Shown: positions 1 through 64,000 of the stretch, piece by piece | Position numbering within the stretch: position 1 is the stretch's first letter | How the letters are laid out: each line of letters opens with the position of its first letter | Virus record (IMG/VR): IMGVR_UViG_2851976983_000001 | Coordinates: 32,001 to 96,000 of that record | Length of the DNA stretch: 64,000 nucleotides | Reading direction: 5' to 3' (one strand) | DNA from: a virus | Lineage: Duplodnaviria; Heunggongvirae; Uroviricota; Caudoviricetes | Program-made: the position numbers and the translations under genes | Notes under the pieces: model-generated | Seen by the model: the letters and a program-made list of their open reading frames with translations, nothing else | What the model was told of the DNA's origin: nothing | Database searches by the model: none

Positions 1-929
1 CGACCGCTGGCGTTCTTTGGCAGGTATCCTTCTTCCAGCATGTACTCGACGAGCGACTCGATAACGTCGAGGCCACGAGTAGGATCGAAGTAGAATTTCC
101 AGGTGCATTTGCCATACGGTGGTGCAACTTTGTTTTTGATGCACTCTGCGCCTACGTCCTGACCGATCTTCTCTTTCCCATCCTTCATCACCGATGCACC
201 GAGACGGATGCGCACAGAAGCGTAAAACTTCGGTGAATCGCCGCCTGGAGACGTAGTAGGGTCGCCAAACATTACACCGATTTTTGTGCGAACCTGATTC
301 AAGAAGATGATGCAGGCGTTGTATTTGCGTGCCCACAAAGCCAGAGTAGGGAAGTTCGCACTCGTCGCACGAGCCAGTGCCGTATTGTCGTTCATGTTTA
401 GCTGATCTTTGTCTTTGGCTGTGCCTTCAGCCATCTTTTCGAACTTCTCGGCTTTGGAGTTCGGAACCATAGACGCAAGAGAGTCAGCCACGATACAGAT
501 AGGTGCTGATTCGGGGATAAGCTCTTCATCACGAACCAATTTAAGTATTGTGCCGATCAACTCTACAGAGTCTTCGAAGGTATCTGGCTGCTTGTATACC
601 CACTGACCGTCATCCTCATCTGCGTTCAGGCCATTGGCTACAGCCAGGCCAACGTCAAAACTGTTTTCATGATCGAGGAATACCGCCAGACCATCTTGTT
701 TTTGAGCGGAGATCATCGCTGCTGTTGCAAGGAACGTTTTCCCCGCGCTTGGTGGCCCGAATACTTCTACGATACGACCACATGGGAAACCGCCATCGTA
801 ACGACCGGAAATAGCTTTGTTTAACGGAGGAAAGCCTGTGTCAATCCAATGAGTTACTTTCTGAATTTCGTCGTTGCTACCGATTTTCTTTTTCAGAGCA
901 AGTGCCAGTGCGGATTTTCCTTTTGCCAT
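1..929 (-). CDS. RecA-family recombinase (partial; C-terminus lies beyond the window start)
   Basis: ATG at 929-927 read by hand; translation MAKGKS... contains RecA-like Walker A VEVFGPPSAGKT (around 730-770); ORF runs off the window edge. Confidence 0.7.
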   Translation of the reverse strand, partial: MAKGKSALALALKKKIGSNDEIQKVTHWIDTGFPPLNKAISGRYDGGFPCGRIVEVFGPPSAGKTFLATAAMISAQKQDGLAVFLDHENSFDVGLAVANGLNADEDDGQWVYKQPDTFEDSVELIGTILKLVRDEELIPESAPICIVADSLASMVPNSKAEKFEKMAEGTAKDKDQLNMNDNTALARATSANFPTLALWARKYNACIIFLNQVRTKIGVMFGDPTTSPGGDSPKFYASVRIRLGASVMKDGKEKIGQDVGAECIKNKVAPPYGKCTWKFYFDPTRGLDVIESLVEYMLEEGYLPKNASG

Positions 930-931
930 GA

Positions 932-1204
932 TCAGGCTCCTTTTGTTTCGTTGATTCGTTTTAAAGCGGCGGATTCGTCGAATACAATCGCATCGTGATT
1001 AAGGAGTCTGGATACACGAGCGAGGATTTTTACGACCTGCTCGCTGACTAATCCAAACTCGCGATCTGTCGCTTTCATTCCGGCAGCGCCTAGAATTGAC
1101 GGCAGTGCGATGACAGCGTACTCACCGTGATAAAAGACAATCTCTTTTGCCAGTTGGGTGGGGGTGGTTGTAGCGCCATTAATAATCGATTTAAGCATTA
1201 GCAA
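932..1204 (-). CDS. hypothetical protein (90 aa)
   Basis: ORF track; tightly packed between recombinase and exonuclease genes on the same strand. Confidence 0.45.
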   Translation of the reverse strand: MLMLKSIINGATTTPTQLAKEIVFYHGEYAVIALPSILGAAGMKATDREFGLVSEQVVKILARVSRLLNHDAIVFDESAALKRINETKGA

Positions 1205-2193
1205 TACCTTTCGAATGGAAGAACAAACACTTCAAGGTCTTCAAGGAACGAACGGAAATTCAGCTCGTAGCACAGTTGCTCGAATGCTTTCACGTCACGA
1301 TTGCCTTTGATTGTTTCGATTTCGGTAGGCGGAAACTTCGTCTCAATCAGGTTCATTAGCGTGATGTTTCTCTTGAACGCTTCGAGCATTCGACAGCCTG
1401 TTTTCTCGTTGAAGGCATTCTTCGCTAGTTTGTTGAAGGCGGTCTTATGGCGTCCTTTGTCAACCACGATTGAGCCGTCGTTGATGCCGCGTACCATCGT
1501 TGCGACACTTCCCCATTCATGCAGAAGCTCTTTCGCACCGCCAGCACCAATGCCACCAACACCGCTAATGTTGTCCGATTTATCGCCTTGTAATGCTTTT
1601 GCTTCCAAAAATGCGCGAGGCGTGGCGAATCCTGTCAGCTCCGCAAATTGCTCAAAATTAACCTGCTTGTTTTTGGCGTCTTCACGCAGGCTTACCCAGC
1701 TTACGTTTTCACGAACTAACTGAAGCCAGTCGCTATCGCCTGTTAACAGATAGATGTGTTCAACGGTTGGCTGCGGTGCCATGCGGGATACCAGCAGCCC
1801 GGCCAGATCATCCGCTTCTGCATCTTTTGCAATGAGTTGGGTAACTCCAAGCGCGGTCATCATTTTGAGGATGTATGGCTTCTGGATAGCAAAGCCTTCC
1901 TTCATCTTTTTCATATCAGGATCGTCGTCGCGATTTGCTTTGTAGTCCGGGTAAAAGTCGCGACGCTTGTCACTAAATCCATCCCAAAGAATCATAGGTC
2001 GGGCATGGAGGATGGAGGCATAACGACGGACGTTCTTAACAAAGCCGAAAGCAGCCTGTACTTCCATTTCGCCGTTGTGCAATTTGTCAGATTGTTGGTG
2101 GTAATAACCCAGGCTATTGCCATCTACGAAGAGATAATTCACCGGTACATTCCTTCCAAAAAGTAAGGCGTCCGTAGACGCCTTACTGGTCAC
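1198..2193 (-). CDS. 5'-3' exonuclease / flap endonuclease (Pol I N-terminal-like)
   Basis: 331 aa; acidic clusters LTGDSDWLQL and GDKSDNISGVGGIGAGGAKELL (H3TH-type motif) typical of the FEN/5'-3' exonuclease family. Confidence 0.8.
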   Translation of the reverse strand: MTSKASTDALLFGRNVPVNYLFVDGNSLGYYHQQSDKLHNGEMEVQAAFGFVKNVRRYASILHARPMILWDGFSDKRRDFYPDYKANRDDDPDMKKMKEGFAIQKPYILKMMTALGVTQLIAKDAEADDLAGLLVSRMAPQPTVEHIYLLTGDSDWLQLVRENVSWVSLREDAKNKQVNFEQFAELTGFATPRAFLEAKALQGDKSDNISGVGGIGAGGAKELLHEWGSVATMVRGINDGSIVVDKGRHKTAFNKLAKNAFNEKTGCRMLEAFKRNITLMNLIETKFPPTEIETIKGNRDVKAFEQLCYELNFRSFLEDLEVFVLPFERYC

Positions 2194-2202
2194 GTAATGG
2201 GA

Positions 2203-3231
2203 TTACAGAGAGTCCAGCTCTCTCAGTAGGTCATCCAGACCTTCATCTTCCGTCGCAGATGCGGTTGCTACAGATGTCGCTGCGACTGCTTCAGACTCTT
2301 TGACTGATACGGCAACGGCAGCGGAACTTGCCTCTGGTTTAAATTCAGTTTCAACGGCACGGAGGATTTCTTCATCAACCAGACTGGTTGGTTCAGAAGC
2401 CGGTGTGTGCGCGGTTGCTACAGCCGTCGCTCCTTCTGTATGACCAGTGACAGAGCCAAATCCAGGTAGTGCCGCAGCCGATGTTTTCGCGGTTGAGGAA
2501 ATTGCTGGTGCAGATGCTGCGGCAGTTGGTGCAGCGATGCCAATCAGACGACCCATAGTGCGAACTGTCGACAGAAGACGAGTTTCATCAGCCTGATTTG
2601 CGTATGCGATCAGATCATGCTGGGTGTTCCAGAATTTATCTTCGATATCGCCTTTGTAGACTTTACGCTTAGGCGAGACGTCATATTTGGTATCGCGACC
2701 AGAGCCAGTACGTTTAATCAGGAATGCGTAGCCTTCCTCTTTGCTCAGTGGATTGCCGATATCATCAGCGATGTCTTCGGTGATTGCTTTGCAGATATCA
2801 TCGAATACAGTAGACGGCAGCTCGATTAACTGGCATTTCTCAGCATCTGCGAAATCCTCACGAGCAGAAAGAATGCCGTTGACCAGGTAGCGAGGAGTGG
2901 CACGCATTTGACCGATGCGTTCTTCCATTGCTTTGTTACCCTTGTGACGAGCGCGACCTTCCATCACCATTTCGCATAGCTGACAAGCGCGACCGTGAGT
3001 ATGTTGCTCACAAATATAAGCGTTGGTTGCTTCTTTACCTTCCTCATTCTGATACTTAACGTAGTGCATACCGAAAGTCTGGAAGAACTTACCGTTTGGG
3101 TCGTCTTTATTCGGGAAGATGCGGATATAGTTGACGCCGTCTTTTAAGCGAGTCAGATCAACGTTGTTACCACGTTTGGCGGCAATGTCTTCACGAGTTT
3201 TGTTAAGCAAATCAAGTAATGTCTTAGACAT
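2203..3231 (-). CDS. ssDNA-binding protein (Zn-binding, acidic C-terminal tail)
   Basis: 342 aa; C-x3-H-x5-C-x2-C cluster CEQHTHGRACQLC; Ala/Ser/Thr-rich linker; acidic tail EDEGLDDLLRELDSL; sits beside recombinase and exonuclease. Confidence 0.65.
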   Translation of the reverse strand: MSKTLLDLLNKTREDIAAKRGNNVDLTRLKDGVNYIRIFPNKDDPNGKFFQTFGMHYVKYQNEEGKEATNAYICEQHTHGRACQLCEMVMEGRARHKGNKAMEERIGQMRATPRYLVNGILSAREDFADAEKCQLIELPSTVFDDICKAITEDIADDIGNPLSKEEGYAFLIKRTGSGRDTKYDVSPKRKVYKGDIEDKFWNTQHDLIAYANQADETRLLSTVRTMGRLIGIAAPTAAASAPAISSTAKTSAAALPGFGSVTGHTEGATAVATAHTPASEPTSLVDEEILRAVETEFKPEASSAAVAVSVKESEAVAATSVATASATEDEGLDDLLRELDSL

Positions 3232-3348
3232 GTGTTTCTCCTTGTTGTGATTTGGCCGATGGCGCTATGCGCGTTGGGCTTTCGTTCATTCGTGGCTCTT
3301 TCGAGCTGTTAAATGATAGATCAGTACTTACTTATTATCTATCAAAAA

Positions 3349-3780
3349 TCAACGGGGAGTAATAAAGCGTTCAGAGCCTAATCGCTCTAATTCAACGATG
3401 GCCATCTTTGACGCCTGAACGATCATGTCTCGGCGATGCGAAAAGGCGGCGACAGCATGTTTGTATATGTCTGCGATGTGCCGTGCTTCATCCAACTTCT
3501 GCCGTTTAGACAGATACTGTGGGTTTGTTTTAACCTTAGCGTCCAGTACAGACTCGTTGAACTTAATGCCGTTCATACTCAAATTCTTACGCTCTGTGTC
3601 GTATAGCTTTGCTTCAACAGCTTCAAGGTTAAGTTTTGCCTCTGCGACATCTCGATCTGCCTGCGCTAGTTTTGACCCATACTCCATTAAAAGCCGTGGC
3701 TGTTTACGCCATACTTCCTCAAGGTTGTCGCGGTCGAACTCCAGATCGGCCATGATTTTAGAAAAAATATCAGTGTTCAC
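3349..3780 (-). CDS. hypothetical protein (143 aa)
   Basis: ORF track; no recognisable motif. Confidence 0.45.
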   Translation of the reverse strand: MNTDIFSKIMADLEFDRDNLEEVWRKQPRLLMEYGSKLAQADRDVAEAKLNLEAVEAKLYDTERKNLSMNGIKFNESVLDAKVKTNPQYLSKRQKLDEARHIADIYKHAVAAFSHRRDMIVQASKMAIVELERLGSERFITPR

Positions 3781-3988
3781 TCTAATAGGTTCCTACTTAT
3801 AAAATCTGTATCAATTATATCAAACAGAGAACGGGTTTATGGCGTCATGTCAACTTTGTTCAGGGGAAAATATTGAGATCACCGAAGATAATTAGTTGTC
3901 TTATTTTGGTAAGCTGTGCTGACCATCTTTAGGTCACATACATGAGATGGATGGGGGTGTGGCATGAACGGATGAAATTCAGTCGCCG

Positions 3989-4017
3989 TTGACAGATGTC
4001 AACACTGTGAATAGAAT
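3989..4017 (+). promoter_or_regulatory. sigma70-type promoter TTGACA-17-TAGAAT with palindrome GTTGACAGATGTCAAC over the -35
   Basis: Read directly: TTGACA 3989-3994, 17 bp spacer, TAGAAT 4012-4017; GGAGG then ATG at 4035. Confidence 0.5.
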
Positions 4018-4034
4018 ACTATTATCGGAGGCGA

Positions 4035-4259
4035 ATGAAGCAACATCCGAATAAGCATATTCAAGCAGCCATTGACTATGCATTAAGTAAAGGCTGGATC
4101 TGGGTAGCTGCTGGTGGTGCTGCACATTGTTTTTGCAGACTGCGATGCGGTAATCCAGAAGGTGAACACAAAACTCACCAAATGAGCGTATGGTCGACTC
4201 CGGGTAATCCCGAAAACCATGCCAAACAGATCAAACGAATGGTTGATCGTTGTAAATGA
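4035..4259 (+). CDS. small protein, HicA-like toxin candidate (74 aa)
   Basis: Own promoter, RBS GGAGG and terminator; KGW-x8-AH and KQIKRMV resemble the HicA GW...GSHH...ILKQ pattern; weak, by eye. Confidence 0.4.
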   Translation: MKQHPNKHIQAAIDYALSKGWIWVAAGGAAHCFCRLRCGNPEGEHKTHQMSVWSTPGNPENHAKQIKRMVDRCK

Positions 4260-4263
4260 TTTC

Positions 4264-4289
4264 AAGGCGGCATTAGCCGCCTTTTGCAG
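4264..4289 (+). terminator. intrinsic terminator-like hairpin GGCGGC-ATTA-GCCGCC + TTTT
   Basis: Perfect 6 bp GC stem followed by a T-run directly after the 74 aa ORF. Confidence 0.5.
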
Positions 4290-4319
4290 AAACTGTCCAA
4301 CTATCTTCAAAGGAAAACT

Positions 4320-4883
4320 ATGGCGCTTTATAACTTCACTCTGACGCTCTCAGGCGTATCGTATGAGACGGAAGGACTGGAAGACGCGCTGTACCAAAAC
4401 GGCTGTGACGATGCGCTAATTTGCGCATATGGAAACTCCGTCTATGTAGAATTTGACCGCGAAGCACAATCACTTGATGCAGCTATCGCATCTGCGGTCG
4501 ACAATATTGAATCAGCCGGTATCGGTGCAATTGTTGAATCCGTCGACTCGGCTCTTGTGGGCTTAAGCGATATCGCGGAACTGACAGACCTGTCTCGCCA
4601 GGCAGTGGCGTTGCTCAAAGACGGTAAGCGCGGAAGCGGCGACTTCCCTTGCCCTGTACAACGCATAAAAGGCCAGTCTCCTCTCTGGGATTGGGCTGAT
4701 GTGGCTGAATGGCTCATGAATAACGGACGACTTAAAGAGGGCGATCAAATTGTCCAAAATGCCCGAACTTTGAGTAAATGGAATCTGGCGCTTCGAAACA
4801 GCGTCTCGAAAGATTTCAACGAAATAGAGCAAATTGCGGAGAAACTGATTAAACGCCGCAAAGATATTGCGAAATGCGCATAA
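4320..4883 (+). CDS. DNA-binding protein with AlpA-like C-terminal HTH (HicB-like antitoxin candidate)
   Basis: ATG 4320 with AGGAAAA RBS (the track's longer version starts at TTG 4284 inside the terminator hairpin); C-terminal LSRQAVALLKDGKRGSGDFPCPVQRIKGQSPLWDWADVAEWL matches the AlpA pattern. Confidence 0.5.
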   Translation: MALYNFTLTLSGVSYETEGLEDALYQNGCDDALICAYGNSVYVEFDREAQSLDAAIASAVDNIESAGIGAIVESVDSALVGLSDIAELTDLSRQAVALLKDGKRGSGDFPCPVQRIKGQSPLWDWADVAEWLMNNGRLKEGDQIVQNARTLSKWNLALRNSVSKDFNEIEQIAEKLIKRRKDIAKCA

Positions 4884-5212
4884 TGATGCCCGCCAATTGG
4901 CGGGCATCTGTTCTCTGTAAAGGTGTCTGGCATCGTCTGGTTCGTTAACGTTTACTAAACCAATGGTGACAAAAATTAGTTATCTTTGAAAAATAAAGGT
5001 TGCATGAAAAGAAGGGGTATGCGTTAATAGCATCGTTGGTTTGCAAGACAGACCTTATGTAAGCAGTTTTAGTAAAGCAGTCTCAGTTCAGTGTTATCTT
5101 CTGATTTCCCTTCTTCGTGAGTCTCCTCCTTAAGTGCCTAAGTAAGTCCCAATCTATACAGATCAAATTCTCGCCGCACTATGTGGCTCACAAAATTAAG
5201 AAGGTAATATCT

Positions 5213-5428
5213 ATGTCTAATAAAATGACTGGTTTAGTAAAATGGTTTAACTCTGATAAAGGCTTTGGCTTTATTTCTCCTGCTGATGGCAGTAAAGATG
5301 TTTTTGTACATTTTTCGGCAATTCAGAGTAATAATTTCCGCACTTTGGAAGAAGGCCAGCAGGTCGAATTCTCTATCGAGAATGGGGCTAAAGGCCCAGC
5401 AGCAGCAAATGTCGTTGCTCTAAGCTGA
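5213..5428 (+). CDS. cold-shock protein, CspA family
   Basis: [38 protein letters not shown]... is near-identical in pattern to enterobacterial CspA/CspB; AAGAAGG RBS; about 330 nt ORF-free leader upstream. Confidence 0.9.
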
Positions 5429-5704
5429 TTCAACGCTGATGATCCTCATTTCTACAATAACGAAGACGGTGTAAGCCTGAGTGGATAGATTTGTAGGATT
5501 GTACAAGTTGAATAAATTAGCATGGTAAGGCCATGCTAATTAAATCGACACAACGGCCAGTTTATTCCATAAAAGTGAATTGCCCATTGTGGCGAAATGC
5601 GGGGTTGCCGCATGAATAGTCAAAGGCAGAAGCTAACTGCCGGCATGGCAAAACAAAGTGCGTAAGAGGAGTGACTTCCTCAACAAGCGCCATAATTCTT
5701 TATA

Positions 5705-5730
5705 AACCCGCCAACAGGCGGGTTTTCTTT
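5705..5730. terminator. bidirectional intrinsic terminator AACCCGCC-AACA-GGCGGGTT
   Basis: GC stem flanked by A-run and T-run, between convergent csp and polymerase genes. Confidence 0.6.
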
Positions 5731-5731
5731 A

Positions 5732-8700
5732 TTACTTATTTATTGTCTCCGCGATATCAGCCAGAATGGCCTCCAGTCGCTCTCCTTCTTCCGGTCGGAA
5801 GTACAGGATATTCGGGTTAAATCCGTAGAAGACGGTTGCATCAAGCTCTGGGAAGTACTCCTTACGACCAATCAGATCTGATGGTTTACTCTTATTGTTA
5901 AATAGTGCGGTTGAACGACTACCACACGTCAAAATGTAGGTTGGTCGTACAAGATTAATTTCTTCCCGCATAAAGTCTGTGAACTGGCCTATCTCGTCTT
6001 TGGTATAGTCTTTCTCTTTGTCCTTAACCTTCTTACAAACACCCGTGACATAAAGATCGCCCATGCGCAGATCTCCAACTGTCAGTAGTTTTGCCTTAAA
6101 GTCGTCGTATCCGTTCTCCATGAAGTAGCCGGTACGAGCGTCATTGCCGTTCGCATTGTCCAGAATGATCATGATTTTGGGTTTAATACCAATAGTCGGG
6201 CGTATCAACTCCTCACCCAAGCCCATTTCAGCCGCCATACGTGTCATGAGTACGTTGATTTCGGCAGAACGCTTAGGATTCATTTCGAACGGACGTGATG
6301 CTTTAACAGCGTCAATGATGAGATTGCCCATCAGTTCAGCCTGGTCGCGCAGTCGTTCAGGATCAGTTGCTGGCAGACTGCCTGGCTCAATTGACGCAAA
6401 AGCCCCTACTTTATGAAGCGACTCGCGTACACGACTGTTACATGCACGCTTCTCGACCGCTTCATCGAATTGTGCCACTGACTCGAATTTGCCACCAACT
6501 TTCTCACGCGCACGCATAATTGCCTGACAACCATTTTCAGAACAGCCTTTCACAGCAGAGAATGGCGCATACAGTGCCTGACTGCCGTCTTCGAGTGTGC
6601 GGATCTCAATTCGGTTAGATGACACATTAACGTCTGGTGGCAATACGCGAATGCCATAGGTCAGCGCATCCTTCACCAGCCCCTGATGCTTATCCTCGCC
6701 CAGAATGGTGAGCGCAGCTGCGAAGAACTCAGCAGGGTAGTGCGTCTTTAGCCACATAGACTGATAACTGATTAAAGAATAAGCAACGGAGTGTGATTTA
6801 TTGAACTGATAGGCTCCGTTTTTCTCAAATGCAGTCCATATCTCTTTTGCCTTCGTCTCAGACAGACCTGGATGTGACGTTGTAACGCGCACAACTGGCA
6901 TTGGCAGCTTCACTCCATGCTCCAACGCCTCTTCAACTGTCCTCAGAGTACCGTCCTCGCATTTAAAATGTTCTGCGCGATGAATCCGTTGTATTGCGCC
7001 ATTTTCAAGCTCTACGTCGATCCACCCAGCTTGAGCCTGAATGACAAATTTCTCACCCATGCTCCTCATCTTTTCCATGTTCTTCTTACCGATTGCTGAA
7101 CGCACACCATCCGCCTCGGCCATTGTGAAACCAGCAAGAAGCCTTGTTGCGTTCATCGTTTGTTCCTGATAGAGAATCACTCCATTTGTTTCAGAGGTCA
7201 GTTCATCCAAGACAGGATGTAGTGATGTAGGCGTCATAAATCCTTTCGCAACGGAAACATAGTCATCCAACATGCCGGATTGAATCGGTCCCGGTCGGAA
7301 GAGGGCGGTAGTTGCGACAACGGTTTTGAAACTCATTGGCTCGATGCCACCGCCCAGATCTTTAAGCAGCTTACGCATGGGGCCGGACTCCAGCTGGAAT
7401 ACGCCCTGCGTGTACCCTGCAGCGAACCCATCCAGAACCTTGCGATCGTCCAGTGGGATAGCGTCGAGATTGATGTCTTCACCGGTACTCTCTTTGATGT
7501 AGCGTTTCGCGCTATCCAGAAGATCGAGTGTTGCCAGACCGAGAACGTCCAACTTAATCAGCCCCATCGCCTCGCAGTAACGTTTATCGAACGCAATACA
7601 TCGAGCATTGCCACGCAGCTCGACGGGCGTGCGCTCTACTAATGGAACGCCAGCGACGATCATCCCCGCAGCGTGACGACCAAAACCACGCATCAGGCTT
7701 TGCAGCTTACACGCCGCTTTGAACGCTTCCGGGTTTTTCGTGGCGTATTTGTCCAGGCTGGCCAGTTGCTCGCGCAGCTCTTCCAGAGACAGGCTGTCGT
7801 CCTCCATATTCTTGAACTCTTTGGATACCGCCATATCCGCAGCATCGACACCGTAAATACGTGCAGTGTCACGCAGCGCAGATGCCGCGCCCAGATAGGT
7901 GAAGTTCGGAATGCCTGCAACGTAATCTTCGCCGTAGCGTTCATTCAGATACTCGATCACCTCATGGCGACGTGCCTGGCTGAAGTCCAAGTCCGCATCC
8001 GGCAAGTCGAGACGCTCAGGGTTGATGAAACGCTCAAACAGAAGACCGTGACGGATTGGGTCGACGTTGGTTATGCCTATGCACCACGCCACCAGAGAAC
8101 CGGCAGAGGAACCACGACCAGGCCCGACAGGAATGCCAGTTTCACGGCTGTGATTCATCAGATCGCGTACCATCAGGAAGTAACCACAGAATCCCAGGCG
8201 AGTCAGCGTGTCCATTTCGTACTTTAGCCGCTCAACATAAACCCTGTTCTCAGAAGCAGGTGGTGTGTATCCAAACTCTTTTGTGGTAAGACGTTTACGC
8301 AGCCCTGCAACAGCCAGTTTCATCAGCGTTGCAGGTTCGTCGTCTGCCATCTTGGGCAGTGCTGGTGGCAATTCATGCCAGCGCCATGTGCAGGCATCGA
8401 TAATGGAGTCCTGCGTTGTTGAGGCCATTGCAGCTGTTACCGGCACATCCATGCGAACGGAGAAGGCTTTAAGCGCCTCAAGGAGATGGCGACGACCATT
8501 GATGGCGTTATCTCGCTGGTGGGGGATACGCAGACGATGCGGCTGGTCGATTTTTATGTTGTTCGTAACCATGTGCGCAATGTCTTTAATGTCTGCATCG
8601 TCGATCGATTCGTAATAAGCGGGATAGAACGCCACTGGCTCTATTTTCAATGCGCTGGCGACTTTCATCGCCCGGACGTTAATCTGGTCGTAGAATGGGG

Positions 8701-9250
8701 TAGGGTGCGGATAAACCACACTATAGAAGTTGTCTTTTCCACCCGCTGTAATCAGTGTGCTTATGATTTTTGCAAAATCGTTGCGTTGGAACACGCTACC
8801 GATGTCGGAAGTAAGCAGGATGATGTTACCTTTGGCATATGTAGAAACCAACTGTTCGAGCGAGAGACGCGGTACAAAGTAGAACTGTTCTCGTGTGTTG
8901 GCCGCCGTCATTAGTTCGCAGATGTCGCGATATCCTTTCTCATTTTTAATTAGAGCGGTAAACGAGTAGTTACGTCCTCGCTCCAATGATTCCATACATC
9001 CCTTAGACTCTTTAGCAAGTTTAGCCCGGTGCTCGTATGTGGGATCATCAACGATGTTTAGTTTCACACCACAAATAACCGCCATGTCGTCACCAGCGGC
9101 ACGTTGTAGTGGAATAACGCTCGCAATATTCATGCTATCTGCTGAAATTACAGCGGTGTAGCCAGCTTCTCTGGCAATCTTCACCGCGTTTTCTGCTTTT
9201 AAAGCCGACTCCCCAAGTGAGAAGTCAGTTCGAACCATCAGTGCCTTCAT
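5732..9250 (-). CDS. DNA polymerase III alpha-type (DnaE-like, PHP domain) replicative polymerase
   Basis: 1172 aa; motifs GPGRGSSAGSLVAW, LLFERFINPER, FQLESGPM, ALFRPGP, ILYQEQ, FNKSHSVAYSLISYQSMWLKTHYPAEF align with E. coli DnaE core motifs. Confidence 0.85.
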   Translation of the reverse strand: MKALMVRTDFSLGESALKAENAVKIAREAGYTAVISADSMNIASVIPLQRAAGDDMAVICGVKLNIVDDPTYEHRAKLAKESKGCMESLERGRNYSFTALIKNEKGYRDICELMTAANTREQFYFVPRLSLEQLVSTYAKGNIILLTSDIGSVFQRNDFAKIISTLITAGGKDNFYSVVYPHPTPFYDQINVRAMKVASALKIEPVAFYPAYYESIDDADIKDIAHMVTNNIKIDQPHRLRIPHQRDNAINGRRHLLEALKAFSVRMDVPVTAAMASTTQDSIIDACTWRWHELPPALPKMADDEPATLMKLAVAGLRKRLTTKEFGYTPPASENRVYVERLKYEMDTLTRLGFCGYFLMVRDLMNHSRETGIPVGPGRGSSAGSLVAWCIGITNVDPIRHGLLFERFINPERLDLPDADLDFSQARRHEVIEYLNERYGEDYVAGIPNFTYLGAASALRDTARIYGVDAADMAVSKEFKNMEDDSLSLEELREQLASLDKYATKNPEAFKAACKLQSLMRGFGRHAAGMIVAGVPLVERTPVELRGNARCIAFDKRYCEAMGLIKLDVLGLATLDLLDSAKRYIKESTGEDINLDAIPLDDRKVLDGFAAGYTQGVFQLESGPMRKLLKDLGGGIEPMSFKTVVATTALFRPGPIQSGMLDDYVSVAKGFMTPTSLHPVLDELTSETNGVILYQEQTMNATRLLAGFTMAEADGVRSAIGKKNMEKMRSMGEKFVIQAQAGWIDVELENGAIQRIHRAEHFKCEDGTLRTVEEALEHGVKLPMPVVRVTTSHPGLSETKAKEIWTAFEKNGAYQFNKSHSVAYSLISYQSMWLKTHYPAEFFAAALTILGEDKHQGLVKDALTYGIRVLPPDVNVSSNRIEIRTLEDGSQALYAPFSAVKGCSENGCQAIMRAREKVGGKFESVAQFDEAVEKRACNSRVRESLHKVGAFASIEPGSLPATDPERLRDQAELMGNLIIDAVKASRPFEMNPKRSAEINVLMTRMAAEMGLGEELIRPTIGIKPKIMIILDNANGNDARTGYFMENGYDDFKAKLLTVGDLRMGDLYVTGVCKKVKDKEKDYTKDEIGQFTDFMREEINLVRPTYILTCGSRSTALFNNKSKPSDLIGRKEYFPELDATVFYGFNPNILYFRPEEGERLEAILADIAETINK

Positions 9251-9434
9251 GTGTTTTTACCTTTCTGGTTTTTTTGATTTTGTCATTTGGGAAGCCTACG
9301 AACTTCCCATGCATCGAAATCGCAACTTCTTTTGCTGATTGGTGACAATCGGGCTTGTCTGGACACACCAGACAAGCCTTACCAGTTTCAGAAGCAGCGA
9401 TAAGAGAGCCGAAACATCCTTTACGCACGATCAA
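9225..9434 (-). CDS. small Cys-rich hypothetical protein (69 aa)
   Basis: ORF track; bridges the CobS-like and polymerase genes with overlaps; CxxC-like pairs. Confidence 0.3.
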   Translation of the reverse strand: MIVRKGCFGSLIAASETGKACLVCPDKPDCHQSAKEVAISMHGKFVGFPNDKIKKTRKVKTHEGTDGSN

Positions 9435-10666
9435 CCAAATATTTTTTGAACAACTTCACGAGCCGCTTGTGCAGAAGCTGAAGGGAGTTTGTTAATGAAA
9501 GAACGCTCAATACCTGTCACAAAGTCGCCTCGCATCATTCCAATCTTGGCCGACAACAAAAGTTCACGAGGGCCAATTGGCTGACTGATAAGGTGTTCTT
9601 CGTATCCATCGCGAACGATACCGGCAAACTTAACCATCTTTTCTGCGTATTCATCCACGATACCGGCATTTATCAACATGTTGATCTCTGCCTCTTTGCT
9701 CATGTATTTCACATTCGAAACGATGCCAAAACGCGAAAAGTTCGCGGCGTTCTGGATGTTTGTACCCTGGTACAAGCCGGTTTCATCACCAGATCCGTTC
9801 GTGTTGCCAGTGCCAATGAAAGCAAACCGTTCATGCGGAGTAATGCGACGCCATTCTGGAGTCGCCTCTTTGATGACTAACGCTTCACCTTCCAGCACTG
9901 GCTGATACACGCCAAGAATTTGTGGAAACGCAAAGTCGTATTCATCCGCGAGGTAAACCCAGCCATGCTTCATTGCGAGCGCAAGCAAGCCAGGCTCGAA
10001 ATACGTAGAGCCATCACGCGCCAGAATTTGCCCCGTAACATGTGCCTCTTCCATTGATGCTGTATGTTGGGCACGGATCAACGGACGATTGAGCAAAGCA
10101 CATAGTTGTGTAGGCAATGACGATTTGCCTGTTCCTGCATGACCCCACAAATAGCCAGGTATGCCAAGTTCAAGCATCATGAAAATGTCTTTGATCAGTT
10201 CGAAGTCGCCATATACGTATCCCTTCTTCACTTCTGGAACGAACTCTGGAAACGGCGTATTGACGTTGACGCTAACCATGAGCGGCGTCCCACGTTTTGT
10301 TCCGAGTTCTTTCACCGTTACATTTAGCAGTTCGTGAGCTGCGACCAGATCTGTCTTGTACTCAACTGTGCCTGTGTAGCCTGGGCTACTGGTCACGCCA
10401 GATGATTTGGCCATTTCGCTTTTTTGCTCGGCACGTTTAGCTTGAATTGCATCAAGTGCCTTTTTCGATAGCGTTGGCTCATCTGGAAACTGTGTTGTGT
10501 ACATTTTCAGTACGGTGTCAGGATCGGCATCTTTTACTGACTCAGGAATGCCCTCGCAATTACCATTGGCTACATGGGACTTAAAATAGTGAAATGATTT
10601 TCCGCACCACTTGCAAACAAGGTAATCAGAAGGATTTTTTTCATTTTGCAGTGCAGTAGTAGTCAT
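9431..10666 (-). CDS. AAA+ ATPase, MoxR/CobS-like
   Basis: 411 aa; Walker A GHAGTGKSS; N-terminal Cys/His cluster; paired with downstream vWA protein. Confidence 0.75.
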   Translation of the reverse strand: MTTTALQNEKNPSDYLVCKWCGKSFHYFKSHVANGNCEGIPESVKDADPDTVLKMYTTQFPDEPTLSKKALDAIQAKRAEQKSEMAKSSGVTSSPGYTGTVEYKTDLVAAHELLNVTVKELGTKRGTPLMVSVNVNTPFPEFVPEVKKGYVYGDFELIKDIFMMLELGIPGYLWGHAGTGKSSLPTQLCALLNRPLIRAQHTASMEEAHVTGQILARDGSTYFEPGLLALAMKHGWVYLADEYDFAFPQILGVYQPVLEGEALVIKEATPEWRRITPHERFAFIGTGNTNGSGDETGLYQGTNIQNAANFSRFGIVSNVKYMSKEAEINMLINAGIVDEYAEKMVKFAGIVRDGYEEHLISQPIGPRELLLSAKIGMMRGDFVTGIERSFINKLPSASAQAAREVVQKIFG

Positions 10667-10761
10667 GCGTTTTTCCTTTGTTTTCTAATGAGCGTTCAAC
10701 TTCTTATATAAATATATCATTATCTATCGTAAGTGGTTACTTATCGTTAAGGCTGTTTTGT

Positions 10762-12870
10762 TCACTTTAAAATGATACGAGATAGTTCAGTAACTACAGA
10801 TGAACCAAGACTATCAACGCTCGTTACCAGGGCATGTTTTGAGTAAAATCTCTCCGGTGCGTCAGTCATGATGCCAATTGCCATCAAATCAATGTCAGTC
10901 TGCGTTTCAATTTGCTTCGCAACCGAACGCAAATGAGCGTCAAAACCTCTCCCAACAGCCCACGGCGCGCCATCACTCAGAACAAGCATGATCTTCCTGT
11001 CCTCCATGCGACCGGAAAATAACGATGCAAGGCTGGCTATGCTTTCACCATCCACGTTATTAAGAAGTGGGAATGTGTAGCCTACGCACCCCATACGTGA
11101 GCGAACTTCGCGAGAATTTACCTTTTCATTCCAATTTTTGATGATAGGTAGCATTAAAGATTCAAAGCGAGAGAACTCATACTTGACAGCCTTAAGTTCT
11201 CCTGCCGCCATATGACTACCAAATGTAGTGAAGCCGGTGATAATGTTGGGAACATTTATTCGATCAAGGGCATCGGCGATGGTATATGCACTTGCAAGAG
11301 CCAATTGTATCGTTATACCACTCATTGAACCTGATAAATCAATCACTTGTTGAACACAGGCGTTAACGGCTTTAGATTCTTCTTTTTTACGAAACACGCG
11401 ATCATCATTCATTGCTAATCTGTAGATACTAGAACCATGAATGCGCCCCCGACGCTGGCCCGGTATAAACTGAACTCTGTTTCTGCTTGCTATTGCTCGC
11501 TCCAGGTCTTTTGCCAGCGTCGACGAAACACCTGACGAAAGATGCTTTTCAATATATTTGTCGAAGAGCTGGTTGCCTTCAGGAACGATGCGATAGCGGC
11601 TGATTGGATATCCTCCTAAATCAATATCGGAGAATGTTTTAATAAGCCGTTTGATATGGGCTTCTGCCTGATCAATCGAGCCGATGAAGTCGTATGAGCG
11701 ATTGTATGGCCTGTATTCGCTTTTCGAGCTTTCTGTTAACTCGCTTTTAATCGTTTCGGATAGAGCATCTTCTGTCATGCCTCCGACTTCATCTTCTATG
11801 CTATCCAGCTCCTCTAAAGCCTCTTCCAGACTCATTTTTGACGGAGTTGGGATATCTGAAGAGCCGTCTTCTGTCGTTTTTCTTTTTTCGTGGTCAGCGG
11901 TTAATGATTCTGACGCCGCGTTATCAGAAGCATCAGAATCTGATACCTCTTTATCATTTTCTGTATCATCGAATATTGTTTCTGATGATTCAGAATTATC
12001 TGAATCATCACTGTCATTATTATCATGTTTGTACTTACTGTGTGACTCTGGTTTGATAGATTTGTGATTATCTAGCGATGAGGGTGTCTCATGATCTTCG
12101 TCGTCTTCATTGTTTTCTCCAGAGGCATCCGTCTGGTCAGCGTCTGAAGGATCGGAAGTTTTTCCCGGAGCTGACTCCTTACCTTTGCTTTCACTTTCAG
12201 TGTCTTTGAGGATCTTAGCTATGGTCGCAGCCACCTTTACACAATCCTCGGTGCAAGACATGTTACGCACGGCCACATCGATACCATGTTCTTTTAATAA
12301 TGAAATTGGTTTCTCAATGACAGGCCAGTATTCATCCATGAAATCTACGAACGGTGCTTGGCCATCCCAGGCTCTTACAACCGGACAGAGAAAGAAGTTT
12401 AGAAAAAGCGCGCGCTGATCTTTGCCACAATAAGCAATAGCCTCTGAAGCCTTTGGTTTAAAGACTTTTTCGATTATAAGGCGTTGAGTTGCCATCAGAT
12501 TACGTCTTGTTCCGTTAAAGACCTGCCCCATTTTTCGCTCGATGAACACGTCTTCTAAGGCATTCCATAGCGACCAGGAAGGAACGCGTCCTTTTTCTCT
12601 CATTTTGTTGGACACACGAATATCGGTAAACAAAATGTGAGCAACCTCATGATCGAGAAATCCGCGCACAGCATTCATCAATGCCGGTGTTGCGTTATCC
12701 GGGATTGATGGGATGTTTACGAGAATTGGCTCTCCATCATCGTTATAGCGTACATAAGCGTCGTCTCCTCGTTCTGCAACAGGGATGTTTTTACCTGAAA
12801 GGAGAGCGACTACTCGTTTTACACTGTCACGGAAGTCCTGAACCTCTTTGATGGAACGTTTTTTAGACAT
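10762..12870 (-). CDS. von Willebrand factor A domain protein (CobT-like) with long acidic linker
   Basis: 702 aa; MIDAS-type motif VIDLSGSMSG in the C-terminal part; about 120 aa Asp/Ser/Glu-rich linker. Confidence 0.75.
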   Translation of the reverse strand: MSKKRSIKEVQDFRDSVKRVVALLSGKNIPVAERGDDAYVRYNDDGEPILVNIPSIPDNATPALMNAVRGFLDHEVAHILFTDIRVSNKMREKGRVPSWSLWNALEDVFIERKMGQVFNGTRRNLMATQRLIIEKVFKPKASEAIAYCGKDQRALFLNFFLCPVVRAWDGQAPFVDFMDEYWPVIEKPISLLKEHGIDVAVRNMSCTEDCVKVAATIAKILKDTESESKGKESAPGKTSDPSDADQTDASGENNEDDEDHETPSSLDNHKSIKPESHSKYKHDNNDSDDSDNSESSETIFDDTENDKEVSDSDASDNAASESLTADHEKRKTTEDGSSDIPTPSKMSLEEALEELDSIEDEVGGMTEDALSETIKSELTESSKSEYRPYNRSYDFIGSIDQAEAHIKRLIKTFSDIDLGGYPISRYRIVPEGNQLFDKYIEKHLSSGVSSTLAKDLERAIASRNRVQFIPGQRRGRIHGSSIYRLAMNDDRVFRKKEESKAVNACVQQVIDLSGSMSGITIQLALASAYTIADALDRINVPNIITGFTTFGSHMAAGELKAVKYEFSRFESLMLPIIKNWNEKVNSREVRSRMGCVGYTFPLLNNVDGESIASLASLFSGRMEDRKIMLVLSDGAPWAVGRGFDAHLRSVAKQIETQTDIDLMAIGIMTDAPERFYSKHALVTSVDSLGSSVVTELSRIILK

Positions 12871-12968
12871 GGCTAATCCTTTGTTATGAAAACAAATTAT
12901 TTACTAGTGTGTTTAATGTAGCACTGCGCGAACAGGGAACTAAGCCATTCGCGCAGGGAGAAGAGGGG

Positions 12969-13181
12969 TTAACAGATTCTGACGGCTAAAGACCCGGAGC
13001 CGGTATTGAGAAGCGTGAAGCGTTTGTTGTTAAGTTCGAATATAAAGCCAGTTGTGTCATTCACACCAACCTGAATCTGCTCATTCGGTAGATCGGTGAG
13101 GATGTCAGCTACACACTCATCAGCTAATTTCTGTACGTGTCCGATCTCAAGAGCGATTAGGCTGGAAATAGTGGTGTTCAT
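12969..13181 (-). CDS. hypothetical small protein (70 aa)
   Basis: ORF track only. Confidence 0.3.
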   Translation of the reverse strand: MNTTISSLIALEIGHVQKLADECVADILTDLPNEQIQVGVNDTTGFIFELNNKRFTLLNTGSGSLAVRIC

Positions 13182-13358
13182 TCAATCAATCCATTCTAAC
13201 TTATACTATGGTAAGGAATACTACTAAAATTTGTATCAATACTGAATACATTCATATCATATGCAAGTTAATTTTCTTACCTATTTTGGGCTAATTTTTC
13301 TCCGTGCAATGGCCTTTAACCGGTCTTTTAAGTGCCTATCGAAAATAATGATAATAGC

Positions 13359-13386
13359 TTTACAACCCTAACCTTTGATGTAATAT
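13359..13386 (+). promoter_or_regulatory. candidate sigma70 promoter TTTACA-16-TAATAT, followed by palindrome GGTAAG-CA-CTTACC (13393-13406)
   Basis: Read directly, upstream of the HTH gene. Confidence 0.4.
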
Positions 13387-13432
13387 CGGTAAGCACTTAC
13401 CAGAGAGAATTGAACGCGCAAAGGTTGTAACC

Positions 13433-13819
13433 ATGTCTGATAACAAGATTGAATTTATAGAAAGTCGCTACGCTGCTTTTATCGCAGGGTTGATTGAATC
13501 CTCACCTATGAGCCAGGCCCAGATAGCCAAAACAATTGGGTATAAAAACGCCAACAACCTTTCTTTAATTAAAAGTGGCAAAATTCCTTTGCCTATCGAT
13601 AAGGTTCGTCCGCTGGCGCTGGCGCTGGGTATTGAGCCTAGTCGTCTTATGATGATGGTGCTGGAAGAACGCCAACCTGAACTCGCAGCATTTTTGTACA
13701 AAGAAGGCACCGCTCCTCTTAACGAGGACGAAAAACAGGTTCTTGCTGCATATAACGAGCGATTCGGTAAAGAGAAAGGCGCATCACAAAAGGTTGTTGA
13801 GGCCATAAAGTCTCTATGA
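13433..13819 (+). CDS. XRE-family helix-turn-helix regulator
   Basis: 128 aa; MSQAQIAKTIGYKNANNLSLIKSGK HTH pattern; convergent with recombinase gene and overlapping its 3' end. Confidence 0.7.
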   Translation: MSDNKIEFIESRYAAFIAGLIESSPMSQAQIAKTIGYKNANNLSLIKSGKIPLPIDKVRPLALALGIEPSRLMMMVLEERQPELAAFLYKEGTAPLNEDEKQVLAAYNERFGKEKGASQKVVEAIKSL

Positions 13820-14917
13820 AAAATTTACACGAATAAGCTCTGTTGATAGACGATCTCCCTTGAATTTGTGGTCAATTTCGTCTAAATCCGGTTGATCTAC
13901 GATTGATGCGATGTACGTCGAGAAACTTTCTAAGGCGTCTCGCATCTCGTCCATATAATCGTGCCGGTCGTAGACCCGATCTATCCCCTCAAGACTGTGG
14001 TTCATGATTTTGCGTGATACCTCCTGGCTTATGCCTAATGCTGGGAAGTAACTACGCGCAGTACGGCGCAAATCTCGGGGTGTAAATGGCTCAAGCTCCA
14101 TCAGTTCTGGTCGTTCCAGAATACGACGTAATGCCTGGGCTATTGCCACTTTAGACATAGGAAGGTCTTTCCCGATTTTTTTATTCGAAGGCACGAGCCA
14201 CTGGCTGTCTTTACCGTATTCGAACAACTCTTCAATGCATGTGCGCATTAATGTGCTTAAAGGCAGCGAATGCTCACGTGCTGACTTGTTTCTCTTGCCT
14301 TGATTCCAAACTCCACGCTTAAGATTGAACTCACTTTTTTTAGCCCGCAGTACTTCGTCAGGTCGTCTTGCTGATACAAGACACAGTCTGGCCGCCCATT
14401 TTGTACCAGCGCACACATTGAAGTAGTCCCATATATTCCAGAACACCCATACCTCTGCGTCGGTCAGCTTCCGCTCGCGAGGTGTGGGCTTTGCGCCACC
14501 GGCAACTTTGTTTAGTGACATATCGTTTAGCGGTGACACGTCTATCATCCCCTGGAAGGCGCACCAGCTAAGGAACTGCTTCATCAGAGAGAAAACGCGG
14601 CGGCCCATAACAATTTTGCCATCCAATATTAGAGGGTTGACCAGTTGGTTCACCATGAACCTATTAATGTCACTTACTTTTACATCAGCAATGTGCGGCA
14701 AAACATGTATCAAAATACAATGAACAGCGATCTCTGGCCGACGTCTGGTTATCAGCAGAGATAAGCGAGTGAATAACATGAATGCGTCCGAGAATCTCAT
14801 ATCATTGCTAACCTGCGAGATCATAACGGCCTGCATTTGAGATGCTCTTTCGAGATACTCAATCGCCTCTTTTGAGGTGTTCTCCGCAGCGCGTGCTCTG
14901 TCAAAGCTATTTTTCAT
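13814..14917 (-). CDS. tyrosine site-specific recombinase (integrase/resolvase family)
   Basis: 367 aa; C-terminal catalytic pattern DLRRTARSY ... MNHSLEGIDRVYDRHDY (R, H-x-x-R, Y). Confidence 0.8.
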   Translation of the reverse strand: MKNSFDRARAAENTSKEAIEYLERASQMQAVMISQVSNDMRFSDAFMLFTRLSLLITRRRPEIAVHCILIHVLPHIADVKVSDINRFMVNQLVNPLILDGKIVMGRRVFSLMKQFLSWCAFQGMIDVSPLNDMSLNKVAGGAKPTPRERKLTDAEVWVFWNIWDYFNVCAGTKWAARLCLVSARRPDEVLRAKKSEFNLKRGVWNQGKRNKSAREHSLPLSTLMRTCIEELFEYGKDSQWLVPSNKKIGKDLPMSKVAIAQALRRILERPELMELEPFTPRDLRRTARSYFPALGISQEVSRKIMNHSLEGIDRVYDRHDYMDEMRDALESFSTYIASIVDQPDLDEIDHKFKGDRLSTELIRVNFS

Positions 14918-15015
14918 ATGACAATCACCGAGTTACGCCGATTCACTGTATAAGTAAACAGTATATTAGGCATAGATTCTTATAGGATCAAGAGTAAAAG
15001 TAACTCATTTTCAGC

Positions 15016-15048
15016 AATGATTCCATACATAGTAGGTATGGAATCATT
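15016..15048. repeat. perfect 13-7-13 palindrome AATGATTCCATAC-ATAGTAG-GTATGGAATCATT (candidate recombinase core site)
   Basis: Both 13 bp arms are exact reverse complements; about 100 bp upstream of the recombinase start. Confidence 0.55.
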
Positions 15049-15102
15049 TAGATGTTGTTTTTTGAATTTTAAGGGAAACAGGAGTGAGTTTGGTGGGAAT
15101 AA

Positions 15103-15126
15103 AAAACGGCTCCTGTGAGCCGTTAA
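15103..15126 (-). terminator. intrinsic terminator AACGGCTC-CTGT-GAGCCGTT
   Basis: T-run on the minus strand downstream of the glutaredoxin gene. Confidence 0.6.
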
Positions 15127-15128
15127 AA

Positions 15129-15377
15129 TCAGAGGGGGCTGACGTATGCAGCCAGTTCTGTGTATCCGCCAATCGGTTGACCATCGATCAGTACTTGGGG
15201 GATAGTCTCTACCGGTTTACCAACAATTTCACTTAGTTTTTCCTTGTCGATACCGGCAGTGGTGATGTCGATGTACTCATAATCACCGTAGCCATGTCCC
15301 TTTAGTTGCTTCGCCATCTCGACCGCACGTTTGCAGTATGAGCAATTATCGCGTCCGTAGATAACGACCTTCATCAC
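15129..15377 (-). CDS. glutaredoxin / NrdH-like redoxin
   Basis: 82 aa; VVIYGRDNCSYCKRA with CxxC active site. Confidence 0.8.
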   Translation of the reverse strand: MMKVVIYGRDNCSYCKRAVEMAKQLKGHGYGDYEYIDITTAGIDKEKLSEIVGKPVETIPQVLIDGQPIGGYTELAAYVSPL

Positions 15378-15739
15378 TTCACCTCGTGCAACTGCTGCTT
15401 GAGAAGATAGCCTTCCAGGGGCCAGATTTTGGCAATCGCGTTCTGGCGTGCAATTTTACGTCCGATCTCCGGATCAAAGTTCTCCGGGCTGGCGCACGCA
15501 GACTCGCCGGTTACGGTGTAGCCGTTCTCCAGCACAAGAACGCAGAAGGTCAGCAGTTCGAGTGATTGCAGGGCCGGTTCAGGCTCTTCCTGCTTCAGCC
15601 ACAACGGTGAGCTGCGATATCCGTCCGCGCCGGTAAAGTAAAACTCGCCTGAGATAACAGCTTCAATGCGTTCCGGGGTAACACGCGCGGCCGTTTTGCC
15701 TTTGGCCACAATCTCTTTTTCGATATCCATATCGGTCAT
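15374..15739 (-). CDS. hypothetical protein (121 aa)
   Basis: ORF track; start overlaps glutaredoxin stop. Confidence 0.45.
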   Translation of the reverse strand: MTDMDIEKEIVAKGKTAARVTPERIEAVISGEFYFTGADGYRSSPLWLKQEEPEPALQSLELLTFCVLVLENGYTVTGESACASPENFDPEIGRKIARQNAIAKIWPLEGYLLKQQLHEVK

Positions 15740-15754
15740 TTTGGTTTCCTTACG

Positions 15755-15955
15755 TTAAAAACGAGCGATCCGAGCAAGAAGAATCAGGTCATACGCCTTC
15801 ATCGTGTCCAGCTGCTTAATGAGGATGATGCGGTCGACATACAGCAGGCGAGCAAACACGTCGCCTGCAATGTACGCCTCCTGTTCTTTGATGCGACCAC
15901 ACAGTTCTTCGTGTTCATCCATGACACGTTTCTGGTGTGGCAGGTACTCTTTGGT
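15755..15955 (-). CDS. hypothetical small protein (start uncertain)
   Basis: Track ORF 15755..16099 overlaps the PhoH gene by about 130 nt; shorter version from an internal Met is more plausible. Confidence 0.3.
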   Translation of the reverse strand, partial: TKEYLPHQKRVMDEHEELCGRIKEQEAYIAGDVFARLLYVDRIILIKQLDTMKAYDLILLARIARF

Positions 15956-15968
15956 CATTGGCTTTCCC

Positions 15969-16757
15969 TTACTGATAGGCTTCCAGTGCGACTTTGCATA
16001 GCTCAGAACGCACGCAATCTTCGGTCGCAAACTCAATAAGGCCAACATGGGAGGAAGGTTTAAATCGCTCCAGTGCATCTTCCAGACCAGACTTAACATT
16101 GCTTGGCAGGTCGCATTGCGTCACATCTCCGTTCACAATGACGGTTACGTTCTCGCCCATACGGGTCAGGAATATTTTCATTTGTGACGCTGTAACGTTT
16201 TGCGCCTCATCGAGAATGACTACAGCGTTCTCGAACGTGCGCCCACGCATGTAAGCGAATGGGGCAATCTCTACTTTGGCCACCTCTGGCTTTAAGCAAT
16301 ATTCAAGGAACGAGCCACCCAAACGCTTCTGTAACACGTCATAGACGGGACGGAAGAACGGAGCGAACTTCTCGCTCATGTCGCCCGGAAGGAAGCCCAG
16401 ATCTTCTTCTGCTTGCAATACTGGACGCGTCACGATGATCTTCCCGACTTCCTTATCCAGCAGACGCTGCGCTGCGACGGCAGCTGCCAGGTAGGTCTTG
16501 CCGCAACCGGCTTCACCAGTGGCGAACGTCAGAGGTTTGGTATCGAGGGATATAAGATAGTGGGCCTGGGCCTCGTTACGTGCTTCGATGGGAGAGTTGT
16601 CACGTTTAGGTTTTGGTGGCAGAGCAGGGGCGGCAGCCAGCTCGTCAACGATGATTGTGTCAATTTCGTAGCCGTGGATGCGTGGTTTTGACTTCAGCGC
16701 CTGACGAGCTGCGCGACGCGCCTGTTTACGTTTGTTTCCCATATTGAGTCCTTTCAA
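15969..16757 (-). CDS. PhoH-like ATPase
   Basis: 262 aa; Walker A GEAGCGKTY and Walker B VVILDEAQN. Confidence 0.85.
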   Translation of the reverse strand: MKGLNMGNKRKQARRAARQALKSKPRIHGYEIDTIIVDELAAAPALPPKPKRDNSPIEARNEAQAHYLISLDTKPLTFATGEAGCGKTYLAAAVAAQRLLDKEVGKIIVTRPVLQAEEDLGFLPGDMSEKFAPFFRPVYDVLQKRLGGSFLEYCLKPEVAKVEIAPFAYMRGRTFENAVVILDEAQNVTASQMKIFLTRMGENVTVIVNGDVTQCDLPSNVKSGLEDALERFKPSSHVGLIEFATEDCVRSELCKVALEAYQ

Positions 16758-16789
16758 GTGAGTAACTGAAAGAACTATACCGACAAATC

Positions 16790-16809
16790 ATAGGTAAGTC
16801 ATTACCTAT
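16790..16809. repeat. palindrome ATAGGTAA-GTCA-TTACCTAT
   Basis: Perfect 8 bp arms; member of the GTAAG/CTTAC motif family. Confidence 0.4.
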
Positions 16810-16821
16810 TTTTTGTGTATT

Positions 16822-16844
16822 ATCCCTCTACCATATAGAGGGAT
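16822..16844. repeat. perfect hairpin ATCCCTCTA-CCATA-TAGAGGGAT
   Basis: 9 bp stem immediately after the HNH gene stop; no clear U-tract. Confidence 0.4.
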
Positions 16845-16855
16845 ATCTTCATGAC

Positions 16856-17644
16856 TCACGGCAGTTTTGCTCTAATTTCGAGTAATTTTTGTGCCGTGAC
16901 GCTGATGTCATAAGCCAGATCTTGGGTTTGGTTAATGATTCCGTAAAAGCGCTCAACCTCTTCAGGATAAAAACGTCTGATATGGGGGATGTCGATATAA
17001 TCATAATACCCAAGCCCACCCGCGGAATATTCTCTGAAAAGCGCCCAAAAGTTGTTCACTTTCCCGACCAACTCCATACGGATTGTTTCTAAAACAACAT
17101 CATTGAAGCTGTAAAAGGGGTTATAGGCAATATTATCAAATGCGTAGAGTGGGTCGGTAATGTTGGTGCTTACTTTTGCCCGGAACTGTTCGCTCTTCAG
17201 CATTTGGAGGTAGTTATAATTAAAAATATCAGTAATAGCTTTTAGAACACCGATGTCTCTATCTGAGTAATTGTTCTGGCTCACCTGGTGCGTCATTTGA
17301 AGCAGTAAAGATTGCCGAGTTTCGGCCAGTTGCTTCCAGTTTTTCAATTGCTCAACAGAATAGATAGTGTGGTCAGAGTCAATGAGTGCGCCATGTGAAC
17401 GACACATCCATATACCGTTATCAATCGAGCTTCGCTGTTCTGGGGTCAAGCTAGGATCATATCTCGGCCCACCTGGCGCTGCTGCTGTAATATGGGCCGC
17501 AATACCATTATTAATCCTGCCGTTTGTATCACTGCTATCCGGGCCTACTGTTGTCTGGTTGCAGCCAAGAAAAGAGCATTTCCAGCCTACGCGTTCGGCC
17601 AGTGTTCGCTTCACCGATTGGGGAAAATCATCTCTGTTACTCAC
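16856..17644 (-). CDS. HNH endonuclease-domain protein with uncharacterised C-terminal domain
   Basis: 262 aa; N-terminal WKCSFLGCN ... AAHITAAAPGG ... NGIWMCRSHGALIDSD (Cys pairs plus H-N-H spacing). Confidence 0.6.
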   Translation of the reverse strand: MSNRDDFPQSVKRTLAERVGWKCSFLGCNQTTVGPDSSDTNGRINNGIAAHITAAAPGGPRYDPSLTPEQRSSIDNGIWMCRSHGALIDSDHTIYSVEQLKNWKQLAETRQSLLLQMTHQVSQNNYSDRDIGVLKAITDIFNYNYLQMLKSEQFRAKVSTNITDPLYAFDNIAYNPFYSFNDVVLETIRMELVGKVNNFWALFREYSAGGLGYYDYIDIPHIRRFYPEEVERFYGIINQTQDLAYDISVTAQKLLEIRAKLP

Positions 17645-17684
17645 GATTAACCTCGCTGTGTTTAAACAATCTTATGGTTATTTG

Positions 17685-18254
17685 TTAGTGGCGTTTGTCT
17701 TCTTCCAGACGCGCCGTTTTTAAGTGTTTGTCGGTAAAGGTAAGTAACGTTACGCCCTCATCTTTATTCATGAAACCGGCACCGTTTATCATCATGATCA
17801 GGCGCTCTTTGCCGCGGAATACCTCATAATACTTTCCCGCTGCACATGACATTGTCTTGGCGCACTCCAACCCATTCAAGGCTGTTTCATCAAATACCTG
17901 ATCTTTAGTGGCAACCGGCTTCCCGTATTCTTTCGTAAGCATTTCGTCGAGCTGCATGAAGGTATACTTGCCGACGTTGGTAGTCATGCTTGACTCAACT
18001 TTGCCATCAATCAATCCACCGGTGGTATGCGGTTCCTTACCTTCAGCCGCTGCTTTATCGAACAAAGCGAAGGCTTCGATGTTTGGGGTTCGTTTTTCAA
18101 AGTGGGTTTTGTACTGGCTCTCAAGGGAGTTTTTGTCCTGACCGATTAGTGTAATTTTATCGACTTCAGACTCGTTGCATCCCGTGAGTGTGAACGCGAT
18201 TATTAGAGAGGTGAGAATAGTGAAGTTGCGCTTTTTCATTGATGCTATCTCCAT
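17685..18254 (-). CDS. lipoprotein (signal peptide with lipobox LTGC)
   Basis: 189 aa; MKKRNFTILTSLIIAFTLTGC. Confidence 0.6.
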   Translation of the reverse strand: MEIASMKKRNFTILTSLIIAFTLTGCNESEVDKITLIGQDKNSLESQYKTHFEKRTPNIEAFALFDKAAAEGKEPHTTGGLIDGKVESSMTTNVGKYTFMQLDEMLTKEYGKPVATKDQVFDETALNGLECAKTMSCAAGKYYEVFRGKERLIMMINGAGFMNKDEGVTLLTFTDKHLKTARLEEDKRH

Positions 18255-18317
18255 GCAAACAGCTACGTTCCTACTACGGGTGGCACTTCAGATAAATACT
18301 TTAGACCTTGGCAGATA

Positions 18318-25377: not shown

Positions 25378-26559
25378 CTACACGAGTGACTCGATACCGA
25401 GCACTTTGCATTTTAACTCCAGCTGTTTGGAGTAAGGCTTGGCACGATAATAGGCTTTGAGGATCTGCTCTGGCGTCGCGTCGCCGGGGTCGAGACCTTC
25501 TTCGCCCAGACAGGCCACTTTGACATTTAGTCCGATGCTGGTGAGGCGTTTGGCCGCCGACATGGTGTTGCGGATCGCTTGCTTCTCGCTATCCCACATC
25601 ATGATGACGTTGCGTAATCCACGCGCCTTGAGCGTCAGGAACGCGCCCAACTGATCTTCAGCGTCCTCATTCATATTTCCGGACAAGTGCATCCCGAACG
25701 TGCCAATTGGCTCTACATAATCCCTCAGCGTCTTTTCGTCGAAGATGGCTCGCTTCACGCCCATTACGTCAAATGCCCCTTCACACACAACGACTGTTTG
25801 TTTCCCGACTGCGTTGTGGCCGTTGTAGAGAAACTTACCCGACGCCGGCAGCTGCATAGGGAAGAGATAACGGCGTTCTGCTGCACCGGTAATGTCACGC
25901 CCCTGGAAGGTCTTCATCACGCCATCCAGATCGTAAACCGGTATCAGGATGCGCATATCAAACACCTGCCCTTTGACCTGGTCTGTGTACGGATCGACGT
26001 ATGCGTGCTTGCCTTCGACGCAGTAACGCAGATCAAAGTATTTGGCCAGATCCGGGGAGATATGGCGCTCCACCAGATAATCAGGAAGACGACCGTCAAT
26101 GGGGAGTTCGTAATGTCGAGGGAGAGCTACTGGCCCTTCGAGTTCAACCTTGCTGGCCAGCACGACCTCTTCCTTCTTCGGCGCCCATCCTTGTGAGATC
26201 AGCGCGTTCTGCACATATTCCTCGAACTGTCGTCGTGATTTACCGCTGTAGTGCTTGAGGAAGACCAGCTTATTGAACTGAATCTCTTCGGGATGATCAC
26301 CAGCAAAGCATTTGCCGACGCCACTGGTCAGATTGAAATATACCTTCCAGTTGGAGCTGCCACATACCGGACACTCCTTGATATTCACTTCACGACCGCG
26401 AGCACTCACGCCTCCACGTCGATAAACGATACCTTCAGTGTCCAACCATTGTTCAAAATCTAATTCGGTAATTAGCTCTTTCAGCTCGCTCACGATAATT
26501 CCACTTTTAATAGGCAATATTGTGACCAACCTAAATGTTGATATAACATAAAGGCTCAT
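25378..26559 (-). CDS. DNA primase (zinc-ribbon + Toprim)
   Basis: CPVCGSSNWKVYFNLTSGVGKCFAGDH zinc ribbon; VVVCEGAFDVMGV Toprim-like; the track start 26631 lies inside a terminator hairpin so start is probably Met at 26559 or later. Confidence 0.7.
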   Translation of the reverse strand: MSLYVISTFRLVTILPIKSGIIVSELKELITELDFEQWLDTEGIVYRRGGVSARGREVNIKECPVCGSSNWKVYFNLTSGVGKCFAGDHPEEIQFNKLVFLKHYSGKSRRQFEEYVQNALISQGWAPKKEEVVLASKVELEGPVALPRHYELPIDGRLPDYLVERHISPDLAKYFDLRYCVEGKHAYVDPYTDQVKGQVFDMRILIPVYDLDGVMKTFQGRDITGAAERRYLFPMQLPASGKFLYNGHNAVGKQTVVVCEGAFDVMGVKRAIFDEKTLRDYVEPIGTFGMHLSGNMNEDAEDQLGAFLTLKARGLRNVIMMWDSEKQAIRNTMSAAKRLTSIGLNVKVACLGEEGLDPGDATPEQILKAYYRAKPYSKQLELKCKVLGIESLV

Positions 26560-26610
26560 GTGTTTTTCTTTTGTGGTTTGGCAAAAGAAAAGTTGTTTCA
26601 CCAATGAATC

Positions 26611-26643
26611 AAGCGTGGAGGTGTTCTCCACGCTTATTTTTTA
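26611..26643 (+). terminator. intrinsic terminator AAGCGTGGAG-GTGTTC-TCCACGCTT + ATTTTTT (plus-strand polarity)
   Basis: 9 bp stem then T-run on the plus strand, between two minus-strand genes. Confidence 0.6.
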
Positions 26644-27981
26644 GGTAACGTCTAAGATTCGCTCAATGAAGCGCATTTGTTCGAGTTTTTGTTTAACGCG
26701 AATGCTGATCCCTCCCTGCTGGTTACGTGAACCAGCAAAGTAGAGACGAGCCTCTCCTTTCGCTTCTTCTTCTTCGGTTTTGTTGATCGTTATTACCAGG
26801 TCAGCAATACGTACTTTTTCGATGTTGTCGGCGGCGTGCATCATTGTGGCAACTTCTGACGCGCCACCTTCACGGTTTGTCTGCGATGCCGTGATTCCAG
26901 CAACGTTATGTTTGTCATAAAGAGCACGTAAATCGGTGTAGATACTACGAATGTTGGCGCGATCATCACGAAGGTCATAACTGGCACGCATCAAATCTGC
27001 GTAGTCGACAACAACCATGTCAGGCACCATGCCGTTGGCTTTCATGCTGTTAAGCATACGGTCCAGATCTGCCGGTGACATACTTCCTGACGGACGCTCA
27101 ACCACCCACAAACTACCAATCCCCTTCGTGGCTCCCAACTCTGCCAACTTACGATGAACCTCATCGCGCCGTTCCACCAGCTTGGACATTTCCGTCTCCG
27201 ACAATCTTGCATCAAAACGGTCGGATAAAATGGTAGTGTGAACCTCCAGCGAGAGATACAGAACATTGTAGCCAGCAAGCGTTGCGTTTATGGAAAACTC
27301 ACCCATTGCGGTCGATTTACCGGATTTAGCGAACCCCATGAAGAGCACCATTTCACGCTTCGCCCAGCCTTTTTGGTACAGCAACCTATCGAGCAGAGGG
27401 AGTCCAGTTGTAATGCTGTTTGGCACATACTCCTCTGAAGCCTCATATTCACGCGCTTTCAATCGCTCACTTGCGGAGGTGTAGTAGTCATAGATTCCGG
27501 TCGCTTCGTTCGATCCAATCTGCTGAACCTTGGCCATGATTGCCATCGCCCCCTGAAAGTCGCCTTTCTCTTTCAGTTCAGCAGCCTTAATCAGAGCATC
27601 ATCAAACGCTACGCTTTTTGCGAAGGTTGATACCTGGTCAACCATGTACGAGGTATCGGACAATTTTTCTGCAAGGATGCGCTTAAACGCAGCAACAACA
27701 TCGGCGAATAGTTCCTCACGGATAGTCTTATCGCGTTTCGCACGCTTAAGCATATCCAGAATTGCAGATGAAGAGGGCGCGCTCTTGTACATACGGTAAT
27801 AGCCCGAAACCATATTAACCAATATGGCATTGGCCGCATTGGCAAATTGGCTAGGCACAACCAGATCTCCCGCACGAGTAAGAAACTCGTGATCACGACA
27901 AAAATATGCCGTCAGTCTGTTCTGGAAATCTTCATCAAACTCTTCGGACAGCCCGCGTCCTGTATGGCAAAGTTCGGTCAT
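26641..27981 (-). CDS. DnaB-like replicative helicase
   Basis: 446 aa; Walker A GFAKSGKSTAM; RecA-fold C-terminal region. Confidence 0.8.
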   Translation of the reverse strand: MTELCHTGRGLSEEFDEDFQNRLTAYFCRDHEFLTRAGDLVVPSQFANAANAILVNMVSGYYRMYKSAPSSSAILDMLKRAKRDKTIREELFADVVAAFKRILAEKLSDTSYMVDQVSTFAKSVAFDDALIKAAELKEKGDFQGAMAIMAKVQQIGSNEATGIYDYYTSASERLKAREYEASEEYVPNSITTGLPLLDRLLYQKGWAKREMVLFMGFAKSGKSTAMGEFSINATLAGYNVLYLSLEVHTTILSDRFDARLSETEMSKLVERRDEVHRKLAELGATKGIGSLWVVERPSGSMSPADLDRMLNSMKANGMVPDMVVVDYADLMRASYDLRDDRANIRSIYTDLRALYDKHNVAGITASQTNREGGASEVATMMHAADNIEKVRIADLVITINKTEEEEAKGEARLYFAGSRNQQGGISIRVKQKLEQMRFIERILDVT

Positions 27982-28024
27982 GTGCTTTCCTTTGTTTTTT
28001 AAACAAATTGTTTTCTAGTATTAG

Positions 28025-28765
28025 TTAATTAGATAGGGGATCAATAAACCGCCGTGCTTCTTCCAGTTCTTCTGGAAAGTGGGCGGAAATAAGGCGCTCT
28101 GGAACGATTTCCATTAGCCAGATAGCGGAGAAAATTGCGCGTATGCGCTTGCTGCGGGGGATGGTGCGTAAACGCTCCAGAATCCACTCAAAATAGCTTT
28201 CCTGGATCGGGTTGAACTGCATGTCTCCCATATGCTTAAAGCTAACCAGAGAGTCATCCAGACGGGTTGTTGCGCGTCTGGCTAATTTCTCTTCAAATAT
28301 CTCAATCAGTTCTGGCTGCCATAAATGCTGTGGGCGCGGCAGCTTGTCCCACAGCCGTCGTGCAGCTGCGGAAAGAACGGTGGAGATAAAGTAGTCGTAT
28401 GAGCAGCAATAGCGGTCAGCAAACTGGCGTGCTTTCCATAGAGACGTTTTATTGGCAGTCGACAACTCCTGATAAGGCAGGCGTTTTAACCCGGTGGTGA
28501 ACGGAGCTGTTTCAAAGTGTTCTCGACCGTGCGTCAGCATGATATTTGAGTACTGACGTTTGTATGCCTCCGTAAAAAGACAGGTGGCCATGAGAGGATG
28601 CATGTCGCGGTAATCAAACCACTTCGTCTCGAAGAGTTCAGCCTCGTCTTTACAGCGCGACAAACCAATGTTTTCAGCGACCCACTTGTCCATAACAGCG
28701 GTATTCCACTCTGTCATGAAGTCGTACTGGTCGTTGTCGATGGTATCGAAAAAGATTTGGCTCAT
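28025..28765 (-). CDS. hypothetical protein (246 aa), possibly replication-associated
   Basis: ORF track; directly upstream of helicase on the same strand. Confidence 0.45.
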   Translation of the reverse strand: MSQIFFDTIDNDQYDFMTEWNTAVMDKWVAENIGLSRCKDEAELFETKWFDYRDMHPLMATCLFTEAYKRQYSNIMLTHGREHFETAPFTTGLKRLPYQELSTANKTSLWKARQFADRYCCSYDYFISTVLSAAARRLWDKLPRPQHLWQPELIEIFEEKLARRATTRLDDSLVSFKHMGDMQFNPIQESYFEWILERLRTIPRSKRIRAIFSAIWLMEIVPERLISAHFPEELEEARRFIDPLSN

Positions 28766-28881
28766 GTGGCTCGCCTGGTAGGTAGTTACTTACTTATCAC
28801 AATGAGCGAATGATAGCGACTGGTGGCAGTTTTTGGAAGTGGAAACGGAAGGGAGTTGTTCTGGTGGTGTCTTTTAAAAGA

Positions 28882-28936
28882 CCTGCTTCCGTATATATTT
28901 AATAAGTTACTTATTATTTATATATACAGAAGCAGG
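28882..28936. repeat. about 55 bp imperfect palindrome (CCTGCTTC ... ATAAGT-T-ACTTAT ... GAAGCAGG)
   Basis: Nested symmetric elements, in the divergent region upstream of the GIY-YIG gene. Confidence 0.5.
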
Positions 28937-29047
28937 CATAACTTGTCGTCTTAGACGCCCAGAAGCTCTACACTTTGAGCCTGTTAAATTGATTAAAAAC
29001 TTATGTGTAAAATAGAACGCATTAGTCAGTAGCTAAGAGATGCAATA

Positions 29048-29815
29048 ATGGACGATTTATCGGTATACGCGAGATCATTGGATAAGGCTAAATACTATGT
29101 TTACTGTCTCTATGATACAGAAGACAAGATGAAAAGACCGTTTTACATAGGAAAAGGCAAATCGACTCGTTGTCTCGATCACATCAAGTATCCCGATGAC
29201 TCTCCCAAATCCATGCGGATCAAAGAACTTTTGGCTAATAAAAAATTAGGCATAGATATACTTCGTCATGGTATGGATGAAACCACAGCCAAACTTGTTG
29301 AGGCGACATGCATCGACCTTATGGGGGTCGGAGAGCTTACGAATAAGGTTCGAGGAAGTGGTTCCATGATGGGCAGAATATCACTGGACGCCTACCATCA
29401 CTTAGTGCTGCAAGAGGAAACTGAAATTGCTCCTGAGCACGCCGGTCTTGCCTTCCTGCTAAACAGCACCTACAAGTCAGGAATGTCCGCTCTGGCATTA
29501 TATGAAGCTACGCGTGGCGTATGGGCAAAGGTTCCAAGAGACGAGAATCTCAAATATGCCTACGCTACATATGGTGGGCTGATAATGGAAGTTTATCAGA
29601 TTGAATGCTGGGTCAAAGCCGGTTCTCAGCAGTACTTTACAAGGGATATAGCTCTTGGCCCCGACACAAAACGTTATGAATTTGTTGGCAGAATAGCCGA
29701 TGAGCATATTAGAAAACTGTATGTAGGCAAATTAATCAAGAAGCCACCAAGCTACGGTAGCCCTTTTGTGAAGGTTGGGGTGGTTAGGACTGAACATAGT
29801 GTTAGCGCGGCATAA
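29048..29815 (+). CDS. GIY-YIG nuclease-domain protein (homing-endonuclease-like)
   Basis: 255 aa; N-terminal YYVYCLYDTEDKMKRPFYIGKGKSTRCLDH matches the GIY-x10-YIG pattern with downstream Arg; C-terminal domain unassigned. Confidence 0.55.
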   Translation: MDDLSVYARSLDKAKYYVYCLYDTEDKMKRPFYIGKGKSTRCLDHIKYPDDSPKSMRIKELLANKKLGIDILRHGMDETTAKLVEATCIDLMGVGELTNKVRGSGSMMGRISLDAYHHLVLQEETEIAPEHAGLAFLLNSTYKSGMSALALYEATRGVWAKVPRDENLKYAYATYGGLIMEVYQIECWVKAGSQQYFTRDIALGPDTKRYEFVGRIADEHIRKLYVGKLIKKPPSYGSPFVKVGVVRTEHSVSAA

Positions 29816-29833
29816 AGCTGACACAGTAGTTAT

Positions 29834-29870
29834 GCATTGGCGCAACGTACGCGCCAATGCATGATTTTTA
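29834..29870 (+). terminator. intrinsic terminator GCATTGGCGC-AACGTAC-GCGCCAATGC + T-rich tail
   Basis: Perfect 10 bp stem directly after the GIY-YIG stop. Confidence 0.6.
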
Positions 29871-30227
29871 ACCTTTTTTCATCAACTCTCGTTTGATTTC
29901 ATCGGTACGCATCGTGACATCGGCAGCTGTGATCGCCTCGTTAAGTTTCACGATGTCCTCGATTTCCTGCGGTGACTTCTCTGCCAGATGGAAAATGGCT
30001 GCGCGAATCACGTCTGAACGGGTGAACTTCTCGAAGCGAGGGATGAACTTCATCATCTCCAGCAGTTCGAAGTATTCGTCCTCCAGTGACATTGTGCGGC
30101 TTTTAATTTTCTCTTTGCCACGAGTCGGGCGTCCCTGTGGTCTGACTGGTTGGCGCAAAGGAGTTGTGTTCTTAGCCGGTGCATCAGGCTCTTTGCGCTT
30201 TGCTAGGTCACCCATTTTCATGGACAT
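29868..30227 (-). CDS. small DNA-binding partition protein candidate (ParG/ParB-like)
   Basis: 119 aa, basic N-terminus; start/stop overlap with the upstream ParA gene. Confidence 0.45.
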   Translation of the reverse strand: MSMKMGDLAKRKEPDAPAKNTTPLRQPVRPQGRPTRGKEKIKSRTMSLEDEYFELLEMMKFIPRFEKFTRSDVIRAAIFHLAEKSPQEIEDIVKLNEAITAADVTMRTDEIKRELMKKG

Positions 30228-30895
30228 TATTCTTCTTCCTCCAGACTCAACAGATAATCTACAAATTCTTCAAACTCGGCTTCCGCCTTTTTGTCGCGCT
30301 CGCTACCGGTCATTTCAAAGATAGAACGACCAGACTCTTCCGCATCATCATAGACGTTGCGGTTATATAGATTGACTGGCGCAGACTCGATGCCAAACGT
30401 CTCAACAATCTCTTTAGCCGCCAGAATGCGAGACACTTGTGATGGCAAAGCCGGGCACTGGTTCATGACCGCGCGGACCTTCACTTTATCGTTTACATTA
30501 CGAACATTGTCGATAATAGGATCGATGTCACGCAGAGATTTCAAATCACGACGCTTAGGACGAAGCGGGATAATGATAACGTCGGCCATCAGCATCGCTT
30601 GTCGCTGAATTTCGGAGTCAAAGCCACCAGCATCTACCACTACATACTCAGCTCTACCCTGAAGCGATTTTAGGTGCTTAATGATGTCATCCTGAACGTA
30701 TGCAAAAGGAATCAGCTCAAGGTCTTCGTTCTGTCGACGGTCTTCACACCAGCTCGTTGTCGTGCGCTGAATATCTATATCGGTGATATAAACCTTCTTC
30801 TTCTTTTTGACTTTCAGGCAAACGGCAATTTGCTGGGCAACGGTGGATTTGCCAGGCCCGCCCTTTGTGCCGCCAACCACAAAGATCTTGGTCAT
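30227..30895 (-). CDS. parA: ParA-family partition ATPase
   Basis: 222 aa; deviant Walker A VVGGTKGGPGKST. Confidence 0.8.
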   Translation of the reverse strand: MTKIFVVGGTKGGPGKSTVAQQIAVCLKVKKKKKVYITDIDIQRTTTSWCEDRRQNEDLELIPFAYVQDDIIKHLKSLQGRAEYVVVDAGGFDSEIQRQAMLMADVIIIPLRPKRRDLKSLRDIDPIIDNVRNVNDKVKVRAVMNQCPALPSQVSRILAAKEIVETFGIESAPVNLYNRNVYDDAEESGRSIFEMTGSERDKKAEAEFEEFVDYLLSLEEEE

Positions 30896-31044
30896 TGGAG
30901 AGTTCCCTTTGCGTATATAATTATCGTCTGAAACAACTTGTTTTCTTATATGTGATATAGCCTAAATGCCTACGGCTGTGGTGTAAAGGTTAAATGGTAG
31001 GTGCTGCCTTAGAATTTTTAGGCGAGAATCAATGGCTGTTAACA

Positions 31045-31075
31045 AAAAAGGCGACCAAAGTCGCCTGATTTTTAA
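31045..31075. terminator. bidirectional terminator AGGCGAC-CAAA-GTCGCCT
   Basis: A-run before and T-run after the stem. Confidence 0.5.
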
Positions 31076-31824
31076 TCTTTTAGGTATAAACCTACTGGAG
31101 TTCTTGTTTTGCGGGAGATGATAAGTACGATAAATTTCTGAACGTTAACTTGCACTTTGTTTGGGAGCCAAGAGCTTAACTCTGCATCAAGCAACAATCC
31201 TCTGTTCCACGGCAAAAATCCGGTTTCTTTCCCCATCCCGTACTCGCCTAACACATCCTCGAACGTTTCTGTTTTGGCATTGTATATACGCACATCGCCG
31301 GTTCGCATGAGAGGCCCTGCCCAGATCTTAGCACCAGGAATGGTTTGTGTATCGTCGCAGACTAAATGCTCATACCAATGAAGAAGAAAGAGATAGGTAC
31401 GGTGACACAATCCTCGCTGACGACGCTCTCTGACAGTTTCGACACCAGCTACCTGGTAACATTCGATCTCATTACCGTCTTCAACAAAACTATATTCACG
31501 CAGAGCTATCCTACCAGCGATCGTATTTTTGTTTTCGTCCAGAAGCCCGGACTGGAGCACCTCTTTGATAATCTCTTCTTCAGGGGCATCTTCATCCGCT
31601 CGATCTAAGATGAATTCGCTCAGGTCGCCTTGGTCGCGCGCACCTACACGTTCCATAGAGACATACAGGCAAATGTCATCTTCTGGTTCAATGATTTCAA
31701 TTTCTGAGATTTTATAGAGGGAGGCTTCATTGATAAGAAAGCCAAAACGAACAACACGAGTCTCCCCTTTATGAGGAAACTCGCTTAGATCTTTTGAATA
31801 TGCGCTATCTAGTGTAGGAGCCAT
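31072..31824 (-). CDS. hypothetical protein (250 aa)
   Basis: ORF track. Confidence 0.45.
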   Translation of the reverse strand: MAPTLDSAYSKDLSEFPHKGETRVVRFGFLINEASLYKISEIEIIEPEDDICLYVSMERVGARDQGDLSEFILDRADEDAPEEEIIKEVLQSGLLDENKNTIAGRIALREYSFVEDGNEIECYQVAGVETVRERRQRGLCHRTYLFLLHWYEHLVCDDTQTIPGAKIWAGPLMRTGDVRIYNAKTETFEDVLGEYGMGKETGFLPWNRGLLLDAELSSWLPNKVQVNVQKFIVLIISRKTRTPVGLYLKD

Positions 31825-32192
31825 TTTGTAGCAGAATCATCAGCCTTAACCGTGCTGACAATGCTACCATGATTGCGTAAGAAGCGGCGAATAGAATGTT
31901 CAATAACCTCCGAAAAAGCCTCGATAAAACGAGACAGCTCAGGGTACTGTTTAGCTGGCTTGACTACAAAACGAACACGACCATTCAGGTAAATTGCTTC
32001 AGCTAATGGCTTCACGCTTGCACCAGCGCGCTCAACATCGTCTTTGAAGGTAACGATGAAGCGTGAGTCTTCCGGTTCAATAGCGTCATTATTGAGCTTA
32101 CGTACTTCAAGCTTGTGCTGATTCAGCACATGAGTCTCGATAATACTCGTGCAATCGCGAATAGTTTGTATAGAACGTTTCTCGTTCAGCAT
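31809..32192 (-). CDS. hypothetical protein (127 aa)
   Basis: ORF track. Confidence 0.45.
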   Translation of the reverse strand: MLNEKRSIQTIRDCTSIIETHVLNQHKLEVRKLNNDAIEPEDSRFIVTFKDDVERAGASVKPLAEAIYLNGRVRFVVKPAKQYPELSRFIEAFSEVIEHSIRRFLRNHGSIVSTVKADDSATKWLLH

Positions 32193-32416
32193 GTGTCCAC
32201 CTTAGCCGTTAACACAAGTGTCATTGCGGCACCCCTCTCGGGGTTGAAGGCTACGAGGATGCGTAGCCTGTATGTGCCCACTTACGTGGATGCCTAATAA
32301 ATCTACATCAAATTACTAAATGATTCAACATGAGCTTGAGTGAACAGGCGTGTATATGAGTGAAGATGCCATCTTTAGGATAAAAGGTAAACTGAGACCA
32401 CTCATCAATCATCGCC

Positions 32417-32644
32417 TCAGTTCAGGTGCCCCCACTCACACAGCCTTTCACCTATCGTATTGTGGATAAGCAACTGTCGCTCCGTTTCCTCAGTCATAAA
32501 ATCCTCTCTACTCACATAGATAGGATTTGCAGCATCGCAGAATAGCACGCCTGGAGCCTGCGTCTTAATCACGCACCCATTTATCAAGCAGCTCGCGATG
32601 AACACCAGAGGCATCTTTTTGCCGCACTTCATTAACCGTTTCAT
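32417..32644 (-). CDS. o-spanin candidate (small lipoprotein, overlaps i-spanin in another frame)
   Basis: Internal start MKRLMKCGKKMPLVFIASC with lipobox-like IASC; overlaps the 3' part of the i-spanin ORF. Confidence 0.4.
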   Translation of the reverse strand: MKRLMKCGKKMPLVFIASCLINGCVIKTQAPGVLFCDAANPIYVSREDFMTEETERQLLIHNTIGERLCEWGHLN

Positions 32645-32816
32645 TTTTGACATCCACTGTGCTTTGAAGTCGTTTTCTGTCTTCCTGTTTTGCCTTCTCT
32701 TCCATTGCTCGTCGCGCCGCATTTCCGCCCATCGTGTAAGCGCCGACAAGAACGAAAAGAACGGCAGCCAGCGTAATCAAAGCAACTTTTAGCTTTGTCA
32801 TCAGGCTGCCTAGCAT
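32565..32816 (-). CDS. i-spanin candidate (N-terminal TM + charged periplasmic region)
   Basis: 83 aa; TM LKVALITLAAVLFVLVGAY then Arg/Glu/Lys-rich segment. Confidence 0.45.
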   Translation of the reverse strand: MLGSLMTKLKVALITLAAVLFVLVGAYTMGGNAARRAMEEKAKQEDRKRLQSTVDVKNETVNEVRQKDASGVHRELLDKWVRD

Positions 32817-32817
32817 A

Positions 32818-33537
32818 TTAGACCATCCCTTTCTGGTGTCTTCTTACCTGCGACCAGGCGATAAATCCAGCCACAACAATAGTGGCAATACCGAAGATGA
32901 TGCGTACTGTATCCCCGCTAGAGATATGACCTTGTGCTTTATCCATAGCAGCGGAAACCTGCGGCATAACATCTGCCAGCTGCGCCAGACCAATACCTGC
33001 TGTAACAGTTGCGCCAGCGGTTTCTTTAGTTACAGGAACAGCCTTCACGGTTTTCACCGGCTTAACGACGCCAGCTCGACGCAGACCTTCCTCAATAACT
33101 TCTGCCGCATACCAGGTGTTCAGCGTTTTTAGTGGACCTCGACCATTCTCGTGGCGAATGATTGCCTCAACCAAAGGTCGAAGGATGTCGTAATCATGCA
33201 GATCGATGATCATGTCTGCGGTTACACCAACGGCTTTAGACACCTCATTAATGTAGGCGTCAGTGTTGTTTTCATTCGGCGGTGCCCAACGTTCAATAAC
33301 TTCACGAATGGTATCGATACTTGAGCCGTCTTTTGCGCGACGTTTGTCGTGGTAGGTAATTAGAGTCACCGCCAGCGCACGAATCCCCCAAACAGGGTCT
33401 TTAAACGTGCAAAAGCGCGGTTCGTCTGGATTCGCAACCAGACCTTGCCACGGTGATCCTTTATCAAGATTACCGGGGTTATTATTACGAATGCCTCTCG
33501 GAGTCTTCATCCTTGATCTCCTGTTATTGCAGTCCAT
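32818..33537 (-). CDS. putative endolysin with C-terminal hydrophobic segment
   Basis: 239 aa; N-terminal GIRNNNPGNL motif recalled from phage lysins; C-terminal IIFGIATIVVAGFIAW; position in lysis cassette. Confidence 0.4.
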   Translation of the reverse strand: MDCNNRRSRMKTPRGIRNNNPGNLDKGSPWQGLVANPDEPRFCTFKDPVWGIRALAVTLITYHDKRRAKDGSSIDTIREVIERWAPPNENNTDAYINEVSKAVGVTADMIIDLHDYDILRPLVEAIIRHENGRGPLKTLNTWYAAEVIEEGLRRAGVVKPVKTVKAVPVTKETAGATVTAGIGLAQLADVMPQVSAAMDKAQGHISSGDTVRIIFGIATIVVAGFIAWSQVRRHQKGMV

Positions 33538-33859
33538 TTTTTACGCCATACGCGGCTAACCCCAAAAGCAGTGCAGTAATAATGAACGACGTTATTTTAG
33601 AAACAATGCCGCCAAAGAACCCACTGGAGATGGAATCTAACCGGTTAAGGAGCTTGTCCAGGTTGGAGTGTTGAATACTATGTTGCGCTGGGGTCATATC
33701 ACCAAAGTAGGTTTTCAGCTGATCATTGACCTCCTGGCCAATTTCTTCACGTAGCTCTTTGCCTAATTTGCCAACAACCTCCCGAGCAACGATCGCGGCA
33801 ATACGCTCAACTTGCTCTGTTGTAACGCCCGCCATCTCGTTCGACATGTTTTCCTCCAT
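33524..33859 (-). CDS. holin-like membrane protein candidate
   Basis: 111 aa with single C-terminal TM ITSFIITALLLGLAAYGV. Confidence 0.3.
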   Translation of the reverse strand: MEENMSNEMAGVTTEQVERIAAIVAREVVGKLGKELREEIGQEVNDQLKTYFGDMTPAQHSIQHSNLDKLLNRLDSISSGFFGGIVSKITSFIITALLLGLAAYGVKNGLQ

Positions 33860-33925
33860 GAAAAGTCAAATCGGGATGGCGGATTTATATCACATTTCAC
33901 CCTTTTGTTGTAGGTGTGTACTTAC

Positions 33926-34162
33926 CTACCATTCAGCATTGCAACGGACTGATGAGAAAGCACCTACTCCTACCCATCGCCAGTTATAGATGCTACCCGC
34001 TTTGTATAAGGTATAGTCGTTCACTTTTTTAACAGCATATATGGGTATGACTGTCTCCTGTCCACCAATGATAGCCTCACCATAACATATAGGTGTCGGC
34101 AATTTCTGGCAGCCAGTAAGAGAGAGAACAACAGCTATTGTTAGAAATAATCTTTTCATCAT
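33926..34162 (-). CDS. small lipoprotein (Cor-like superinfection-exclusion candidate)
   Basis: 78 aa; MMKRLFLTIAVVLSLTGC lipobox; immediately downstream of tail fibre genes. Confidence 0.45.
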   Translation of the reverse strand: MMKRLFLTIAVVLSLTGCQKLPTPICYGEAIIGGQETVIPIYAVKKVNDYTLYKAGSIYNWRWVGVGAFSSVRCNAEW

Positions 34163-34169
34163 TTACTCA

Positions 34170-34778
34170 TCAGTTATACAGATTTCTATTTATTACCGGT
34201 ACTCTGCCATTTACGCTAAAACTATGGCCGCCATTAAGTTGGTTTACGAATATAGAGCTAACAGTATTTCCATATGCCGCATATCCATAAACCATTGTCA
34301 TGGCCCCGCCCGGTACTGGAACCGCGAACACATTTGCATATGTTGGGATTATCGCTGGCGGGTAATCAAAAACATGCCCTCCAGAACTGTTCCACTCCGT
34401 ATTATTAAGAAAGGTAAATGAAAGTGGGATATTTGCCGTATTATAGATCTCCTCTCCTCGCGCATTGAAAAAACTCATGCCCCAAGTTTCTTTTTTGGCT
34501 ATACCTTTCGAAAATACGTATATCGTGGCACTAGAGTCGCTACCCTGACCTCCGAAACTGTAAATCACCTGGTTGTTACGCACTATTCTGTTGGCTATTA
34601 ATGAAACAGCTTTCGAATAGGAAACAAAAATCATCGGTGAACGATCTGGAGATATTTGGGTGTTAAACTCTGTCCCGCCAGACAAAGAAACAACCTGCTT
34701 TCTCTGAAAAACGATAGGAGACAAAGAAGGAGACATCCAGACCTTCCCGTCAGATCGATATATCTTGCTTCCGTACAT
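34170..34778 (-). CDS. hypothetical tail-fibre-associated protein (202 aa)
   Basis: ORF track; start overlaps the upstream stop (TAATG). Confidence 0.4.
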   Translation of the reverse strand: MYGSKIYRSDGKVWMSPSLSPIVFQRKQVVSLSGGTEFNTQISPDRSPMIFVSYSKAVSLIANRIVRNNQVIYSFGGQGSDSSATIYVFSKGIAKKETWGMSFFNARGEEIYNTANIPLSFTFLNNTEWNSSGGHVFDYPPAIIPTYANVFAVPVPGGAMTMVYGYAAYGNTVSSIFVNQLNGGHSFSVNGRVPVINRNLYN

Positions 34779-35032
34779 TATTTTTGAAAAACCAATATGT
34801 TTAAATTGCCACTAGCTCCAGACCATGAAATGGTATTTCCAGAAACCGTAAGACTTGTGTATTTCCCATTGGTTACGTCCATTATGTAATAGTCGATTCC
34901 CAATCCCGCCTCAACCTCATATGTTCTACTTCCAGAACCAGAGGGAGTAAAATAATCGAGGTAATAAACAGGGGCCAACGCATCGACCATCTCCTGTCTT
35001 GATGGCGACCATACCTGTGCACCATAGCTCAT
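34778..35032 (-). CDS. hypothetical protein (84 aa), coupled to downstream gene
   Basis: ORF track. Confidence 0.4.
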   Translation of the reverse strand: MSYGAQVWSPSRQEMVDALAPVYYLDYFTPSGSGSRTYEVEAGLGIDYYIMDVTNGKYTSLTVSGNTISWSGASGNLNILVFQK

Positions 35033-51177: not shown

Positions 51178-51219
51178 CTCACATCCTTGTGAGACTGCCC
51201 CGGTCGGGGCAGTCGATAG

Positions 51220-54200
51220 TTAGTTACGTTGAGTGTTTGGGTTGAGTGATCCGCCAGGGCGTTTCTCTTGAGCGATAGTCTCAAGCGCGATTGCTTTCAT
51301 CCGTTGAGCGGCATTGTTCCATATGCTTTCTGTATCGCCGGATTCAGTTGTGCTACCGTCACTATGGACGTTGATCTCAATTGATACCGGAGAAAGAACA
51401 TTTCCTCCTCCACTCATACCATCGGTACTGAGCGTTACAGGGATTGTTCGACCATCAGGCAATGGAACATACGCCTCATTCATATCGCCTTCCCCAAACA
51501 ACGCCAATTGAGGTGAGTTGGCGATACCGCCTTTCTGGTATGCCCGGAGCGGGATCACGCCGTCTTTTCCGAATATGCCACCATTTGCAAACTTCGGAAT
51601 TGCAGGAATACCATTCGTGCCATCGGCAGCAGAACTGGTCAGATTGTTGAACCCGGAAGTTGAGCCAGAAGAACCGGACATCAATCCATCGAATCCACCA
51701 CCAGCCCATACTGAAACCAAACCAGATGCAACTGTCGCGCCGAAATTCAACCACTTATTACCAGAGCCGGAAGCATTAGCTCCAAGCATTGCAAACGCGG
51801 CAGACAGAGCGCCGGTAACAGAGCTGAGGTTCTGCATCGAGAAGATGGAGTCCTTCACTGCTTTTGTCTCAGCATCTTTGGCTTCGGTGCTATCAAATAG
51901 CCCCGATACCCAGCTACCAATCGCATTTGTTGCTGTGCCAATTGCGCTGGTGGTCTGCTGTGTTGTTTGCCCCAATCCAGTTACCGAACTGGACGTCTCC
52001 TTCGTGGCTTCTCCTACCGACTTGTCGCCATTAACAGTGTTGCCCATTCGTACACCTTGATTGGCAACGGCAGAAGCAACTCCAGTGAGCAAATTGCCAC
52101 TCTGTGAACTACCAGCTGCGGTGGTTCCCATCCCCAACATGTTCATTAGAGGCAGCGTGATTTGCGACTTCACGACCATATTGGTGATATCTTTCAAAAT
52201 GGACTGAGATAGGCTGGAGAAGCTCATCTTCCCGTTAATAACGAAATCAGTCAGGACATCAGTTAAGCCACTAAACAAATCAGTCCAGGTGCTTTCGATC
52301 TGCTCTGCCAAGTTTTCGTATTCCAGTGCCAACTTCTGCGTCGCAGTCCCCGTCTCTTTAATAAGCGCGGTATTGCCAGCAGCAATCAGTTGATTGATTT
52401 TCTTTGTATAAAGCGCCACAACTTTAGGATCAGACGCCTTATCACGAAGTTCTATCAACGCTTTGAGATTGCGGTTGTAGGTGTCTTCGAAATCAGCAAC
52501 TTTCTCTTCGCGAGACGGCGTATAGCCAGCACTAATAATGGAATCCGCCTCCGGTGCCCAAGTGGAGATCATCTGCTCAACATTGCGGCGATTAAACATC
52601 TCGCGATATTCAGGTGTCGCATTTTTGAGGTCTTCAAGACGTTTTTTCGCCTTGTCGATCATCTCTTGAGTGATGAACTCGTTAGGAACCGCATTAGCCA
52701 AATCTGTCAGCGATTTCGTTGTATCGCGAAGAGACTGATCAAACGATACCGTAGCCTTAGAGCTTTCACCCATTTGCCCCATAAGCTGATCGGCTTTGTC
52801 CAGAGCCTTCTGGTATCCGGCTGCCAGTTTCTGTTGCGCTGCCTGTTCCTTCTTGGCCGCACGCTGCGAGGCGTTAGCTGATCGTTGGGCTGCTTTCTCG
52901 GCAGCTGCTGCATCCTGTTCACGAGCTTTAGTTAGTGCAGCAATGGCTGCGGCACGCTCTTCATCGCTCATTTTCTCCAGAGAGCTGGCGCTGGATGCTT
53001 TCTGCAAATTAAGCTGCGTCTTGAGTTGTTTAGGCCCAATAATCGGCTTACCTTCGAAGTCCATCATCGGAGTGCCGTCAGGCAAAGTACGCTGATAAGT
53101 CGCAGAATCCATCTGGTTTCGCATATATTGCGCCAACGCCTTCTGAGCAGCTTTATCAGTTGTACCTAACCCAAGAACAGTCCCCTGGTTTGACATTACG
53201 CCCTTACCAGTTTTGGCCGCGTTATCTCTCTCGAACTCTGCCTGAGTAAGTTCCTGAGCAACGGCTTCCAAATGCTCCTGATAACCACGAATACTGCCTT
53301 GCAGTTTCTGGATTTGCTCGGTATTGCCATCCTTTTTGGCTTTTTCAAGCTGATCATTAAGAGTCGCGATTTGCTTCTCGGTCGCATTCTTACGAGAAGA
53401 AAGTGAATCAACCAGTTTTTGCGCAGGCTCCAGATAGCTTTTGTTTACCGTTTCACGTAACGGTGCCAATAGCTTGTTCTTTTCGTCATCTGAAAGTGAA
53501 CCGTCATCATTGATTTTCTGGATCTTGTCCAGAGCCTCCTGCCGGGCTTTCACGAATGTTGCCGCGAAAATCTGGTTTTCCGCTCGAATTTTCTCAATCT
53601 GAGATTCGGCAGCCTCTTTAGCCAAACGCTTTGCTACAGCGCCGTCACCAAGAGCTATCGTGCCGGTTATCTTTTGATATTCTTCCTGATTTTTTTTCAG
53701 GCGTGCTTCGATGTCAGCCTTCGACTCTTTGTGAGTAATAACACCGGCAGAGTTAGATACGTAATTAACACCCTCACCAGTTTTTAATGCTCGTTGATCA
53801 GCAAGAATCTGCTTTTCGAGCTTTTCTGCGCGGTCGGCCATTTGTGCACGTTTGGCCGCCGTCATCGCCTCTGGTATTTTCCTAATCTCGTCAACGACCT
53901 TTGAAGTTTCGCTGCGGAGCATGGTCATGTACGTGATTAGGCCAGCAACAGCTACAGTGGCAACTGTAAATGCTGCCCCTATAGGGTTTGCTGCAATGAA
54001 CGCCGTTAATCCAGCAAAAGCGCCTTTAAGCCCCGTAATCGCCCCACGGATGGCGAAAATAAGAGAGGGGATCGGAGCCAGCCCCATACGTGCCGCACGA
54101 TTGAATCGAGTTACTGCTGTAGCGCCGAGGTTAAATGGAGTCTGTATGGCGGTCGCCATCGTGGCAAAGGTGCTAACCATCTGGCTCCCAGCGCCAACTA

Positions 54201-55812
54201 CCCCCATGATCCCTGCTCGCATCAGTTTGAACGCAACCATCGCGGCCACGACCTTACCGAGATTAATTACCAGTTCTTGGTTCTTTGCTAACCATTGAGC
54301 AAGCTGACGCAACCCATCGATTGCCGTTGTTAACCCCGAACCTAAAGAATTGGCAAACGAAATCCCTTCGGCGCTATTCATGATTGAAGCCAGTTCTTTC
54401 ATCCCCTTCGATAGAGAATCCAGATATCCGGCCTGACCAACCCGATCAGCAAATAACGTGAATGACGTCTGAAGTTGCGCCAGCGCACCTGTGTAGGTTT
54501 GCATCATGTCTTTCGCTGCGTTCTCATTCTCCGCACGCAGACCAACAAACATCAGAGACAACGCCTGTTTTGCCTCAACCGTACCGCTGGCAACGGCTTT
54601 AGTCAGTTCCCCCATAGTGATGCCTGCGGCGTCTGCCATTGCCTGCATCGCGTTAGGAACGGCTTCACCTAATTGCTGACGTAGCTCTTCCATTGACACA
54701 ACGCCCTTACCGGACATCTGCTGAACGGCCACAGCCGCACGTTTCAACAGCTCACTATCACCACCAAAACGAGCAACGGAGTCCACCAGCGCCTTCAGAG
54801 AACCATCGGTTGGATCTAAGCCAGCAGAACGAAACTTCACGAAGGAGTCTGTTAACGCCTGCATCGCGAACGGCGCATTTTGAGCCATGTCTACGATGTA
54901 CTTCATATCATCAGCCGCAGCCTGGCCCGGGTTGGACTTCTCCTTATTCAACCCTCGAAGCATCACCCGCATACGTTCCATTTCGGCCGCAGCTTCAACA
55001 ATAGGCTTCTGCCACCCAAACATGATGTCAGTAACCGTTCTGGCTGCATCTCCGATCTCGCCAAGCAGGAAAATGTTGCCACGAAGGCCAGAGAACATAC
55101 CTCCTTCGTTACTTTTACCGCTATGGCCAGAAGCGCCGCTACGCCGCCCGCTACCACCATCGCCACTTCCAGATGTACGAACGCGTACCGGCTTGCTAAT
55201 CAGTTGCTGACGTCCGATAACTTCGTCCATCTGCTCACGAACCTTTTTCAGTCCCTCGGCAGCCTGACTCGTTGTGACACCCCAATTACTGAGTCGCTTC
55301 GTCGTGGTATTAAGGCGCGTATTCATGCCACTCACGGACACAGAGGCTTCTTTGACCTCCGTACCAAAGCGGCTTGCGCTTTTGCTTGCATAGGTCGCCC
55401 AATCAGAGAAATCATTTAGCTCTGATTGCACTTTACGTAATGACGCGGTGAGTTTATCTACTGAAGAAGTTGTCGTATCGACGCGCTCAATCAGGGCTTT
55501 AAGACCAGAATTGAGGCTGGTGATGTTGCCACGCATTTTACGCGTAGCATCTGAAGCAAGCTCAAAACCGGCAGCTACATCCTGTAGTTTATCTGCCGTA
55601 GAATCGAGCTTGCTTTCCAGAACGCCAATGATACGGGCGACCGAACCCAAAGAGCGTTCAAAGGTTTGGATTTTTTGAGCAGGCTTTGTTACCTGCTCAC
55701 CAAATCGAGTAAGCAGTTTCCCCGCACGATCGATTGACGCTGTAAACTGTTTGTCTTCCAGCGACAGGATAAACTCTACGTTTTGTGACATTCCCTTGTC
55801 ATCCTCTGCCAA
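51220..55812 (-). CDS. tail tape measure protein
   Basis: 1530 aa, coiled-coil-rich, Gly/Ala-rich hydrophobic segments; position upstream of M/L/K/I/J. Confidence 0.85.
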   Translation of the reverse strand: MAEDDKGMSQNVEFILSLEDKQFTASIDRAGKLLTRFGEQVTKPAQKIQTFERSLGSVARIIGVLESKLDSTADKLQDVAAGFELASDATRKMRGNITSLNSGLKALIERVDTTTSSVDKLTASLRKVQSELNDFSDWATYASKSASRFGTEVKEASVSVSGMNTRLNTTTKRLSNWGVTTSQAAEGLKKVREQMDEVIGRQQLISKPVRVRTSGSGDGGSGRRSGASGHSGKSNEGGMFSGLRGNIFLLGEIGDAARTVTDIMFGWQKPIVEAAAEMERMRVMLRGLNKEKSNPGQAAADDMKYIVDMAQNAPFAMQALTDSFVKFRSAGLDPTDGSLKALVDSVARFGGDSELLKRAAVAVQQMSGKGVVSMEELRQQLGEAVPNAMQAMADAAGITMGELTKAVASGTVEAKQALSLMFVGLRAENENAAKDMMQTYTGALAQLQTSFTLFADRVGQAGYLDSLSKGMKELASIMNSAEGISFANSLGSGLTTAIDGLRQLAQWLAKNQELVINLGKVVAAMVAFKLMRAGIMGVVGAGSQMVSTFATMATAIQTPFNLGATAVTRFNRAARMGLAPIPSLIFAIRGAITGLKGAFAGLTAFIAANPIGAAFTVATVAVAGLITYMTMLRSETSKVVDEIRKIPEAMTAAKRAQMADRAEKLEKQILADQRALKTGEGVNYVSNSAGVITHKESKADIEARLKKNQEEYQKITGTIALGDGAVAKRLAKEAAESQIEKIRAENQIFAATFVKARQEALDKIQKINDDGSLSDDEKNKLLAPLRETVNKSYLEPAQKLVDSLSSRKNATEKQIATLNDQLEKAKKDGNTEQIQKLQGSIRGYQEHLEAVAQELTQAEFERDNAAKTGKGVMSNQGTVLGLGTTDKAAQKALAQYMRNQMDSATYQRTLPDGTPMMDFEGKPIIGPKQLKTQLNLQKASSASSLEKMSDEERAAAIAALTKAREQDAAAAEKAAQRSANASQRAAKKEQAAQQKLAAGYQKALDKADQLMGQMGESSKATVSFDQSLRDTTKSLTDLANAVPNEFITQEMIDKAKKRLEDLKNATPEYREMFNRRNVEQMISTWAPEADSIISAGYTPSREEKVADFEDTYNRNLKALIELRDKASDPKVVALYTKKINQLIAAGNTALIKETGTATQKLALEYENLAEQIESTWTDLFSGLTDVLTDFVINGKMSFSSLSQSILKDITNMVVKSQITLPLMNMLGMGTTAAGSSQSGNLLTGVASAVANQGVRMGNTVNGDKSVGEATKETSSSVTGLGQTTQQTTSAIGTATNAIGSWVSGLFDSTEAKDAETKAVKDSIFSMQNLSSVTGALSAAFAMLGANASGSGNKWLNFGATVASGLVSVWAGGGFDGLMSGSSGSTSGFNNLTSSAADGTNGIPAIPKFANGGIFGKDGVIPLRAYQKGGIANSPQLALFGEGDMNEAYVPLPDGRTIPVTLSTDGMSGGGNVLSPVSIEINVHSDGSTTESGDTESIWNNAAQRMKAIALETIAQEKRPGGSLNPNTQRN

Positions 55813-56185
55813 ATATTTGCATCAGTTGCTCTTTGGCGTCAGGGTCTGCCTTATCCTGGCTTGGATCGTAGACTTTATCTGTTACGACTGGTCTTCCAAT
55901 CCTGAGTTGCAAACCCTCCATGAACGCCTTCACAGCCTCGCCATCCGCCTGGGACGCACGAGCGACTTGTAAGTTGCGGACATCCTCTTCCGCACGCAGA
56001 CGGTCTATATTGCGACTGAGCATCCAGAACATCGTGAGAGGAACGTTCAGTAGCTCTAATGGCGACACGGCGTAGTGAGCAACTACACGACTGAAATAGA
56101 ATCCGAGATCTATTGAGACGGTCCTTGTCCCGGATTCATCGCGGGAAATTACTTTGCCCCTTCGCCAGCCGCTTTTTCGTTTTCT
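55799..56185 (-). CDS. tail assembly chaperone T-like frame (-1 relative to G, overlapping G 3' end)
   Basis: Open -1 frame spans 56185 down to 55799, overlapping the last 12 codons of G; track lists it from GTG at 56068. Confidence 0.45.
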   Translation of the reverse strand, partial: RKRKSGWRRGKVISRDESGTRTVSIDLGFYFSRVVAHYAVSPLELLNVPLTMFWMLSRNIDRLRAEEDVRNLQVARASQADGEAVKAFMEGLQLRIGRPVVTDKVYDPSQDKADPDAKEQLMQIFGRG

Positions 56186-56466
56186 TCATCAATCACTTCC
56201 ATAGCGAAGGTGAAGATCTGCTGGAGTTGCGGAACAGTCAGTTTTTCAAGAACTTCGTCAGGTACTGAAGGGATAACCTTACGAACCAGATCTGCATAAG
56301 CTGTCACTTGCTCAACAGGAGACATGTTCATGAGATCTTTACCTTCCATCTGCTTGATGGAAACGAACAGACCTACCGTCATTTCAACGATGGGATATTC
56401 CTGACCGCCAAATTTGATGCTTTTCTTCGGAGGCAGAATGGAATCGAGATCGAGTAATTTGGTCAT
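56149..56466 (-). CDS. tail assembly chaperone G-like
   Basis: 105 aa acidic protein between major tail and tape measure genes. Confidence 0.6.
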   Translation of the reverse strand: MTKLLDLDSILPPKKSIKFGGQEYPIVEMTVGLFVSIKQMEGKDLMNMSPVEQVTAYADLVRKVIPSVPDEVLEKLTVPQLQQIFTFAMEVIDEENEKAAGEGAK

Positions 56467-56521
56467 TGGTTAAAATCCTTTTAAAAGAGAGGCCCATCCT
56501 GAGCCTCTGCTTAATTACTGA

Positions 56522-57304
56522 TTAATCTGCGGGGTTAATCGTTACTGATTTAGTTGCCTTCTTACCACCGCTATTGCTGGTGAAGGAGATATTTGTAGAA
56601 CCCTGCGCCACACCACGTACCAGACCCGTTTGATCTACCGTGGCCTTTTCCTGGTCTTCGGATTCCCAAACACCGGTTTTGTCTGCGGCATCAGCTGGAG
56701 TGATTTCGGCTGTCAGTTGCACAGTTTCTCCAGCTTTTACGGTTGGAGATTCCGGTGCGATCGACACAGTTTTTACCGGTTTAGGGCCGCTCATTCTTCC
56801 CAGAACGCCTTCGTCATCAGGGTATGCGCTGAACTGAACAGAGAACACACGAACATCATCAGACTGGTAGGTCATAGTGAAGTTGCCCGCGGTTGCCGCT
56901 TTCGGGATGGTCAACACATAGTCGGTGGTGTCCTGCGGAGTCAGAACCAGCTCCTTCGCCACATCAATCAGGTTAACGCCCTGTGCAGATGTGATCGTGA
57001 CAGAGTTGTCATCTTCGCTCAGAGTAGAACCAGGCATCAGGTCAACCATGTTTTGGAGTACAGACTCAGCCAGAGGCGCGGTGATGGTAATGTTGCGCCC
57101 CTGAACTAATTCGGAAATTACGGTCTGCCCCAACTGATCGACGGTGACTTTCAGTGTTTCAGTGGCTACTTCAACCTGAACACCACCTTTGGTGTAACCC
57201 AAATCCACACCACCAAACGACACCTTACAGGCACCAAGTTTGATGTTTTTTACATGGGTATTAGACATTGATGGAAAACTCCTTTTTCCGTTAATTCTAC
57301 GCAT
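56522..57304 (-). CDS. major tail protein with C-terminal Ig-like (Big_2) domain
   Basis: 260 aa; C-terminal Ig-like repeat similar to those in the 59928 ORF. Confidence 0.65.
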   Translation of the reverse strand: MRRINGKRSFPSMSNTHVKNIKLGACKVSFGGVDLGYTKGGVQVEVATETLKVTVDQLGQTVISELVQGRNITITAPLAESVLQNMVDLMPGSTLSEDDNSVTITSAQGVNLIDVAKELVLTPQDTTDYVLTIPKAATAGNFTMTYQSDDVRVFSVQFSAYPDDEGVLGRMSGPKPVKTVSIAPESPTVKAGETVQLTAEITPADAADKTGVWESEDQEKATVDQTGLVRGVAQGSTNISFTSNSGGKKATKSVTINPAD

Positions 57305-57316
57305 TCATTGCGCTAA

Positions 57317-57336
57317 TAGTAAGTATATACTTACTA
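57317..57336. promoter_or_regulatory. perfect 20 bp palindrome TAGTAAGTATATACTTACTA upstream of major tail gene
   Basis: Read directly; member of dispersed motif family. Confidence 0.45.
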
Positions 57337-57342
57337 ATTGAG

Positions 57343-57849
57343 TTAATTCAATAAATAGCCAGCAAATTCAACAGGAATGCCTGCTTCTATTAATGCCCCA
57401 TCATTTTTGGGATAAATGATTGGCATCGCCATCGGTCGAACAAGTCGAAAATAAACACCACCAGATTCCGTTTCCTCTACTGGAAACATCTCAATGATTT
57501 TATTGGCTTTCTCAACCGTCGTAGTAATTGACGAACCACGCACAATTATTGTGAATGATTCGTGGTAAAAGCCCTGTAGCTCATGATCGATGCTGATACC
57601 GGTATTTGGGTTAATAAGCAGGACGCCAGATTTCACATTGGCAGGCAAGTAGTGACAGAAAATGTCAGTCCCGACCGTGCCAATCTTTGCCTTCTGCATC
57701 AAACTTGCAAACGCTTCAATAAACACATTAACCTCTCGTAAAACCGGCTTTTCTGGCAGCCTCAAGAATCGCTTCTGAGAACTGCTTCTCGCTAATTTCC
57801 ACCGCTCTTTCCAGAAAGTGTGGCCCAACACGAGGTTTAACACCGGCAA
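57343..57849 (-). CDS. tail completion / head-tail joining protein candidate
   Basis: Position and size only. Confidence 0.35.
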   Translation of the reverse strand: MPVLNLVLGHTFWKERWKLARSSSQKRFLRLPEKPVLREVNVFIEAFASLMQKAKIGTVGTDIFCHYLPANVKSGVLLINPNTGISIDHELQGFYHESFTIIVRGSSITTTVEKANKIIEMFPVEETESGGVYFRLVRPMAMPIIYPKNDGALIEAGIPVEFAGYLLN

Positions 57850-58201
57850 TTGGTGGGTTTGTCACGTTCTTCATTCGAGAAAGATAACCGAGTCGGTATT
57901 TACCCAGCTCCATGTACTTAGCATAGTCACCTACTTCTACGCCCGGATGCCCCTGACGTGGTTTTGCTCCAGACACAGAAAGCTCAATACGCAGCCCTGA
58001 ATAACCTTCTTTAATCACCCTGGCAAAGATGGCTGTCTCCAGAGATCCGGTTTCCAGCGGGGCCATTGCACGGCTGAGACGCTCAACCAAACGCGCCAGC
58101 TTTTCCATGTCCCGAATAAGATATCGCTTAAATGCTTTCTGGCTGTTGTTGAGTCGATTCCCCGCACGTTTGAACTGATGCGCATCGTATTTCAGACCCA
58201 T
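57728..58201 (-). CDS. head-tail joining protein candidate
   Basis: Position only; overlaps neighbour in track. Confidence 0.35.
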   Translation of the reverse strand: MGLKYDAHQFKRAGNRLNNSQKAFKRYLIRDMEKLARLVERLSRAMAPLETGSLETAIFARVIKEGYSGLRIELSVSGAKPRQGHPGVEVGDYAKYMELGKYRLGYLSRMKNVTNPPIAGVKPRVGPHFLERAVEISEKQFSEAILEAARKAGFTRG

Positions 58202-58632
58202 ATATTCGCCCCTACTTCAAGATGCCCTGGTCTTCCTCGTAGCCCCCAGCGGCGATGAACACTGGACACCTTTAATTTTTGACCTTCAAGGATCAGTACA
58301 TCATCAAGTTGTACAGCCGCTTCCAAAGGGACAACTAACACAGCATCAAACAGCTCCAGACTCGCCTTACCACGACTACCAGAGCTATCAGCACGAACTG
58401 ACGATTTCTCATTACTCTGTTCGAACTTAACCACGCCGACATTCGTCTTCCTGACGAATTGTAATTGCGCCTCACCGTAAACGTTCTTTGCGCCAAAGCG
58501 GTAGATCGCAATTTCTGTTTGCCATGAAATATTCATGCTCTCTCCCTGTTGTTGTCGGTCGCTCTCATTACTGGCCAAAAACCCTTTAGACCAAAAGTAA
58601 ATAATGCGACTGGCGTTACGCACGGCGAACAA
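58192..58632 (-). CDS. head-tail connector protein candidate
   Basis: Position only. Confidence 0.35.
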   Translation of the reverse strand: MFAVRNASRIIYFWSKGFLASNESDRQQQGESMNISWQTEIAIYRFGAKNVYGEAQLQFVRKTNVGVVKFEQSNEKSSVRADSSGSRGKASLELFDAVLVVPLEAAVQLDDVLILEGQKLKVSSVHRRWGLRGRPGHLEVGANIWV

Positions 58633-59449
58633 TCATACGGTTGTTGATGTAACTGACCAGCAAGCGCCAGGTACTGCGAGCCACATGCACGTTTGCAGCT
58701 TTACCGGTACGGTACATGTTGGTTGTTTCACCGATTGACTCTGACAAAATGCCATCCTCTCGTGCTGCGGCAACATCATTGCCATTTGCGATCTCACACG
58801 CTTCGTTGACAACGGCAAGCATCAACGCTTCTTTGAAGTAGTCAGGGAACTCTTCAAACTTCTCCTGCGTCATCTTTTCCCAATCGACTAAATCATGCCG
58901 GTACGCTCCATCTGCTCCCCACGGAATGTCATACACATTCAGCATATTTTGAGGGCGATCGTATCGGTCAAAGTCGATACGTAGAATTTTGCGGATTGAG
59001 AACGGTAAAGTTTTAATTCGTCTGGTAGCCTCAATGAGACGCTTGCGCATTAAGCCTTCACCATCCGACAGCAAAGTGTCCCCATTCAGCATATCGATCG
59101 CCTGCATTTGAGCATCAGCGACAGTTGCAAACGACTGTTCTGGTATCGACAGTTCAAAACTATTCAGCAGAACATACATTTGCCGCTCTTCATGCATCAG
59201 ACCCGATGCAACAGCCTTCACAATGACGTACCGCAGATCGCGTTCTTTCTCAGAGAGCTGGTTATATTCAGCCGACACGACAACCGGAATCGACATTTGA
59301 CCGCTGGTGATTTCTAGCGGCTCGCCATCAACGAGAATAGCCCCGGTGCTGTCCTTTACTGTGTAGGTAGCAGATTCGATATCCAGCACGTTGAAGGCAA
59401 ATGAAAGGGAAACAGCTTCACCGCTACGATACGAGTCGATCTGCGCCAT
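58616..59449 (-). CDS. hypothetical structural protein (277 aa)
   Basis: Position only. Confidence 0.35.
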   Translation of the reverse strand: MAQIDSYRSGEAVSLSFAFNVLDIESATYTVKDSTGAILVDGEPLEITSGQMSIPVVVSAEYNQLSEKERDLRYVIVKAVASGLMHEERQMYVLLNSFELSIPEQSFATVADAQMQAIDMLNGDTLLSDGEGLMRKRLIEATRRIKTLPFSIRKILRIDFDRYDRPQNMLNVYDIPWGADGAYRHDLVDWEKMTQEKFEEFPDYFKEALMLAVVNEACEIANGNDVAAAREDGILSESIGETTNMYRTGKAANVHVARSTWRLLVSYINNRMIVRRA

Positions 59450-59883
59450 TACTCACCGCCTTGTGCTTTCAGGATGCCTTCAATCATCTCGACAATTCCT
59501 TTCGCTTTGACACCAACCTGATTACCAATCACACGTAGACCGGCAATGCCTTCATTGTCTGCAATTGACTCCAACTCTTCTCGTGTGAAAGTCTGGATCT
59601 GTTTGGCCGGTTCATCTGGTGTCCCACGTTTCATTGGCACAATGTCAGGTGCTGCTGGCTCGGTAATCAGGTCTGCGGTCAACTCGCCACGATCACTGTA
59701 TGCGGCAGACGGAGAAACATTTTTGCCCTCGACTGTTGATGCTCGCATTGAGGCACAAATCCTTTGCTGATCGATAAAAGGCAACTCCGCTACGGACACC
59801 CCGTTCTCGAACTGAACGCCGCACAACATTCCCGAATAACCGGAAAATTGCGGTTCTAATAAAACAATTTTTGCTGGTTTCAT
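59449..59883 (-). CDS. hypothetical structural protein (144 aa)
   Basis: Position only. Confidence 0.35.
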   Translation of the reverse strand: MKPAKIVLLEPQFSGYSGMLCGVQFENGVSVAELPFIDQQRICASMRASTVEGKNVSPSAAYSDRGELTADLITEPAAPDIVPMKRGTPDEPAKQIQTFTREELESIADNEGIAGLRVIGNQVGVKAKGIVEMIEGILKAQGGE

Positions 59884-59927
59884 AACGCATTCTCTCTACA
59901 TGGGCGGCTTTCGCCGCCCAATATTGA

Positions 59928-60848
59928 TTATTCCTGTGCAGCAGTGACTTCTACGGTCGCTGTCGCTTTGTGGCTACCATCTTGGGTAGTAACCTCGATT
60001 GTGGCAGTACCAGCCGCAACGCCAGTTACAACACCGGTTTCGCTATCCACCGTTGCAAACTCGGTATTTTTGGATTCCCAAGTAACGGTTTTATTTGTTG
60101 CTCCTGCCGGCTCGACATTTGCGGTCAGCTGAACAGTTTTGTTTGCCTCAACGGTTGTGCTATTTGGGTCGATTTCGACGCCGGTAACAGCCACAACAGG
60201 CGCAGTTACTTCCACCGTTGCAGTTGCCTTTTTGCTGCCATCTTGGGAAACGATCTCAATCGTCGCAGTGCCAACTTCTACACCAGTAACGTTCCCGCTC
60301 TGGTCTACCGTTGCCTTATCTTCATTTTTGGAAGACCAGGTAACAGCCTTATTCGTCGCATTTGACGGCTGAACATTCGCTTTCAGACTGACTGATTTCC
60401 CTTTCTCAACAGACGTTGATTCTGGCGTTACCGTTACGGATTGAACGGCTACCGGATTTACGGTGACTTCCACTGAAGCGGAAAGCTGGGTTTCCTGATC
60501 AGTTGCAGTAATTTTTACTTTGCCTGGTGCTACGCCAGTTACTAATCCAGTGCCGTTAACGGTTGCAATTTGGTCATTGGCTGACTTCCAGGTGAATGAA
60601 CTGGCACTCTTACCCATACTAATACCTGCACTAAGTTGAACAGTTTTCCCAACCAAAACTGACGGTGAAGCCGGGGTTATGTTTACGGATTGGGAGAGGG
60701 GAACCGCCTGCAAACAAGCAGATAGCTGACTTTGTTGCCGCTCGGTTAAAGGTTCATCGGAGATAGAATTGGTAAATCCGGCACGGCACATATGCCCCGT
60801 AAAATCCGAAAATGCCTCTTCCGTAATCTTCATCTTTTGTTCTGGCAT
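59928..60848 (-). CDS. Ig-like (Big_2) repeat protein, head decoration candidate
   Basis: Three tandem repeats of the pattern VxVTPxSxxVxxGxxxQLxAxVxPxxATNKxVTWxSxN...ATVDxxGxVTGV. Confidence 0.6.
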   Translation of the reverse strand: MPEQKMKITEEAFSDFTGHMCRAGFTNSISDEPLTERQQSQLSACLQAVPLSQSVNITPASPSVLVGKTVQLSAGISMGKSASSFTWKSANDQIATVNGTGLVTGVAPGKVKITATDQETQLSASVEVTVNPVAVQSVTVTPESTSVEKGKSVSLKANVQPSNATNKAVTWSSKNEDKATVDQSGNVTGVEVGTATIEIVSQDGSKKATATVEVTAPVVAVTGVEIDPNSTTVEANKTVQLTANVEPAGATNKTVTWESKNTEFATVDSETGVVTGVAAGTATIEVTTQDGSHKATATVEVTAAQE

Positions 60849-60862
60849 TTCTCGCTCCTACA

Positions 60863-60889
60863 AAAAGGGTGGGCGTATAGCCCACCCTT
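60863..60889. repeat. hairpin AAAGGGTGGGC-GTATA-GCCCACCCTTT between capsid and decoration genes
   Basis: Perfect stem just upstream of the AGGAG RBS of the decoration gene; possible partial terminator. Confidence 0.4.
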
Positions 60890-60921
60890 TAACATAGATA
60901 ACTACTTATCTACTACACTGA

Positions 60922-61797
60922 TTAAATTTTTACATTGGTCAGTGCAGCGATAGCCTTATCGTGCTTATTCGCCAGAGAGCAGTACCACTTCACACGGGTA
61001 CGTACTGCGTCTTTGTTCTGTACAGTACCAATGTTTTCAACAACGATACCTGCGTTGTCGCCGCCATACAGACCAGTAACGCCGTTCTCTTCTGACAGAT
61101 GCAGGCAGTAGATGCTTGCTTTGCCAGAATCGGTCGGGATGAAGTCGTTGATGATGAACGGAACGCCGTTATGACACAGCATCGGACGACCGAAGTTCTC
61201 CATCATGATTTCAGACGGACCTACGTTTACTGTACGCAGCAGCGCACGGTAAGCACGCAGGTGCTCTGAACGCATCATGATGCAGTCAGCACCAAGATCT
61301 TTCACCGCATCGACCAGTTCGTCGAACATAGAGAAAGTCATAGATGCACCGGCGATATCGATCTTCTGATCTGCGTGCATCAGGCGTGGAATGCCGTCAA
61401 ACGCCTTGTTGTTGGAGCTGGAGTCACCCAAAATCAGGTTGCGACGGAACGCACGAGCCAGACCTTTAACTTTCTGACGAACCTGAATAGCCAACTGGTT
61501 GTTGGTGTCGGCCATAGTGGTCGCCAGGAATTTATCAACGTCTACGTCACCTGCCAGAATACGCAGTTTCGCAACGCATTCTTCGAAGGTTGCTGCACCT
61601 TCAGGGATGGTGTCGTTAACGTCGATGAAGGTAGCTTCACTCAGCGTTTTTTCACGGTTGTACAGATATGCCTTTGAATTAATTTTCATAAAAGGCAGGA
61701 TGGCAAACAGGTCATCGCGATCGATGATGGTTTCAATCACGCCCTGTTCAAGTTCGTTGTTAGACAGCTTTTCAGCTTCTTCACGCAGTAATGGCAT
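60922..61797 (-). CDS. major capsid protein candidate
   Basis: 291 aa directly downstream of scaffold-like gene; no motif confirmation. Confidence 0.5.
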   Translation of the reverse strand: MPLLREEAEKLSNNELEQGVIETIIDRDDLFAILPFMKINSKAYLYNREKTLSEATFIDVNDTIPEGAATFEECVAKLRILAGDVDVDKFLATTMADTNNQLAIQVRQKVKGLARAFRRNLILGDSSSNNKAFDGIPRLMHADQKIDIAGASMTFSMFDELVDAVKDLGADCIMMRSEHLRAYRALLRTVNVGPSEIMMENFGRPMLCHNGVPFIINDFIPTDSGKASIYCLHLSEENGVTGLYGGDNAGIVVENIGTVQNKDAVRTRVKWYCSLANKHDKAIAALTNVKI

Positions 61798-61822
61798 CTA
61801 TCAATTCCCTTTGATTTAGATG

Positions 61823-62710
61823 TTACTTAAGTCCAATTTTCCCCAGACCGGAGGCCAACTTATCCATAGTCGACTTGTTCTTCGGTTGGGATATTGTGTA
61901 GGTCGATTTGGAATGTGAGCCTACACCCTGCTTGGCTTCGCTACGCATCAATGCGTCAGCTTCCGGATCTGCCCGCACAATGCGTTCAATCGCGGATTCA
62001 AACGGCAACGGCTTACCTTCACCGTCAACCAGAACAGCTCGTTCTTTGTGACCTGCCGGTTTGTCATAACCCACTACGCTACCGTCTTCACCCACTTCAA
62101 AATGAGAACCGTAGATCACGCGGGCTTTTGCCGGAGTCATCAGAACTTTGTCACGTAGGAAGAGAGAGTTACTGAAGGAAGCGCCCACGGTCATCTCGAC
62201 TAATTGAGATTTCAGTGATGCGTTTTCACTTTCCAGTGCTGCATAACGTTCGTCACGCTGTGCCAGCTCTGCCTGGTGTGCTTCGATCATCTGTTTTTTA
62301 ACAGCATCGAACTCACCACGACGCTCCAGTTCAGCTTGCTCCGCCTCACGACGTGCGTTTTCTGCGGCCTGTTCAGCTTCTAAAAGCTGGCGAGCACGAG
62401 CCGGATCGATATCACCGTACTGAGCAAGCTGATCGGCCAATGTGCGCTCTTTCTCTTTGCGCTTCATGTTCTCCTTCAGCAGTTCAGCACCAGCTTTCTT
62501 GGTTTTACGAAGTTCGGCCAGTAACTCTTCCTGAGTCATGCCAGCGTATTCGTCATCGCCCTTCGGCTGCTCTTTTTGTTCACCCTGTTTGTCAGGATCT
62601 TGTGTACTCTGCTCATTATCAGCAGCTACACCGCCAGCGCCTCCACGCTCATGCGCTTCAGCGACATCCATCAGACCACGACGGGCCAAAAGCATTTGCC
62701 ACAGATTCAT
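61823..62710 (-). CDS. scaffolding protein candidate
   Basis: 295 aa, highly charged Glu/Arg/Ala-rich helical repeats. Confidence 0.5.
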   Translation of the reverse strand: MNLWQMLLARRGLMDVAEAHERGGAGGVAADNEQSTQDPDKQGEQKEQPKGDDEYAGMTQEELLAELRKTKKAGAELLKENMKRKEKERTLADQLAQYGDIDPARARQLLEAEQAAENARREAEQAELERRGEFDAVKKQMIEAHQAELAQRDERYAALESENASLKSQLVEMTVGASFSNSLFLRDKVLMTPAKARVIYGSHFEVGEDGSVVGYDKPAGHKERAVLVDGEGKPLPFESAIERIVRADPEADALMRSEAKQGVGSHSKSTYTISQPKNKSTMDKLASGLGKIGLK

Positions 62711-62731
62711 AAAAATTCCTTTTGTTACTTA

Positions 62732-64000
62732 TCACTCGTTCTCTTGAGTAGATGAGTCCCCATTCCCTCGGGGTTGATCTTGCCCGCTTTCTTGGGCTGC
62801 ACCACGATCATAAGTAAGTACTGACTTATTTTCAAGGGTATTTAGATCATTTTTTGGAGGAAAATTCAAGAGATCTTTATCAAATTCCTTTTTCATCGCC
62901 TCAGTAATGTTCGGGAAAATCTTCTCAATAAGCATTTCCATCTGGTGACGACGTACAGAGTCCGGTGCCTGAAGTAATGACAGTTTCTCGGCAACAGAAA
63001 ATTCATCAGTAAGGCCACGAATATCGAAACTTTCTGGATACGCAATTAAAGAGTGGTCTTCGTCCAGATCTACCCCCATCCATTTCGCAACCAGTAGCAT
63101 GATTTGGCGTTCAGCCCTTTCCAGACGCTCTGCTTTTGTGACAAGCAAGCTATTTACACGCTGGAAGTCATACATTTTTGCGGCACCAGATGAGTTATCG
63201 ATTCCCTGTGCGTTGTCCTGCTTCGTTCGCTCACCAGCTACACCAACTGAATGGTAGATTTCGTTAATCACCGTCTTAATCGTAGTGATGATCATCTGAG
63301 CTTGTTTCGGGTCTGGTGACAGATAAAACGGCTGGTTTCCACCTTCAGAATCGTAGGTGAAGACTCGCTTTGTGCCCATTTCAAGCACTTTAGTGTGGTT
63401 TTCATCACCAGGTAAAAGCGACTGTACTGGTATAGCCAACTGGCTAAATGTCTGATCCTGAATAATGGCATCAAGGTTTGACAGATAGTTTGCAACCGCA
63501 CGATCAAGATAAGCGATATCATCGATCAACGATGGGCTGAAATACGGTGATTCACTTTCTCCAATACAATCAACAGGAAACACAGGAACTACGCCGAGAT
63601 TATGCTCACCGCTATCCTCTAAAATAACTTTTGCCTGACGGCGACCTGCTCCACCAGCGCCCTTCTTCACTTCCTCACGGAACAGATACCACTCGTTTTG
63701 TGTCCACAGACGATAACGTTGGTATTCCTGACCTGTAGAAGTAAAAGGATCTGCGTCATCGCGAGCGACTTCCACAATTAACGCCCATAACATATTCCCG
63801 TCGTCGTCCCATGCCACATCCAGCATTTGCTGAGGTGAAATCCAGTAGGCGTAGGCGCGAGCATCTTTCTTTTTCTCGTCAGCTACTGACTCAACATCAC
63901 CACTCATCGTGCTATCGACAACAACCCATATGCGACCGTAAATAGACGACTGCAAATCAATAGCGGCCATAAATGAGTCAATAGAGGCATTCTGGCGAGT
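62732..64000 (-). CDS. portal protein candidate (5' end may extend beyond window)
   Basis: Track ORF 62732..63970; the frame stays open to the window edge upstream of the ATG. Confidence 0.5.
   Translation of the reverse strand, partial: TRQNASIDSFMAAIDLQSSIYGRIWVVVDSTMSGDVESVADEKKKDARAYAYWISPQQMLDVAWDDDGNMLWALIVEVARDDADPFTSTGQEYQRYRLWTQNEWYLFREEVKKGAGGAGRRQAKVILEDSGEHNLGVVPVFPVDCIGESESPYFSPSLIDDIAYLDRAVANYLSNLDAIIQDQTFSQLAIPVQSLLPGDENHTKVLEMGTKRVFTYDSEGGNQPFYLSPDPKQAQMIITTIKTVINEIYHSVGVAGERTKQDNAQGIDNSSGAAKMYDFQRVNSLLVTKAERLERAERQIMLLVAKWMGVDLDEDHSLIAYPESFDIRGLTDEFSVAEKLSLLQAPDSVRRHQMEMLIEKIFPNITEAMKKEFDKDLLNFPPKNDLNTLENKSVLTYDRGAAQESGQDQPRGNGDSSTQENE

Follow-up and report, generated by a model that had tools for sequence, protein, structure and literature searches.

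Does the small plus-strand locus between the recombination and replication blocks of an SSU5-type phage-plasmid encode a HicAB toxin–antitoxin pair, some other addiction or defence module, or simply a regulator? The window (the whole stretch of 64,000 nucleotides that was analysed) belongs to an element of this type, and the region is 99.8% identical at the DNA level to the phage-plasmid Cyrano. A preliminary description had proposed a HicAB-like addiction pair here. In our judgement the locus is probably a self-contained pair of genes that regulates its own expression in the manner of type II toxin–antitoxin (TA) modules, and its first protein (A) is predicted to have a HicA fold; judged from its sequences, the cassette is TA-like but separate from the classical HicAB family.

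Anatomy of the locus

On the plus strand, a promoter/operator is followed by gene A, a GC hairpin, gene B and a terminator:

3988-4003, plus strand: operator palindrome GTTGACA-GA-TGTCAAC (putative), core GTTGAC-N4-GTCAAC, overlapping the -35 element
3989-4017, plus strand: sigma-70 promoter TTGACA-17-TAGAAT, 11/12 match, with a presumptive transcription start near 4024
4027-4031, plus strand: Shine-Dalgarno sequence GGAGG of gene A, read from the sequence
4035-4259, plus strand: gene A, 74 aa, HicA-fold protein, putative toxin
4264-4283 (to 4285 with the TT), plus strand: intergenic GC hairpin AAGGCGGC-atta-GCCGCCTT then TT, from fold energy
4320-4883, plus strand: gene B, 187 aa, putative antitoxin and autorepressor
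4885-4908, plus strand: intrinsic terminator closing the A-B operon, from the terminator scan

The flanking genes lie on the minus strand (a uvsY-like gene at 3349-3780, a gp32-like SSB gene, an exonuclease gene and dnaE at 5732-9250), and coordinates and strands bear out the earlier observation of three plus-strand genes within minus-strand surroundings. These three are not a single unit: the third, a cspA-like gene (5213-5428, plus strand), is preceded by a cspA thermoregulator leader of its own (Rfam RF01766, 186 bits) and is missing here in SSU5. The promoter, the palindrome, the hairpin and the sequence motifs of A (KGW-x8-AH and KQIKRMV) were all found where they had been described. Gene B was also correctly placed, with its length to be amended from 188 to 187 aa. 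The raw reading frame opens with a TTG (4284) that sits within the hairpin and is not the start of B; this we place at ATG 4320 because M1-ALYNF is conserved among homologues. The terminator that follows B, GATGCCCGCC-AATT-GGCGGGCATC, is a strong one and has a 10-bp stem with eight GC pairs and a T-rich tail.

The promoter, with its -35 TTGACA at 3989-3994, a 17-nt spacer and a -10 TAGAAT at 4012-4017, is the sole sigma-70 site with a match of at least 11/12 on either strand of the window. Shuffled sequences yield about 1.1 such sites, so that the match by itself is not significant. Similarly, 25% of the shuffles contain a palindrome like the one over the -35, whose arms measure 7 bp, making it weak evidence taken alone; what renders it significant is its conservation across homologous loci.

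Linkage of A and B and their putative operator

An exhaustive profile search gave 712 representative A proteins, and A-family relatives are present in 443 of the 185,579 species-representative genomes. We examined 80 loci from other species, belonging to the Enterobacterales, Pasteurellales, Moraxellaceae, Neisseriaceae, Legionella, Alteromonadales, Alphaproteobacteria, Balneolia and Planctomycetes. A homologue of B lies directly 3' of A on the same strand in every one of them (80/80), at distances of 0-195 nt that shrink to 0-3 nt in many loci. The A-anchored scan found A without B in none of these 80 loci, while B occurred without A in seven of the 54 loci of a B-anchored scan (two clean losses and five remnants). 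Truncated or frameshifted variants of A are found among its close relatives. The TA-like organisation claimed earlier, with the small gene first, is thus upheld by strict pairing and by the asymmetry of the orphans; a conserved pair in unrelated contexts and an orphan B but never an orphan A are generic features of type II systems.

The genomic context was SSU5-like in only three of the 80 loci. In Histophilus the pair sits in the moron region of a P2-like prophage beside YefM/YoeB, and in Providencia and Pantoea the cassette stands alone among housekeeping genes with no recognisable defence island. Its occurrences on 296 PLSDB plasmids and all 107 in E. coli are on phage-plasmids of about 100 kb. 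Orthologous cassettes are SSU5_055/SSU5_054 of Salmonella phage SSU5 (whose A shares just 57% identity), CYRAN_51/CYRAN_50 of Escherichia phage Cyrano and those of Y. pestis pMT1-type plasmids, the pair corresponding to PHROGs 5923 and 2620.

In these orthologues, as in Kluyvera contigs, the cassette is likewise found between the uvsY-like gene and dnaE, a synteny that, together with the annotation of B-type proteins as AlpA/excisionase-like, might suggest a core regulator of lysis-lysogeny or of replication in SSU5-type phage-plasmids. We rejected this reading, to which we give hardly any credence: the context is other than SSU5-like in 77 of the 80 genomic loci, and the module is dispensable, since promoter, A and the beginning of B have disappeared from some SSU5-like viral contigs (L138-L142). 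Against it also stands the fact that the window holds no second copy of the operator, and hence no sign of a possible regulon, at up to two mismatches.

Across the homologous loci, a palindrome of the form GTNNAC-N4-GTNNAC is found 39-75 nt upstream of the start of A, perfect in 63 of the 80 and with one mismatch in ten more. Such conservation (73/80) compares with a background of 2 in 1806 (0.1%) random 110-nt windows drawn from the same loci. The arms vary in a compensatory manner (GTTTAC/GTAAAC, GTGGAC/GTCCAC, GTAGAC/GTCTAC), the palindrome always covers the -35, and a -10-like hexamer follows about 7 nt past its right arm in most loci. The enterobacterial homologues of gene A also have CGGAGG at the same position as the Shine-Dalgarno sequence seen here. 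The putative operator is therefore conserved, with covariation of its arms, and the layout noted before, a -35 inside a palindrome as in autoregulated TA operons, is confirmed by its retention in 73 of 80 loci; a palindromic operator overlapping the promoter is again a generic type II feature.

Presence of the operator goes with the helix-turn-helix (HTH) of B. Three loci (L043, L061 and L073) in which the partner of A is an N-domain of 87-91 aa without HTH have no palindrome, and two loci from which A has been cleanly lost (L128 and L132) have the operator-promoter directly in front of B. On these comparative grounds, autoregulation by B at the promoter appears most likely.

The two proteins compared with HicAB and other systems

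The predicted structure of A has the dsRBD-like α1-β1-β2-β3-α2 fold of the HicA toxin family, and the best structural neighbours of this model are toxins. Its conserved residues are H4, K7, H31 and H62, along with an N-terminal HPNK motif. In HicA, the catalytic His (GSH motif) stands where β2 begins, behind a turn that includes a Gly. H31 is present in 117 of 125 A-family members, within G-x-S-A-H or G-H, and immediately precedes β2; a weak hhalign alignment sets it one residue off the HicA His. The active site of A is likely a histidine cluster made up of H31, H62 at the start of α2 and the N-terminal H4/K7, and C38, H45, H48 and C73 form a putative Cys/His zinc site.

The resemblance to HicA claimed for the 74-aa protein therefore stands for the predicted fold and fails for the family profile. 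In Pfam and NCBIfam, A has no HicA match at E≤1, none of 125 diverse A-family members matches PF07927 at this level in Pfam, and a profile search of PDB sequences with A retrieved no HicA. Even the profile-profile comparison by hhalign of the A family with 124 PF07927 proteins and the HicAs of the PDB went against membership, at a probability of only 7%. The matches to RuBisCO_small (15/125, best E 0.002) are below the gathering threshold, have an unsupportive context and were dismissed as spurious.

Protein B is predicted to consist of a ferredoxin-like N-domain (1-76), an excisionase/AlpA-like winged HTH (about 79-136, with helices 82-89 and 93-100 plus a wing in the predicted structure) and a C-terminal helical hairpin (143-186). 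This prediction agrees with the N-terminal domain plus HTH described earlier. The qualification of the latter as AlpA-type is weakly supported, by sub-threshold Phage_AlpA matches in eight of 36 B members (best E 0.025); some source annotations name the AlpA family for B, and it has weak matches to the PHROG families 66 (2e-4) and 2790 (1e-3), annotated as excisionase and transcriptional regulator. The proposed identity with HicB did not survive: B has no HicB match at E≤1 in Pfam and NCBIfam, none of the 36 members matches a HicB model, and B shows neither a HicB family profile (e.g. PF15919, PF05534) nor the N-terminal partial RNase-H-like domain (β-β-β-α-β). The ferredoxin-like fold of its N-domain is a generic one and is not known as an antitoxin domain. 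As with RuBisCO_small for A, the CagE_TrbE_VirB matches of B (17/36, best 0.0016) are spurious, below the gathering threshold and unsupported by context.

Could the cassette nevertheless be a bona fide HicAB, with A a divergent PF07927 member and B a HicB antitoxin, acting as does E. coli HicAB? The GenBank/ENA record of Cyrano says as much, labelling the two 'HicA toxin protein' and 'putative antitoxin HicB', while RefSeq PGAP names neither gene so ('hypothetical protein' and 'helix-turn-helix/AlpA family transcriptional regulator') and SSU5 has a hypothetical protein and an AlpA-like regulator. The cassette resembles HicAB (PF07927; 6HPB, 6G26, 4P78, 5YRZ, 1WHZ) in several ways: the toxin-first order, a first protein of 58-75 residues with an α-β-β-β-α arrangement and a conserved His near where β2 begins, a partner with a putative N-terminal protein-binding and a predicted C-terminal DNA-binding domain, and a palindromic operator overlapping the promoter. 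However, sequence homology is not detectable, with Pfam, NCBIfam, PDB sequence profiles, hhalign and the scans of 125 A and 36 B members all negative, and the differences extend to both proteins. Conserved Cys/His ligands suggesting a zinc site, the extra His62 and the HPNK motif set A apart from canonical HicA. The DNA-binding domain of HicB is an RHH or an Xre-type HTH, whereas that of B is predicted to be excisionase/AlpA-like, and the predicted ferredoxin-like N-domain, in place of a partial RNase-H fold, largely speaks against B being a HicB antitoxin. The enterobacterial branch of the cassette differs further by the GC hairpin between the genes. We have rejected canonical HicAB membership as very improbable.

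Other TA systems offer partial parallels. MqsRA and HigBA have the reverse gene order, a multi-domain HTH antitoxin that acts as autorepressor and a palindromic operator at the promoter, and the cassette has in common with them the toxin-first order, a (putative) HTH autorepressor and the promoter palindrome. Their toxins are RelE-like in fold and unrelated to A, and zinc is found in the antitoxin of MqsRA, while in our cassette a zinc site is suggested for the toxin-like A.

Both proteins can be assigned to PDC-M06 of PADLOC, whose two components are adjacent and ordered as here. Matches of A are to six PDC-M06A models, the best at 1.2e-19 over residues 2-74; B matches PDC-M06B (1.3e-32, residues 3-161). 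PDC-M06 is a computational defence candidate only, and the literature searched contained no mechanism, fold assignment or experimental test for it. Searches on PDC-M06, on TA modules of SSU5/pHCM2 and on HicA combined with AlpA led only to the annotation and expression table of LF82/Cyrano.

Expression, the hairpin and the possible functions of the cassette

The hairpin between the genes, with a minimum free energy of about -16 to -18 kcal/mol, had been taken as a sign that A and B may be transcribed separately. The structure is real, but the terminator scan made no call on it, as it is followed by four T's only, and it is unsupported as a canonical intrinsic terminator. We still regard it as probably leaky or stabilising, given the recurrence of comparable hairpins among relatives: GC hairpins with differing stem sequences are found at a fold z below -2 in 20 of 36 loci with a spacer of at least 45 nt, and are absent in other lineages where A and B abut (0-3 nt or overlap). 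It is thus probably a recurrent element of the enterobacterial branch, either a leaky terminator or an RNA-stability element. The suspicion that it splits the operon is largely answered, since the genes abut elsewhere, no separate promoter for B of at least 9/12 exists inside A or the spacer, and both genes are expressed. In an E. coli LF82 lysogen, A of the Cyrano locus is reported to reach 30x and B 14x the prophage background in expression (PMC9928086).

A TA pair would be expected to make its antitoxin in excess; the higher level of A than of B transcripts, with a hairpin between the genes, runs counter to this and weighs against the toxin reading. This pattern is more in line with a non-toxic regulatory module with B as the transcription factor, whose DNA binding A would modulate as a small zinc-binding co-regulator or anti-repressor; strict pairing and autoregulation would fit such a two-component regulator too. 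B is predicted to bind DNA and has a conserved operator, A, which probably has a structural zinc site, resembles no toxin family in sequence, and ferredoxin/ACT-like domains are typical of ligand or partner sensing in regulators. Yet no other target is apparent, as the window contains no operator besides that of the cassette, and the movement of the cassette as a unit into unrelated contexts leaves no fixed regulon. The HTH-less versions, which retain A and the N-domain, are better explained by neutralisation than by co-regulation of DNA binding, A is never found without B while B survives alone, and the best structural neighbours of A are toxins. Taken together, we regard a purely regulatory role as unlikely.

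Anti-phage defence could also be the primary role, the cassette being carried as a moron (PDC-M06) in which an infecting phage triggers the release of A from B and A aborts the infection. Mechanistically this overlaps with the TA explanation and differs in the function under selection. Toxin–antitoxin systems often serve as abortive-infection modules, and such a role would agree with the full-length matches of both proteins to PDC-M06 models, with the place of the Histophilus cassette beside a second TA module in the accessory region of a P2-like prophage, and with moron expression from the prophage state in LF82. PDC systems, though, are described as unpublished and without experimental verification, PDC-M06 figures in no paper that we found, the Providencia and Pantoea cassettes lie among housekeeping genes, and on the many phage-plasmids of about 100 kb that carry the cassette addiction is equally plausible. 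We hold defence as the main function to be possible, if rather doubtful.

Under the type II TA reading that we prefer, one strong promoter would transcribe A and then B. A would be an α-β-β-β-α protein with the fold of the HicA mRNA interferases, probably stabilised by the Cys/His zinc site, and would act as a growth-arresting RNase. B would neutralise it through the ferredoxin-like N-terminal domain and, as a dimer, would bind the GTTGAC-N4-GTCAAC operator with its winged HTH; given that the operator contains the -35, this binding would repress the operon. In the enterobacterial branch the GC hairpin would most likely be a leaky terminator or a 3' stabiliser by which the ratio of A to B transcripts is set. 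For an SSU5-type phage-plasmid kept at low copy, the cassette might be expected to bring about plasmid addiction by post-segregational killing, defence by abortive infection, or both.

A bolder reading would make the locus the founder of a type II TA/defence family (PDC-M06) in which the toxin is a zinc-stabilised HicA-fold RNase with two His residues in its active site and the antitoxin acts through a ferredoxin-like domain of a kind not seen before. A leaky terminator between the genes would set the toxin:antitoxin ratio in enterobacterial phage-plasmids, Y. pestis pMT1-type and SSU5/pHCM2-type elements among them, and the cassette would confer both plasmid addiction and abortive-infection immunity. 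We put this forward, all parts jointly, as a tentative proposal that may well prove wrong. If A is a toxin, it would be a distinct branch of the HicA fold with a probable zinc site and a new antitoxin architecture. On the other hand, plasmid and prophage TA modules are a very familiar class, and the locus is already labelled HicAB in one database record.

Because Pfam and NCBIfam lack the family, the RefSeq annotation in hundreds of plasmids reads 'hypothetical'. Carriers of the cassette are SSU5-type phage-plasmids of E. coli, Enterobacter, Citrobacter and Klebsiella as well as Y. pestis pMT1-type plasmids. Resistance genes, too, are spread by these elements, and a module for addiction or defence would bear on how stable they are and on the response of the host to other phages. 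The covarying operators, along with the HTH-less and A-less versions, provide a ready comparative system for autoregulation.

Organisation of the locus

The promoter, palindrome, genes and hairpin of the preliminary description were all found at the positions given for them, and the genes flanking the cassette lie on the minus strand. The minus-strand block that it splits (window 1198-3780 and 5732-12870) encodes an exonuclease, a T4 gp32-like SSB, a UvsY-like mediator, a DnaE-type polymerase III alpha subunit and CobS/CobT-like (AAA/VWA) proteins, a content typical of SSU5-type phage-plasmids. Gene A encodes the putative toxin and gene B its putative antitoxin.

Features of the cassette and of the adjoining cold-shock unit (window positions)
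3989-3994 and 4012-4017, plus strand: sigma-70 promoter, -35 TTGACA, 17 nt spacer, -10 TAGAAT (11/12 match)
3988-4003: palindrome GTTGACA-GA-TGTCAAC, containing the -35; no second copy in the window
4027-4031, plus strand: GGAGG upstream of gene A
4035-4259, plus strand: gene A, 74 aa
4264-4283, plus strand: GC hairpin AAGGCGGC-atta-GCCGCCTT followed by TT, fold about -16 to -18 kcal/mol
4320 (ATG) to 4883 (stop), plus strand: gene B, 187 aa
4885-4908, plus strand: strong terminator downstream of gene B
5035-5453, plus strand: full-length cspA thermoregulator 5' leader (Rfam RF01766, 186 bits)
5213-5428, plus strand: CspA/CspG-like cold-shock ORF (NCBIfam CspG, 147 bits)

The promoter is the sole site matching at ≥11/12 on either strand of the whole 64-kb window; since about one such site is expected in shuffled sequence, the match by itself is weak proof. 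B, previously given as 188 aa, has 187 residues when started at ATG 4320, and its N-terminus, MALYNF, is invariant among homologues. All three plus-strand genes described earlier are present, but the third, the cold-shock gene (5213-5428), has its own cspA leader and is missing from the same position in SSU5, and is thus a unit distinct from the A-B pair.

Relationship to HicAB and a probable zinc site

The pair had been proposed to be a HicAB-like addiction module. Neither protein matched Pfam or NCBIfam at E≤1, and a profile search of PDB sequences gave no match. An exhaustive HMMER search recovered 712 representative relatives of A; none of 125 diverse relatives matched HicA_toxin, and hhalign between the A family and 124 bona fide PF07927 proteins returned a probability of only 7%. 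Together these tests ruled out HicAB membership by sequence, and we consider it very improbable that the pair is a true member of that family. The proposal is right in part: A resembles HicA in predicted fold and, as proposed below, the pair would work in a similar way.

The AlphaFold model of A (pLDDT 87), arranged as α1(7-18)-β1-β2(32-37)-β3-α2(59-72), does resemble HicA. H31, kept in 117/125 members, lies directly before β2, after a Gly-containing turn, which we take to be the same position as that of the HicA catalytic His. Conservation extends to H62 (106/125) and, at the N-terminus, to H4/K7; judging from strand and helix register, these residues should be close to H31. The model of B (pLDDT 90) starts with a β-α-β-β-α-β N-domain (1-76), continues into a winged HTH (about 79-136) and ends in a helical hairpin (143-186). 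This agrees with the N-terminal domain and HTH described before, but matches to the AlpA type were sub-threshold only and the predicted fold is not HicB-like.

A newly noted feature of A is a set of conserved cysteines and histidines. C38 and C73 are kept in 122 and 120 of the 125 relatives, respectively, and position 48 is Cys in 99 and His in 21. Either the loop ahead of position 48 (78 members; H45 in the window's A) or a C-x-H tail past C73 (51 members) supplies a fourth His/Cys; 20 members have both, and only 2/151 have neither. Such an alternating fourth ligand is the pattern predicted by a tetrahedral metal site, and C38, H45, H48 and C73 of the window's A probably form a tetrahedral zinc site, whereas canonical HicA is without a Cys/His metal site of this kind. 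We would class the cassette as the pairing of a HicA-fold toxin-like protein, bearing a probable zinc site, with a non-HicB DNA-binding partner.

Known records, linkage and contexts

The cassette is already in databases, under labels that conflict. Window 3800-5500 matches Escherichia phage Cyrano (OV696614) at 99.8% identity; Cyrano is pLF82, the SSU5-like phage-plasmid carried by E. coli LF82. For DnaE the identity between window and Cyrano drops to ~93%, a contrast with the cassette that suggests mosaicism. Cyrano carries A as 'HicA toxin protein' (CYRAN_51) and B as 'putative antitoxin HicB' (CYRAN_50), SSU5 has an orthologous pair at the same position labelled hypothetical and 'AlpA-like regulator', RefSeq uses 'hypothetical protein' and 'helix-turn-helix/AlpA family transcriptional regulator', and the PHROGs matches are 5923 (unknown function) and 2620. 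The LF82 paper counts the pair among prophage 'morons' and reports it without functional test, with lysogen expression 30-fold (A) and 14-fold (B) over prophage background (PMC9928086). Both proteins also match PDC-M06A/B, a candidate defence pair of PADLOC whose class is described as unpublished and unverified; our literature search found no paper mentioning PDC-M06 and no experimental characterisation of the A-B family. That the cassette is primarily a defence system, a reading that overlaps with a toxin–antitoxin function, is a less likely possibility.

In PLSDB the cassette occurs on 296 plasmids, mostly of 95-120 kb and non-mobilizable, Y. pestis pMT1-type among them, and in 107/5,426 complete E. 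coli genomes, every time plasmid-borne. Its class is ordinary in plasmids and prophages; the family is broadly distributed, has no entry in curated domain libraries and is carried on medically relevant phage-plasmids, and its natural variants make direct tests possible.

Scanning one genome per species revealed A relatives in 443 species. In all 80 loci examined a B homologue follows A on the same strand, with gaps of 0-3 nt in Acinetobacter, Pasteurellaceae and Neisseria and of 30-195 nt in Enterobacterales and Morganellaceae. A was never found without B (0/80), and B lacked A in 7/54 B-anchored loci; this asymmetry of orphans is a classical toxin/antidote signature. In five of the seven (SSU5-like IMG/VR contigs, ~2850-3000 in L138-L142) the promoter, the whole of A and 21 codons from the start of B have been deleted, and a truncated B adjoins the uvsY-like gene; the phage-plasmid can therefore do without the cassette. 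Only three of the 80 loci have an SSU5 context, and that the pair is a core SSU5 regulator seems highly improbable. Elsewhere it lies in an accessory region of a P2-like prophage, beside YefM/YoeB, or alone amid housekeeping genes. In a Histophilus somni P2-like prophage (L083, 6641-7152) the cassette is ~850 nt downstream of the YefM/YoeB toxin–antitoxin pair, both within an accessory region with portal/capsid genes on one side and tail-fibre genes on the other.

Operator, hairpin and proposed mechanism

The autoregulatory layout suggested earlier, with the -35 inside a palindrome, recurs well beyond the window. Of the 80 loci, 63 have a perfect GTNNAC-N4-GTNNAC palindrome 39-75 nt ahead of A and 10 more have it with one mismatch, against 2/1,806 random windows. 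The left arm is the -35, the -10 lies ~7 nt past the right arm, and the arms covary (GTTGAC/GTCAAC in 56 loci, GTTTAC/GTAAAC in 5, GTGGAC/GTCCAC and GTAGAC/GTCTAC in 1 each). Where A is cleanly lost, in viral contigs L128 (2940-3003) and L132 (2935-3003), the GTTGAC-N4-GTCAAC operator and -10 stand directly before B. Conversely, in two Cardiobacteriaceae MAGs (L043, L061) and a Planctomycetaceae MAG (L073), at 4213-4550, the partner is an 87-91-aa N-domain with no HTH, and the GTTGAC palindrome is absent upstream of A. Operator presence thus tracks the HTH of B, and autoregulation through the operator is very probable. The HTH-less loci reduce the minimal conserved unit to A plus a ferredoxin-like domain, which suggests that B binds A through this domain. 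An Alteromonadaceae MAG (L037) carries a tandem operator pair, GTTGACGTTTGTCAAC-AAACAT-GTTGACAGACGTCAAC, about 75-38 nt upstream of A.

The hairpin was earlier thought to weaken the operon interpretation. No B-only promoter reaching ≥9/12 was found within A or the spacer, both genes are expressed in the lysogen, and the hairpin is recurrent in relatives, if not universal: 20/36 loci with spacers ≥45 nt fold at z<-2, with GC-rich stems of differing sequence, many of AAGGCGG…CCGCCTT(T) type. The terminator scan left the window's hairpin uncalled because it has only four T's. It is most simply read as a leaky terminator or 3'-stabilising stem tuning the A:B ratio, the operon being unbroken. In the lysogen the relative level of B is about half that of A (values from PMC9928086); such a transcript excess of a putative toxin is unusual and forms the chief internal objection to a simple toxin–antitoxin model. 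A non-toxic regulator pair is, in our estimate, unlikely.

We lean towards a toxin–antitoxin mechanism, in which a single promoter would transcribe A, then B. Dimers of B, bound by the winged HTH to GTTGAC-N4-GTCAAC, would occlude the -35 and repress their own transcription, a step with strong comparative support, while the N-terminal ferredoxin-like domain would bind and neutralise A. From its fold and conserved His, A may be an RNase of HicA fold, stabilised by zinc, and would arrest growth once B is lost or degraded. On a phage-plasmid at about 5 copies per cell (PMC9928086) the outcome would be post-segregational killing; given the PADLOC match and moron locations, abortive-infection defence is equally open. 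Close relatives of A (P0010, P0031, P0054, P0185 and P0201) are frameshifted or truncated in public assemblies, e.g. by out-of-frame read-through past SVWST, which is compatible with assembly errors or with inactivation of a harmful gene.

Follow-up and report, generated by a model that had tools for sequence, protein, structure and literature searches.

A family C DNA polymerase with a C-terminal UDG-like domain on an SSU5-like phage-plasmid of Escherichia coli

The stretch of viral DNA analyzed here (64,000 nucleotides; the window) encodes, at 5732..9250 on the minus strand, a real and intact DnaE-type (family C) DNA polymerase with a complete core and active site. We propose, with a probability of about 0.7, that this polymerase is a subunit of the element's phage-type replication module, in which it would be proofread in trans by a DnaQ-like protein, would lack a tau tie, and would carry a UDG-like module bound to the template. 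The gene is already annotated, its architecture was described in 2014 (PMC3919608), and the polymerase is ordinary apart from a few details. Those added here are the family-wide non-canonical PHP ligands, the altered UDG motifs, an intein-like relic in the fingers, the existence of relatives with split genes, and the strict co-occurrence with a DnaQ-like exonuclease.

The polymerase and the element that carries it

The open reading frame is complete from its ATG to the stop codon (1172 aa) and matches phrog_405 over its full length. Pfam places in it, in canonical family C order, PHP (PF02811; aa 6–176, E = 5.7e-13), DNA_pol3_alpha (PF07733; aa 309–571, E = 3.6e-73), DNA_pol3_finger (PF17657; aa 574–740, E = 1.8e-43), and HHH_6 (PF14579; aa 866–955, E = 3e-16). 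On the minus strand, the palm/thumb core (aa 309–571) occupies 7538..8326, the fingers domain (aa 574–740) 7031..7531, and the end of the fingers (YQFNKSH motif) together with the (HhH)2 "beta-binding" domain (aa 794–955) 6386..6871. The closest solved relatives are the Pol III alpha subunits of Thermus aquaticus, Mycobacterium tuberculosis, and E. coli (E values from 4e-121 to 1e-108), and the full-length AlphaFold model (pLDDT 90.4, pTM 0.83), whose fold matches 2hpi, 2hnh, and 5lew, aligns with Pol III alpha structures at E = 3e-59 and with the E. coli core at a TM-score of 0.84.

As in cellular DnaE1, the PHP, palm, thumb, fingers, and (HhH)2 regions are present, ~34% of the aligned columns are identical to E. 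coli alpha, and the residues of the catalytic Asp triad and those that bind dNTP are kept; unlike cellular DnaE1, the protein has no OB fold, tau-binding domain, or canonical clamp motif, and it contains an additional 52-aa insertion in the fingers. The earlier note's identification of a DnaE-type polymerase with a PHP domain is borne out by the Pfam domains, the Pol III alpha matches, and the identity to an annotated dnaE (see below); of the domains that it had listed for annotation, the PHP and polymerase core were found, whereas Pfam gave no match in the 1172-aa protein to an OB fold or to a tau-binding C-terminal domain.

The catalytic residues D418 and D420 (nt 7991-7999, minus strand) and D568 (nt 7547-7549, minus strand) align with D401, D403, and D555 of E. 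coli. Because all three aspartates are there and do not vary across the family (45/45 and 60/60 sequences), the possibility that the gene is a degenerate copy with a broken active site fails. From the intact active site, the enzyme is predicted to be catalytically competent; a literature search for the biochemistry of an SSU5-like DnaE polymerase found none. The only NCBIfam model whose cutoff the protein passes is that of the superfamily, TIGR00594 (623.8 bits versus 434); it stays below the threshold of the DnaE1-type equivalog NF004226 (672 bits versus 1002) and still further under the cutoffs of the other DnaE equivalogs.

The window belongs to an SSU5/Cyrano-type phage-plasmid of E. coli. 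Over the compared stretches (1-32284 and 56284-64000), it is 99.99–100% identical to the E. coli plasmid p503829_100, in which the polymerase gene is annotated as dnaE (WP_001717301.1) and is 100% identical. Its annotated counterparts, which share the replicon type and synteny, are 94.6% (phage Cyrano, CYRAN_49) and 86.7% (SSU5, SSU5_052) identical at the nucleotide level. The near-identity and synteny with SSU5 and Cyrano, the combination of phage structural genes with RepA and ParAB genes, and a replicon of ~100–110 kb place the element among the SSU5-like phage-plasmids. Homologs are found in 241 of 5426 complete E. coli genomes, on plasmids every time. The neighbors of the polymerase gene include cobT/cobS-like genes and those for SSB, FEN, and RecA, a set of phage replication and recombination genes, and the order of this replication module is conserved among relatives.

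In p503829_100, IS100 stands where relatives have a 17.7-kb region with the genes for a DnaQ-like exonuclease, RNR, ThyX, DHFR, and RuvC, and two insertions, IS100 and a member of the IS3 family, break up the tail-tip gene J. Because the exonuclease and nucleotide-metabolism genes have been lost and gene J is interrupted, this polymerase copy sits in a defective element and may be unused, and it is a possibility to be taken seriously, if not the one we favor, that in p503829_100 the gene is a leftover of a phage-plasmid kept by RepA and host Pol III. Against this stand the intact reading frame, the 96–97% identity of its protein to very large homolog clusters, and the chance that the IS events are recent; such recency would mean that no decay is to be expected yet.

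Fingers insertion, junction segment, and UDG-like domain

The fingers insertion (aa 742–793; 6872..7027, minus strand), delimited by alignment and model, is a beta-rich mini-domain (pLDDT ~88–94, mostly strands) that is absent from E. coli DnaE and from the proteins P0116, P0117, and P0125 in our alignments, and it is a probable relic of a Hint/intein. In isolation, it has no Pfam match; its profile, searched against the PDB, matches the DnaE inteins 7qil (E = 3e-5) and 4qfq, 2keq, and 4kl5 (~5e-4), aligning with N-intein residues ~60–102 (block B region). Smith–Waterman comparison with Npu IntN gave z-scores of 4.0–9.3; the PDB profile matches do not depend on the Npu sequence used for it. 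The top PDB matches of the same profile were de novo TIM barrels, which we set aside as spurious, since each adds up four short matches to repeats, whereas the single-stretch matches to DnaE inteins are meaningful.

The likeness to the cyanobacterial DnaE split inteins (Npu, Ssp) covers block B of the N-intein, and it extends to relatives whose polymerase gene is split at the insertion point. Unlike those inteins, the insertion retains only ~40 Hint-fold residues, has no N-terminal Cys/Ser, C-intein, or terminal His-Asn, and lies ~21 aa upstream of the cyanobacterial intein site (before YQFNKSH); for these reasons, no splicing is expected. The heads of the split C-terminal halves have no similarity to the Npu C-intein, and a 184-aa ORF between the split halves in one relative (locus L010) has no Pfam or PHROG match; that it encodes a homing endonuclease is a guess.

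Downstream of the (HhH)2 domain lies a junction segment (aa 956–991; 6278..6385, minus strand) with R966, Q970, L973, and R986 conserved in the family alignment. Its helix 964–973 bears the sole clamp-motif-like string, QAELM (970–974), besides which a search of the full-length protein by regex and conservation returned only QSGML (657, not conserved); the conserved beta-clamp binding motif for which a check had been proposed was not found in canonical form, either internally or at the C-terminus of the 1172-aa protein. Neither a clamp nor a clamp loader is annotated in p503829_100, in phage Cyrano, or in the conserved module of relatives, and tblastn with E. coli DnaN against the loci of the element and its relatives returned nothing, although a very divergent clamp would escape this search. 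The earlier note had seen no gene for a clamp, a clamp loader, or a proofreading subunit in the window, which agrees with the annotation of p503829_100 and Cyrano and with tblastn, which found nothing with either DnaN or the Cyrano DnaQ-like protein. Its proposal that the enzyme relies on host accessory subunits gains from the missing clamp and clamp-loader genes but is weakened by the missing OB fold, tau-binding domain, and canonical clamp motif, and docking to the host holoenzyme appears unlikely for a protein that lacks the OB fold and the tau-binding C-terminal domain.

A more limited dependence on the host, in which the enzyme would gain processivity by binding, through Q970-A-E-L-M, a host beta clamp put in place by the host's own clamp loader, strikes us as doubtful. 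Neither the element nor its relatives have a detectable gene for a clamp or clamp loader, and use of the host clamp is conceivable because the conserved Q970-x-x-L-M sits at the place of the internal clamp motif of E. coli alpha: Q970 is conserved in 57/60 family members, as no other Gln beyond the catalytic core is, and QAELM fits QxxL[FLM], 19 aa past the (HhH)2 domain and roughly at the QADMF site. However, the i, i+4, i+7 spacing of R966, Q970, and L973 has helical periodicity, the segment is modelled as a helix (pLDDT ~87) rather than as a flexible extended peptide, and the tau-binding domain and C-terminal clamp motif are missing. Pairwise MAFFT places QAELM opposite the E. coli helix "RAALM," but in the profile search against the PDB the alignment to cellular DnaE ends at GAF(D), the end of the (HhH)2 domain, and for this reason QAELM cannot be taken as established either as a "homologous helix" or as a "clamp motif."

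Where cellular DnaE has its OB fold and tau-binding domain, aa 992–1172 (5735..6277, minus strand) form a UDG-family-4-like domain. Its Pfam UDG match is weak, and it scores 29.5 bits against the cutoff of 125.3 for NCBIfam TIGR00758 (UDG_fam4); its AF2 model (pLDDT 94.5) matches 4zbx, 1l9g, and 1ui0 in Foldseek at E ~1e-11 and TM 0.7–0.8 (best, 4zbx, E = 1.3e-11, TM 0.73/0.80), and its profile reaches E = 6e-20 against the PDB (hmmsearch). Across 134 clusters (50% identity), almost every occurrence of the domain is C-terminal in a DnaE-type protein or in the C-terminal half of a split one. These last ~180 aa had been missed in the earlier note.

The domain shares its fold and colinear motifs with the family-4 UDGs of T. 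thermophilus (UDGA, 1ui0), T. maritima (1l9g), and S. tokodaii (4zbx) and with UdgX. It differs from the family-4 enzymes in that motif A GEAPG is replaced by LDNAN, with D1031 as the acidic residue; the uracil-reading Asn of TN(V)VKC by Gly (G1070; Asn in 0/60 family members); and the His of motif B, HP(A/S), by Asn (N1145-P1146; His in 0/60). The four Fe-S cysteines are absent in the clade, with none at the four aligned positions in the 1172-aa protein, and distant members keep CxxC...C. Within the pocket, D1031 (58/60), N1145 (54/60), and P1146 (56/60) are conserved, and the motif-A Pro, here Ala, is kept in 44/60.

The UDG-like domain is probably a DNA-binding or base-sensing module rather than a standard uracil glycosylase and, by analogy with phage PolA UDG domains and the poxvirus polymerase, would probably be positioned on the template in front of the active site. 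It may have some glycosylase or base-flipping activity, since D1031 and N1145-P1146 are so strongly conserved. That the domain is an active glycosylase, excising uracil or some other base from the template before the polymerase arrives in the manner of SP15-like PolA-UDG fusions, nevertheless seems unlikely to us. Such an activity would fit the family-4 fold, the retained motif-A Asp and Pro, an N-P motif B resembling that of the MUG/TDG family, whose members are active despite lacking the His, the Fe-S cysteines of distant members, and a precedent in a preprint (bioRxiv 10.1101/2025.03.26.645540); it is at odds with the loss of both the motif-B His and the uracil-reading Asn in 60/60 sequences, the Pro-to-Ala change and absent Fe-S ligands in this protein, the UDG_fam4 score far under its cutoff, and the N4-like PolA enzymes, which keep UDG domains despite having lost the catalytic residues.

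Fidelity and proofreading

About two-thirds of plasmid-borne family C polymerases are DnaE2 (Timinskas et al., PMC3919608), yet a DnaE2-like, error-prone (mutagenic) polymerase is very improbable here, given that the protein reaches 404 bits with the error-prone model NF004225 (cutoff 939), less than the 672 bits of the DnaE1-type model, and that the gene has phage replication and recombination genes instead of imuA/imuB-like neighbors.

The PHP domain region (aa 1–290; 8381..9250, minus strand), delimited by PF02811 and by alignments to M. tuberculosis (Mtb) DnaE1 and Taq, retains the PHP fold, and the domain is most likely structural only, because none of its nine metal-ligand positions (M5, R7, E14, S39, K63, S96, S148/D149, P210, and Y212) holds a canonical residue; at none of them is one present in any of the 60 family members. 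The ligands given for Mtb DnaE1 by Banos-Mateos et al. in 2017 are reportedly H14, H16, D23, H48, E73, H107, C158, D226, and H228, and the printed alignment agrees with these nine reference positions. Proofreading by the PHP domain in the style of M. tuberculosis DnaE1, as once suggested for this protein on account of a window without any exonuclease gene and compatible with the PHP match in Pfam, is hardly credible in the face of nine altered ligand positions and of a separate DEDDh exonuclease in every phage record with the same polymerase type.

This separate DnaQ-like DEDDh exonuclease is the likely proofreader, the proposed physical link between it and the polymerase resting on co-occurrence. 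It has an RNase_T domain (E = 2.5e-21), intact relatives carry their own DnaQ-like gene ~26 kb from the polymerase gene, a point that had also escaped the earlier note, and the exonuclease is present in 36 phage records, spanning Escherichia to Rhizobium and Pseudomonas and including all 31 records with the polymerase C-terminal region. The region with this gene is absent from p503829_100, in which tblastn with the Cyrano protein found nothing significant. We infer that the DnaQ-like protein proofreads in trans, probably docking on the degenerate PHP domain as epsilon does on E. coli alpha.

Proposed role and relation to other polymerases

Judging from gene content, the polymerase would serve the element's own (lytic or recombination-dependent) replication, working with the DnaB-like helicase, primase, gp32-like SSB, UvsY/RecA-like proteins, FEN, and ligase of the element and not tied through tau to the host clamp loader, and the plasmid state would be maintained by RepA and host Pol III.

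The polymerase is a member of a previously recognized group. Timinskas, Balvociute, Timinskiene, and Venclovas (NAR 2014; PMC3919608) described an "unusual DnaE variant," left as the unassigned group DnaEX, which Yersinia pestis and Salmonella enterica have in addition to their other polymerases. The 1172-aa protein shares with DnaEX the PHP domain, Pol3 core, and (HhH)2 domain followed by a PF03167-type UDG domain that replaces the OB fold and C-terminal domain, and nothing essential is different. UDG goes unmentioned in a survey of bacterial polymerases from 2026 (PMC12926913), and a literature search on the pHCM2/pMT1 polymerase gave nothing useful.

Structurally, the UDG-like domain also matches many phage PolA enzymes, including that of Bacillus phage SP-15, and a UDG-fold module on a replicative polymerase is a feature shared with phage PolA-UDG fusions and with the poxvirus polymerase-UDG (E9-D4/E4) complex. 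Unlike these, the polymerase belongs to family C rather than A or B, and the domain lies at the C-terminus, not at the N-terminus or in a subunit of its own. Among the UDG domains on polymerases treated in bioRxiv 10.1101/2025.03.26.645540, the SPO1-like and SP15-like PolA forms are active, whereas the N4-like ones are without catalytic residues; the DnaE domain resembles the N4-like class in the loss of the catalytic His and the uracil-reading Asn. It is tempting, but speculative and in our estimate improbable, to see in DnaE-UDG the family C counterpart of the UDG-assisted replicases of families A (SP15-like and N4-like PolA) and B (poxvirus), self-contained and independent of clamp and tau, with the UDG module gripping or scanning the template where the OB fold otherwise would and a DnaQ-like protein proofreading in trans; possible accessory factors would then be the CobT-like VWA protein, the CobS-like AAA+ ATPase, and the small Cys-rich protein that are always adjacent.

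SSU5-like phage-plasmids are common in clinical Enterobacteriaceae. If the proposal is true, a bacterial-type replicative polymerase would work in them without a tau/OB tether, by means of a UDG-fold module and a separate exonuclease, and UDG-fold modules would have been recruited independently by polymerase families A, B, and C.

Gene, catalytic core and source element

The open reading frame at 5732..9250 (minus strand) is intact from ATG to stop and encodes 1172 aa with the domain order of a DnaE-type (family C) polymerase in Pfam: PHP (aa 6-176), Pol III alpha palm/NTPase (aa 309-571; E 3.6e-73), fingers (aa 574-740), and the (HhH)2 domain HHH_6 (aa 866-955). In searches of PHROGs, phrog_405 ("DNA polymerase") spans the entire protein, and among solved structures it is closest to Pol III alpha from Thermus aquaticus (Taq), Mycobacterium tuberculosis (Mtb), and Escherichia coli (E 4e-121 to 1e-108), PolC being a far weaker match. 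The full-length AlphaFold model, built with 60 family members as input (pLDDT 90.4, pTM 0.83), matches Pol III alpha structures at E 3e-59, with a TM score of 0.84 to the E. coli core. The family assignment made in an earlier note is thus confirmed. Among NCBIfam models, the superfamily model TIGR00594 provides the sole placement of the whole protein; all DnaE equivalogs, the error-prone subfamily, and UDG_fam4 score below cutoff. The earlier note held that missing active-site aspartates would mark a degenerate copy. All three are present (D418, D420, and D568, aligned with E. coli D401, D403, and D555) and, together with nearby dNTP-binding residues, are unchanged in 45/45 and 60/60 family members, so the polymerase looks catalytically competent, as judged from its sequence.

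The gene shares 94.6% nucleotide identity with its counterpart in Escherichia phage Cyrano and 86.7% with that in Salmonella phage SSU5, both annotated as "DNA polymerase III alpha subunit." An identical copy (100%) is found as dnaE (WP_001717301.1) on the E. coli plasmid p503829_100 (NZ_CP025870.1), which matches window positions 1-32284 at 99.99% and 56284-64000 at 100%. Of 5426 complete E. coli genomes, 241 carry homologs, which are plasmid-borne at all 247 places. By these sequence comparisons, the source element is an SSU5-type phage-plasmid.

Directly upstream of the polymerase gene, on the same minus strand, lie genes for a CobT-like VWA protein (10762-12870), a CobS-like AAA_5 ATPase (9431-10666), and a small Cys-rich protein (9225-9434; 69 aa, phrog_6337/3616), the last of which overlaps the polymerase start. 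SSU5, a metagenomic relative (54% identity), an Aeromonas plasmid, and Pseudomonas phage nickie share the order cobT-cobS-small ORF-dnaE; at the split-gene locus L010, only the small ORF, the N-terminal part of the polymerase, and a truncated upstream gene of 372 aa are seen. Just downstream, on the plus strand, are a cold-shock gene (cspG in RefSeq) and an HTH regulator gene (5117-5428 and 4284-4883; plasmid 8039-9147), whereas the corresponding site in Cyrano is occupied by a HicAB toxin-antitoxin pair, indicating a variable cargo spot.

Proofreading and the C-terminal domain

The earlier note suggested that the PHP domain might proofread, which is not supported by residue-level alignments to Mtb DnaE1, Taq, and P0241, a member of the polymerase family whose PHP motif is canonical. 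The Mtb metal ligands, which we take to be H14, H16, D23, H48, E73, H107, C158, D226, and H228, in agreement with the Mtb DnaE1 alignment, correspond to M5, R7, E14, S39, K63, S96, S148/D149, P210, and Y212 of the polymerase, respectively. All 9 positions are therefore non-canonical, and none of 60 diverse members has a canonical residue at any of them. A candidate proofreader is encoded elsewhere: CYRAN_77 of Cyrano is a 185-aa DEDDh exonuclease (RNase_T, E 2.5e-21) separated from the polymerase gene by about 26 kb. The C-terminal region of the polymerase (aa 960-1172, comprising the junction and the domain described below) occurs in 31 of 50,697 phage records and the exonuclease homolog in 36, and all 31 fall within the 36; they are phages of Escherichia, Salmonella, Klebsiella, Pseudomonas, Rhizobium, Stenotrophomonas, and Xanthomonas. 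The strongest evidence so far that the polymerase and the DnaQ-like exonuclease form a two-subunit, alpha-epsilon-like core, in which the two proteins would interact physically, is this strict co-occurrence.

Cellular DnaE has an OB fold, which the earlier note listed for checking, and a tau-binding domain; by Pfam and alignment the polymerase lacks both, and a uracil-DNA glycosylase (UDG) fold (aa 992-1172) stands in their place. The AlphaFold model of aa 960-1172 (pLDDT 94.5) matches the family-4 UDGs 4zbx, 1l9g, and 1ui0 at E of about 1e-11 and TM 0.7-0.8, followed by UdgX and then TDG/MUG at E of about 1e-5, and a profile of 51 UDG-like domains matches these family-4 enzymes too, at E 6e-20. 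The motifs differ from those of family 4, however: GEAPG is replaced by LDNAN (with D1031), the uracil-reading Asn by G1070, and the motif-B His by N1145, and the polymerase has none of the Fe-S cysteines; distant family members retain CxxC...C. Across 60 family members, the motif-A Asp is kept in 58 and the motif-B N-P nearly as often (N in 54, P in 56), whereas the motif-B His and the uracil-reading Asn occur in none. A search of 1.84 billion representatives returned 134 clusters with the UDG-like domain, nearly all having it at the C terminus of DnaE-type proteins (1080-1150 aa) or of 385-400-aa split C-terminal halves. The gene was already annotated and the DnaE-UDG architecture already published: Timinskas et al. 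[quoted passage not shown]

Clamp attachment and the fingers insertion

Reliance on host accessory subunits, as put forward in the earlier note, is made less likely by the missing tau/OB module. The annotations of Cyrano, p503829_100, nickie, and the region of SSU5 covered include neither a clamp nor a clamp loader, and E. coli DnaN as a tblastn query, which would pass over a strongly diverged clamp, gave no match. The sole conserved Gln outside the catalytic core, Q970, lies in the string RLRDQAELM, 19 aa past the (HhH)2 domain, which matches the pattern QxxL[FLM]. However, R966, Q970, and L973 follow an i, i+4, i+7 spacing, a helix is predicted for the segment (pLDDT about 87), and the profile alignment to cellular DnaE stops at GAF(D), so a canonical clamp-binding motif is not established; the polymerase may nevertheless use a clamp. 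Overall, the earlier note had the polymerase family right, and its proposals on proofreading and tethering were wrong or unsupported.

The fingers carry a 52-aa insertion (aa 742-793; window 6872-7027, minus strand) that is absent in E. coli DnaE and in 3 family members (P0116, P0117, and P0125). Its profile matches DnaE inteins in the PDB at E 3e-5 to 8e-4 (best, 7qil at 3e-5; 4qfq, 2keq, and 4kl5 at about 5e-4), aligning to intein residues of about 60-102 and resembling block B, and comparison with the Npu N-intein in a shuffle test gave z of 4.0-9.3. Relatives in Klebsiella, Enterobacter, and Xenorhabdus have the gene divided in two exactly at the insertion, giving parts of about 787 and 385 aa; at L010 (1295-5407), the single split locus examined, where the two proteins have 790 and 385 aa, a 184-aa ORF with no known family in Pfam or PHROG lies between the parts. 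We read the insertion as a probable intein relic rather than a functional intein; it lacks the catalytic termini and the C-intein.

Spread, state of the element and proposed role

The polymerase family has thousands of members, found in Escherichia, Shigella, Klebsiella, Enterobacter, and Xenorhabdus and, more distantly related, in Aeromonas, Vibrio, Shewanella, and Ralstonia; many of the sequences lie on contigs about 100-115 kb long. Phages of Pseudomonas, Rhizobium, Stenotrophomonas, and Xanthomonas, about 105-122 kb in size, have the same replication module, so this polymerase type extends beyond enterobacterial phage-plasmids. In nickie (NC_042091.1; locus L013), the module runs helicase, primase, ligase, cobT, cobS, dnaE-UDG, SSB, FEN, RecA, SbcCD, RuvC, ribonucleotide reductase (RNR), thymidylate synthase, DHFR, and dnaQ.

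In p503829_100, the stretch corresponding to Cyrano 66,065-83,757 (about 17.7 kb) is replaced by a second copy of IS100 (NZ_CP025870.1 93793-95594, or 33794-35595 of plasmid locus L006, outside the window), with loss of the RuvC, RNR, MazG, ThyX, DHFR, and DnaQ-like exonuclease genes. The exonuclease was not detected in any part of the plasmid, which therefore has the polymerase without its presumed proofreader. Within the window, the tail-tip (J-like) gene J (minus strand; fragments at 47008-48681 and 40679-43786) is interrupted by a plus-strand insertion (43755-46886) consisting of IS100 (IS21-family, IstA/IstB; 43843-45647) and an adjoining IS3-family element (OrfA/OrfB; 45673-46886). With both changes, the element looks defective, its phage part probably so, and its polymerase copy may be idle.

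The polymerase has a competent core, non-canonical PHP ligands, an altered-motif UDG C terminus, no tau/OB module, and a co-inherited exonuclease. Phage PolA-UDG fusions are active in SP15-like and SPO1-like enzymes and catalytically degenerate in N4-like ones (bioRxiv 10.1101/2025.03.26.645540); by analogy to these fusions and to the poxvirus polymerase, the UDG-like domain probably engages the template in front of the active site, binding DNA and perhaps still excising a base. We propose that the polymerase would serve the element's own replication with element-encoded partners, namely a helicase, primase, gp32-like SSB, UvsY-like and RecA-like proteins, FEN, and ligase, and that the plasmid state would be maintained by RepA and the host replisome.

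Follow-up and report, generated by a model that had tools for sequence, protein, structure and literature searches.

The pair and its neighbourhood

We analysed a gene pair in a 64,000-nucleotide stretch of viral DNA (IMG/VR record IMGVR_UViG_2851976983_000001, positions 32,001 to 96,000), the whole of which we call the window. The window is ~99% identical to Cyrano, an SSU5-like phage-plasmid; against SSU5, 60% of the region can be aligned, with 74.5% nucleotide identity there, and the host of the phage-plasmid is E. coli. In the order of transcription, the minus strand carries the gene for a 702-aa vWA protein (here CobT-like) and, 95 nt downstream, the gene for an AAA+ ATPase (here CobS-like) (Table 1). 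According to an earlier note on this DNA, the 702-aa protein follows the ATPase: the two genes are indeed adjacent where that note placed them, but this order is true only in window coordinates, because both genes are on the minus strand. Besides strand and gene order, two features described below escaped that note: a conserved HExxH motif and the close association of the pair with dnaE.

Downstream, cobS, the small orf69 and dnaE abut or overlap, and the pair is positioned just upstream of the gene for DNA polymerase III alpha. The start of orf69 overlaps the cobS stop codon or sits 2 nt past it, and at its other end orf69 shares 26 nt with the beginning of dnaE. The hairpin after dnaE is likely the end of the transcription unit; on the minus strand from cobT to the end of dnaE, the only terminator-like site found was at 6419-6402, inside dnaE. 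On the cobT side, orf70 probably heads the unit, and a 250-bp AT-rich region separates the orf70-cobT unit from the repressor-like gene. In the LF82 lysogen, this adjacent repressor (CYRAN_45) is listed as expressed, and the genes of the pair, CYRAN_47 and CYRAN_48, are not among the listed expressed genes.

Table 1. Features of the cobT-cobS locus, in window coordinates
Feature	Coordinates	Strand	Basis or remark
GC-rich palindromic hairpin directly after dnaE	5704..5725	.	9-bp stem, 6 GC pairs
dnaE (DNA polymerase III alpha, 1172 aa), next large downstream gene	5732..9250	-	Pfam DNA_pol3_alpha, finger, HHH_6, PHP
orf69, short ORF rich in Cys (67-69 aa), cobS-dnaE junction	9225..9434	-	PHROG 6337 2e-45
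cobS-like AAA+ ATPase gene, 411 aa	9431..10666	-	AAA_5 2e-15; PHROG 249 2e-106; PDB CobS 9ujv 1.8e-25 over residues 141-411
Walker A GHAGTGKS, residues 175-182	10121..10144	-	equivalent to Brucella CobS G71-S78
C-x2-C-x4-H-x4-H zinc-knuckle-like motif (C18, C21, H26, H31), residues 18-31	10574..10615	-	N-terminal extension of the CobS-like protein
cobT-like adaptor gene, 702 aa	10762..12870	-	ORF; Pfam CobT 4e-27, CobT_C 2e-82; PHROG 1576 6e-302; PDB CobT 9uka_G, 21vt; AF2 pLDDT 84.6
vWA domain with complete MIDAS (D511, S513, S515, N605, D633)	10765..11361	-	CobT_C 2e-82
DLSGS MIDAS motif, residues 511-515	11326-11340	-	within vWA domain
Helical region before vWA domain, residues 346-503	11362..11835	-	contains shaft-aligned segment
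Acidic Asp/Glu/Ser-rich disordered linker, residues ~222-345	11836..12207	-	composition; AF2 pLDDT
N-terminal domain, residues 1-225	12196..12870	-	alpha1, three-stranded sheet, helical bundle
HEVAH (HExxH) motif, residues 74-78	12637..12651	-	CobT-like N-domain
orf70, 70-aa ORF directly upstream of cobT	12969..13181	-	PHROG 2627
Divergent HTH repressor-like gene	13433..13819	+	HTH_19; "putative repressor" CYRAN_45 in Cyrano annotation

This arrangement recurs among 75 related viral loci. The order CobT>CobS>orf69>DnaE is found in all 65 loci that have enough sequence for the count; orf69 occupies the same position in 72 of the 75, the other 3 showing neither orf69 nor DnaE, while orf70 lies upstream of cobT in 67 and an HTH repressor-like gene adjoins the unit in 74. 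The order is kept in Pseudomonas, Rhizobium and metagenomic relatives at 30-37% identity. In the T4-like cyanophage P-SSM4, the pair is located between gp46/47 and the gp45 clamp with the gp44/62 loader, and in the ICP2-like phage JSF27 it lies upstream of a helicase and a polymerase; in roseophage CRP-810, Gordonia phages and one bacterial contig, it is not beside recognisable replication genes. The dnaE synteny may largely reflect one big inherited replication module rather than independent selection. The adaptor gene precedes the ATPase gene here and in the SSU5, Pseudomonas, Rhizobium, ICP2-like and cyanophage loci, and the ATPase comes first in CRP-810 and the Gordonia phages. In contrast to the order at our locus, cobS is followed by cobT in all four annotated bacterial loci.

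A CobS-like motor and a CobT-like adaptor

In the CobS-like protein, an N-terminal extension of ~140 aa precedes the AAA+ core, and the PHROG 249 match covers residues 11-410 of 411. The Walker A motif and N-terminal Cys/His cluster that had been read from the sequence are both present, and alignment to Brucella CobS further places Walker B at D241-E242, sensor-1 at N288, the Arg finger at R312 and sensor-2 at R367. These AAA+ motifs are invariant in an alignment of CobS-like relatives. The CCHH motif of the extension is kept in SSU5, phiK7B1 and the metagenomic loci L090, L091 and L094, is degenerate in the Rhizobium phage, and was not found in the ICP2, cyanophage or bacterial CobS sequences compared. 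Every AAA+ catalytic residue is present, and by analogy with the Brucella structure, to which they are homologous, the CobS-like subunits would be expected to form an ATP-hydrolysing hexameric ring.

Similar to the MoxR-class pairs (NorQ/NorD, CbbQ/CbbO, RavA/ViaA, Rea1 (MDN1)), the phage pair combines an AAA_5-type motor, predicted to be hexameric, with a MIDAS adaptor that would bridge motor and client. However, the profile comparison that the earlier note had called for, CobS versus MoxR/CbbQ, came out clearly for CobS (92.8 bits to PDB CobS, 28.8 to CbbQ and 20.6 to NorQ), and the partner matches Pfam CobT and CobT_C, in line with the proposed AAA+/vWA-MIDAS pair of CobS/CobT type. The pair is part of the already catalogued viral cobST cluster (PHROG 249 and PHROG 1576) and not a generic MoxR system. 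This cluster includes the cyanophage core gene cobS with its adjacent "peptidase" as well as SSU5_049/050 ("porphyrin biosynthesis"); our locus is a member with near-full-length matches (PHROG 1576 over residues 5-702 of the adaptor) and the same adjacent pair, and nothing in it is structurally different.

CobS and CobT of the Brucella melitensis CobNST complex (9ujv/9uka; bioRxiv 10.64898/2026.07.21.739949) are the best PDB sequence matches of the phage pair. The likeness concerns both the motor, where Walker A/B, sensor-1, the Arg finger and sensor-2 all have their counterparts, and the adaptor. Judging from homology, the CobT-like protein has the four parts of CobT: a putatively M48-like N-domain, an acidic disordered linker serving as a tether, a segment aligned with the pore-entering shaft, and a vWA/MIDAS domain. 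The C-terminal vWA domain with DLSGS, already recognised in the 702-aa protein, is confirmed by the CobT_C match, and each of its five MIDAS positions is conserved in 101/101 relatives. In Foldseek, the best matches of the vWA fold were the NorD vWA domain (E 7e-9) and the MDN1/Rea1 MIDAS domain (E 4e-8). The Brucella shaft, Q373-R413, enters the CobS pore (bioRxiv 10.64898/2026.07.21.739949), and a profile alignment to 9uka_G pairs it with residues ~462-504 of the phage adaptor (GQRRGRIHG...RVFRKKEE). In this segment G471, G475 and F493 are invariant or nearly so, and 98 of 101 relatives have Leu at position 482, where the window has Ile; the phage segment is basic, whereas that of Brucella is acidic/hydrophobic.

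The Asp/Ser/Glu-rich low-complexity region of ~120 aa described previously corresponds to the linker. Residues 225-345 (121 aa) contain 31% D/E and 27% S/T with a net charge of -25, and the AlphaFold pLDDT is below 50 at residues 242-327. The linker is a family-wide feature (median 142 aa and 40% D/E in 101 relatives; length 57-273 aa), and that of genuine bacterial CobT, where it is a disordered tether (bioRxiv 10.64898/2026.07.21.739949), is equally acidic (116 aa, 34-37% D/E). Because the acidic linker is family-wide and is also found in the real enzyme, it provides no evidence for a DNA mimic, and the suggestion that it acts as a nucleic-acid mimic is not supported. The same observations bear on the idea of a counter-defence or conflict system, in which the linker would mimic nucleic acid or the pair would sense or neutralise host immunity. 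MoxR-vWA pairs are known in some conflict systems, and the linker is long and strongly negative, but this linker is ancestral and varies freely in length and sequence, and the genes are located inside a conserved replication module rather than in a variable accessory island. PADLOC gave no credible match either, the only one being DrmE (E 0.0014) at residues 340-533, a range that takes in the last, acidic part of the linker region. We consider a role in conflict very improbable.

The main new point of this study is an apparent zinc-protease motif, HExxH…E, in the N-domain of the phage adaptor, kept in 99–101 of 101 relatives. Among these diverse relatives (about 30-60% identity), H74 is conserved in 100, E75 in 100, H78 in 99, E106 in 100, D107 in 99 and E111 in 101, and HExxH occurs in six phage lineages; in the rare cases of loss, two or all three motif residues are gone together. 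The AlphaFold model places H74-E75-x-x-H78 on helix 62-81 and E106 and E111 on helix 97-117, which is the helix after next, with a short helix 84-92 between them. HExxH is absent from all 4 bacterial CobT proteins examined. The CobT N-domain fold has been likened to M48 (bioRxiv 10.64898/2026.07.21.739949); a Pfam M48 match, a weak one, was obtained in only 1 of 31 family members, and M48 membership is not established by sequence. Liu et al. (2021) regarded the peptidase annotation of the cyanophage cobS partner as a mistake, whereas the motif conservation suggests that the peptidase-like site of viral CobT is real. Genuine CobT has lost this predicted protease-type zinc site, which the phage adaptor retains. 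In some family members, Pseudomonas phage phiK7B1 among them, HExxH has been lost although the pair and its linkage to dnaE persist, so that whatever the module does there, it does not depend on catalysis.

Possible roles in cobalt insertion and at other metal centres

The literature treats viral cobST as a B12 gene, and Liu et al. (2021) proposed the mechanism: viral CobS and CobT, as products of auxiliary metabolic genes, would replace or supplement the host motor subunits, drive host CobN and raise cobalamin synthesis. The clear CobS/CobT homology, with motor, shaft and MIDAS elements all retained, agrees with this scheme. CobN does occur in part of the host range of cobST phages, for example in Rhizobium and cyanobacteria, and chelatase hijacking in such hosts is possible. 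E. coli, however, has neither CobN nor the aerobic corrin pathway, and cobN, cobS and cobT from other bacteria had to be supplied for cobalt chelation; in Salmonella the pathway is the anaerobic one, with another chelatase, and the ICP2 host Vibrio cholerae has no de novo B12 synthesis. CobN was not found among the large ORFs of the window or in the 126 annotated features of Cyrano, and no B12-dependent enzyme is annotated in the element; the Cyrano ribonucleotide reductase, with annotated alpha and beta subunits, reads as the B12-independent class I type. Scores against the NCBIfam equivalogs are far under the cut-offs, at 84.8 bits versus 558.55 for TIGR01650 (CobS) and 66.2 bits versus 759.05 for TIGR01651 (CobT).

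Two features of the proteins themselves also argue against cobalt insertion. The B12 mechanism leaves the strongly conserved HExxH site without a function, and real CobT does not have this site. In Brucella CobS, the hydrophobic patch A322-V326 of helix alpha10 contacts CobT_N (bioRxiv 10.64898/2026.07.21.739949); the C-terminal ~13-16 residues holding this patch are missing from phage CobS. Phage CobS also has a ~100-aa extra N-terminal region with the CCHH motif. The gene contexts differ as well, with BolA and J-domain protein genes around CobNST and DNA replication genes in the phage. We regard the B12 mechanism as improbable. The remark that phage pairs of this type are annotated with B12 or porphyrin functions without evidence holds for the phage records.

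A second candidate role is that of a non-proteolytic metal-centre chaperone like NorQ/NorD, CoxD/CoxE and CbbQ/CbbO, in which ATP would be used to open a phage or host metalloenzyme and insert or exchange its metal, with HExxH holding the metal for delivery. MoxR-class pairs of known function remodel or metallate enzymes, and the phage vWA domain is most like that of NorD. Enzymes that depend on metals are encoded in the element, among them the ribonucleotide reductase beta subunit and an exonuclease resembling polymerase III epsilon, and on a Pandoraea plasmid a cobS/cobT-like pair directly follows ureG, suggesting other metal-centre clients in bacteria. On the other hand, the neighbouring DnaE is an unlikely metal client, since its PHP domain is degenerate (the N-terminus MKALMVRTDFS is without the two metal-binding histidines), and SSU5-like phages, ICP2 and cyanophages have no metal client in common according to their annotations. 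Moreover, catalytic zincins are classically built in just this way, from HExxH and a Glu further downstream on an M48-like fold, and we know of no metal-donor role for such a site. This chaperone role appears rather unlikely to us, although less so than the B12 mechanism.

Proposed role of the pair

We propose that the pair is a remodelling machine of the AAA+/MIDAS type that works without CobN in the early or replication programme and may have protease activity, and we give this reading a probability of roughly one half. The pair probably works on proteins in early or replication expression rather than making B12. In the E. coli phage-plasmid, the machine would not serve cobalt insertion, because neither the phage-plasmid nor E. 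coli has CobN or the corrin substrate. A protein client would instead bind at the place of CobN, between the MIDAS face and the N-domain. Since, unlike in genuine CobT, the predicted HExxH + Glu zinc site on the putatively M48-like fold is intact, the ATP-driven pull on the shaft may be coupled to cleavage of the client, or to its metal-dependent processing. An early or replication-phase role seems most likely, because the genes lie directly upstream of dnaE and beside the repressor gene and are unlisted among the lysogen-expressed genes; the machine may remodel, mature or remove a replication-related or host protein.

The combination of an ATP-driven ring with an HExxH zincin site recalls FtsH (AAA+ and M41 zincin) and the M48 peptidases Ste24 and HtpX. 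Unlike in FtsH-type enzymes, motor and putative zincin are on separate phage proteins, and in the solved CobST homologue the ring grips the adaptor's own shaft, not a substrate. To our knowledge, no HExxH domain is present on adaptors of the NorD, CbbO, ViaA or Rea1 type. More tentatively, viral CobT could be an active MIDAS-targeted zinc protease driven by the CobS AAA+ ring, the two together making up a two-component ATP-dependent protease or remodeller for early replication or for taking over the host. On this view, the CobT of cobaltochelatase would be a derived pseudo-protease whose catalytic site was lost on specialising for CobN, and the long-standing label of cobS as a B12 auxiliary metabolic gene would be wrong; we offer this as a possibility of clearly lower standing than the remodelling machine itself.

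Marine T4-like cyanophages have cobS among their core genes, cobST pairs are scattered over tailed phages and archaeal viruses, and viral ecology routinely enters them as auxiliary metabolic genes for vitamin B12. The pair's presence in CobN-less hosts and inside replication operons, with a putative protease-type zinc site that the true enzyme lacks, makes this label doubtful. The E. coli phage-plasmids (Cyrano, SSU5) offer a tractable experimental system.

Of additional note, Cyrano products are mislabelled "cobalamin synthetase" and "dimethylbenzimidazole phosphoribosyltransferase", which are the names of the unrelated Salmonella CobS and CobT; these labels are an annotation error from a gene-name collision.

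Identity of the pair and of its element

The locus truly belongs to the viral cobST cluster, an already known group, and its pair departs from cobaltochelatase in tested, defining respects. We propose an ATP-driven, CobS/CobT-like machine that would act on a protein client, with processing at a zinc site, as part of an early or replication programme, and we put the probability of this overall picture at about one half. The locus is a concrete, tractable route to testing what viral "cobS/cobT" genes do. The region shares 97.6-99.2% identity with Escherichia phages Cyrano, CMS-2020a and PhiR41_1; with Salmonella phage SSU5 the figure is 74.5% over the part that aligns. These phages are phage-plasmids of the SSU5-like kind. 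The pair's neighbours include genes for a DnaB-like helicase, primase, ligase, PhoH, glutaredoxin, an integrase, an HTH repressor-like protein, DNA polymerase III alpha, a gp32-like SSB and a 5'-3' exonuclease.

Both ORFs occur exactly where the earlier note had placed an AAA+/vWA pair (9431-12870); its sole correction concerns strand and gene order, since both genes are on the minus strand and the 702-aa protein is transcribed before the ATPase. The spacer between them is AT-rich, 95 nt long and contains a ribosome-binding site. The ATPase matches Pfam AAA_5 (2e-15) and its partner CobT (4e-27) and CobT_C (2e-82), with nearly full-length matches to PHROG 249 (2e-106) and PHROG 1576 (6e-302), respectively. 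Against solved structures, the partner matched CobT and the ATPase scored 92.8 bits with CobS, 28.8 with CbbQ and 20.6 with NorQ, so that the choice between CobS and MoxR posed previously falls to CobS by score. The two proteins are relatives rather than orthologues of the cobaltochelatase subunits: they score far under the cut-offs of the NCBI equivalog models (CobS, 84.8 versus 558.55; CobT, 66.2 versus 759.05). Clustered at 50% identity, the family comprises 5,049 clusters with E <1e-3 and 513 with E <1e-30.

Coordinates of the pair, neighbouring features and loci used for comparison
Feature	Sequence	Position	Strand	Basis
cobT-like gene, 702 aa	window	12870→10762	minus	ORF
cobS-like gene, 411 aa	window	10666→9431	minus	ORF
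orf69 slot between cobS and dnaE	window	9225-9434		
dnaE	window	5732-9250		
Inverted repeat, orf70-cobT gap	window	12903-12968		
Region with repressor-like HTH gene and abutting tyrosine integrase	window	13182-14917		
PhoH and MazG	window	15969-16757		
tRNA-Asn (GTT)	window	19794-19868	minus	
CYRAN_47/48	Cyrano (L001)	12229-15668		
Sigma-70-like factor	relative L004	9209-9844		
Sigma-70-like factor	metagenomic relative L090	4238-4909		
Sigma-70-like factor	metagenomic relative L091	6991-7614		
Sigma-70-like factor	metagenomic relative L094	10397-11044		
CobS-like ATPase, 617 aa	roseophage CRP-810 (L085)	1827-3680		
CobS-like ATPase, 519 aa	Gordonia phage (L086)	3209-4768		
cobS/cobT-like pair at ureG	Pandoraea plasmid (L087)	3167-6611		
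Genuine cobS-cobT	alphaproteobacterial locus L007	1554-5626		
Genuine cobS-cobT	alphaproteobacterial locus L008	920-5605		
Genuine cobS-cobT	alphaproteobacterial locus L088	1786-6560		

Motor, adaptor and candidate zinc site

The mechanism of Brucella CobSTN has been described in a July 2026 preprint (bioRxiv 10.64898/2026.07.21.739949). CobS is a hexameric ring; CobT consists of CobT_N, likened by the authors to a peptidase M48C domain, a disordered linker of ~90 residues and CobT_C, a vWA/MIDAS domain that follows a shaft (Q373-R413) seated in the ring pore when nucleotide is bound; and the docking site of CobN lies between CobT_N and the MIDAS face of CobT_C. Every named part of CobT has a counterpart in the phage protein, putative in the case of the shaft; the phage protein has a folded N-domain (1-~225), an acidic region (~222-345), a helical segment and a vWA domain (DLSGS, 511-515); its AlphaFold model, built with 101 relatives as input, has a mean pLDDT of 84.6, with values below 50 only at 242-327. 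We have reasonable confidence that, by analogy, the motor-adaptor mechanism would carry over to the phage pair, because these parts include MIDAS positions (D511, S513, S515, N605 and D633) kept in 101 of 101 relatives, an alignment counterpart of the shaft (residues ~462-504) and a vWA fold nearest to NorD and the MDN1 MIDAS domain. The 411-aa protein has Walker A (GHAGTGKS, 175-182), Walker B (D241-E242), sensor-1 (N288), an arginine finger (R312) and sensor-2 (R367), residues that show no variation in a six-sequence alignment and match the catalytic residues of Brucella CobS; its N-terminal extension of ~140 residues contains C18-x2-C21-x4-H26-x4-H31. Phage CobS proteins stop about 13-16 residues short of bacterial CobS and therefore lack the hydrophobic patch A322-V326 (helix alpha10) by which CobS contacts CobT_N in the Brucella enzyme (bioRxiv 10.64898/2026.07.21.739949); this, too, speaks against cobalt insertion by the phage pair.

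By homology, the CobS-like hexamer would hydrolyse ATP and grip the shaft of the CobT-like adaptor. We further infer that a protein client would sit between the MIDAS face and the N-domain, the place of CobN in the enzyme. The acidic linker is an inherited flexible tether, because it is acidic across 101 relatives (median 142 aa, range 57-273; 40% D/E; net charge -42) as well as in genuine CobT (116 aa, 34-37% D/E), where it is disordered in cryo-EM maps (bioRxiv 10.64898/2026.07.21.739949). The window linker (residues 225-345) has 31% D/E, 27% S/T and a net charge of -25. The suggestion that it mimics nucleic acid was rejected, the feature being family-wide and shared with genuine CobT.

The phage adaptor carries HEVAH (an HExxH motif) at residues 74-78, on a predicted helix (62-81), and conserved E106, D107 and E111 on another (97-117). 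Among 101 relatives at ~30-60% identity, H74, E75 and E106 are each kept in 100, H78 and D107 in 99 and E111 in 101. An HExxH lies near position 70 in 141 of 146 full-length representatives, with carriers among SSU5-like phages, a Rhizobium phage, ICP2-like JSF27, cyanophage P-SSM4, roseophage CRP-810 and a Gordonia phage. It is missing from all four bacterial CobT examined (Sinorhizobium, Cereibacter, Pandoraea and Sphingomonas), which have D-[S/A]-x-A-L-[R/Q] at this position. In the rare viral members without it, two or all three residues are gone together (DKEVAN, DQQVAR, SEISK), which would be the decay pattern expected of a real catalytic site.

Evidence from the fold is only suggestive: Foldseek of the N-domain model against the PDB gave nothing significant, a single-sequence PDB search with the N-domain gave only noise (e.g., HLA and SOD), and Pfam Peptidase_M48 matched weakly in 1 of 31 N-domains. 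Taking the motif data together with these hints and the preprint's M48C statement on Brucella CobT_N, the simplest reading is that the N-domain would be a zincin fold whose viral form is competent for catalysis and whose chelatase form is a pseudo-peptidase. The "peptidase" label of the cyanophage CobT partner, called a mistake by Liu et al. (2021), may reflect a real feature. An intact zinc site would permit client cleavage or metal-dependent processing, and proteolysis specifically is a tentative suggestion from the motif. The main rival is a metal-centre chaperone that would not cleave its client; to judge from the ureG neighbourhood of the Pandoraea pair, some bacterial "CobST" pairs may act on a different metal centre, and we consider this rival unlikely for the phage pair.

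The ATPases of CRP-810 and the Gordonia phages are far longer, with large unrelated N-terminal regions, and precede the CobT-like gene, in whose product HExxH is still present.

Cobalt insertion and host B12

Cobalt insertion by the pair in this element is unlikely. No CobN is encoded in the window, whose large ORFs are tail proteins, and CobN, corrin genes and B12-dependent enzymes are all missing from the complete Cyrano annotation, where the ribonucleotide reductase is entered as alpha and beta subunits and is read as the B12-independent class I type. Salmonella makes B12 by an anaerobic pathway with a different chelatase, and to our knowledge Vibrio cholerae, host of the ICP2 phages, which carry cobST, has no de novo B12 synthesis. 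In E. coli, the cobalt chelation step needed cobN, cobS and cobT supplied from other bacteria. In SSU5-like, Pseudomonas, Rhizobium, ICP2-like and cyanophage loci, cobT precedes cobS; four of four annotated bacterial loci have the reverse arrangement. Viral cobST clusters were previously proposed to hijack host CobN and so raise B12 (Liu et al. 2021), and the CRP-810 paper calls their function uncertain; in this host we regard chelatase hijacking as improbable, less likely than the chaperone.

Genuine cobS-cobT adjoins genes for BolA-family and J-domain proteins, outside any cob operon, in three alphaproteobacteria (Sinorhizobium, Cereibacter and Sphingomonas), and the pair of Pandoraea oxalativorans plasmid pPO70-1 lies directly 3' of ureG in a urease gene cluster. 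In Cyrano, the AAA+ protein is mislabelled "cobalamin synthetase" and the vWA protein "dimethylbenzimidazole phosphoribosyltransferase", through a name collision with the unrelated CobS and CobT of Salmonella nomenclature; the CRP-810 paper contains the identical confusion.

Linkage to dnaE and replication genes

All 65 related viral loci with sufficient downstream sequence have the order CobT, CobS, orf69, DnaE. The viral-contig scan with the family alignment, used for this count, gave only close SSU5-like relatives, and distant relatives were sampled separately by a search for contigs encoding family members. Among these the order is kept at 30-37% identity (Pseudomonas phage phiK7B1, Rhizobium phage RHph_N1_10 and metagenomic contigs), commonly as helicase, primase, ligase, HTH, CobT, CobS, sigma70-like factor, DnaE, gp32 and exonuclease. 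In P-SSM4, an unrelated T4-like cyanophage, the pair is flanked by gp46/47 on one side and by the gp45 clamp and gp44/62 loader on the other, and ICP2-like JSF27 has a helicase and a polymerase downstream. No recognisable replication genes surround the pair in CRP-810, the Gordonia phages and one bacterial contig; the linkage is not universal. A match in Xanthomonas phage JGB6, beneath fragmented ORFs annotated as polymerase III alpha, was set aside, as the record looks frameshifted.

The start of orf69 overlaps the cobS stop codon or sits 2 nt past it, orf69 and the dnaE start overlap by 26 nt, and a GC-rich hairpin lies 3' of dnaE. cobT is preceded by a 70-aa ORF (orf70) in the same orientation, beyond which lies a divergent repressor-like gene. 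The genes listed as expressed in LF82 lysogens include the adjacent repressor and not CYRAN_47 or CYRAN_48, which fits a lytic or early role over that of a lysogenic-conversion gene. We suggest that the pair would function in the early or replication programme; our literature search returned no paper connecting viral CobST with replication or proteolysis. The conflict or defence system raised in the earlier note was dropped, as PADLOC gave no credible match, and a counter-defence role in this host seems very improbable, well behind the chaperone.

Between cobS and dnaE, SSU5-like elements carry a Cys-rich ORF of 67-69 aa; its place is taken by a sigma-70-like factor in Rhizobium-phage-like and metagenomic relatives. 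In the phage DnaE the PHP domain is degenerate, with no His-x-His metal ligands at the N-terminus (MKALMVRTDFS); this PHP domain as a general metal client was rejected on that ground and because DnaE is absent from the cyanophages that carry the pair. Among relatives, DnaE has a UDG domain at its C-terminus in two metagenomic contigs (L090 and L094), and in the latter an HNH homing endonuclease gene interrupts it.

A search for operators upstream of orf70 and cobT found only weak, unconvincing repeats. The orf70-cobT gap contains a perfect 9-bp inverted repeat, CTGCGCGAA / TTCGCGCAG, with a 15-nt loop; because no T-run follows, its role could be in regulation or processing and not in termination. 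The orf70-cobT-cobS-dnaE unit is divergent from the HTH gene abutting a tyrosine integrase, a layout shared by 72 of 75 related loci, but in the published SSU5 genome a tRNA-Asn occupies that place. PhoH and MazG occur together with cobS in SSU5-like elements (CYRAN_71 in Cyrano). The window has a single tRNA-Asn gene, unlike the corresponding region of Cyrano, where three tRNAs (Ser, Thr and Asn) are annotated.

Follow-up and report, generated by a model that had tools for sequence, protein, structure and literature searches.

A tyrosine recombinase gene and a perfect 33-bp palindrome upstream of it form, as judged from sequence comparisons, a conserved and co-evolving pair, and the palindrome is almost certainly the site cut and rejoined by the adjacent recombinase. 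We believe that the primary job of the pair is plasmid dimer resolution and give this reading a probability of roughly 0.55. The window, the whole 64,000-nt stretch of DNA that was analysed, is an SSU5/pHCM2/pMT1-type phage-plasmid. Escherichia phage Cyrano is collinear with it nearly end to end, including the Cyrano stretch that holds ParA and the tail and head genes. Because of this collinearity, two claims of an earlier note on this DNA, that the recombinase gene lies amid the phage gene set and that ParA is present, are both correct. The pair belongs to a well-known type of system and has some unusual additions. In the searchable literature, in which this example is undescribed, we found no functional study, no binding or recombination data for any family member and no description of the site, and the gene is called 'integrase' in every database record. 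The features discussed below are as follows.

8986-9000, plus strand: solitary half-site ATGATTCCATAC followed by ATC, inside dnaE and directed at the palindrome
13433-13819, plus strand: gene for an XRE-type HTH protein of 128 aa (HTH_19/HTH_3 matches below threshold; PHROG 'transcriptional regulator', 1.3e-11)
13814-14917, minus strand: int, tyrosine recombinase of 367 aa (Pfam PF00589 Phage_integrase, E 4.7e-10; PHROG integrase, 8e-47)
14300-14311, plus strand: degenerate half-site TTGATTCCAAAC within int
14944-14963, no strand: predicted LexA (SOS) box CACTGTATAAGTAAACAGTA, abutting the predicted int -10 with a 1-nt overlap
14963-14991, minus strand: predicted sigma-70 promoter of int (-35 TTGATC, 14986-14991; 17-nt spacer; -10 TAATAT, 14963-14968)
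15016-15048, no strand: predicted core recombination site (13-nt inverted arms, 15016-15028 and 15036-15048; 7-nt spacer ATAGTAG, 15029-15035)
15049-15075, no strand: distal flank element (a T-run and a GAAWTCT-like motif after about 9 nt)
15105-15124, minus strand: intrinsic terminator hairpin of the glutaredoxin gene (grx, 15129-15377), bounding the empty palindrome-grx slot
20034-20048, minus strand: half-site R1, ATGATTCCATAC followed by ATC, non-coding, upstream of tRNA-Asn at the far end of the variable region
21057-21071, minus strand: half-site R2, ATGATTCCATAC followed by ATC, whose ATG is the start codon of a 50-aa ORF (20919-21071)

The perfect 13-7-13 palindrome AATGATTCCATAC-ATAGTAG-GTATGGAATCATT is found exactly where it had been claimed, 98 nt upstream of the int start. 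No other perfect inverted repeat with arms of at least 13 nt and a spacer of 3-12 nt occurs in the 64-kb window. A chance hairpin was ruled out by the random-sequence expectation, since 40 Markov-1 random sequences contained no such repeat and about 0.01 is expected. Among viral contigs carrying the arms, 93 of 93 also have an int homologue (59-100% identity) where the contig reaches that far, with the site 45-101 nt from the int start. All relatives examined, plasmid loci included, have an inverted repeat with a 7-bp spacer 38-150 nt upstream of int; this holds for 47 of 47 genome loci from at least 13 Enterobacterales genera, five of which have imperfect repeats. Inside a lineage the arms are constant: lineage 1 has (A/G/T)TGATTCCATAC, and lineage 2, whose Int is 44-52% identical, has TGACTCCAGAC. 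Between the lineages the identical two positions are altered in both arms. At least 12 spacer sequences were seen, always 7 nt long; a crossover region should look like this, free in sequence but fixed in length. Two Y. pestis records each have the spacer TTAATAG, read relative to int. The simple-site geometry of two inverted elements, a 7-bp crossover region and no arm-type sites was constant at about 140 loci, and this co-conservation with symmetric co-variation supports the earlier proposal, in which the recombinase has the palindrome as its own simple site.

The tyrosine recombinase gene, reported earlier to lie about 100 bp from the palindrome, was confirmed by its Pfam match and the measured distance. 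In an alignment of 44 homologues the catalytic set R185, K211, R281, R284, H307 and Y316 is intact, and profile alignment matches R185, K211, R284, H307 and Y316 with R212, K235, R311, H333 and Y342 of lambda Int. The counterpart of lambda H308 is Arg281 clade-wide, an atypical but conservative replacement of the first box-II His. Such a replacement is rare, though natural exceptions at this position are said to appear in the 1998 survey of Nunes-Düby; the clade-wide Arg counts against a model of an active resolvase. An AF2 model of Int (pLDDT 86.5, pTM 0.78) and a Foldseek search gave a two-domain fold with a helical core-binding domain and a catalytic domain. The top matches, at probability 1.00, were lambda Int, Tn1549 Int, XerA, IntI and XerH, the best PDB match was lambda Int 1z1b (E about 2e-7), and NMR structures of CB domains were among the closest fold relatives. 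Cre entries ranked 37th and lower with E of 1e-2 or worse, and phmmer and profile searches gave no match to Cre. The nearest relatives in sequence are P4-like chromosomal integrases, 26-34% identical; NCBIfam PRK09692 matched with E 1.4e-8, at 33.8 bits versus a cut-off of 434. The Int N-terminus is all-helical, and the arm-binding domain PF13356 (DUF4102) is absent, being limited to an outgroup (P0114-P0120); this absence fits a site without arm-type repeats. The enzyme belongs to a branch of the lambda/P4-like recombinases without the arm-binding domain. Although the unit was called Cre/lox-like earlier, the enzyme is no relative of Cre, profile and fold being nearest to lambda Int and the P4-like integrases. 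By analogy, the int product would be an active tyrosine recombinase of the simple-site type.

We also determined where the system resides. It is present in 249 of 5,426 complete E. coli genomes (4.6%), and all 253 places are on plasmids, in a single copy per plasmid. The 176-nt site region had no chromosomal match in the same 5,426 genomes. These counts bear out the earlier preference for a plasmid role and make chromosomal integration by far the less likely of the two, and SSU5-type elements are described as only extrachromosomal by Pfeifer et al. (PMC9600943). The gene is indeed not beside a tRNA, the nearest being one tRNA-Asn 4.7 kb away. The system was found in 921 plasmid records (924 places), 888 of them non-mobilizable, and each of about 920 plasmids has one full site. 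Among the carriers are Y. pestis pMT1, plasmids of the S. Typhi pHCM2 type, and phage-plasmids of Klebsiella and Enterobacter that bear resistance genes. At loci of Pantoea, Rahnella, Erwinia, Ewingella and Hafnia, Int and palindrome are present while HTH, cobT, dnaE and phage genes are absent; where the replicon is known, these are plasmids of 300-570 kb. Three records gave two matches each (H65, H103 and H109); the causes were a group II intron, insertion of an IS and frameshifts in the genes, and site duplication was ruled out. A search of Cyrano and the window for an Xer dif/cer-like site gave nothing, and the Cyrano annotation lists no other site-specific recombinase.

The XRE-type HTH gene is convergent with int and overlaps its 3' end by 6 nt, tail to tail, as first described. 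Phage-plasmid lineages retain this arrangement at Int identities as low as 44%; megaplasmid loci lack it, and more than 30 of them keep Int and palindrome without the HTH gene. Since the pair persists where the HTH gene is missing, the palindrome is not merely an HTH operator, and the idea that the HTH protein is a recombination partner was not upheld. The HTH gene is a phage-plasmid-specific neighbour with its own distinct upstream repeats, GGTAAG/CTTACC. In Cyrano the orthologue is CYRAN_45, which the lysogen transcribes (PMC9928086). The HTH protein gave no match to an S24 peptidase domain, so any SOS input would have to be indirect. It is probably a prophage regulator or repressor outside the recombination unit.

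The predicted int promoter scores 8/12 against the consensus, under the 9/12 threshold of our scan, and was read by eye. The block ACAGTATATTAGGCAT is unchanged between the window and Klebsiella phage pJN2-26. The predicted LexA box, which overlaps this promoter, is the sole AT-rich CTGT-N8-ACAG in the window and matches TACTGTATATATATACAGTA at 16 of 20 positions. At 84 of the 88 loci with Int identity of at least 79%, CTGT and ACAG are fixed 53-55 nt from the palindrome while the AT-rich centre varies. The box is absent from the Int lineage of at most 62% identity and from all of lineage 2, including Xenorhabdus, Providencia and Morganella phage-plasmids. We infer that int is under LexA control in the SSU5/pHCM2/pMT1 lineages; if so, the lysogen should express little int, and the phage-inducing SOS response should raise the level. 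A LexA-repressed promoter would be unexpected for a housekeeping resolvase and suggests that the gene may act during induction. The earlier note had mentioned neither the LexA box nor the solitary half-sites nor the cargo slot.

On its other side the palindrome adjoins a variable slot. The distal flank element is kept, with drift, beside the palindrome whatever the cargo (more than 50 distinct right flanks were compared), and Pantoea megaplasmids have a related CTCAGAAT pair. In most lineages 0.7-2.3 kb of unrelated cargo lies between palindrome and grx, whereas the slot is empty in the window. In Y. pestis pMT1 it holds the caf1 operon (F1 capsule), and in the lysogen no Cyrano gene is more over-expressed than the cargo ORF, at 723 times the local background (PMC9928086). 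At least eight unrelated kinds of right flank stand behind int genes of 97% identity or more. In several relatives with int 95-99% identical, homology stops at window positions 15048-15049, the final base of the palindrome. In loci L013 and L033, E. coli-type DNA (97.8%) changes to Enterobacter/Salmonella-type DNA (92-93%) exactly at the palindrome edge, the identities coming from BLAST with length filters. These breaks are signs of DNA exchange at the palindrome; they can also arise simply from a conserved palindrome beside a neutral intergenic slot with turnover. No second arm, even a degenerate one, was found at the right ends of the cargo, where the best matches (7-9 of 12) equal those in random 80-mers. 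The palindrome was rejected as a terminator, the glutaredoxin gene having its own terminator-like hairpin, within the 15103-15126 interval given for it earlier.

The three conserved solitary half-sites all point at the palindrome. Relatives with Int identity as low as 59% have the dnaE half-site at the corresponding position, the R1 core is 100% conserved with flanks at 55-62%, and the R1-R2 interval is constant and conserved. The ATC extension common to the half-sites occurs in no palindrome spacer. The counterpart of the degenerate copy within int reads TTGATTCCATAC plus ATC in Klebsiella, Salmonella and Yersinia lineages; this half-site is doubtful because the V-W-N-Q codons may hold the sequence. 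Several explanations were tried and rejected. The half-sites are not halves of degenerate full sites, having no partner arm 7 nt away, and by eye they show no consistent -35/-10 arrangement of promoter elements. A replication origin or terminus that would explain their mirror symmetry was dismissed, there being no GC-skew switch near 15 kb and the site not being antipodal to repA in Cyrano. Known RNA families between 8 and 22 kb gave the tRNA and sub-threshold matches only, and lineage-2 loci contained no repeated motifs resembling the half-sites. The solitary half-sites are left unexplained by a model of dimer resolution.

Multimer resolution is, by inference, the best-supported role. One recombinase and one site are found per replicon, plasmid-borne and independent of mobility and phage functions, which is the pattern of a plasmid multimer-resolution system. 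By analogy with Cre, Flp and Xer, one Int protomer would bind each 13-nt arm, two palindrome sites would synapse, and strand exchange would follow cleavage at the borders of the 7-nt spacer. In a fused dimer of a low-copy phage-plasmid, recombination at the directly repeated sites would restore partitionable monomers, the function for which the pair may have been selected. The reverse, intermolecular reaction would fuse co-resident relatives with a matching spacer, and such fusion would help make the palindrome a breakpoint for module exchange. We recognised no accessory-site architecture that would favour resolution over fusion. Circularisation of infecting DNA, also offered earlier, seems unlikely as the main role.

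Int of the SSU5 lineage could instead be mainly an SOS-induced phage protein, which we regard as a minor possibility. After induction it might join monomeric circles through the palindrome, giving multimers as substrates for packaging, or the LexA-controlled int transcript, antisense into the gene for the HTH protein (the putative repressor), might form part of an induction switch. Such a lytic role is suggested by the fixed position and variable centre of the LexA box, by the 39-fold induction of Cyrano with ciprofloxacin and the transcription of CYRAN_45 in the lysogen (PMC9928086), and by the int/HTH overlap kept in phage-plasmids of both lineages. However, the box is missing from the more distant lineages, phage-plasmids included, and the pair does well on megaplasmids that are not phages, so that a lytic function cannot be the ancestral one. 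A lytic role can also be an extra layer instead of an alternative to resolution. There is a smaller chance that the palindrome is the hub of an SOS-switched Int network in which two things hold jointly. Int would bind three or four conserved single half-sites, all directed at the hub (in dnaE, before the tRNA/grx-phoH block and at the start codon of a small membrane protein) and so regulate or organise replication and the accessory region after induction, and Int fusion of co-resident phage-plasmids would swap the adjacent, highly expressed cargo slot.

Cargo capture in the manner of an integron or IMEX, with Int inserting circular DNA at the palindrome, accessory genes gathering in the palindrome-grx slot and R1 and R2 being old one-armed insertion scars, is less credible again. 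The unrelated right flanks behind nearly identical int genes, the presence of cargo in most lineages with caf1 in the pMT1 slot, and the strong expression of the Cyrano cargo ORF are what it would lead one to expect; R1 and R2 are oriented as hybrid sites would be, and integron integrases are reportedly likewise LexA-controlled. Against this, the right ends of the cargo have no second arm above background and each plasmid has one full site. Half-sites also lie within the intact dnaE and int ORFs and so cannot be insertion junctions, no palindrome spacer contains their ATC extension, and the constancy and conservation of the R1-R2 interval are unlike those of a cassette. It is very improbable that the palindrome is a classical attP through which an integrase inserts the phage-plasmid at a chromosomal attB. 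The 'integrase' annotation and the nearest relatives point that way, but none of the 253 places in complete E. coli genomes is chromosomal, SSU5-type elements are reported as exclusively extrachromosomal (PMC9600943), no tRNA adjoins int, the arm-binding domain and arm-type repeats are absent, and the arms are perfectly symmetric. We give least credence of all to the palindrome serving as an operator, whether for the HTH protein or for some other regulator, or as a hairpin or terminator in RNA, with the recombinase acting elsewhere. It does lie 24 nt upstream of the predicted int -35, so that a bound protein, Int included, could regulate int, and RNA of a 13-bp stem would fold. Yet the palindrome persists with Int where the HTH gene is missing, that gene has different upstream repeats, the grx terminator is separate, the AT-rich arms have no T-run directly after them, and the arm sequence follows the Int lineage.

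If dimer resolution is the primary job, naming the site provides a testable explanation of the monomeric state in low-copy phage-plasmids. The pair is possibly a new orthogonal recombinase/site combination for genome engineering, with two natural arm specificities, TGATTCCATAC and TGACTCCAGAC. The palindrome is a fixed landmark beside accessory genes, including the plague F1 capsule operon, and the predicted LexA box would connect the recombinase module with the SOS induction of these phages. Were the hub network real, the family would be a recombinase-regulator hybrid with a dedicated accessory-gene exchange point in phage-plasmids.

Among known systems, Cre/loxP of P1 is similar in having one tyrosine recombinase gene on a plasmid prophage beside one simple site, with perfect 13-nt inverted arms, a short asymmetric spacer and no arm-type sites, on a low-copy plasmid with its own partition system where dimer resolution is the expected role. 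In contrast to Cre/loxP, no sequence kinship was detectable (fold-search E about 1e-2 for Cre versus 2e-7 for lambda Int), the spacer is 7 nt instead of 8, and the window site lies 98 nt from the gene start within the promoter region, with a LexA box and extra half-sites. ResD/rfsF of F and XerCD at cer, psi and dif are plasmid multimer-resolution systems, and the likeness to them is in the proposed function and one site per replicon. Int is not the host Xer system and no dif/cer-like site was found; unlike XerCD it is a single enzyme with identical arms, and so presumably a homotetramer, and we recognised no ArgR/PepA-type accessory region.

The P4- and lambda-like integrases are the nearest relatives in sequence and fold (PRK09692, 1.4e-8; 1z1b), and a 7-bp overlap region is typical of them. 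The window Int differs from heterobivalent P4-like integrases: it has no PF13356, its PRK09692 score is under the cut-off, attP arms and a tRNA attB are lacking, it was never chromosomal, and Arg replaces the box-II His. Integron IntI/attI shares a recombinase divergent from an adjacent site with variable cargo beside it, and a LexA box at the integrase promoter; Guerin reportedly described LexA control of integron integrases in 2009. However, the window has no attC-like sites and no second site flanking the cargo, and hence no attC-bounded cassettes; its one full site is a perfect duplex palindrome and not a folded single strand, and in fold the match to IntI (2a3v) is weaker than that to lambda Int. 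Precedents for a recombinase-type protein acting on a core repeat plus single copies or on many regulatory sites are TnpI/IRS of Tn4430 and Tn5401, YopR of SPbeta and SroF of phi3T, the last (PDB 9rd5) being among the fold-search matches of the window Int. The accessory repeats of TnpI lie within about 100 bp of the core, compared with 0.7-6 kb for the single copies here, and YopR and SroF have lost catalysis while the window Int keeps its catalytic residues. By analogy, the likeness to TnpI, YopR and SroF offers a lead to what the solitary half-sites may do.

Sequence identity over the region is 96-97% with Escherichia phage Cyrano (the pLF82 phage-plasmid) and 100% with E. coli plasmid CP025897.1. 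Collinearity of the window with Cyrano runs from the recombination genes across those for replication, ParA and lysis into the tail genes, and relatives were found in 838 plasmid records from Klebsiella, Escherichia, Enterobacter, Yersinia (pMT1), Salmonella (pHCM2 type) and others. The window is a member of the SSU5 supergroup of phage-plasmids, whose persistent genome includes a tyrosine recombinase without an assigned role (PMC7969092). The earlier note had placed the palindrome, the recombinase gene (int), the HTH gene and the terminator correctly:

13433-13819, + strand: HTH gene, XRE-like HTH protein of 128 aa
13814-14917, - strand: int, tyrosine recombinase (Int) of 367 aa (Pfam PF00589, 4.7e-10; PHROG 'integrase', 8e-47)
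15016-15048: palindrome, AATGATTCCATAC-ATAGTAG-GTATGGAATCATT, perfect 13-7-13 inverted repeat, read from the sequence
15129-15377, - strand: grx, glutaredoxin gene upstream of int, with its own terminator at 15105-15124

The HTH gene and int lie tail to tail with a 6-nt overlap. No other perfect inverted repeat with arms of ≥13 nt and a 3-12-nt spacer occurs in the window; 40 composition-matched random sequences contained no equivalent, with ∼0.01 expected. Farther along, a sub-threshold match to the Rfam family Ysr251, a Yersinia sRNA, lies antisense to the phoH-like gene (15973-16167, + strand; 57.9 bits versus a gathering score of 100, E 6e-13).

Viral contigs were scanned for both arms with any 7-nt spacer, giving 93 stretches. 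Every one holding enough DNA contained an int homologue (59-100% amino acid identity), and the site preceded the start of that gene by 45-101 nt. Arms and spacer length were invariant throughout this set, while the spacers differed by lineage (ATAGTAG, TTAATAG, CTACCAA, CTTACAA, TATATAA, TTACATA and others). A protein-pattern scan using one genome per species yielded 47 int loci from at least 13 Enterobacterales genera, and an inverted repeat with a 7-bp spacer was present 38-150 nt upstream of int in all 47, its arms being imperfect or hybrid in five (Chimaeribacter, Biostraticola and one Pantoea). Among more distant plasmids, single-base variants occurred on both arms in K. pneumoniae pCRKP18622-1 (GTGATTCCATAC) and in a K. 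oxytoca plasmid (TTGATTCCATAC). A second lineage (lineage 2, with Int 44-52% identical to that of the window; lineage 1 has the window-type arms) carries TGACTCCAGAC, with two substitutions symmetric on both arms. Arms that are conserved, or that change in step with Int phylogeny and on both sides at once, around a spacer free in sequence but fixed in length, are the pattern expected of a recombinase core site. From these comparisons of sequence, we put the probability that Int and the palindrome pair as enzyme and core site at about 0.9.

Two other readings of the palindrome were ruled out. Against an attP, the site region occupied 253 places in 249 of 5,426 complete E. coli genomes, each of these places being on a plasmid and none chromosomal. 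SSU5-type elements are exclusively extrachromosomal according to Pfeifer et al. (PMC9600943), and the preference of the earlier note for a plasmid-form role over chromosomal integration is borne out. That note had also named the case that would undo its proposal, a palindrome serving only as operator of the HTH protein. Int and palindrome persist without the HTH gene, cobT, dnaE or phage genes within 10 kb in more than 30 loci. Where the replicon of such a locus is known, it is a large plasmid (Pantoea, Rahnella, Erwinia); the other loci, Ewingella and Hafnia included, are on large unassigned contigs. The HTH neighbour is limited to phage-plasmids, its tail-to-tail arrangement with int being preserved in both lineages. 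Upstream of the HTH gene lie GGTAAG/CTTACC repeats (13206-13405), including the palindrome GGTAAGCACTTACC at 13392-13405; these are candidate operators of the HTH protein and are unlike the Int site.

The stretch between the palindrome and the start of int contains a predicted control region:

14944-14963: predicted LexA box, CACTGTATAAGTAAACAGTA, 16/20 match to consensus
14963-14968, - strand: predicted -10 of int, TAATAT, abutted by the LexA box with a 1-nt overlap

No other AT-rich CTGT-N8-ACAG occurs in the window. Of 88 loci with Int of at least 79% identity, 84 retain CTGT and ACAG at a constant 53-55 nt from the palindrome, with variation in the 8 central bases; the box is absent from the lineage with Int of at most 62% identity and from lineage 2. 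Its position at the int promoter and its conservation indicate that int is very probably SOS-induced in the main SSU5 lineages. In Cyrano, ciprofloxacin induces the phage 39-fold, and CYRAN_45, the convergent HTH gene annotated as a putative repressor, is transcribed in the lysogen (PMC9928086). The predicted SOS control and this induction suggest an added lytic-cycle role for Int, possibly through multimers formed for packaging or through transcripts from the int promoter that run antisense into the repressor gene. In individual plasmids the int 5′ untranslated region or LexA box has received insertions: ISKox3 between int and the palindrome in E. coli WEM25 p1 (L105, 5713-6933), where 8 bp within the LexA box are duplicated (ATAAGTAA), and, likewise between int and the palindrome, a group II intron (retA) in K. 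pneumoniae pKPHS1 (L157, 18053-19537).

Outside the palindrome, the window contains three exact copies of the arm 12-mer (ATGATTCCATAC), each with AT(C) after it, and a degenerate copy lies within int:

8986-8997 (8986-9000 with ATC), + strand: half-site inside dnaE
14300-14311, + strand: degenerate half-site copy inside int
20037-20048 (20034-20048 with ATC), - strand: half-site R1, non-coding, upstream of a tRNA
21060-21071 (21057-21071 with ATC), - strand: half-site R2, on the start codon of a 50-aa ORF

Copies to the left of the palindrome are all on the plus strand and those to the right all on the minus strand, so that every copy points at the palindrome. The complete 108-kb Cyrano genome contains the 12-mer only as solitary half-sites and the two arms, with no copy bearing a single mismatch; 0.013 copies are expected by chance. 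Half-site positions are the same in relatives down to 59% Int identity while the flanks drift, and a few lineages lack some of them (pMT1 R1; pCRKP18622-1 the dnaE and R2 copies). In pCRKP18622-1 the arms and the R1 copy both begin with G, not A. R1 lies in a stretch of ∼750 nt without an ORF (19869-20616), a region where relatives carry three or four tRNA genes and the window retains tRNA-Asn only. Lineage 2 has neither half-site copies nor a comparable repeated motif, and half-sites are therefore dispensable for the basic reaction. One idea is regulatory binding of Int monomers, for which YopR and SroF, repressors with the tyrosine-recombinase fold, set a precedent; SroF was among the fold-search matches of the Int model. 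As scars of one-armed insertions, another idea, R1 and R2 would fit but the half-sites inside ORFs do not. Action by RNA-level complementarity is a further idea.

The interval between palindrome and grx is empty in the window (15049-15128), the palindrome being followed directly by the grx terminator. In most of the loci L001-L099, unrelated DNA of 0.7-2.3 kb fills the interval. Examples are a 555-nt ORF in Cyrano (CYRAN_43, transcribed in the lysogen at 723 times local background; PMC9928086), a gadW-like regulator and more in PhiR41_1, three ORFs in pJN2-26, and toxin-antitoxin and colicin-type genes in others. In Y. pestis pMT1 the whole F1 capsule operon, caf1R-caf1M-caf1A-caf1 (L005, NC_004835, 9203-14992), lies directly beside the palindrome and replaces the grx-phoH-tRNA block together with R1. 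A ParE/Phd pair adjoins the palindrome in Xenorhabdus (L107). An exact lineage-2-type arm (TGACTCCAGAC; ∼0.01 expected by chance) lies inside a RelE/ParE toxin gene that is cargo of a lineage-1 K. oxytoca plasmid (L104, 10320-10330).

At least eight different right flanks were found beyond int genes at least 97% identical, and in several of them homology to the window ends at the last base of the palindrome. Up to that base, the loci L013 and L033 match the window at 97.8% identity; the 1.2-kb cargo beyond it shares 92-93% identity with that of Enterobacter/Salmonella-type elements, which on the int side reach only 75%. This lineage switch indicates, at the level of sequence, that lineages have exchanged DNA, one junction lying at the palindrome. 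A second arm, even degenerate, was not found at the far end of any cargo, so integron-like or IMEX-like capture at the palindrome is unsupported. Cargo turnover could come about by Int fusing co-resident relatives, which homologous recombination in the backbone would then resolve, or may simply be the turnover of an intergenic slot that is permissive and has a conserved feature on either side. That Int both acts at the half-sites and fuses phage-plasmids at the palindrome, swapping cargo, seems to us improbable.

Spacers have inverted in situ between near-identical elements with the same flanks, as in PhiR41_1 (L002, CTACTAT) versus L047 (ATAGTAG), and a second time as TTAATAG/CTATTAA (L031 and L112 versus L006/L005). 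The nTAnTAn spacers are symmetric apart from positions 1, 4 and 7. Flipping could result from wrong-way Int synapsis or from hairpin-loop inversion. A T-run with a GAAWTCT motif (15049-15075), loosely conserved in most lineages, lies just beyond the int-distal edge of the palindrome and may be an accessory-protein site; among the distal flanks compared (L109, L122, L125, L137), Pantoea megaplasmids carry two CTCAGAAT repeats 11 nt apart.

Multimer resolution is, in our assessment, somewhat favoured as the ancestral and primary role. It would suit a lone recombinase gene with one simple site beside it, present at one copy per replicon, on phage and non-phage plasmids alike. The carriers are mostly non-mobilizable, low-copy plasmids (888 of 921 records in a plasmid collection, where the family occupies 924 places); Cyrano is maintained at ∼5.5 copies per cell (PMC9928086). 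Neither a dif/cer-like Xer site in Cyrano nor another site-specific recombinase in its annotation was found, which leaves no alternative available for this task. Circularisation of infecting DNA, the other Cre role raised in the earlier note, we judge less likely, since the Cyrano site lies ∼40 kb from the terminase genes and would rarely fall in a terminal redundancy.

Searches with phmmer found no sequence relatives of Int in the PDB. A profile of 44 homologues aligns to residues 41-342 of lambda integrase, matching Int R185, K211, R284, H307 and Y316 to lambda R212, K235, R311, H333 and Y342. Throughout the clade Arg281 (codon 14075-14077) replaces the first box-II His (lambda H308), which is kept in the nearest outgroup. 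That outgroup, P4-like integrases 26-34% identical, carries the PF13356 arm-binding domain; the Int clade lacks it and has an all-helical N-terminus. The AlphaFold model (pLDDT 86.5) matched lambda Int best (E 2e-7, TM 0.60), then Tn1549 Int, XerA, IntI and XerH, with Cre ranked far below. Int is therefore a branch of the lambda/P4-type integrases turned simple-site enzyme.

The gene is labelled integrase in hundreds of records and listed in SSU5 pangenome work; topic and arm-sequence full-text searches, whose coverage is incomplete, returned no paper defining the site, activity or role of Int. Systems of this kind, in which a plasmid prophage encodes a tyrosine recombinase next to a simple palindromic site, are well known. 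Judged by its sequence, the Int-site pair adds a new member, one that is widespread and medically visible and has an unusual Arg in its active site, predicted SOS control and satellite half-sites. The Cre/lox-like unit described in the earlier note holds as architecture, a recombinase plus a simple site as in Cre/loxP, but not as family membership, Int lying outside the Cre family.

What the first reader, a model, noticed from the sequence alone, without database searches (positions are those of the whole stretch)
28882..29870. GIY-YIG gene as a self-contained plus-strand cassette
The 255 aa protein has an N-terminal GIY-YIG pattern (YVYCL...FYIGKG...R..DH) and a C-terminal domain of about 150 aa that I cannot assign. 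The gene is bounded upstream by a 55 bp palindrome and downstream by a perfect 10 bp terminator, and sits between the replication and partition modules. It may be a homing endonuclease that can mobilise itself, or a nuclease effector of a defence or exclusion function.
Basis: partly seen in the sequence, partly recalled or inferred. Interest (0 to 1): 0.45.

Follow-up and report, generated by a model that had tools for sequence, protein, structure and literature searches.

The report
Phage-plasmid gene cutting modified phage DNA
The gene is a divergent, untested member of a known single-gene anti-phage family (PD-T4-3/CMoRE, a nuclease that cuts phage DNA carrying modified cytosines), and it sits in a swap-in slot of an E. 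coli phage-plasmid where relatives carry other defence genes, so it is an ordinary defence cargo gene and not a self-mobilising homing endonuclease.

Summary
A 255-aa ORF (29048-29815, +) has a GIY-YIG N-terminus, an imperfect 55-bp palindrome upstream and a perfect 12-bp (not 10-bp) hairpin plus T-run downstream. It lies between the replication genes and parA.

The mobile unit is 28937-29869. The palindrome belongs to the conserved backbone. Across 79 related loci this slot is empty in 5 and holds 18 alternative cargoes, including PD-T7-5, DUF2971/PDC-S31 and a KAP NTPase. The cassette is about 98% identical in backbones whose flanks are 84-90% identical, so it is exchanged by recombination.

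The homing-endonuclease reading is not supported. This is a new member of a known kind, of low to moderate interest.

The parts
28882..28936 (.). A 55-bp imperfect AT-rich palindrome with G+C-rich ends (CCTGCTTC...GAAGCAGG). It is a conserved backbone element that marks the left edge of the variable slot and is not part of the cassette. On the - strand it is followed by TCTTTTAAAAG, so it is probably the intrinsic terminator of the parA operon and any co-directional cargo (inferred).
   Evidence: -30.5 kcal/mol on the - strand, z -9.4; unique in the window. Conserved in Cyrano, CMS-2020a, SSU5, and in empty and otherwise-filled loci, with homology ending right after ...CAGG.
28937..29869 (+). 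The exchangeable 933-bp cargo cassette: leader, PD-T4-3/CMoRE-like gene and its own terminator hairpin.
   Evidence: Homology to relatives with other cargo stops at 28936/28946 and resumes at 29870. The same 921-937-bp unit is in 26 of 79 loci. It is 98-98.6% identical in backbones whose flanks are 84-90% identical. It is in 133 PLSDB plasmids and 104 of 5426 complete E. coli genomes, never on a chromosome.
28937..29047 (+). A 111-bp leader that presumably holds the gene's own promoter, since the gene is divergent from the neighbouring 246-aa gene. A Shine-Dalgarno-like AAGAG lies at 29035-29039, 8 nt before the ATG.
   Evidence: Sequence. No consensus sigma-70 promoter was found by the simple scan, so the promoter is inferred, not shown.
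29048..29815 (+). ORF of 255 aa, a PD-T4-3/CMoRE-family modification-dependent (type IV) restriction endonuclease. [quoted passage not shown] A low-confidence linker spans aa 94-107. The C-terminal modification-sensing domain is about aa 108-245 (nt 29369-29782).
29832..29869 (+). The cassette's own intrinsic-terminator-like hairpin (perfect 12-bp stem 29832-29843 / 29851-29862, 7-nt loop) plus T-run. It is convergent with the end of the parA operon.
   Evidence: -25.1 kcal/mol, z -5.5. It lies inside the cassette-specific sequence. The consensus scan did not call it.
29868..30895 (-). Right-hand backbone flank: a 119-aa ORF (29868-30227, putative partition adaptor by position only) and ParA (30227-30895). 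The variable slot begins directly after the stop codon of the 119-aa ORF.
   Evidence: ParA/MipZ/CbiA Pfam hits. No family hit for the 119-aa ORF.
28025..28765 (-). Left-hand backbone flank: a conserved 246-aa protein of unknown function at the end of the helicase-primase block. It was used as the anchor to collect 80 related loci.
   Evidence: No Pfam, NCBIfam or PADLOC hit.

Best explanation
The gene encodes a stand-alone, single-protein, modification-dependent (type IV) restriction endonuclease of the PD-T4-3/CMoRE family. It is carried as defence cargo by an SSU5-type phage-plasmid of E. coli.

The mechanism is inferred by homology to the solved and assayed enzymes. The C-terminal domain (about aa 108-245) binds DNA that carries hypermodified bases, which are 5-hydroxymethyl- or glucosyl-hydroxymethyl-cytosine in the characterised members. 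The N-terminal GIY-YIG domain (Y17, Y19, Y33, R41, E85, N99) then cleaves that DNA. A short acidic loop (Y48-P-D-D-S-P53) probably helps keep the enzyme off unmodified host and plasmid DNA. The result is direct destruction of incoming T-even-like phage genomes, without abortive infection, which protects both the host cell and the resident phage-plasmid.

The gene travels as a 933-bp unit (28937-29869) with its own leader and terminator. It sits in a cargo slot between the stop codon of the parA-operon's last gene and a conserved backbone palindrome. Sister elements swap this slot's content by recombination in the conserved flanks.

Shown here: family membership, conserved catalytic residues, fold, slot structure, cargo diversity and cassette exchange.
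Inferred: nuclease activity, the modified base recognised, the phage range, the promoter, and the role of the palindrome.
For: Family membership:
- PADLOC PD-T4-3 model hit, E 1.3e-23, covering aa 11-231 and model positions 11-238 of 256.
- phmmer against PDB finds only 9u7u/9u75, E 2e-15 over both domains. A profile of 35 homologues gives E 4.6e-23.
- The AF2 model (mean pLDDT 82) hits the four PD-T4-3 crystal entries first by Foldseek (E 7e-12 to 1e-10, probability 1.0, 244-268 aligned columns).
- GIYxY-YIG tyrosines Y17/Y19/Y33 and R41, E85 and N99 align with the residues whose mutation abolishes CMoRE activity. They are invariant in 35 homologues of 50-79% identity (PMC12923530).

Family function in the literature:
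- Protection against T2/T4/T6, dependence on cytosine modification, CN11/N9G cleavage and no abortive infection (PMC12923530).
- A 48%-identical homologue from Capnocytophaga behaves the same way (PMC12366544).
- The system is active in a native E. coli host (bioRxiv 10.1101/2024.12.20.629700).
- DefenseFinder reports PD-T4-3 in SSU5 clade J phage-plasmids of E. coli and Shigella (bioRxiv 10.1101/2025.09.12.675607).

Context:
- The same slot holds PD-T7-5 (E 4.5e-139), PDC-S31/DUF2971 and PDC-S49/KAP NTPase in sister elements.
- 5 of 79 loci are empty.
- Chromosomal homologues are single stand-alone genes.
- 23 of 25 other copies keep the full-length ORF with 0-2 aa changes. dN/dS is about 0.1, from very few differences.
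Against: - Identity to the two solved CMoRE enzymes is only about 33%, and no member of this roughly 246-255-aa subfamily is known to me to have been assayed.
- The autoinhibitory acidic loop is 5 residues shorter and has 2 rather than 4 consecutive acidic residues.
- The 5hmC contact in the crystal is a main-chain oxygen (Y127), which aligns with a variable linker residue here (E123). Sequence therefore cannot confirm which modification is read.
- Global TM-scores to the crystal structures are low (0.35-0.39), because the two domains are oriented differently in the model. The linker at aa 94-107 has pLDDT below 50.
- No consensus promoter was found, so expression is unproven.
- One copy (L055) is N-terminally truncated.
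Confidence: 0.85

Rival explanations
1. Same family and same defence role, but a different or broader specificity. This short-loop subfamily would read another hypermodified base rather than, or in addition to, 5hmC/5ghmC. Candidates include arabinosyl-hmC or the carbamoylmethyl-adenine of Mu.
For: Only about 33% identity to the assayed enzymes. There are indels in the sensor domain: a 4-aa insertion (KSGM) and a 6-8-aa deletion. The acidic loop is shorter. PD-T4-3Capno also cuts Mu DNA, so plasticity within the family is documented (PMC12366544). PD-T4-3 from strain NILS69 spares some Tevenvirinae genera (bioRxiv 10.1101/2024.12.20.629700).
Confidence: 0.25
2. A free-standing GIY-YIG homing endonuclease of the Seg or I-TevI type. 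It would cut the empty slot of sister phage-plasmids and be copied in by repair.
Against: - The C-terminal domain is the CMoRE sensor, not a NUMOD, HTH or zinc-finger DNA-binding module. Pfam finds nothing else at E up to 1.
- The I-TevI similarity is the generic GIY-YIG core, equal to that of UvrC and EndoII.
- Seventeen unrelated cargo types without a recognisable homing nuclease occupy and swap in the same slot.
- Close homologues sit alone in chromosomes of Providencia and Shewanella.
- Mosaic breakpoints differ between loci, as expected for ordinary homologous recombination.
Confidence: 0.04
3. A housekeeping DNA-repair or structure-specific nuclease, as the RefSeq name 'LEM-3-like GIY-YIG domain-containing protein' might suggest, serving phage-plasmid replication or recombination.
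Against: The Pfam match covers only aa 32-104, which is the nuclease core. The gene is dispensable: it is absent from most sister elements, which replicate without it. The full-length match is to a defence enzyme.
Confidence: 0.03
4. A decaying or silent passenger with no current function.
For: No consensus promoter was found. One copy (L055) lacks the first 27 codons.
Against: 23 of 25 other copies keep the full-length ORF with 0-2 amino-acid changes. A copy with 88% nucleotide identity (L051) keeps the reading frame and all motifs. dN/dS is about 0.1, from very few differences. Catalytic residues are invariant across the subfamily.
Confidence: 0.05

Closest known systems
CMoRE / PD-T4-3 of E. 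coli O157:H7 and APEC O1 (PDB 9U75, 9U7U; PMC12923530); first found in E. coli ECOR68 (PMC9519451)
   Same: Single-gene system of similar length (255 aa here against about 257). [quoted passage not shown] Homology over the full length and the same folds.
   Different: About 33% identity. The acidic autoinhibitory loop is 5 residues shorter (DD instead of DDDD or DDDE). The beta1-beta2 loop is 2 aa longer, a 4-aa 'HVIH' hairpin segment is missing, and the sensor domain has indels. It is carried on a phage-plasmid. It has not been assayed.
PD-T4-3Capno (Capnocytophaga homologue; PMC12366544)
   Same: Same family. It shows that distant homologues (48% identity to the reference) still give modification-dependent defence in E. 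coli.
   Different: It also cuts Mu DNA at high concentration.
Other type IV modification-dependent restriction enzymes with a reader domain plus a nuclease (VcaM4I EVE-HNH, McrBC, PvuRts1I/AbaSI, GmrSD)
   Different: A different nuclease fold (GIY-YIG rather than HNH or PD-(D/E)xK).
Free-standing GIY-YIG homing endonucleases (I-TevI, T4 Seg proteins)
   Same: GIY-YIG catalytic core, a small gene lying between conserved genes of a phage genome, and a presence/absence polymorphism.
   Different: No homing-type DNA-binding domain. The slot is shared with many non-nuclease cargoes. The full-length homology is to a defence enzyme.
Defence hotspots of temperate phages and satellites, such as the P2/P4 hotspots (PMC13586616)
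   Same: A fixed position between conserved genes where unrelated defence genes replace one another by recombination in conserved flanks.
   Different: Here the slot lies between the end of a plasmid partition operon and a conserved palindrome in an SSU5-type phage-plasmid. I found no description of this particular slot in the papers I searched.

Membership tests
PD-T4-3 / CMoRE (single-gene type IV restriction endonuclease) | Significant full-length match to the family profile | tested here: met
   PADLOC PDLC04031, E 1.3e-23, protein aa 11-231, model positions 11-238 of 256. A profile of 35 homologues against 9u7u gives E 4.6e-23 over positions 10-232.
PD-T4-3 / CMoRE (single-gene type IV restriction endonuclease) | Two-domain architecture: N-terminal GIY-YIG nuclease plus the family-specific C-terminal modification-sensing domain | tested here: met
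   [not shown]
PD-T4-3 / CMoRE (single-gene type IV restriction endonuclease) | 'GIYxY-YIG' motif with three tyrosines (CMoRE Y17, Y19, Y31) | tested here: met
   Y17-V-Y19 and Y33 align with them and are invariant in 35 homologues.
PD-T4-3 / CMoRE (single-gene type IV restriction endonuclease) | Catalytic arginine and glutamate of the GIY-YIG active site | tested here: met
   R41 and E85, and also H45 and N99, are aligned and invariant.
PD-T4-3 / CMoRE (single-gene type IV restriction endonuclease) | Inserted negatively charged alpha2-alpha3 loop (four consecutive acidic residues; the paper says 'most' members have it) | tested here: inconclusive
   A loop is present but is 5 residues shorter, with only D50-D51 (YPDDSP). 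The whole subfamily has this short, mildly acidic loop.
PD-T4-3 / CMoRE (single-gene type IV restriction endonuclease) | Single-component, stand-alone gene | tested here: met
   The 933-bp cassette holds this ORF only. Chromosomal homologues are isolated genes among housekeeping genes.
PD-T4-3 / CMoRE (single-gene type IV restriction endonuclease) | Cleaves 5hmC/5ghmC DNA but not C or 5mC DNA, and protects against T-even phages without abortive infection | not testable with these tools
   This needs plaque assays and nuclease assays. The crystal contact to 5hmC is a main-chain atom (Y127) that aligns with variable E123, so the sequence gives no information (PMC12923530).
PD-T4-3 / CMoRE (single-gene type IV restriction endonuclease) | Tetramer (dimer of dimers) needed for function (V92/L96 interface, beta1-beta2 loop) | not tested
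   The equivalent residues are V84 and C88, and the beta1-beta2 loop is 2 aa longer. No multimer model was made.
GIY-YIG homing endonucleases (I-TevI / Seg type) | GIY-YIG catalytic domain | tested here: met
   [not shown]
GIY-YIG homing endonucleases (I-TevI / Seg type) | C-terminal sequence-tolerant DNA-binding modules (NUMOD, HTH, zinc finger) | tested here: not met
   No such Pfam domain at E up to 1. The C-terminal domain matches the CMoRE sensor instead.
GIY-YIG homing endonucleases (I-TevI / Seg type) | Presence/absence polymorphism at one site that is attributable to the endonuclease itself | tested here: not met
   Empty sites exist (5 of 79), but 17 other unrelated cargo types use the same slot.
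GIY-YIG homing endonucleases (I-TevI / Seg type) | Cleaves the endonuclease-free allele and is copied into it | not testable with these tools
   This needs an in-vitro cleavage assay on the empty-slot sequence (for example that of L007) and co-residence crosses.
LEM-3 / ANKLE1-type GIY-YIG nucleases (the RefSeq name) | LEM-3-like GIY-YIG domain (Pfam PF22945) together with the ankyrin/LEM architecture of the eukaryotic proteins | tested here: not met
   The domain-level hit is just above the cut-off (30.1 against 27 bits, aa 32-104). No other domains of that architecture were found. The name describes the nuclease core only.

The most novel reading that the evidence does not exclude
This short-loop subfamily is about 33% identical to the assayed enzymes, is common on E. 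coli SSU5-type phage-plasmids and is scattered through gammaproteobacterial chromosomes. It may read a different hypermodified base, or a broader set, than 5hmC/5ghmC. In addition, the slot anchored by the palindrome may be a dedicated defence-cassette exchange site. Its unassigned occupants would then be new anti-phage genes: a 351-374-aa protein in 17 loci, a pair of small membrane proteins in 9 loci, and a lipoprotein.
Probability: 0.25. Interest if true: 0.5.

Novelty: new member of a known kind. Interest (0 to 1): 0.27.

Why it matters
The gene turns a "hypothetical / LEM-3-like GIY-YIG" annotation, present in about 2% of complete E. coli genomes (104 of 5426, always on phage-plasmids), into a specific and testable function: restriction of phages with hypermodified DNA, such as T-even phages. 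That bears on phage-therapy host range and on why SSU5-type phage-plasmids persist in clinical lineages.

The slot it occupies is a compact natural catalogue of swap-in genes. Several of them (PD-T7-5, DUF2971/PDC-S31, KAP NTPase) are known or candidate defences, and several have no assignment at all, so they are cheap candidates for defence-gene discovery.

A divergent CMoRE with a shorter safety loop could also be of use as a 5hmC-mapping reagent if its specificity differs. None of this changes current concepts, because both the family and its mechanism are already published.

Tried and rejected
- NCBIfam gave no hit for the protein or its neighbours.
- PHROGs only returned an unknown-function family (phrog_5356).
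- Rfam found nothing meaningful at the palindrome or hairpin. The only hit was a chance miRNA match at E 0.76.
- The consensus promoter/terminator scan found nothing in 28700-30000, so the promoter stays unassigned.
- I looked for direct repeats, target-site duplications or att-like sites at the cassette edges and in the empty-slot spacer. There were none. I therefore rejected transposition or site-specific integration as the exchange mechanism.
- I looked for copies of the cassette in other contexts. The odd-sized records (63-kb E. albertii plasmid, IncF/IncHI cointegrates) keep the link to the 119-aa ORF, with parA beyond it where the backbone survives. In two of them (L004, L006) the backbone is interrupted by IS elements (IS26, IS3), so there is no independent mobility.
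- Searching the supplements of PMC12366544 for a tested member of this subfamily failed because no supplementary files are held.
- The Vassallo 2022 text does not name the location of PD-T4-3. The NILS69 paper does not mention a phage-plasmid.
- I considered the palindrome as a centromere or origin repeat. It is single-copy in the window and lies 31-32 bp after the operon's last stop codon in empty loci, with a T-run on that strand. A terminator is therefore the simpler reading, though it is untested.
Full report
**What is in the sequence**

An imperfect 55-bp palindrome lies upstream at 28882-28936. Its outer 17-nt arms are 94% complementary and its inner 16-nt arms 88%. As RNA it folds far better than shuffled sequence: -23.3 kcal/mol on the + strand (z -6.2) and -30.5 kcal/mol on the - strand (z -9.4). 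It is single-copy in the window.

A perfect 12-bp stem lies downstream (29832-29843 / 29851-29862, 7-nt loop), followed by GATTTTT. The simple consensus scan called neither a promoter nor a terminator in 28700-30000.

The gene runs opposite to its neighbours. To the left, all on the - strand, are primase, a DnaB-like helicase and a 246-aa protein. To the right, also on the - strand, are a 119-aa ORF and ParA.

**What the replicon is**

The 2.9-kb region is 100% identical to E. coli plasmids CP025897 and NZ_CP025870. It is 98.7-98.8% identical to Escherichia phages CMS-2020a and PhiR41_1. Its parA side is 86% identical to Salmonella phage SSU5. The window is therefore an SSU5-type phage-plasmid.

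**What the protein is**

- Pfam sees only the nuclease core (LEM-3_GIY-YIG, aa 32-104, 30.1 bits against a cut-off of 27).
- PHROGs gives an unknown-function family. RefSeq calls the protein "LEM-3-like GIY-YIG domain-containing protein".
- The PADLOC model for the defence system PD-T4-3 matches aa 11-231 at E 1.3e-23.
- The only PDB sequences matched are 9U7U/9U7Z and 9U75/9U8D, at E 2e-15 over both domains. A profile of 35 homologues raises this to E 4.6e-23.
- An AlphaFold2 model has mean pLDDT 82.4. Only the linker (aa 94-107) and the C-terminal tail are poor.
- By Foldseek the model hits the four PD-T4-3 crystal entries first (E 7e-12 to 1e-10, probability 1.0). UvrC GIY-YIG domains follow.
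- The low global TM-scores (0.35-0.39) reflect a different relative placement of the two domains across a flexible linker. That linker is also disordered in the crystals (PMC12923530).

**What the family does (from the literature)**

- PD-T4-3 was recovered in a functional selection from E. coli as a GIY-YIG single-gene defence (PMC9519451).
[quoted passage not shown] It protects against T2, T4 and T6 by about 5 logs without abortive infection, and binds and cuts only 5hmC or glucosyl-5hmC DNA (consensus CN11/N9G).
- It has a "GIYxY-YIG" motif (Y17, Y19, Y31) with catalytic Arg and Glu, all needed for activity. It carries an acidic lid loop whose neutralisation makes the enzyme toxic. It works as a tetramer and binds 5hmC on the C-terminal domain (PMC12923530).
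- A Capnocytophaga homologue behaves likewise and also cuts Mu DNA at high dose (PMC12366544).
- The system is active in a native clinical E. coli strain (bioRxiv 10.1101/2024.12.20.629700).
- A survey using DefenseFinder already lists PD-T4-3, together with PD-T7-5, among the systems on clade J SSU5 phage-plasmids of E. coli and Shigella (bioRxiv 10.1101/2025.09.12.675607).

**Membership test**

- The three tyrosines (Y17, Y19, Y33) and R41, E85 and N99 align with the CMoRE residues. They are invariant across 35 homologues of 50-79% identity.
- The system is single-gene. The cassette holds only this ORF, and homologues in Providencia and Shewanella chromosomes are isolated genes among housekeeping genes.
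- The differences are real. Identity to the two solved enzymes is about 33%. The acidic loop is 5 residues shorter, with DD instead of DDDD or DDDE. The beta1-beta2 loop is 2 aa longer, a 4-aa hairpin segment is missing, and the sensor domain has indels.
- The crystal contact to 5hmC is a main-chain atom that aligns with a variable residue here. Sequence therefore cannot tell which base is read.
- I file the protein as a member of the family, in a divergent and apparently unassayed subfamily. The 5hmC/5ghmC specificity is inferred, not shown.

**The "cassette" and its boundaries**

Homology with Cyrano, CMS-2020a (CP054387) and SSU5 runs through the palindrome. It stops at 28936-28946 and resumes at 29870, which lies within the stop codon (29868-29870) of the 119-aa ORF. 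The exchangeable unit is thus 28937-29869 (933 bp). The palindrome is backbone, and the 12-bp hairpin is cassette.

I collected 80 related loci from IMG/VR, using the 246-aa protein as anchor. Both flanks could be located in 79 sequences, counting the window and four phage or plasmid records.
- The slot is empty in 5, with a 31-32-bp spacer between the palindrome and the stop codon.
- It holds 18 sequence types in the rest. This GIY-YIG cassette is in 26.

The other occupants are:
- PD-T7-5 (PADLOC E 4.5e-139);
- DUF2971 proteins matching PADLOC candidate PDC-S31, including Cyrano CYRAN_30 and SSU5_037;
- a 567-aa KAP-type P-loop NTPase matching PDC-S49;
- proteins with no hit at all: a 351-374-aa protein, a pair of small membrane proteins and a lipoprotein.

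The palindrome is conserved in all of them, and homology ends right after its right arm.

In empty loci the palindrome lies 31-32 bp after the operon's last stop codon. On that strand it is followed by TCTTTTAAAAG. I therefore read it as the parA-operon terminator, with cargo inserted between the stop codon and the terminator. This is an inference.

**How the cassette moves**

In eight loci (L046-L050, L052, L053, L055) one or both flanking genes are only 82-93% identical to the window. The cassette itself is 96.9-99.6% identical. In four of these (L047-L049, L053) both flanks are diverged.

A 50-bp mismatch profile shows a sharp change at about 28850, just before the palindrome. On the right the change is more gradual, inside the 119-aa ORF. 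Breakpoints differ between loci: L046 on the left, L052 and L055 on the right.

The edges carry no repeats, duplications or att-like sites. This is the pattern of homologous recombination in conserved flanks. It is not transposition or site-specific integration.

The cassette occurs in 133 PLSDB plasmids and in 104 of 5426 complete E. coli genomes, always on plasmids and never on a chromosome. Records of unusual size still keep it next to the 119-aa ORF, with parA beyond it where the backbone survives. In two of them the backbone is interrupted by IS26 or IS3.

The ORF is intact in 24 of 25 other copies. 23 of these differ by 0-2 aa. A copy at 88% nucleotide identity (L051) keeps the frame and all motifs. 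dN/dS is about 0.1, though from very few differences. One copy (L055) is N-terminally truncated.

**Homing endonuclease or defence nuclease?**

The polymorphism and the flank co-conversion could look like homing. Several points count against it:
- the C-terminal domain is not a homing-type DNA-binding module;
- the same slot exchanges 17 other cargoes that have no such nuclease;
- homologues sit alone in chromosomes.

I give homing about 4%. Defence by modification-dependent restriction gets about 85%. Within that, about a quarter is for a specificity different from or broader than 5hmC/5ghmC.

**Novelty and interest**

The family, its structure and its mechanism are published. Its presence on these phage-plasmids has been noted by an automated screen. 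What is new here is modest:
- placement of this particular, widely distributed gene in a divergent short-loop subfamily;
- the exact cassette boundaries;
- the description of a palindrome-anchored cargo slot with 18 alternative contents and empty alleles.

I did not find this slot described in the papers I searched.

Overall this is a new member of a known kind, with interest of about 0.27.

Noticed in passing
window 28937-29869 slot; related loci L001-L086 (for example L019 cargo ORF 106-1179; L056 and L003 membrane pair; L075): The slot between the stop codon of the 119-aa ORF and the backbone palindrome holds 18 cargo types. Several have no Pfam or PADLOC hit. These are a 351-374-aa plus-strand protein (17 loci), a pair of small membrane proteins of about 214 and 136 aa (9 loci; equal to SSU5_035/036), and a 225-aa lipoprotein (1 locus). 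All are candidates for untested defence or exclusion genes.
   Followed up: partly
[not shown]
   Followed up: partly
L055 (IMGVR_UViG_3300029577_000291), cargo ORF 181-867: This copy of the GIY-YIG gene has a cluster of substitutions around the start. Its longest ORF begins at the equivalent of M28, so it lacks Y17 and Y19. It is probably an inactivated copy.
   Followed up: partly
window 31072-32192 (- strand), right of parA: This is a second variable spot. The window has two genes (250 aa and 127 aa) with no Pfam or PADLOC hit. At the same place, phage Cyrano and plasmids NZ_CP034165 and NZ_CP029493 carry a DUF1778 + GNAT (KacAT-like) toxin-antitoxin pair.
   Followed up: partly
window 24324-25376 (+): A 350-aa ORF lies on the strand opposite to the adjacent replication genes. 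It has no Pfam or PADLOC hit and may be another cargo gene.
   Followed up: no
window 29868-30227 (-): The 119-aa ORF downstream of parA is annotated 'RelE/ParE putative toxin' in phage Cyrano. It has no supporting family hit here. By position it is more likely the partition adaptor (ParB/ParG-like) of the ParA system.
   Followed up: partly
L087/L088 (Providencia chromosomes), gene at 8001-8750: A 75%-identical chromosomal homologue sits near mutS and an rpoS-like sigma factor gene. From general knowledge, this region is polymorphic in enterobacteria. Its neighbours on one side vary between strains: a Fic protein and unknown genes in L088, against mutS/miaE in L087.
   Followed up: no

Follow-up and report, generated by a model that had tools for sequence, protein, structure and literature searches.

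The two overlapping reading frames located between the major tail and tape measure genes of the stretch of DNA analysed here (64,000 nucleotides, hereafter the window), which is that of an SSU5/Cyrano-type siphovirus phage-plasmid, form, very probably, a G/GT pair of the lambda type, in which a -1 programmed frameshift at a site of the known tetranucleotide, NNA_AAG kind would generate a 222-aa fusion protein; this reading is drawn from the sequence and from its comparison with related loci. The whole is most likely an ordinary tail-chaperone system, the slip site of which is slightly unusual and has so far escaped annotation.

The genes of the locus are all carried by one strand (minus) in the order major tail protein with its Big_2 domain, G, T and tape measure protein, an order which is identical in all relatives examined and which fits a tail module. 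The features relevant to the overlap are the following:

56522..57304, minus strand: major tail protein with a C-terminal Big_2 Ig-like domain (Pfam Big_2, E=2.9e-25; phrog_1280 and major tail PHROGs)
56149..56466, minus strand: G-like tail assembly chaperone gene, from ATG 56466 to TAA 56151..56149; 105 aa, the 0-frame product
56186..56191, minus strand: TGA TGA, two -1-frame stops that bound the G/T overlap on its upstream side in the window
56185..55799, minus strand: T frame, 128 codons, with its stop at 55801..55799; -1 relative to G (offset +2)
55799..56152, minus strand: predicted T segment after the shift, from GTA 56152..56150 to GGA 55804..55802 (117 codons), then TGA 55801..55799
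51220..55791, minus strand: tape measure protein (Pfam TMP_3, 4.4e-27; Tape_meas_lam_C, 6.1e-13)

The tape measure ORF encodes 1530 aa (start 55812/55791); its ATG at 55791, annotated as the start also in Cyrano and SSU5, is found 7 nt past the T stop, and in the same public records (Cyrano, SSU5 annotation) the start of the major tail gene is placed at an internal ATG, 57268. Translation of both frames agrees with the earlier note on this DNA, according to which a T-like frame is open from 56185 and overlaps the last 12 codons of G in the -1 frame; the overlap corresponds to the last 34 nt of G before its stop, and the chance of a 128-codon open frame is (61/64)^128, that is, about 0.002.

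As for the position of the shift, the same note had found no canonical X-XXY-YYZ heptamer in the overlap and had suspected a non-standard site; a programmatic scan identifies no in-frame X_XXY_YYZ heptamer anywhere in G, and within the overlap the only tetramers it returns are A_AAC (56182), A_AAA (56176) and A_AAG (56155). The choice among them is made possible by a comparison set of 102 related loci, comprising 33 distinct G proteins with G identity down to 56%. The last sense codon of G is AAG in 102/102 loci; it is invariably preceded by GCA (95/102) or GTA (7/102) and followed by a stop, TAA in 94 loci and TAG in 8. Upstream of the G stop, the -1 frame is open from -34 in 54 loci, from -10 in 44, from -25 in 2, and from -7 and -94 in 1 each, and the last 7 nt of G (G_GCA_AAG) are the sole stretch open in this frame in all 102 loci. 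In 45/102 loci, SSU5 included, a -1-frame stop lies 7-10 nt before the G stop (in the SSU5-type relatives an extra -1-frame TGA, arising from a GGC to GGT change, shortens the overlap to the 10 nt that precede the G stop), so that slippage must fall on ...GCA AAG TAA; since these 45 loci are open only in the last 7-10 nt, A_AAG is the only shift-prone sequence common to all. The suspected non-standard site is thus placed, by the -1 stops of SSU5 and 44 other loci, at 56155..56152. The 102 loci are phylogenetically close and the conserved 7 nt code in two frames; given this close kinship, the figure of 102 makes their absolute conservation look more surprising than it is. The elements of the site are:

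56152..56158, minus strand: G_GCA_AAG, the proposed shift site, whose slippery part is the tetranucleotide A_AAG, 56155..56152
56149..56151, minus strand: G stop TAA, which adjoins the slip codon on its 3' side and may act as a 'shifty stop' stimulator

A frameshift that is real but takes place mainly upstream in the 34-nt overlap, at GAA_AAA_G (A_AAA, 56176..56173) or at A_AAC (56182), would give a junction reading ...EENEK-SGWRRGKVISR...; the window shares with 53 other loci a -1 frame open from -34, which makes these tetramers usable, and A_AAA is weak yet measurable in E. coli, although far less efficient than A_AAG (PMC4066793). This placement is nevertheless quite improbable, given that in 45 loci, including SSU5, the -1-frame TGA lies downstream and would cause immediate termination, that the A5 run of the window (GAA AAA G) is missing in Photorhabdus and several other relatives, where it is replaced by GAA GCC GC., and that SGWRRG, the peptide encoded there in the -1 frame, shows no conservation. 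The -1 stop of the SSU5-type genomes, located 3' of GAA_AAA_G, led to the rejection of that run as the shift site, and the G_GGG run was discarded as well, relatives having GAG, GAA or GAC in its place; another ORF of the window ending in A_AAG_TGA (12870..10762) does not represent a second case, its -1 continuation being of only 14 codons. Productive transcriptional slippage needs about 7 or more identical bases in a run, and the permitted window of 7-10 nt has only a three-A run, the longest run of the overlap (A5) being excluded by the SSU5-type -1 stop. The probability that RNA polymerase, by producing mRNAs with one base more or less, fuses G and T is therefore minimal, although similar products occur in some bacterial and IS genes (PMC5009743).

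The other line of evidence comes from the T frame itself, whose coding signature begins upstream of any start codon. The first ATG/GTG/TTG of this frame 3' of the G stop is GTG 56068, and the 30 codons between the shift site and this triplet are kept as protein in relatives whose G identity is as low as 56%, conservation starting with the first codon after the shift (KVI[ST]R.E.G..V.[IV]SID[LF]GFYFSRV). Over the same 30 codons the variable sites are distributed by codon position as 13/8/23 (chi-square p=0.02; 12/3/23 in the first sequence set), that is, third positions dominate, and indels occur in multiples of 3, as whole codons. Together with the gene order and the -1 frame, this conservation before any start supports the conserved G-T type frameshift which the earlier note had envisaged, and tells against T being an independent gene, starting at GTG 56068 (89 aa) or ATG 56032 (77 aa), with no fusion and an incidental overlap. 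The latter reading, improbable as it is, finds support in the two separate hypothetical proteins given in all public annotations checked and by RefSeq PGAP, and in phrog_1131, which, being built on the short form, spans only aa 45-128 of the 128-codon open frame, i.e., from GTG 56068. This GTG, however, from which the note had considered that T might be translated independently, is absent from many relatives (Ile/ATT or similar is present in the L093 and L012 types), in which the first in-frame ATG/GTG/TTG varies among codons 10, 11, 29, 35, 36, 39, 40, 41 and 45; no Shine-Dalgarno-like sequence is visible, on direct reading of the window, before GTG 56068 or ATG 56032, and different gene callers place the start differently, proposing at least nine T N-termini (74 to 131 aa). 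The structure model of T points the same way: it contains a predicted helix at residues 16-27, and the residues of highest confidence, 21-30 (mean pLDDT 86), lie upstream of GTG 56068. A scan for promoters and terminators between G and T returned nothing. A further possibility, that G ends at its TAA and ribosomes still bound to the mRNA restart at the non-canonical codon ATT 56149..56147, giving a free T of ~116 aa in place of a fusion, would account for conserved T-frame sequence starting right at the stop; ATT is the start codon of a few E. coli genes, and one gene caller did give a 116-aa form (P0034). Such a restart is nonetheless very unlikely, as ATT is replaced by GTT in loci with a TAG stop and by GAA in L100, and is not, therefore, a conserved start, no suitably placed SD is visible, and the invariant A_AAG would be left unexplained.

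According to the frameshift mechanism favoured here, the majority of ribosomes would stop at TAA 56151..56149 after producing G (105 aa), and a minority would move back by one nucleotide when on the last sense codon of G, where tRNA-Lys (presumably the single mnm5s2UUU species of enterobacteria) would come off AAG (56154..56152) and re-pair with the overlapping AAA (56155..56153). The slip might occur either in the A site, with GCA occupied by tRNA-Ala, or in the P site, before a release factor has reached the stop codon; the A-site and P-site routes would lead to an identical protein. Translation would then continue in the -1 frame through GUA AUU UCC ... to TGA 55801..55799, the predicted GT fusion being of 105+117 = 222 aa with the junction ...AAGEGAK followed by VISRDESGTRTV... 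(AAGEGAK/VISRDESG); the G-T junction region carries a predicted Glu-C peptide, ...KAAGEGAKVISRDE. A low shift rate would result in a high G:GT ratio and, by analogy with lambda, the G portion may bind the tape measure protein and the T portion may recruit the major tail protein.

The -1 frameshift of lambda gpG/gpGT (Levin, Hendrix and Casjens 1993; Xu, Hendrix and Duda 2004, 2013, 2014; as cited in PMC5009743) is the closest term of comparison. As in lambda, an overlapping ORF pair sits between the major tail and tape measure genes, the downstream ORF, read in the -1 frame, lacks a start of its own, the shift would occur near the 3' end of G by movement of tRNA-Lys from AAG to AAA, and, on the same analogy, G is expected to be abundant and GT rare. 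In lambda, tandem slippage uses the heptamer G_GGA_AAG, which precedes the G stop by some codons, whereas here the P-site codon (GCA/GUA) cannot re-pair, and only A_AAG, abutting the stop, is slippery. In this respect the site is closer to the natural NNA_AAG sites described in IS1222 (G_CGA_AAG), in B. subtilis cdd (A_CGA_AAG) and in the A_AAG members of the IS3 family (PMC5009743). The features shared with them are the re-pairing of a single tRNA from AAG to AAA and a 5' codon that does not re-pair, to which, in the case of cdd, the location at the extreme end of the gene is to be added; on the other hand, the 5' codon is GCA or GUA and not CGA as in IS1222 and cdd, the gene, unlike those with IS3-type sites, would code for a phage tail chaperone and not for a transposase, no conserved upstream SD-like stimulator is present, and the stimulator, if any, would be a bulged hairpin instead of the IS3 pseudoknot. 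GCA and GUA are read in E. coli by cmo5U34 tRNAs. Codons with more-wobbling tRNAs are associated with higher NNA_AAG frameshifting, and E. coli has one lysine tRNA (PMC5009743). An immediate succession of slippery last sense codon and stop, found in 102/102 loci, is also reminiscent of 'shifty stop' frameshifting (Weiss et al. 1987; prfB-type sites; PMC5009743 and PMC10885494); the classic shifty stops are +1 sites (prfB CUU_UGA, with an SD 3 nt upstream), whereas the direction here would be -1 and the role of the stop is putative.

Of the -1 tetramers, A_AAG works best in E. coli, with up to 5.6% frameshifting when a stimulator is present (PMC4066793; PMC5009743), whereas tetramers without a stimulator yield about 0.15%, as compared to a background of 0.11% (PMC4066793); NNA_AAG sites are intrinsically inefficient, and their yield varies with stimulators and with the identity of the 5' codon (PMC5009743; PMC4066793). 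Since bare tetramers perform near background, a stimulator is needed at A_AAG; the evidence for one is weak, the candidates being the adjacent stop and a downstream hairpin, both of them putative. A downstream stimulatory structure would be expected 5-9 nt from the slip site. The proposed hairpin is composed of:

56086..56143, minus strand: candidate downstream hairpin, starting 8 nt after AAG
56143..56138 (CGCGAU) with 56091..56086 (GUCGUG), minus strand: outer helix of the hairpin
within 56137..56099, minus strand: core of the hairpin, a 10-bp helix, GAAUCCGGGA/UCUCGGAUUC

An identical topology is found in the MFE folds of nine relatives, and the core is recovered by RNAalifold; 96% of cells are paired, 3 pairs are changed on both sides, and 1/500 shuffles attain the observed score. 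Both arms also code for conserved residues, the relative lineage L098/L102 breaks two of the pairs, the folding energy of the hairpin in the window does not differ significantly from that of shuffled sequences (z -0.62 and -0.41), and an Rfam scan of 55700..56600 returned nothing. As far as the stop is concerned, termination in E. coli is strong when UAA has U as its next base, which counts against a long pause at the end of G. A third element, the upstream SD-like AAGGGG in a prfB-like arrangement, was rejected as a stimulator, since relatives have GAAGAA or GACGAC in its place; moreover, its spacing of 1-2 nt would favour +1 and not -1 slippage, and the +1 frame shuts after 6 codons.

By sequence, G and T do not fall into any curated tail assembly chaperone family: neither matches Pfam at E<=0.1 except for one spurious hit (similarity to the Pfam families of lambda G or T being undetectable in this search), NCBIfam at E<=1, or PDB sequences below E=0.1, and their only PHROG matches, phrog_893 and phrog_1131, are of unknown function. 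The best viral structural matches of the predicted G structure are tail assembly chaperones, which is consistent with the putative function of G. The model of the T segment is poor (pLDDT 68, pTM 0.41) and its search against BFVD retrieved one uncharacterised homologue only, with no fold assignment for T.

Programmed frameshifting is also known to append Ig-like extensions to phage structural proteins, as in the T3 capsid, in Lactobacillus A2 and in Listeria phages (PMC5009743). The likeness to these systems concerns the neighbouring major tail gene of some relatives: in L093, L095, L097, L098 and L100-L102 this gene ends in C_CCA_AAG plus a stop, and Big_2 follows in the -1 frame, whereas in the window Big_2 is fused in frame. 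With C_CCA_AAG-stop at the major tail gene of these relatives, the A_AAG-stop design recurs in the lineage. It is conceivable, but on the whole rather doubtful, that the SSU5-type phage-plasmids use a minimal stop-adjacent slip signal (NNA_AAG followed by UAA or UAG) as a lineage-wide design, in every case at G/T and, in some members of the lineage, at the junction between the major tail protein and its Ig domain as well (C_CCA_AAG-stop). If so, frameshifting would compete directly with release-factor action, and the efficiency of termination, instead of a tandem-slippage heptamer, would set or modulate both the proportion of G to GT and the share of tail subunits decorated with the Ig domain.

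The element is carried by 229/5426 complete E. coli genomes, always on plasmids, and its hosts, all Enterobacterales, also include Salmonella, Klebsiella, Yersinia, Kluyvera and Photorhabdus; in every record examined the pair appears as two 'hypothetical proteins', with an inconsistent start for the second. The general picture of tail assembly and of frameshifting is left unchanged by these observations. Recognition of the pair as G/GT would correct the annotation of a whole phage-plasmid family and would provide an instance of the minimal A_AAG site occurring naturally in a phage, of a kind missed by heptamer-based frameshift predictors; the locus may also provide a compact test case, backed by comparative data, for the contributions of a stop codon and of a weak hairpin to -1 slippage.

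The tail genes of the window, all on the minus strand, include a G-like ORF, a putative tail assembly chaperone (G), and, overlapping its 3' end, an ORF in the -1 frame (T); the features of the locus are as follows.

57304..56522, minus strand: upstream neighbour, a 260-codon ORF with Big_2 domain and major-tail PHROG matches
ATG 56466 to TAA 56151..56149, minus strand: G, 105 codons, from ORF reading
56191..56186, minus strand: TGA TGA closing the -1 frame upstream of T, from translation
56185 to TGA 55801..55799, minus strand: T frame (offset +2, that is the -1 frame), 128 open codons, from translation
Downstream neighbour, minus strand: 1530-aa protein with TMP_3 and lambda tape-measure C-terminal domains

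The earlier note had described a T-like frame, open from 56185 and overlapping the end of G, in which no canonical heptamer could be seen, and both readings hold: the overlap covers the last 34 nt of G, and a programmatic scan of the whole of G finds no X_XXY_YYZ heptamer in frame and, in the overlap, only the tetramers A_AAC (56182), A_AAA (56176) and A_AAG (56155). As to the tape measure gene, its mechanical ORF start is TTG 55812, within the end of T (55789..55812, minus strand), and its start in public records is ATG 55791, 7 nt past the T stop; the public start seems the correct one, with GAGGA 11 nt upstream of it.

Over the 900 bases around G/T, identity is 99.8% to Escherichia phage Cyrano (OV696614) and "phage CMS-2020a", 90% to Salmonella phage SSU5 and about 87% to several Klebsiella phage-plasmids; moreover, of 5426 complete E. 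coli genomes, 229 carry the G/T segment at 99.9-100% identity, on plasmids every time and in no case on a chromosome. By these sequence matches, the window is identified as an SSU5/Cyrano-type siphovirus phage-plasmid. Plasmids NZ_CP025870 and NZ_CP050499 are 100% identical to the window segment 55700..56600, which is further present in Yersinia pestis, Kluyvera, Klebsiella, Salmonella and Photorhabdus records; two loci carry the tail module inside metagenome-assembled genomes labelled Bacillota / Candidatus Fimivivens (L006, JAEWTL010000011.1; L010, DALYYK010000001.1), labels that are probably a binning artefact.

The position of the shift was sought in 102 loci with a G homologue (33 distinct G proteins, at least 56% identical to that of the window), drawn from annotated phages, GTDB genomes, IMG/VR and contigs of more distant proteins. 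In 102/102 loci G ends in GCA or GTA, then AAG, then TAA or TAG; the remainder of the overlap is variable, the GGGG of the window being GAGG, GAAG or GACG in other loci. A change of GGC to GGT, synonymous in G, makes a -1-frame TGA in SSU5 and 43 other loci, where the -1 frame is open for just 10 nt before the G stop (7 nt in one further locus, L102); with so little open frame, the one site common to all genomes can only be G_GCA_AAG, the sole slippery element of which is A_AAG (56155..56152). A G-T fusion by -1 slippage on this tetramer, abutting the G stop, is considered probable; the conserved G-T-type programmed frameshift with a non-standard site proposed in the earlier note is supported, its site now being assigned. 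In the predicted event, tRNA-Lys would leave AAG and re-pair perfectly on AAA, the next -1 codon being GUA, so that residues 1-105 of G would be followed by 117 residues in a product of 222 aa, with the predicted junction ...AAGEGAK/VISRDESG....

Other routes into the T frame can be envisaged. The upstream GAA_AAA_G could serve for a shift in the window, but is excluded in 45 relatives and not conserved, several lineages having GAA GCC G instead; reinitiation could take place on the ATT after the G stop, but this codon is GTT or GAA in other loci, while transcriptional slippage is opposed by the absence of a long homopolymer.

Initiation of T independently of G, for which GTG 56068 and ATG 56032 are the candidate starts, is contradicted by a coding signature upstream of any start. 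Indeed, conservation of the -1-frame protein begins at its first codon (KVI[S/T]R.E.G..V.[I/V]SID[L/F]GFYFSRV[V/I/A]A.Y..), and over the 30 codons from the shift to GTG 56068 there are 13/8/23 variable sites at codon positions 1/2/3 (12/3/23 in a first set of 66 sequences), a pattern similar to that in the portion of T that is not in dispute (35/23/65); sequences differ in length by whole codons, e.g. REEESG vs RDESG or SGQMVT vs SGTRT. No T start codon is conserved across the relatives compared, the position of the first in-frame ATG/GTG/TTG varying between genomes (codon 10, 11, 29, 35, 36, 39, 40, 41 or 45), and gene callers give T proteins of 74, 77, 83, 86, 89, 108, 109, 116 or 131 aa. 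Sequence inspection reveals no Shine-Dalgarno-like sequence ahead of either candidate start, and a scan for promoter- or terminator-like sites finds none between G and T. A mediocre model of the T segment places a beta-hairpin and the first helix, its highest-confidence element, upstream of the GTG. Given the upstream protein-level conservation, the variable starts and the lack of a Shine-Dalgarno sequence, the independent start at GTG 56068 that the earlier note allowed for is unlikely, and the evidence favours translation of the -1 frame from the shift site. Public T calls (P0034-P0153; 55799..56152, minus strand) have at least nine N-termini, all being "hypothetical protein" and none joined to G.

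Among minimal -1 sites A_AAG has been studied best; tetramers rank as A_AAG >> U_UUC > ... in E. coli, A_AAG giving 5.6% with a strong pseudoknot and alone barely exceeding background (PMC4066793). Sites of the NNA_AAG type are used by IS1222 and present in B. subtilis cdd, and their efficiency varies with the 5' codon, more-wobbling tRNAs raising the shift (PMC5009743). This codon is only GCA or GUA in the 102 loci. In E. coli the tRNAs that decode them carry cmo5U34, consistent with a favourable 5'-codon class. Two candidate stimulators, both uncertain, may be considered: the G stop codon and a bulged downstream hairpin. The stop is a candidate through its "shifty stop" position, directly after a final AAG in every locus; UAA-U, however, is a strong termination context, which counts against it. 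The candidate hairpin comprises:

56143..56138 with 56091..56086, minus strand: outer helix, starting 8 nt past AAG
within 56137..56099, minus strand: 10-bp core helix, recovered by RNAalifold

Its topology is unchanged in minimum-energy folds of nine relatives; in a comparison of 26 distinct sequences, pairing is kept in 96% of cells and both partners have changed in three of the pairs (e.g. U-A to G-C in Photorhabdus), a score reached by 1/500 shuffles. The window folds no better than shuffled sequence (z=-0.62 and -0.41), whereas some relatives do (z down to -3.3); both arms code for conserved residues, and two pairs are broken in one lineage. A stimulatory role for the hairpin is plausible but unproven. 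An SD-like AAGGGG just upstream was rejected as a stimulator, being unconserved and too close for -1 stimulation.

In nine relatives (L093, L095, L097, L098 and L100-L102 types) the gene for a 163-aa major tail protein ends in C_CCA_AAG followed by TAA, TAG or TGA, and a Big_2 Ig-like domain (~80 aa) is open across the stop in the -1 frame, reading G-P-K-V... over the junction.

L093 1703-2448; L095 1704-2449; L097 1696-2447; L100-L102 ~1370-2150: major tail gene with its -1-frame Big_2 domain

As a heptamer, C_CCA_AAG is canonical and highly prone to shifting (PMC5009743), and Ig-like extensions via frameshifting are known from other phages; a second programmed -1 frameshift is likely at this end, and would yield some tail-tube subunits with the Ig domain and others lacking it. 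The recurrence of A_AAG plus stop in the same tail module supports the idea of productive use of such sites by the lineage. In the window counterpart (57304..56522, minus strand) Big_2 is fused in frame (..SGPKPVKTV..), and in locus L099 it is wholly absent. In the close relative L049 (IMGVR_UViG_3300014614_000001) the major tail ORF is of 164 aa and ends in GGCCCAAAGCGG TGA, in place of the fused 248-aa form, possibly through a frameshift mutation or assembly error. Ends of the A_AAG-stop type occur in 3/101 window ORFs of at least 100 aa; that of a 702-aa ORF (10762..12870, minus strand; A_AAG_TGA) looks like chance, as its -1 continuation is just 14 codons.

Functionally, the locus has the same arrangement as lambda G/GT (PMC5009743); lambda has a tandem G_GGA_AAG heptamer, whereas here a single-tRNA A_AAG stands at the very end of G, and the G/T pair resembles no curated chaperone family in sequence. 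Neither G/GT frameshifting nor the A_AAG site is new in itself; the two together appear to be unannotated in this phage family. Two hypothetical proteins are given in each of the five phage records and in the RefSeq plasmids examined, and no paper linking SSU5 or phage-plasmids to frameshifting was found in the literature searched. As a system the locus is of no new kind; it illustrates cleanly a minimal slip site as it occurs in nature, and the annotation of a widespread phage-plasmid family can usefully be corrected from it.
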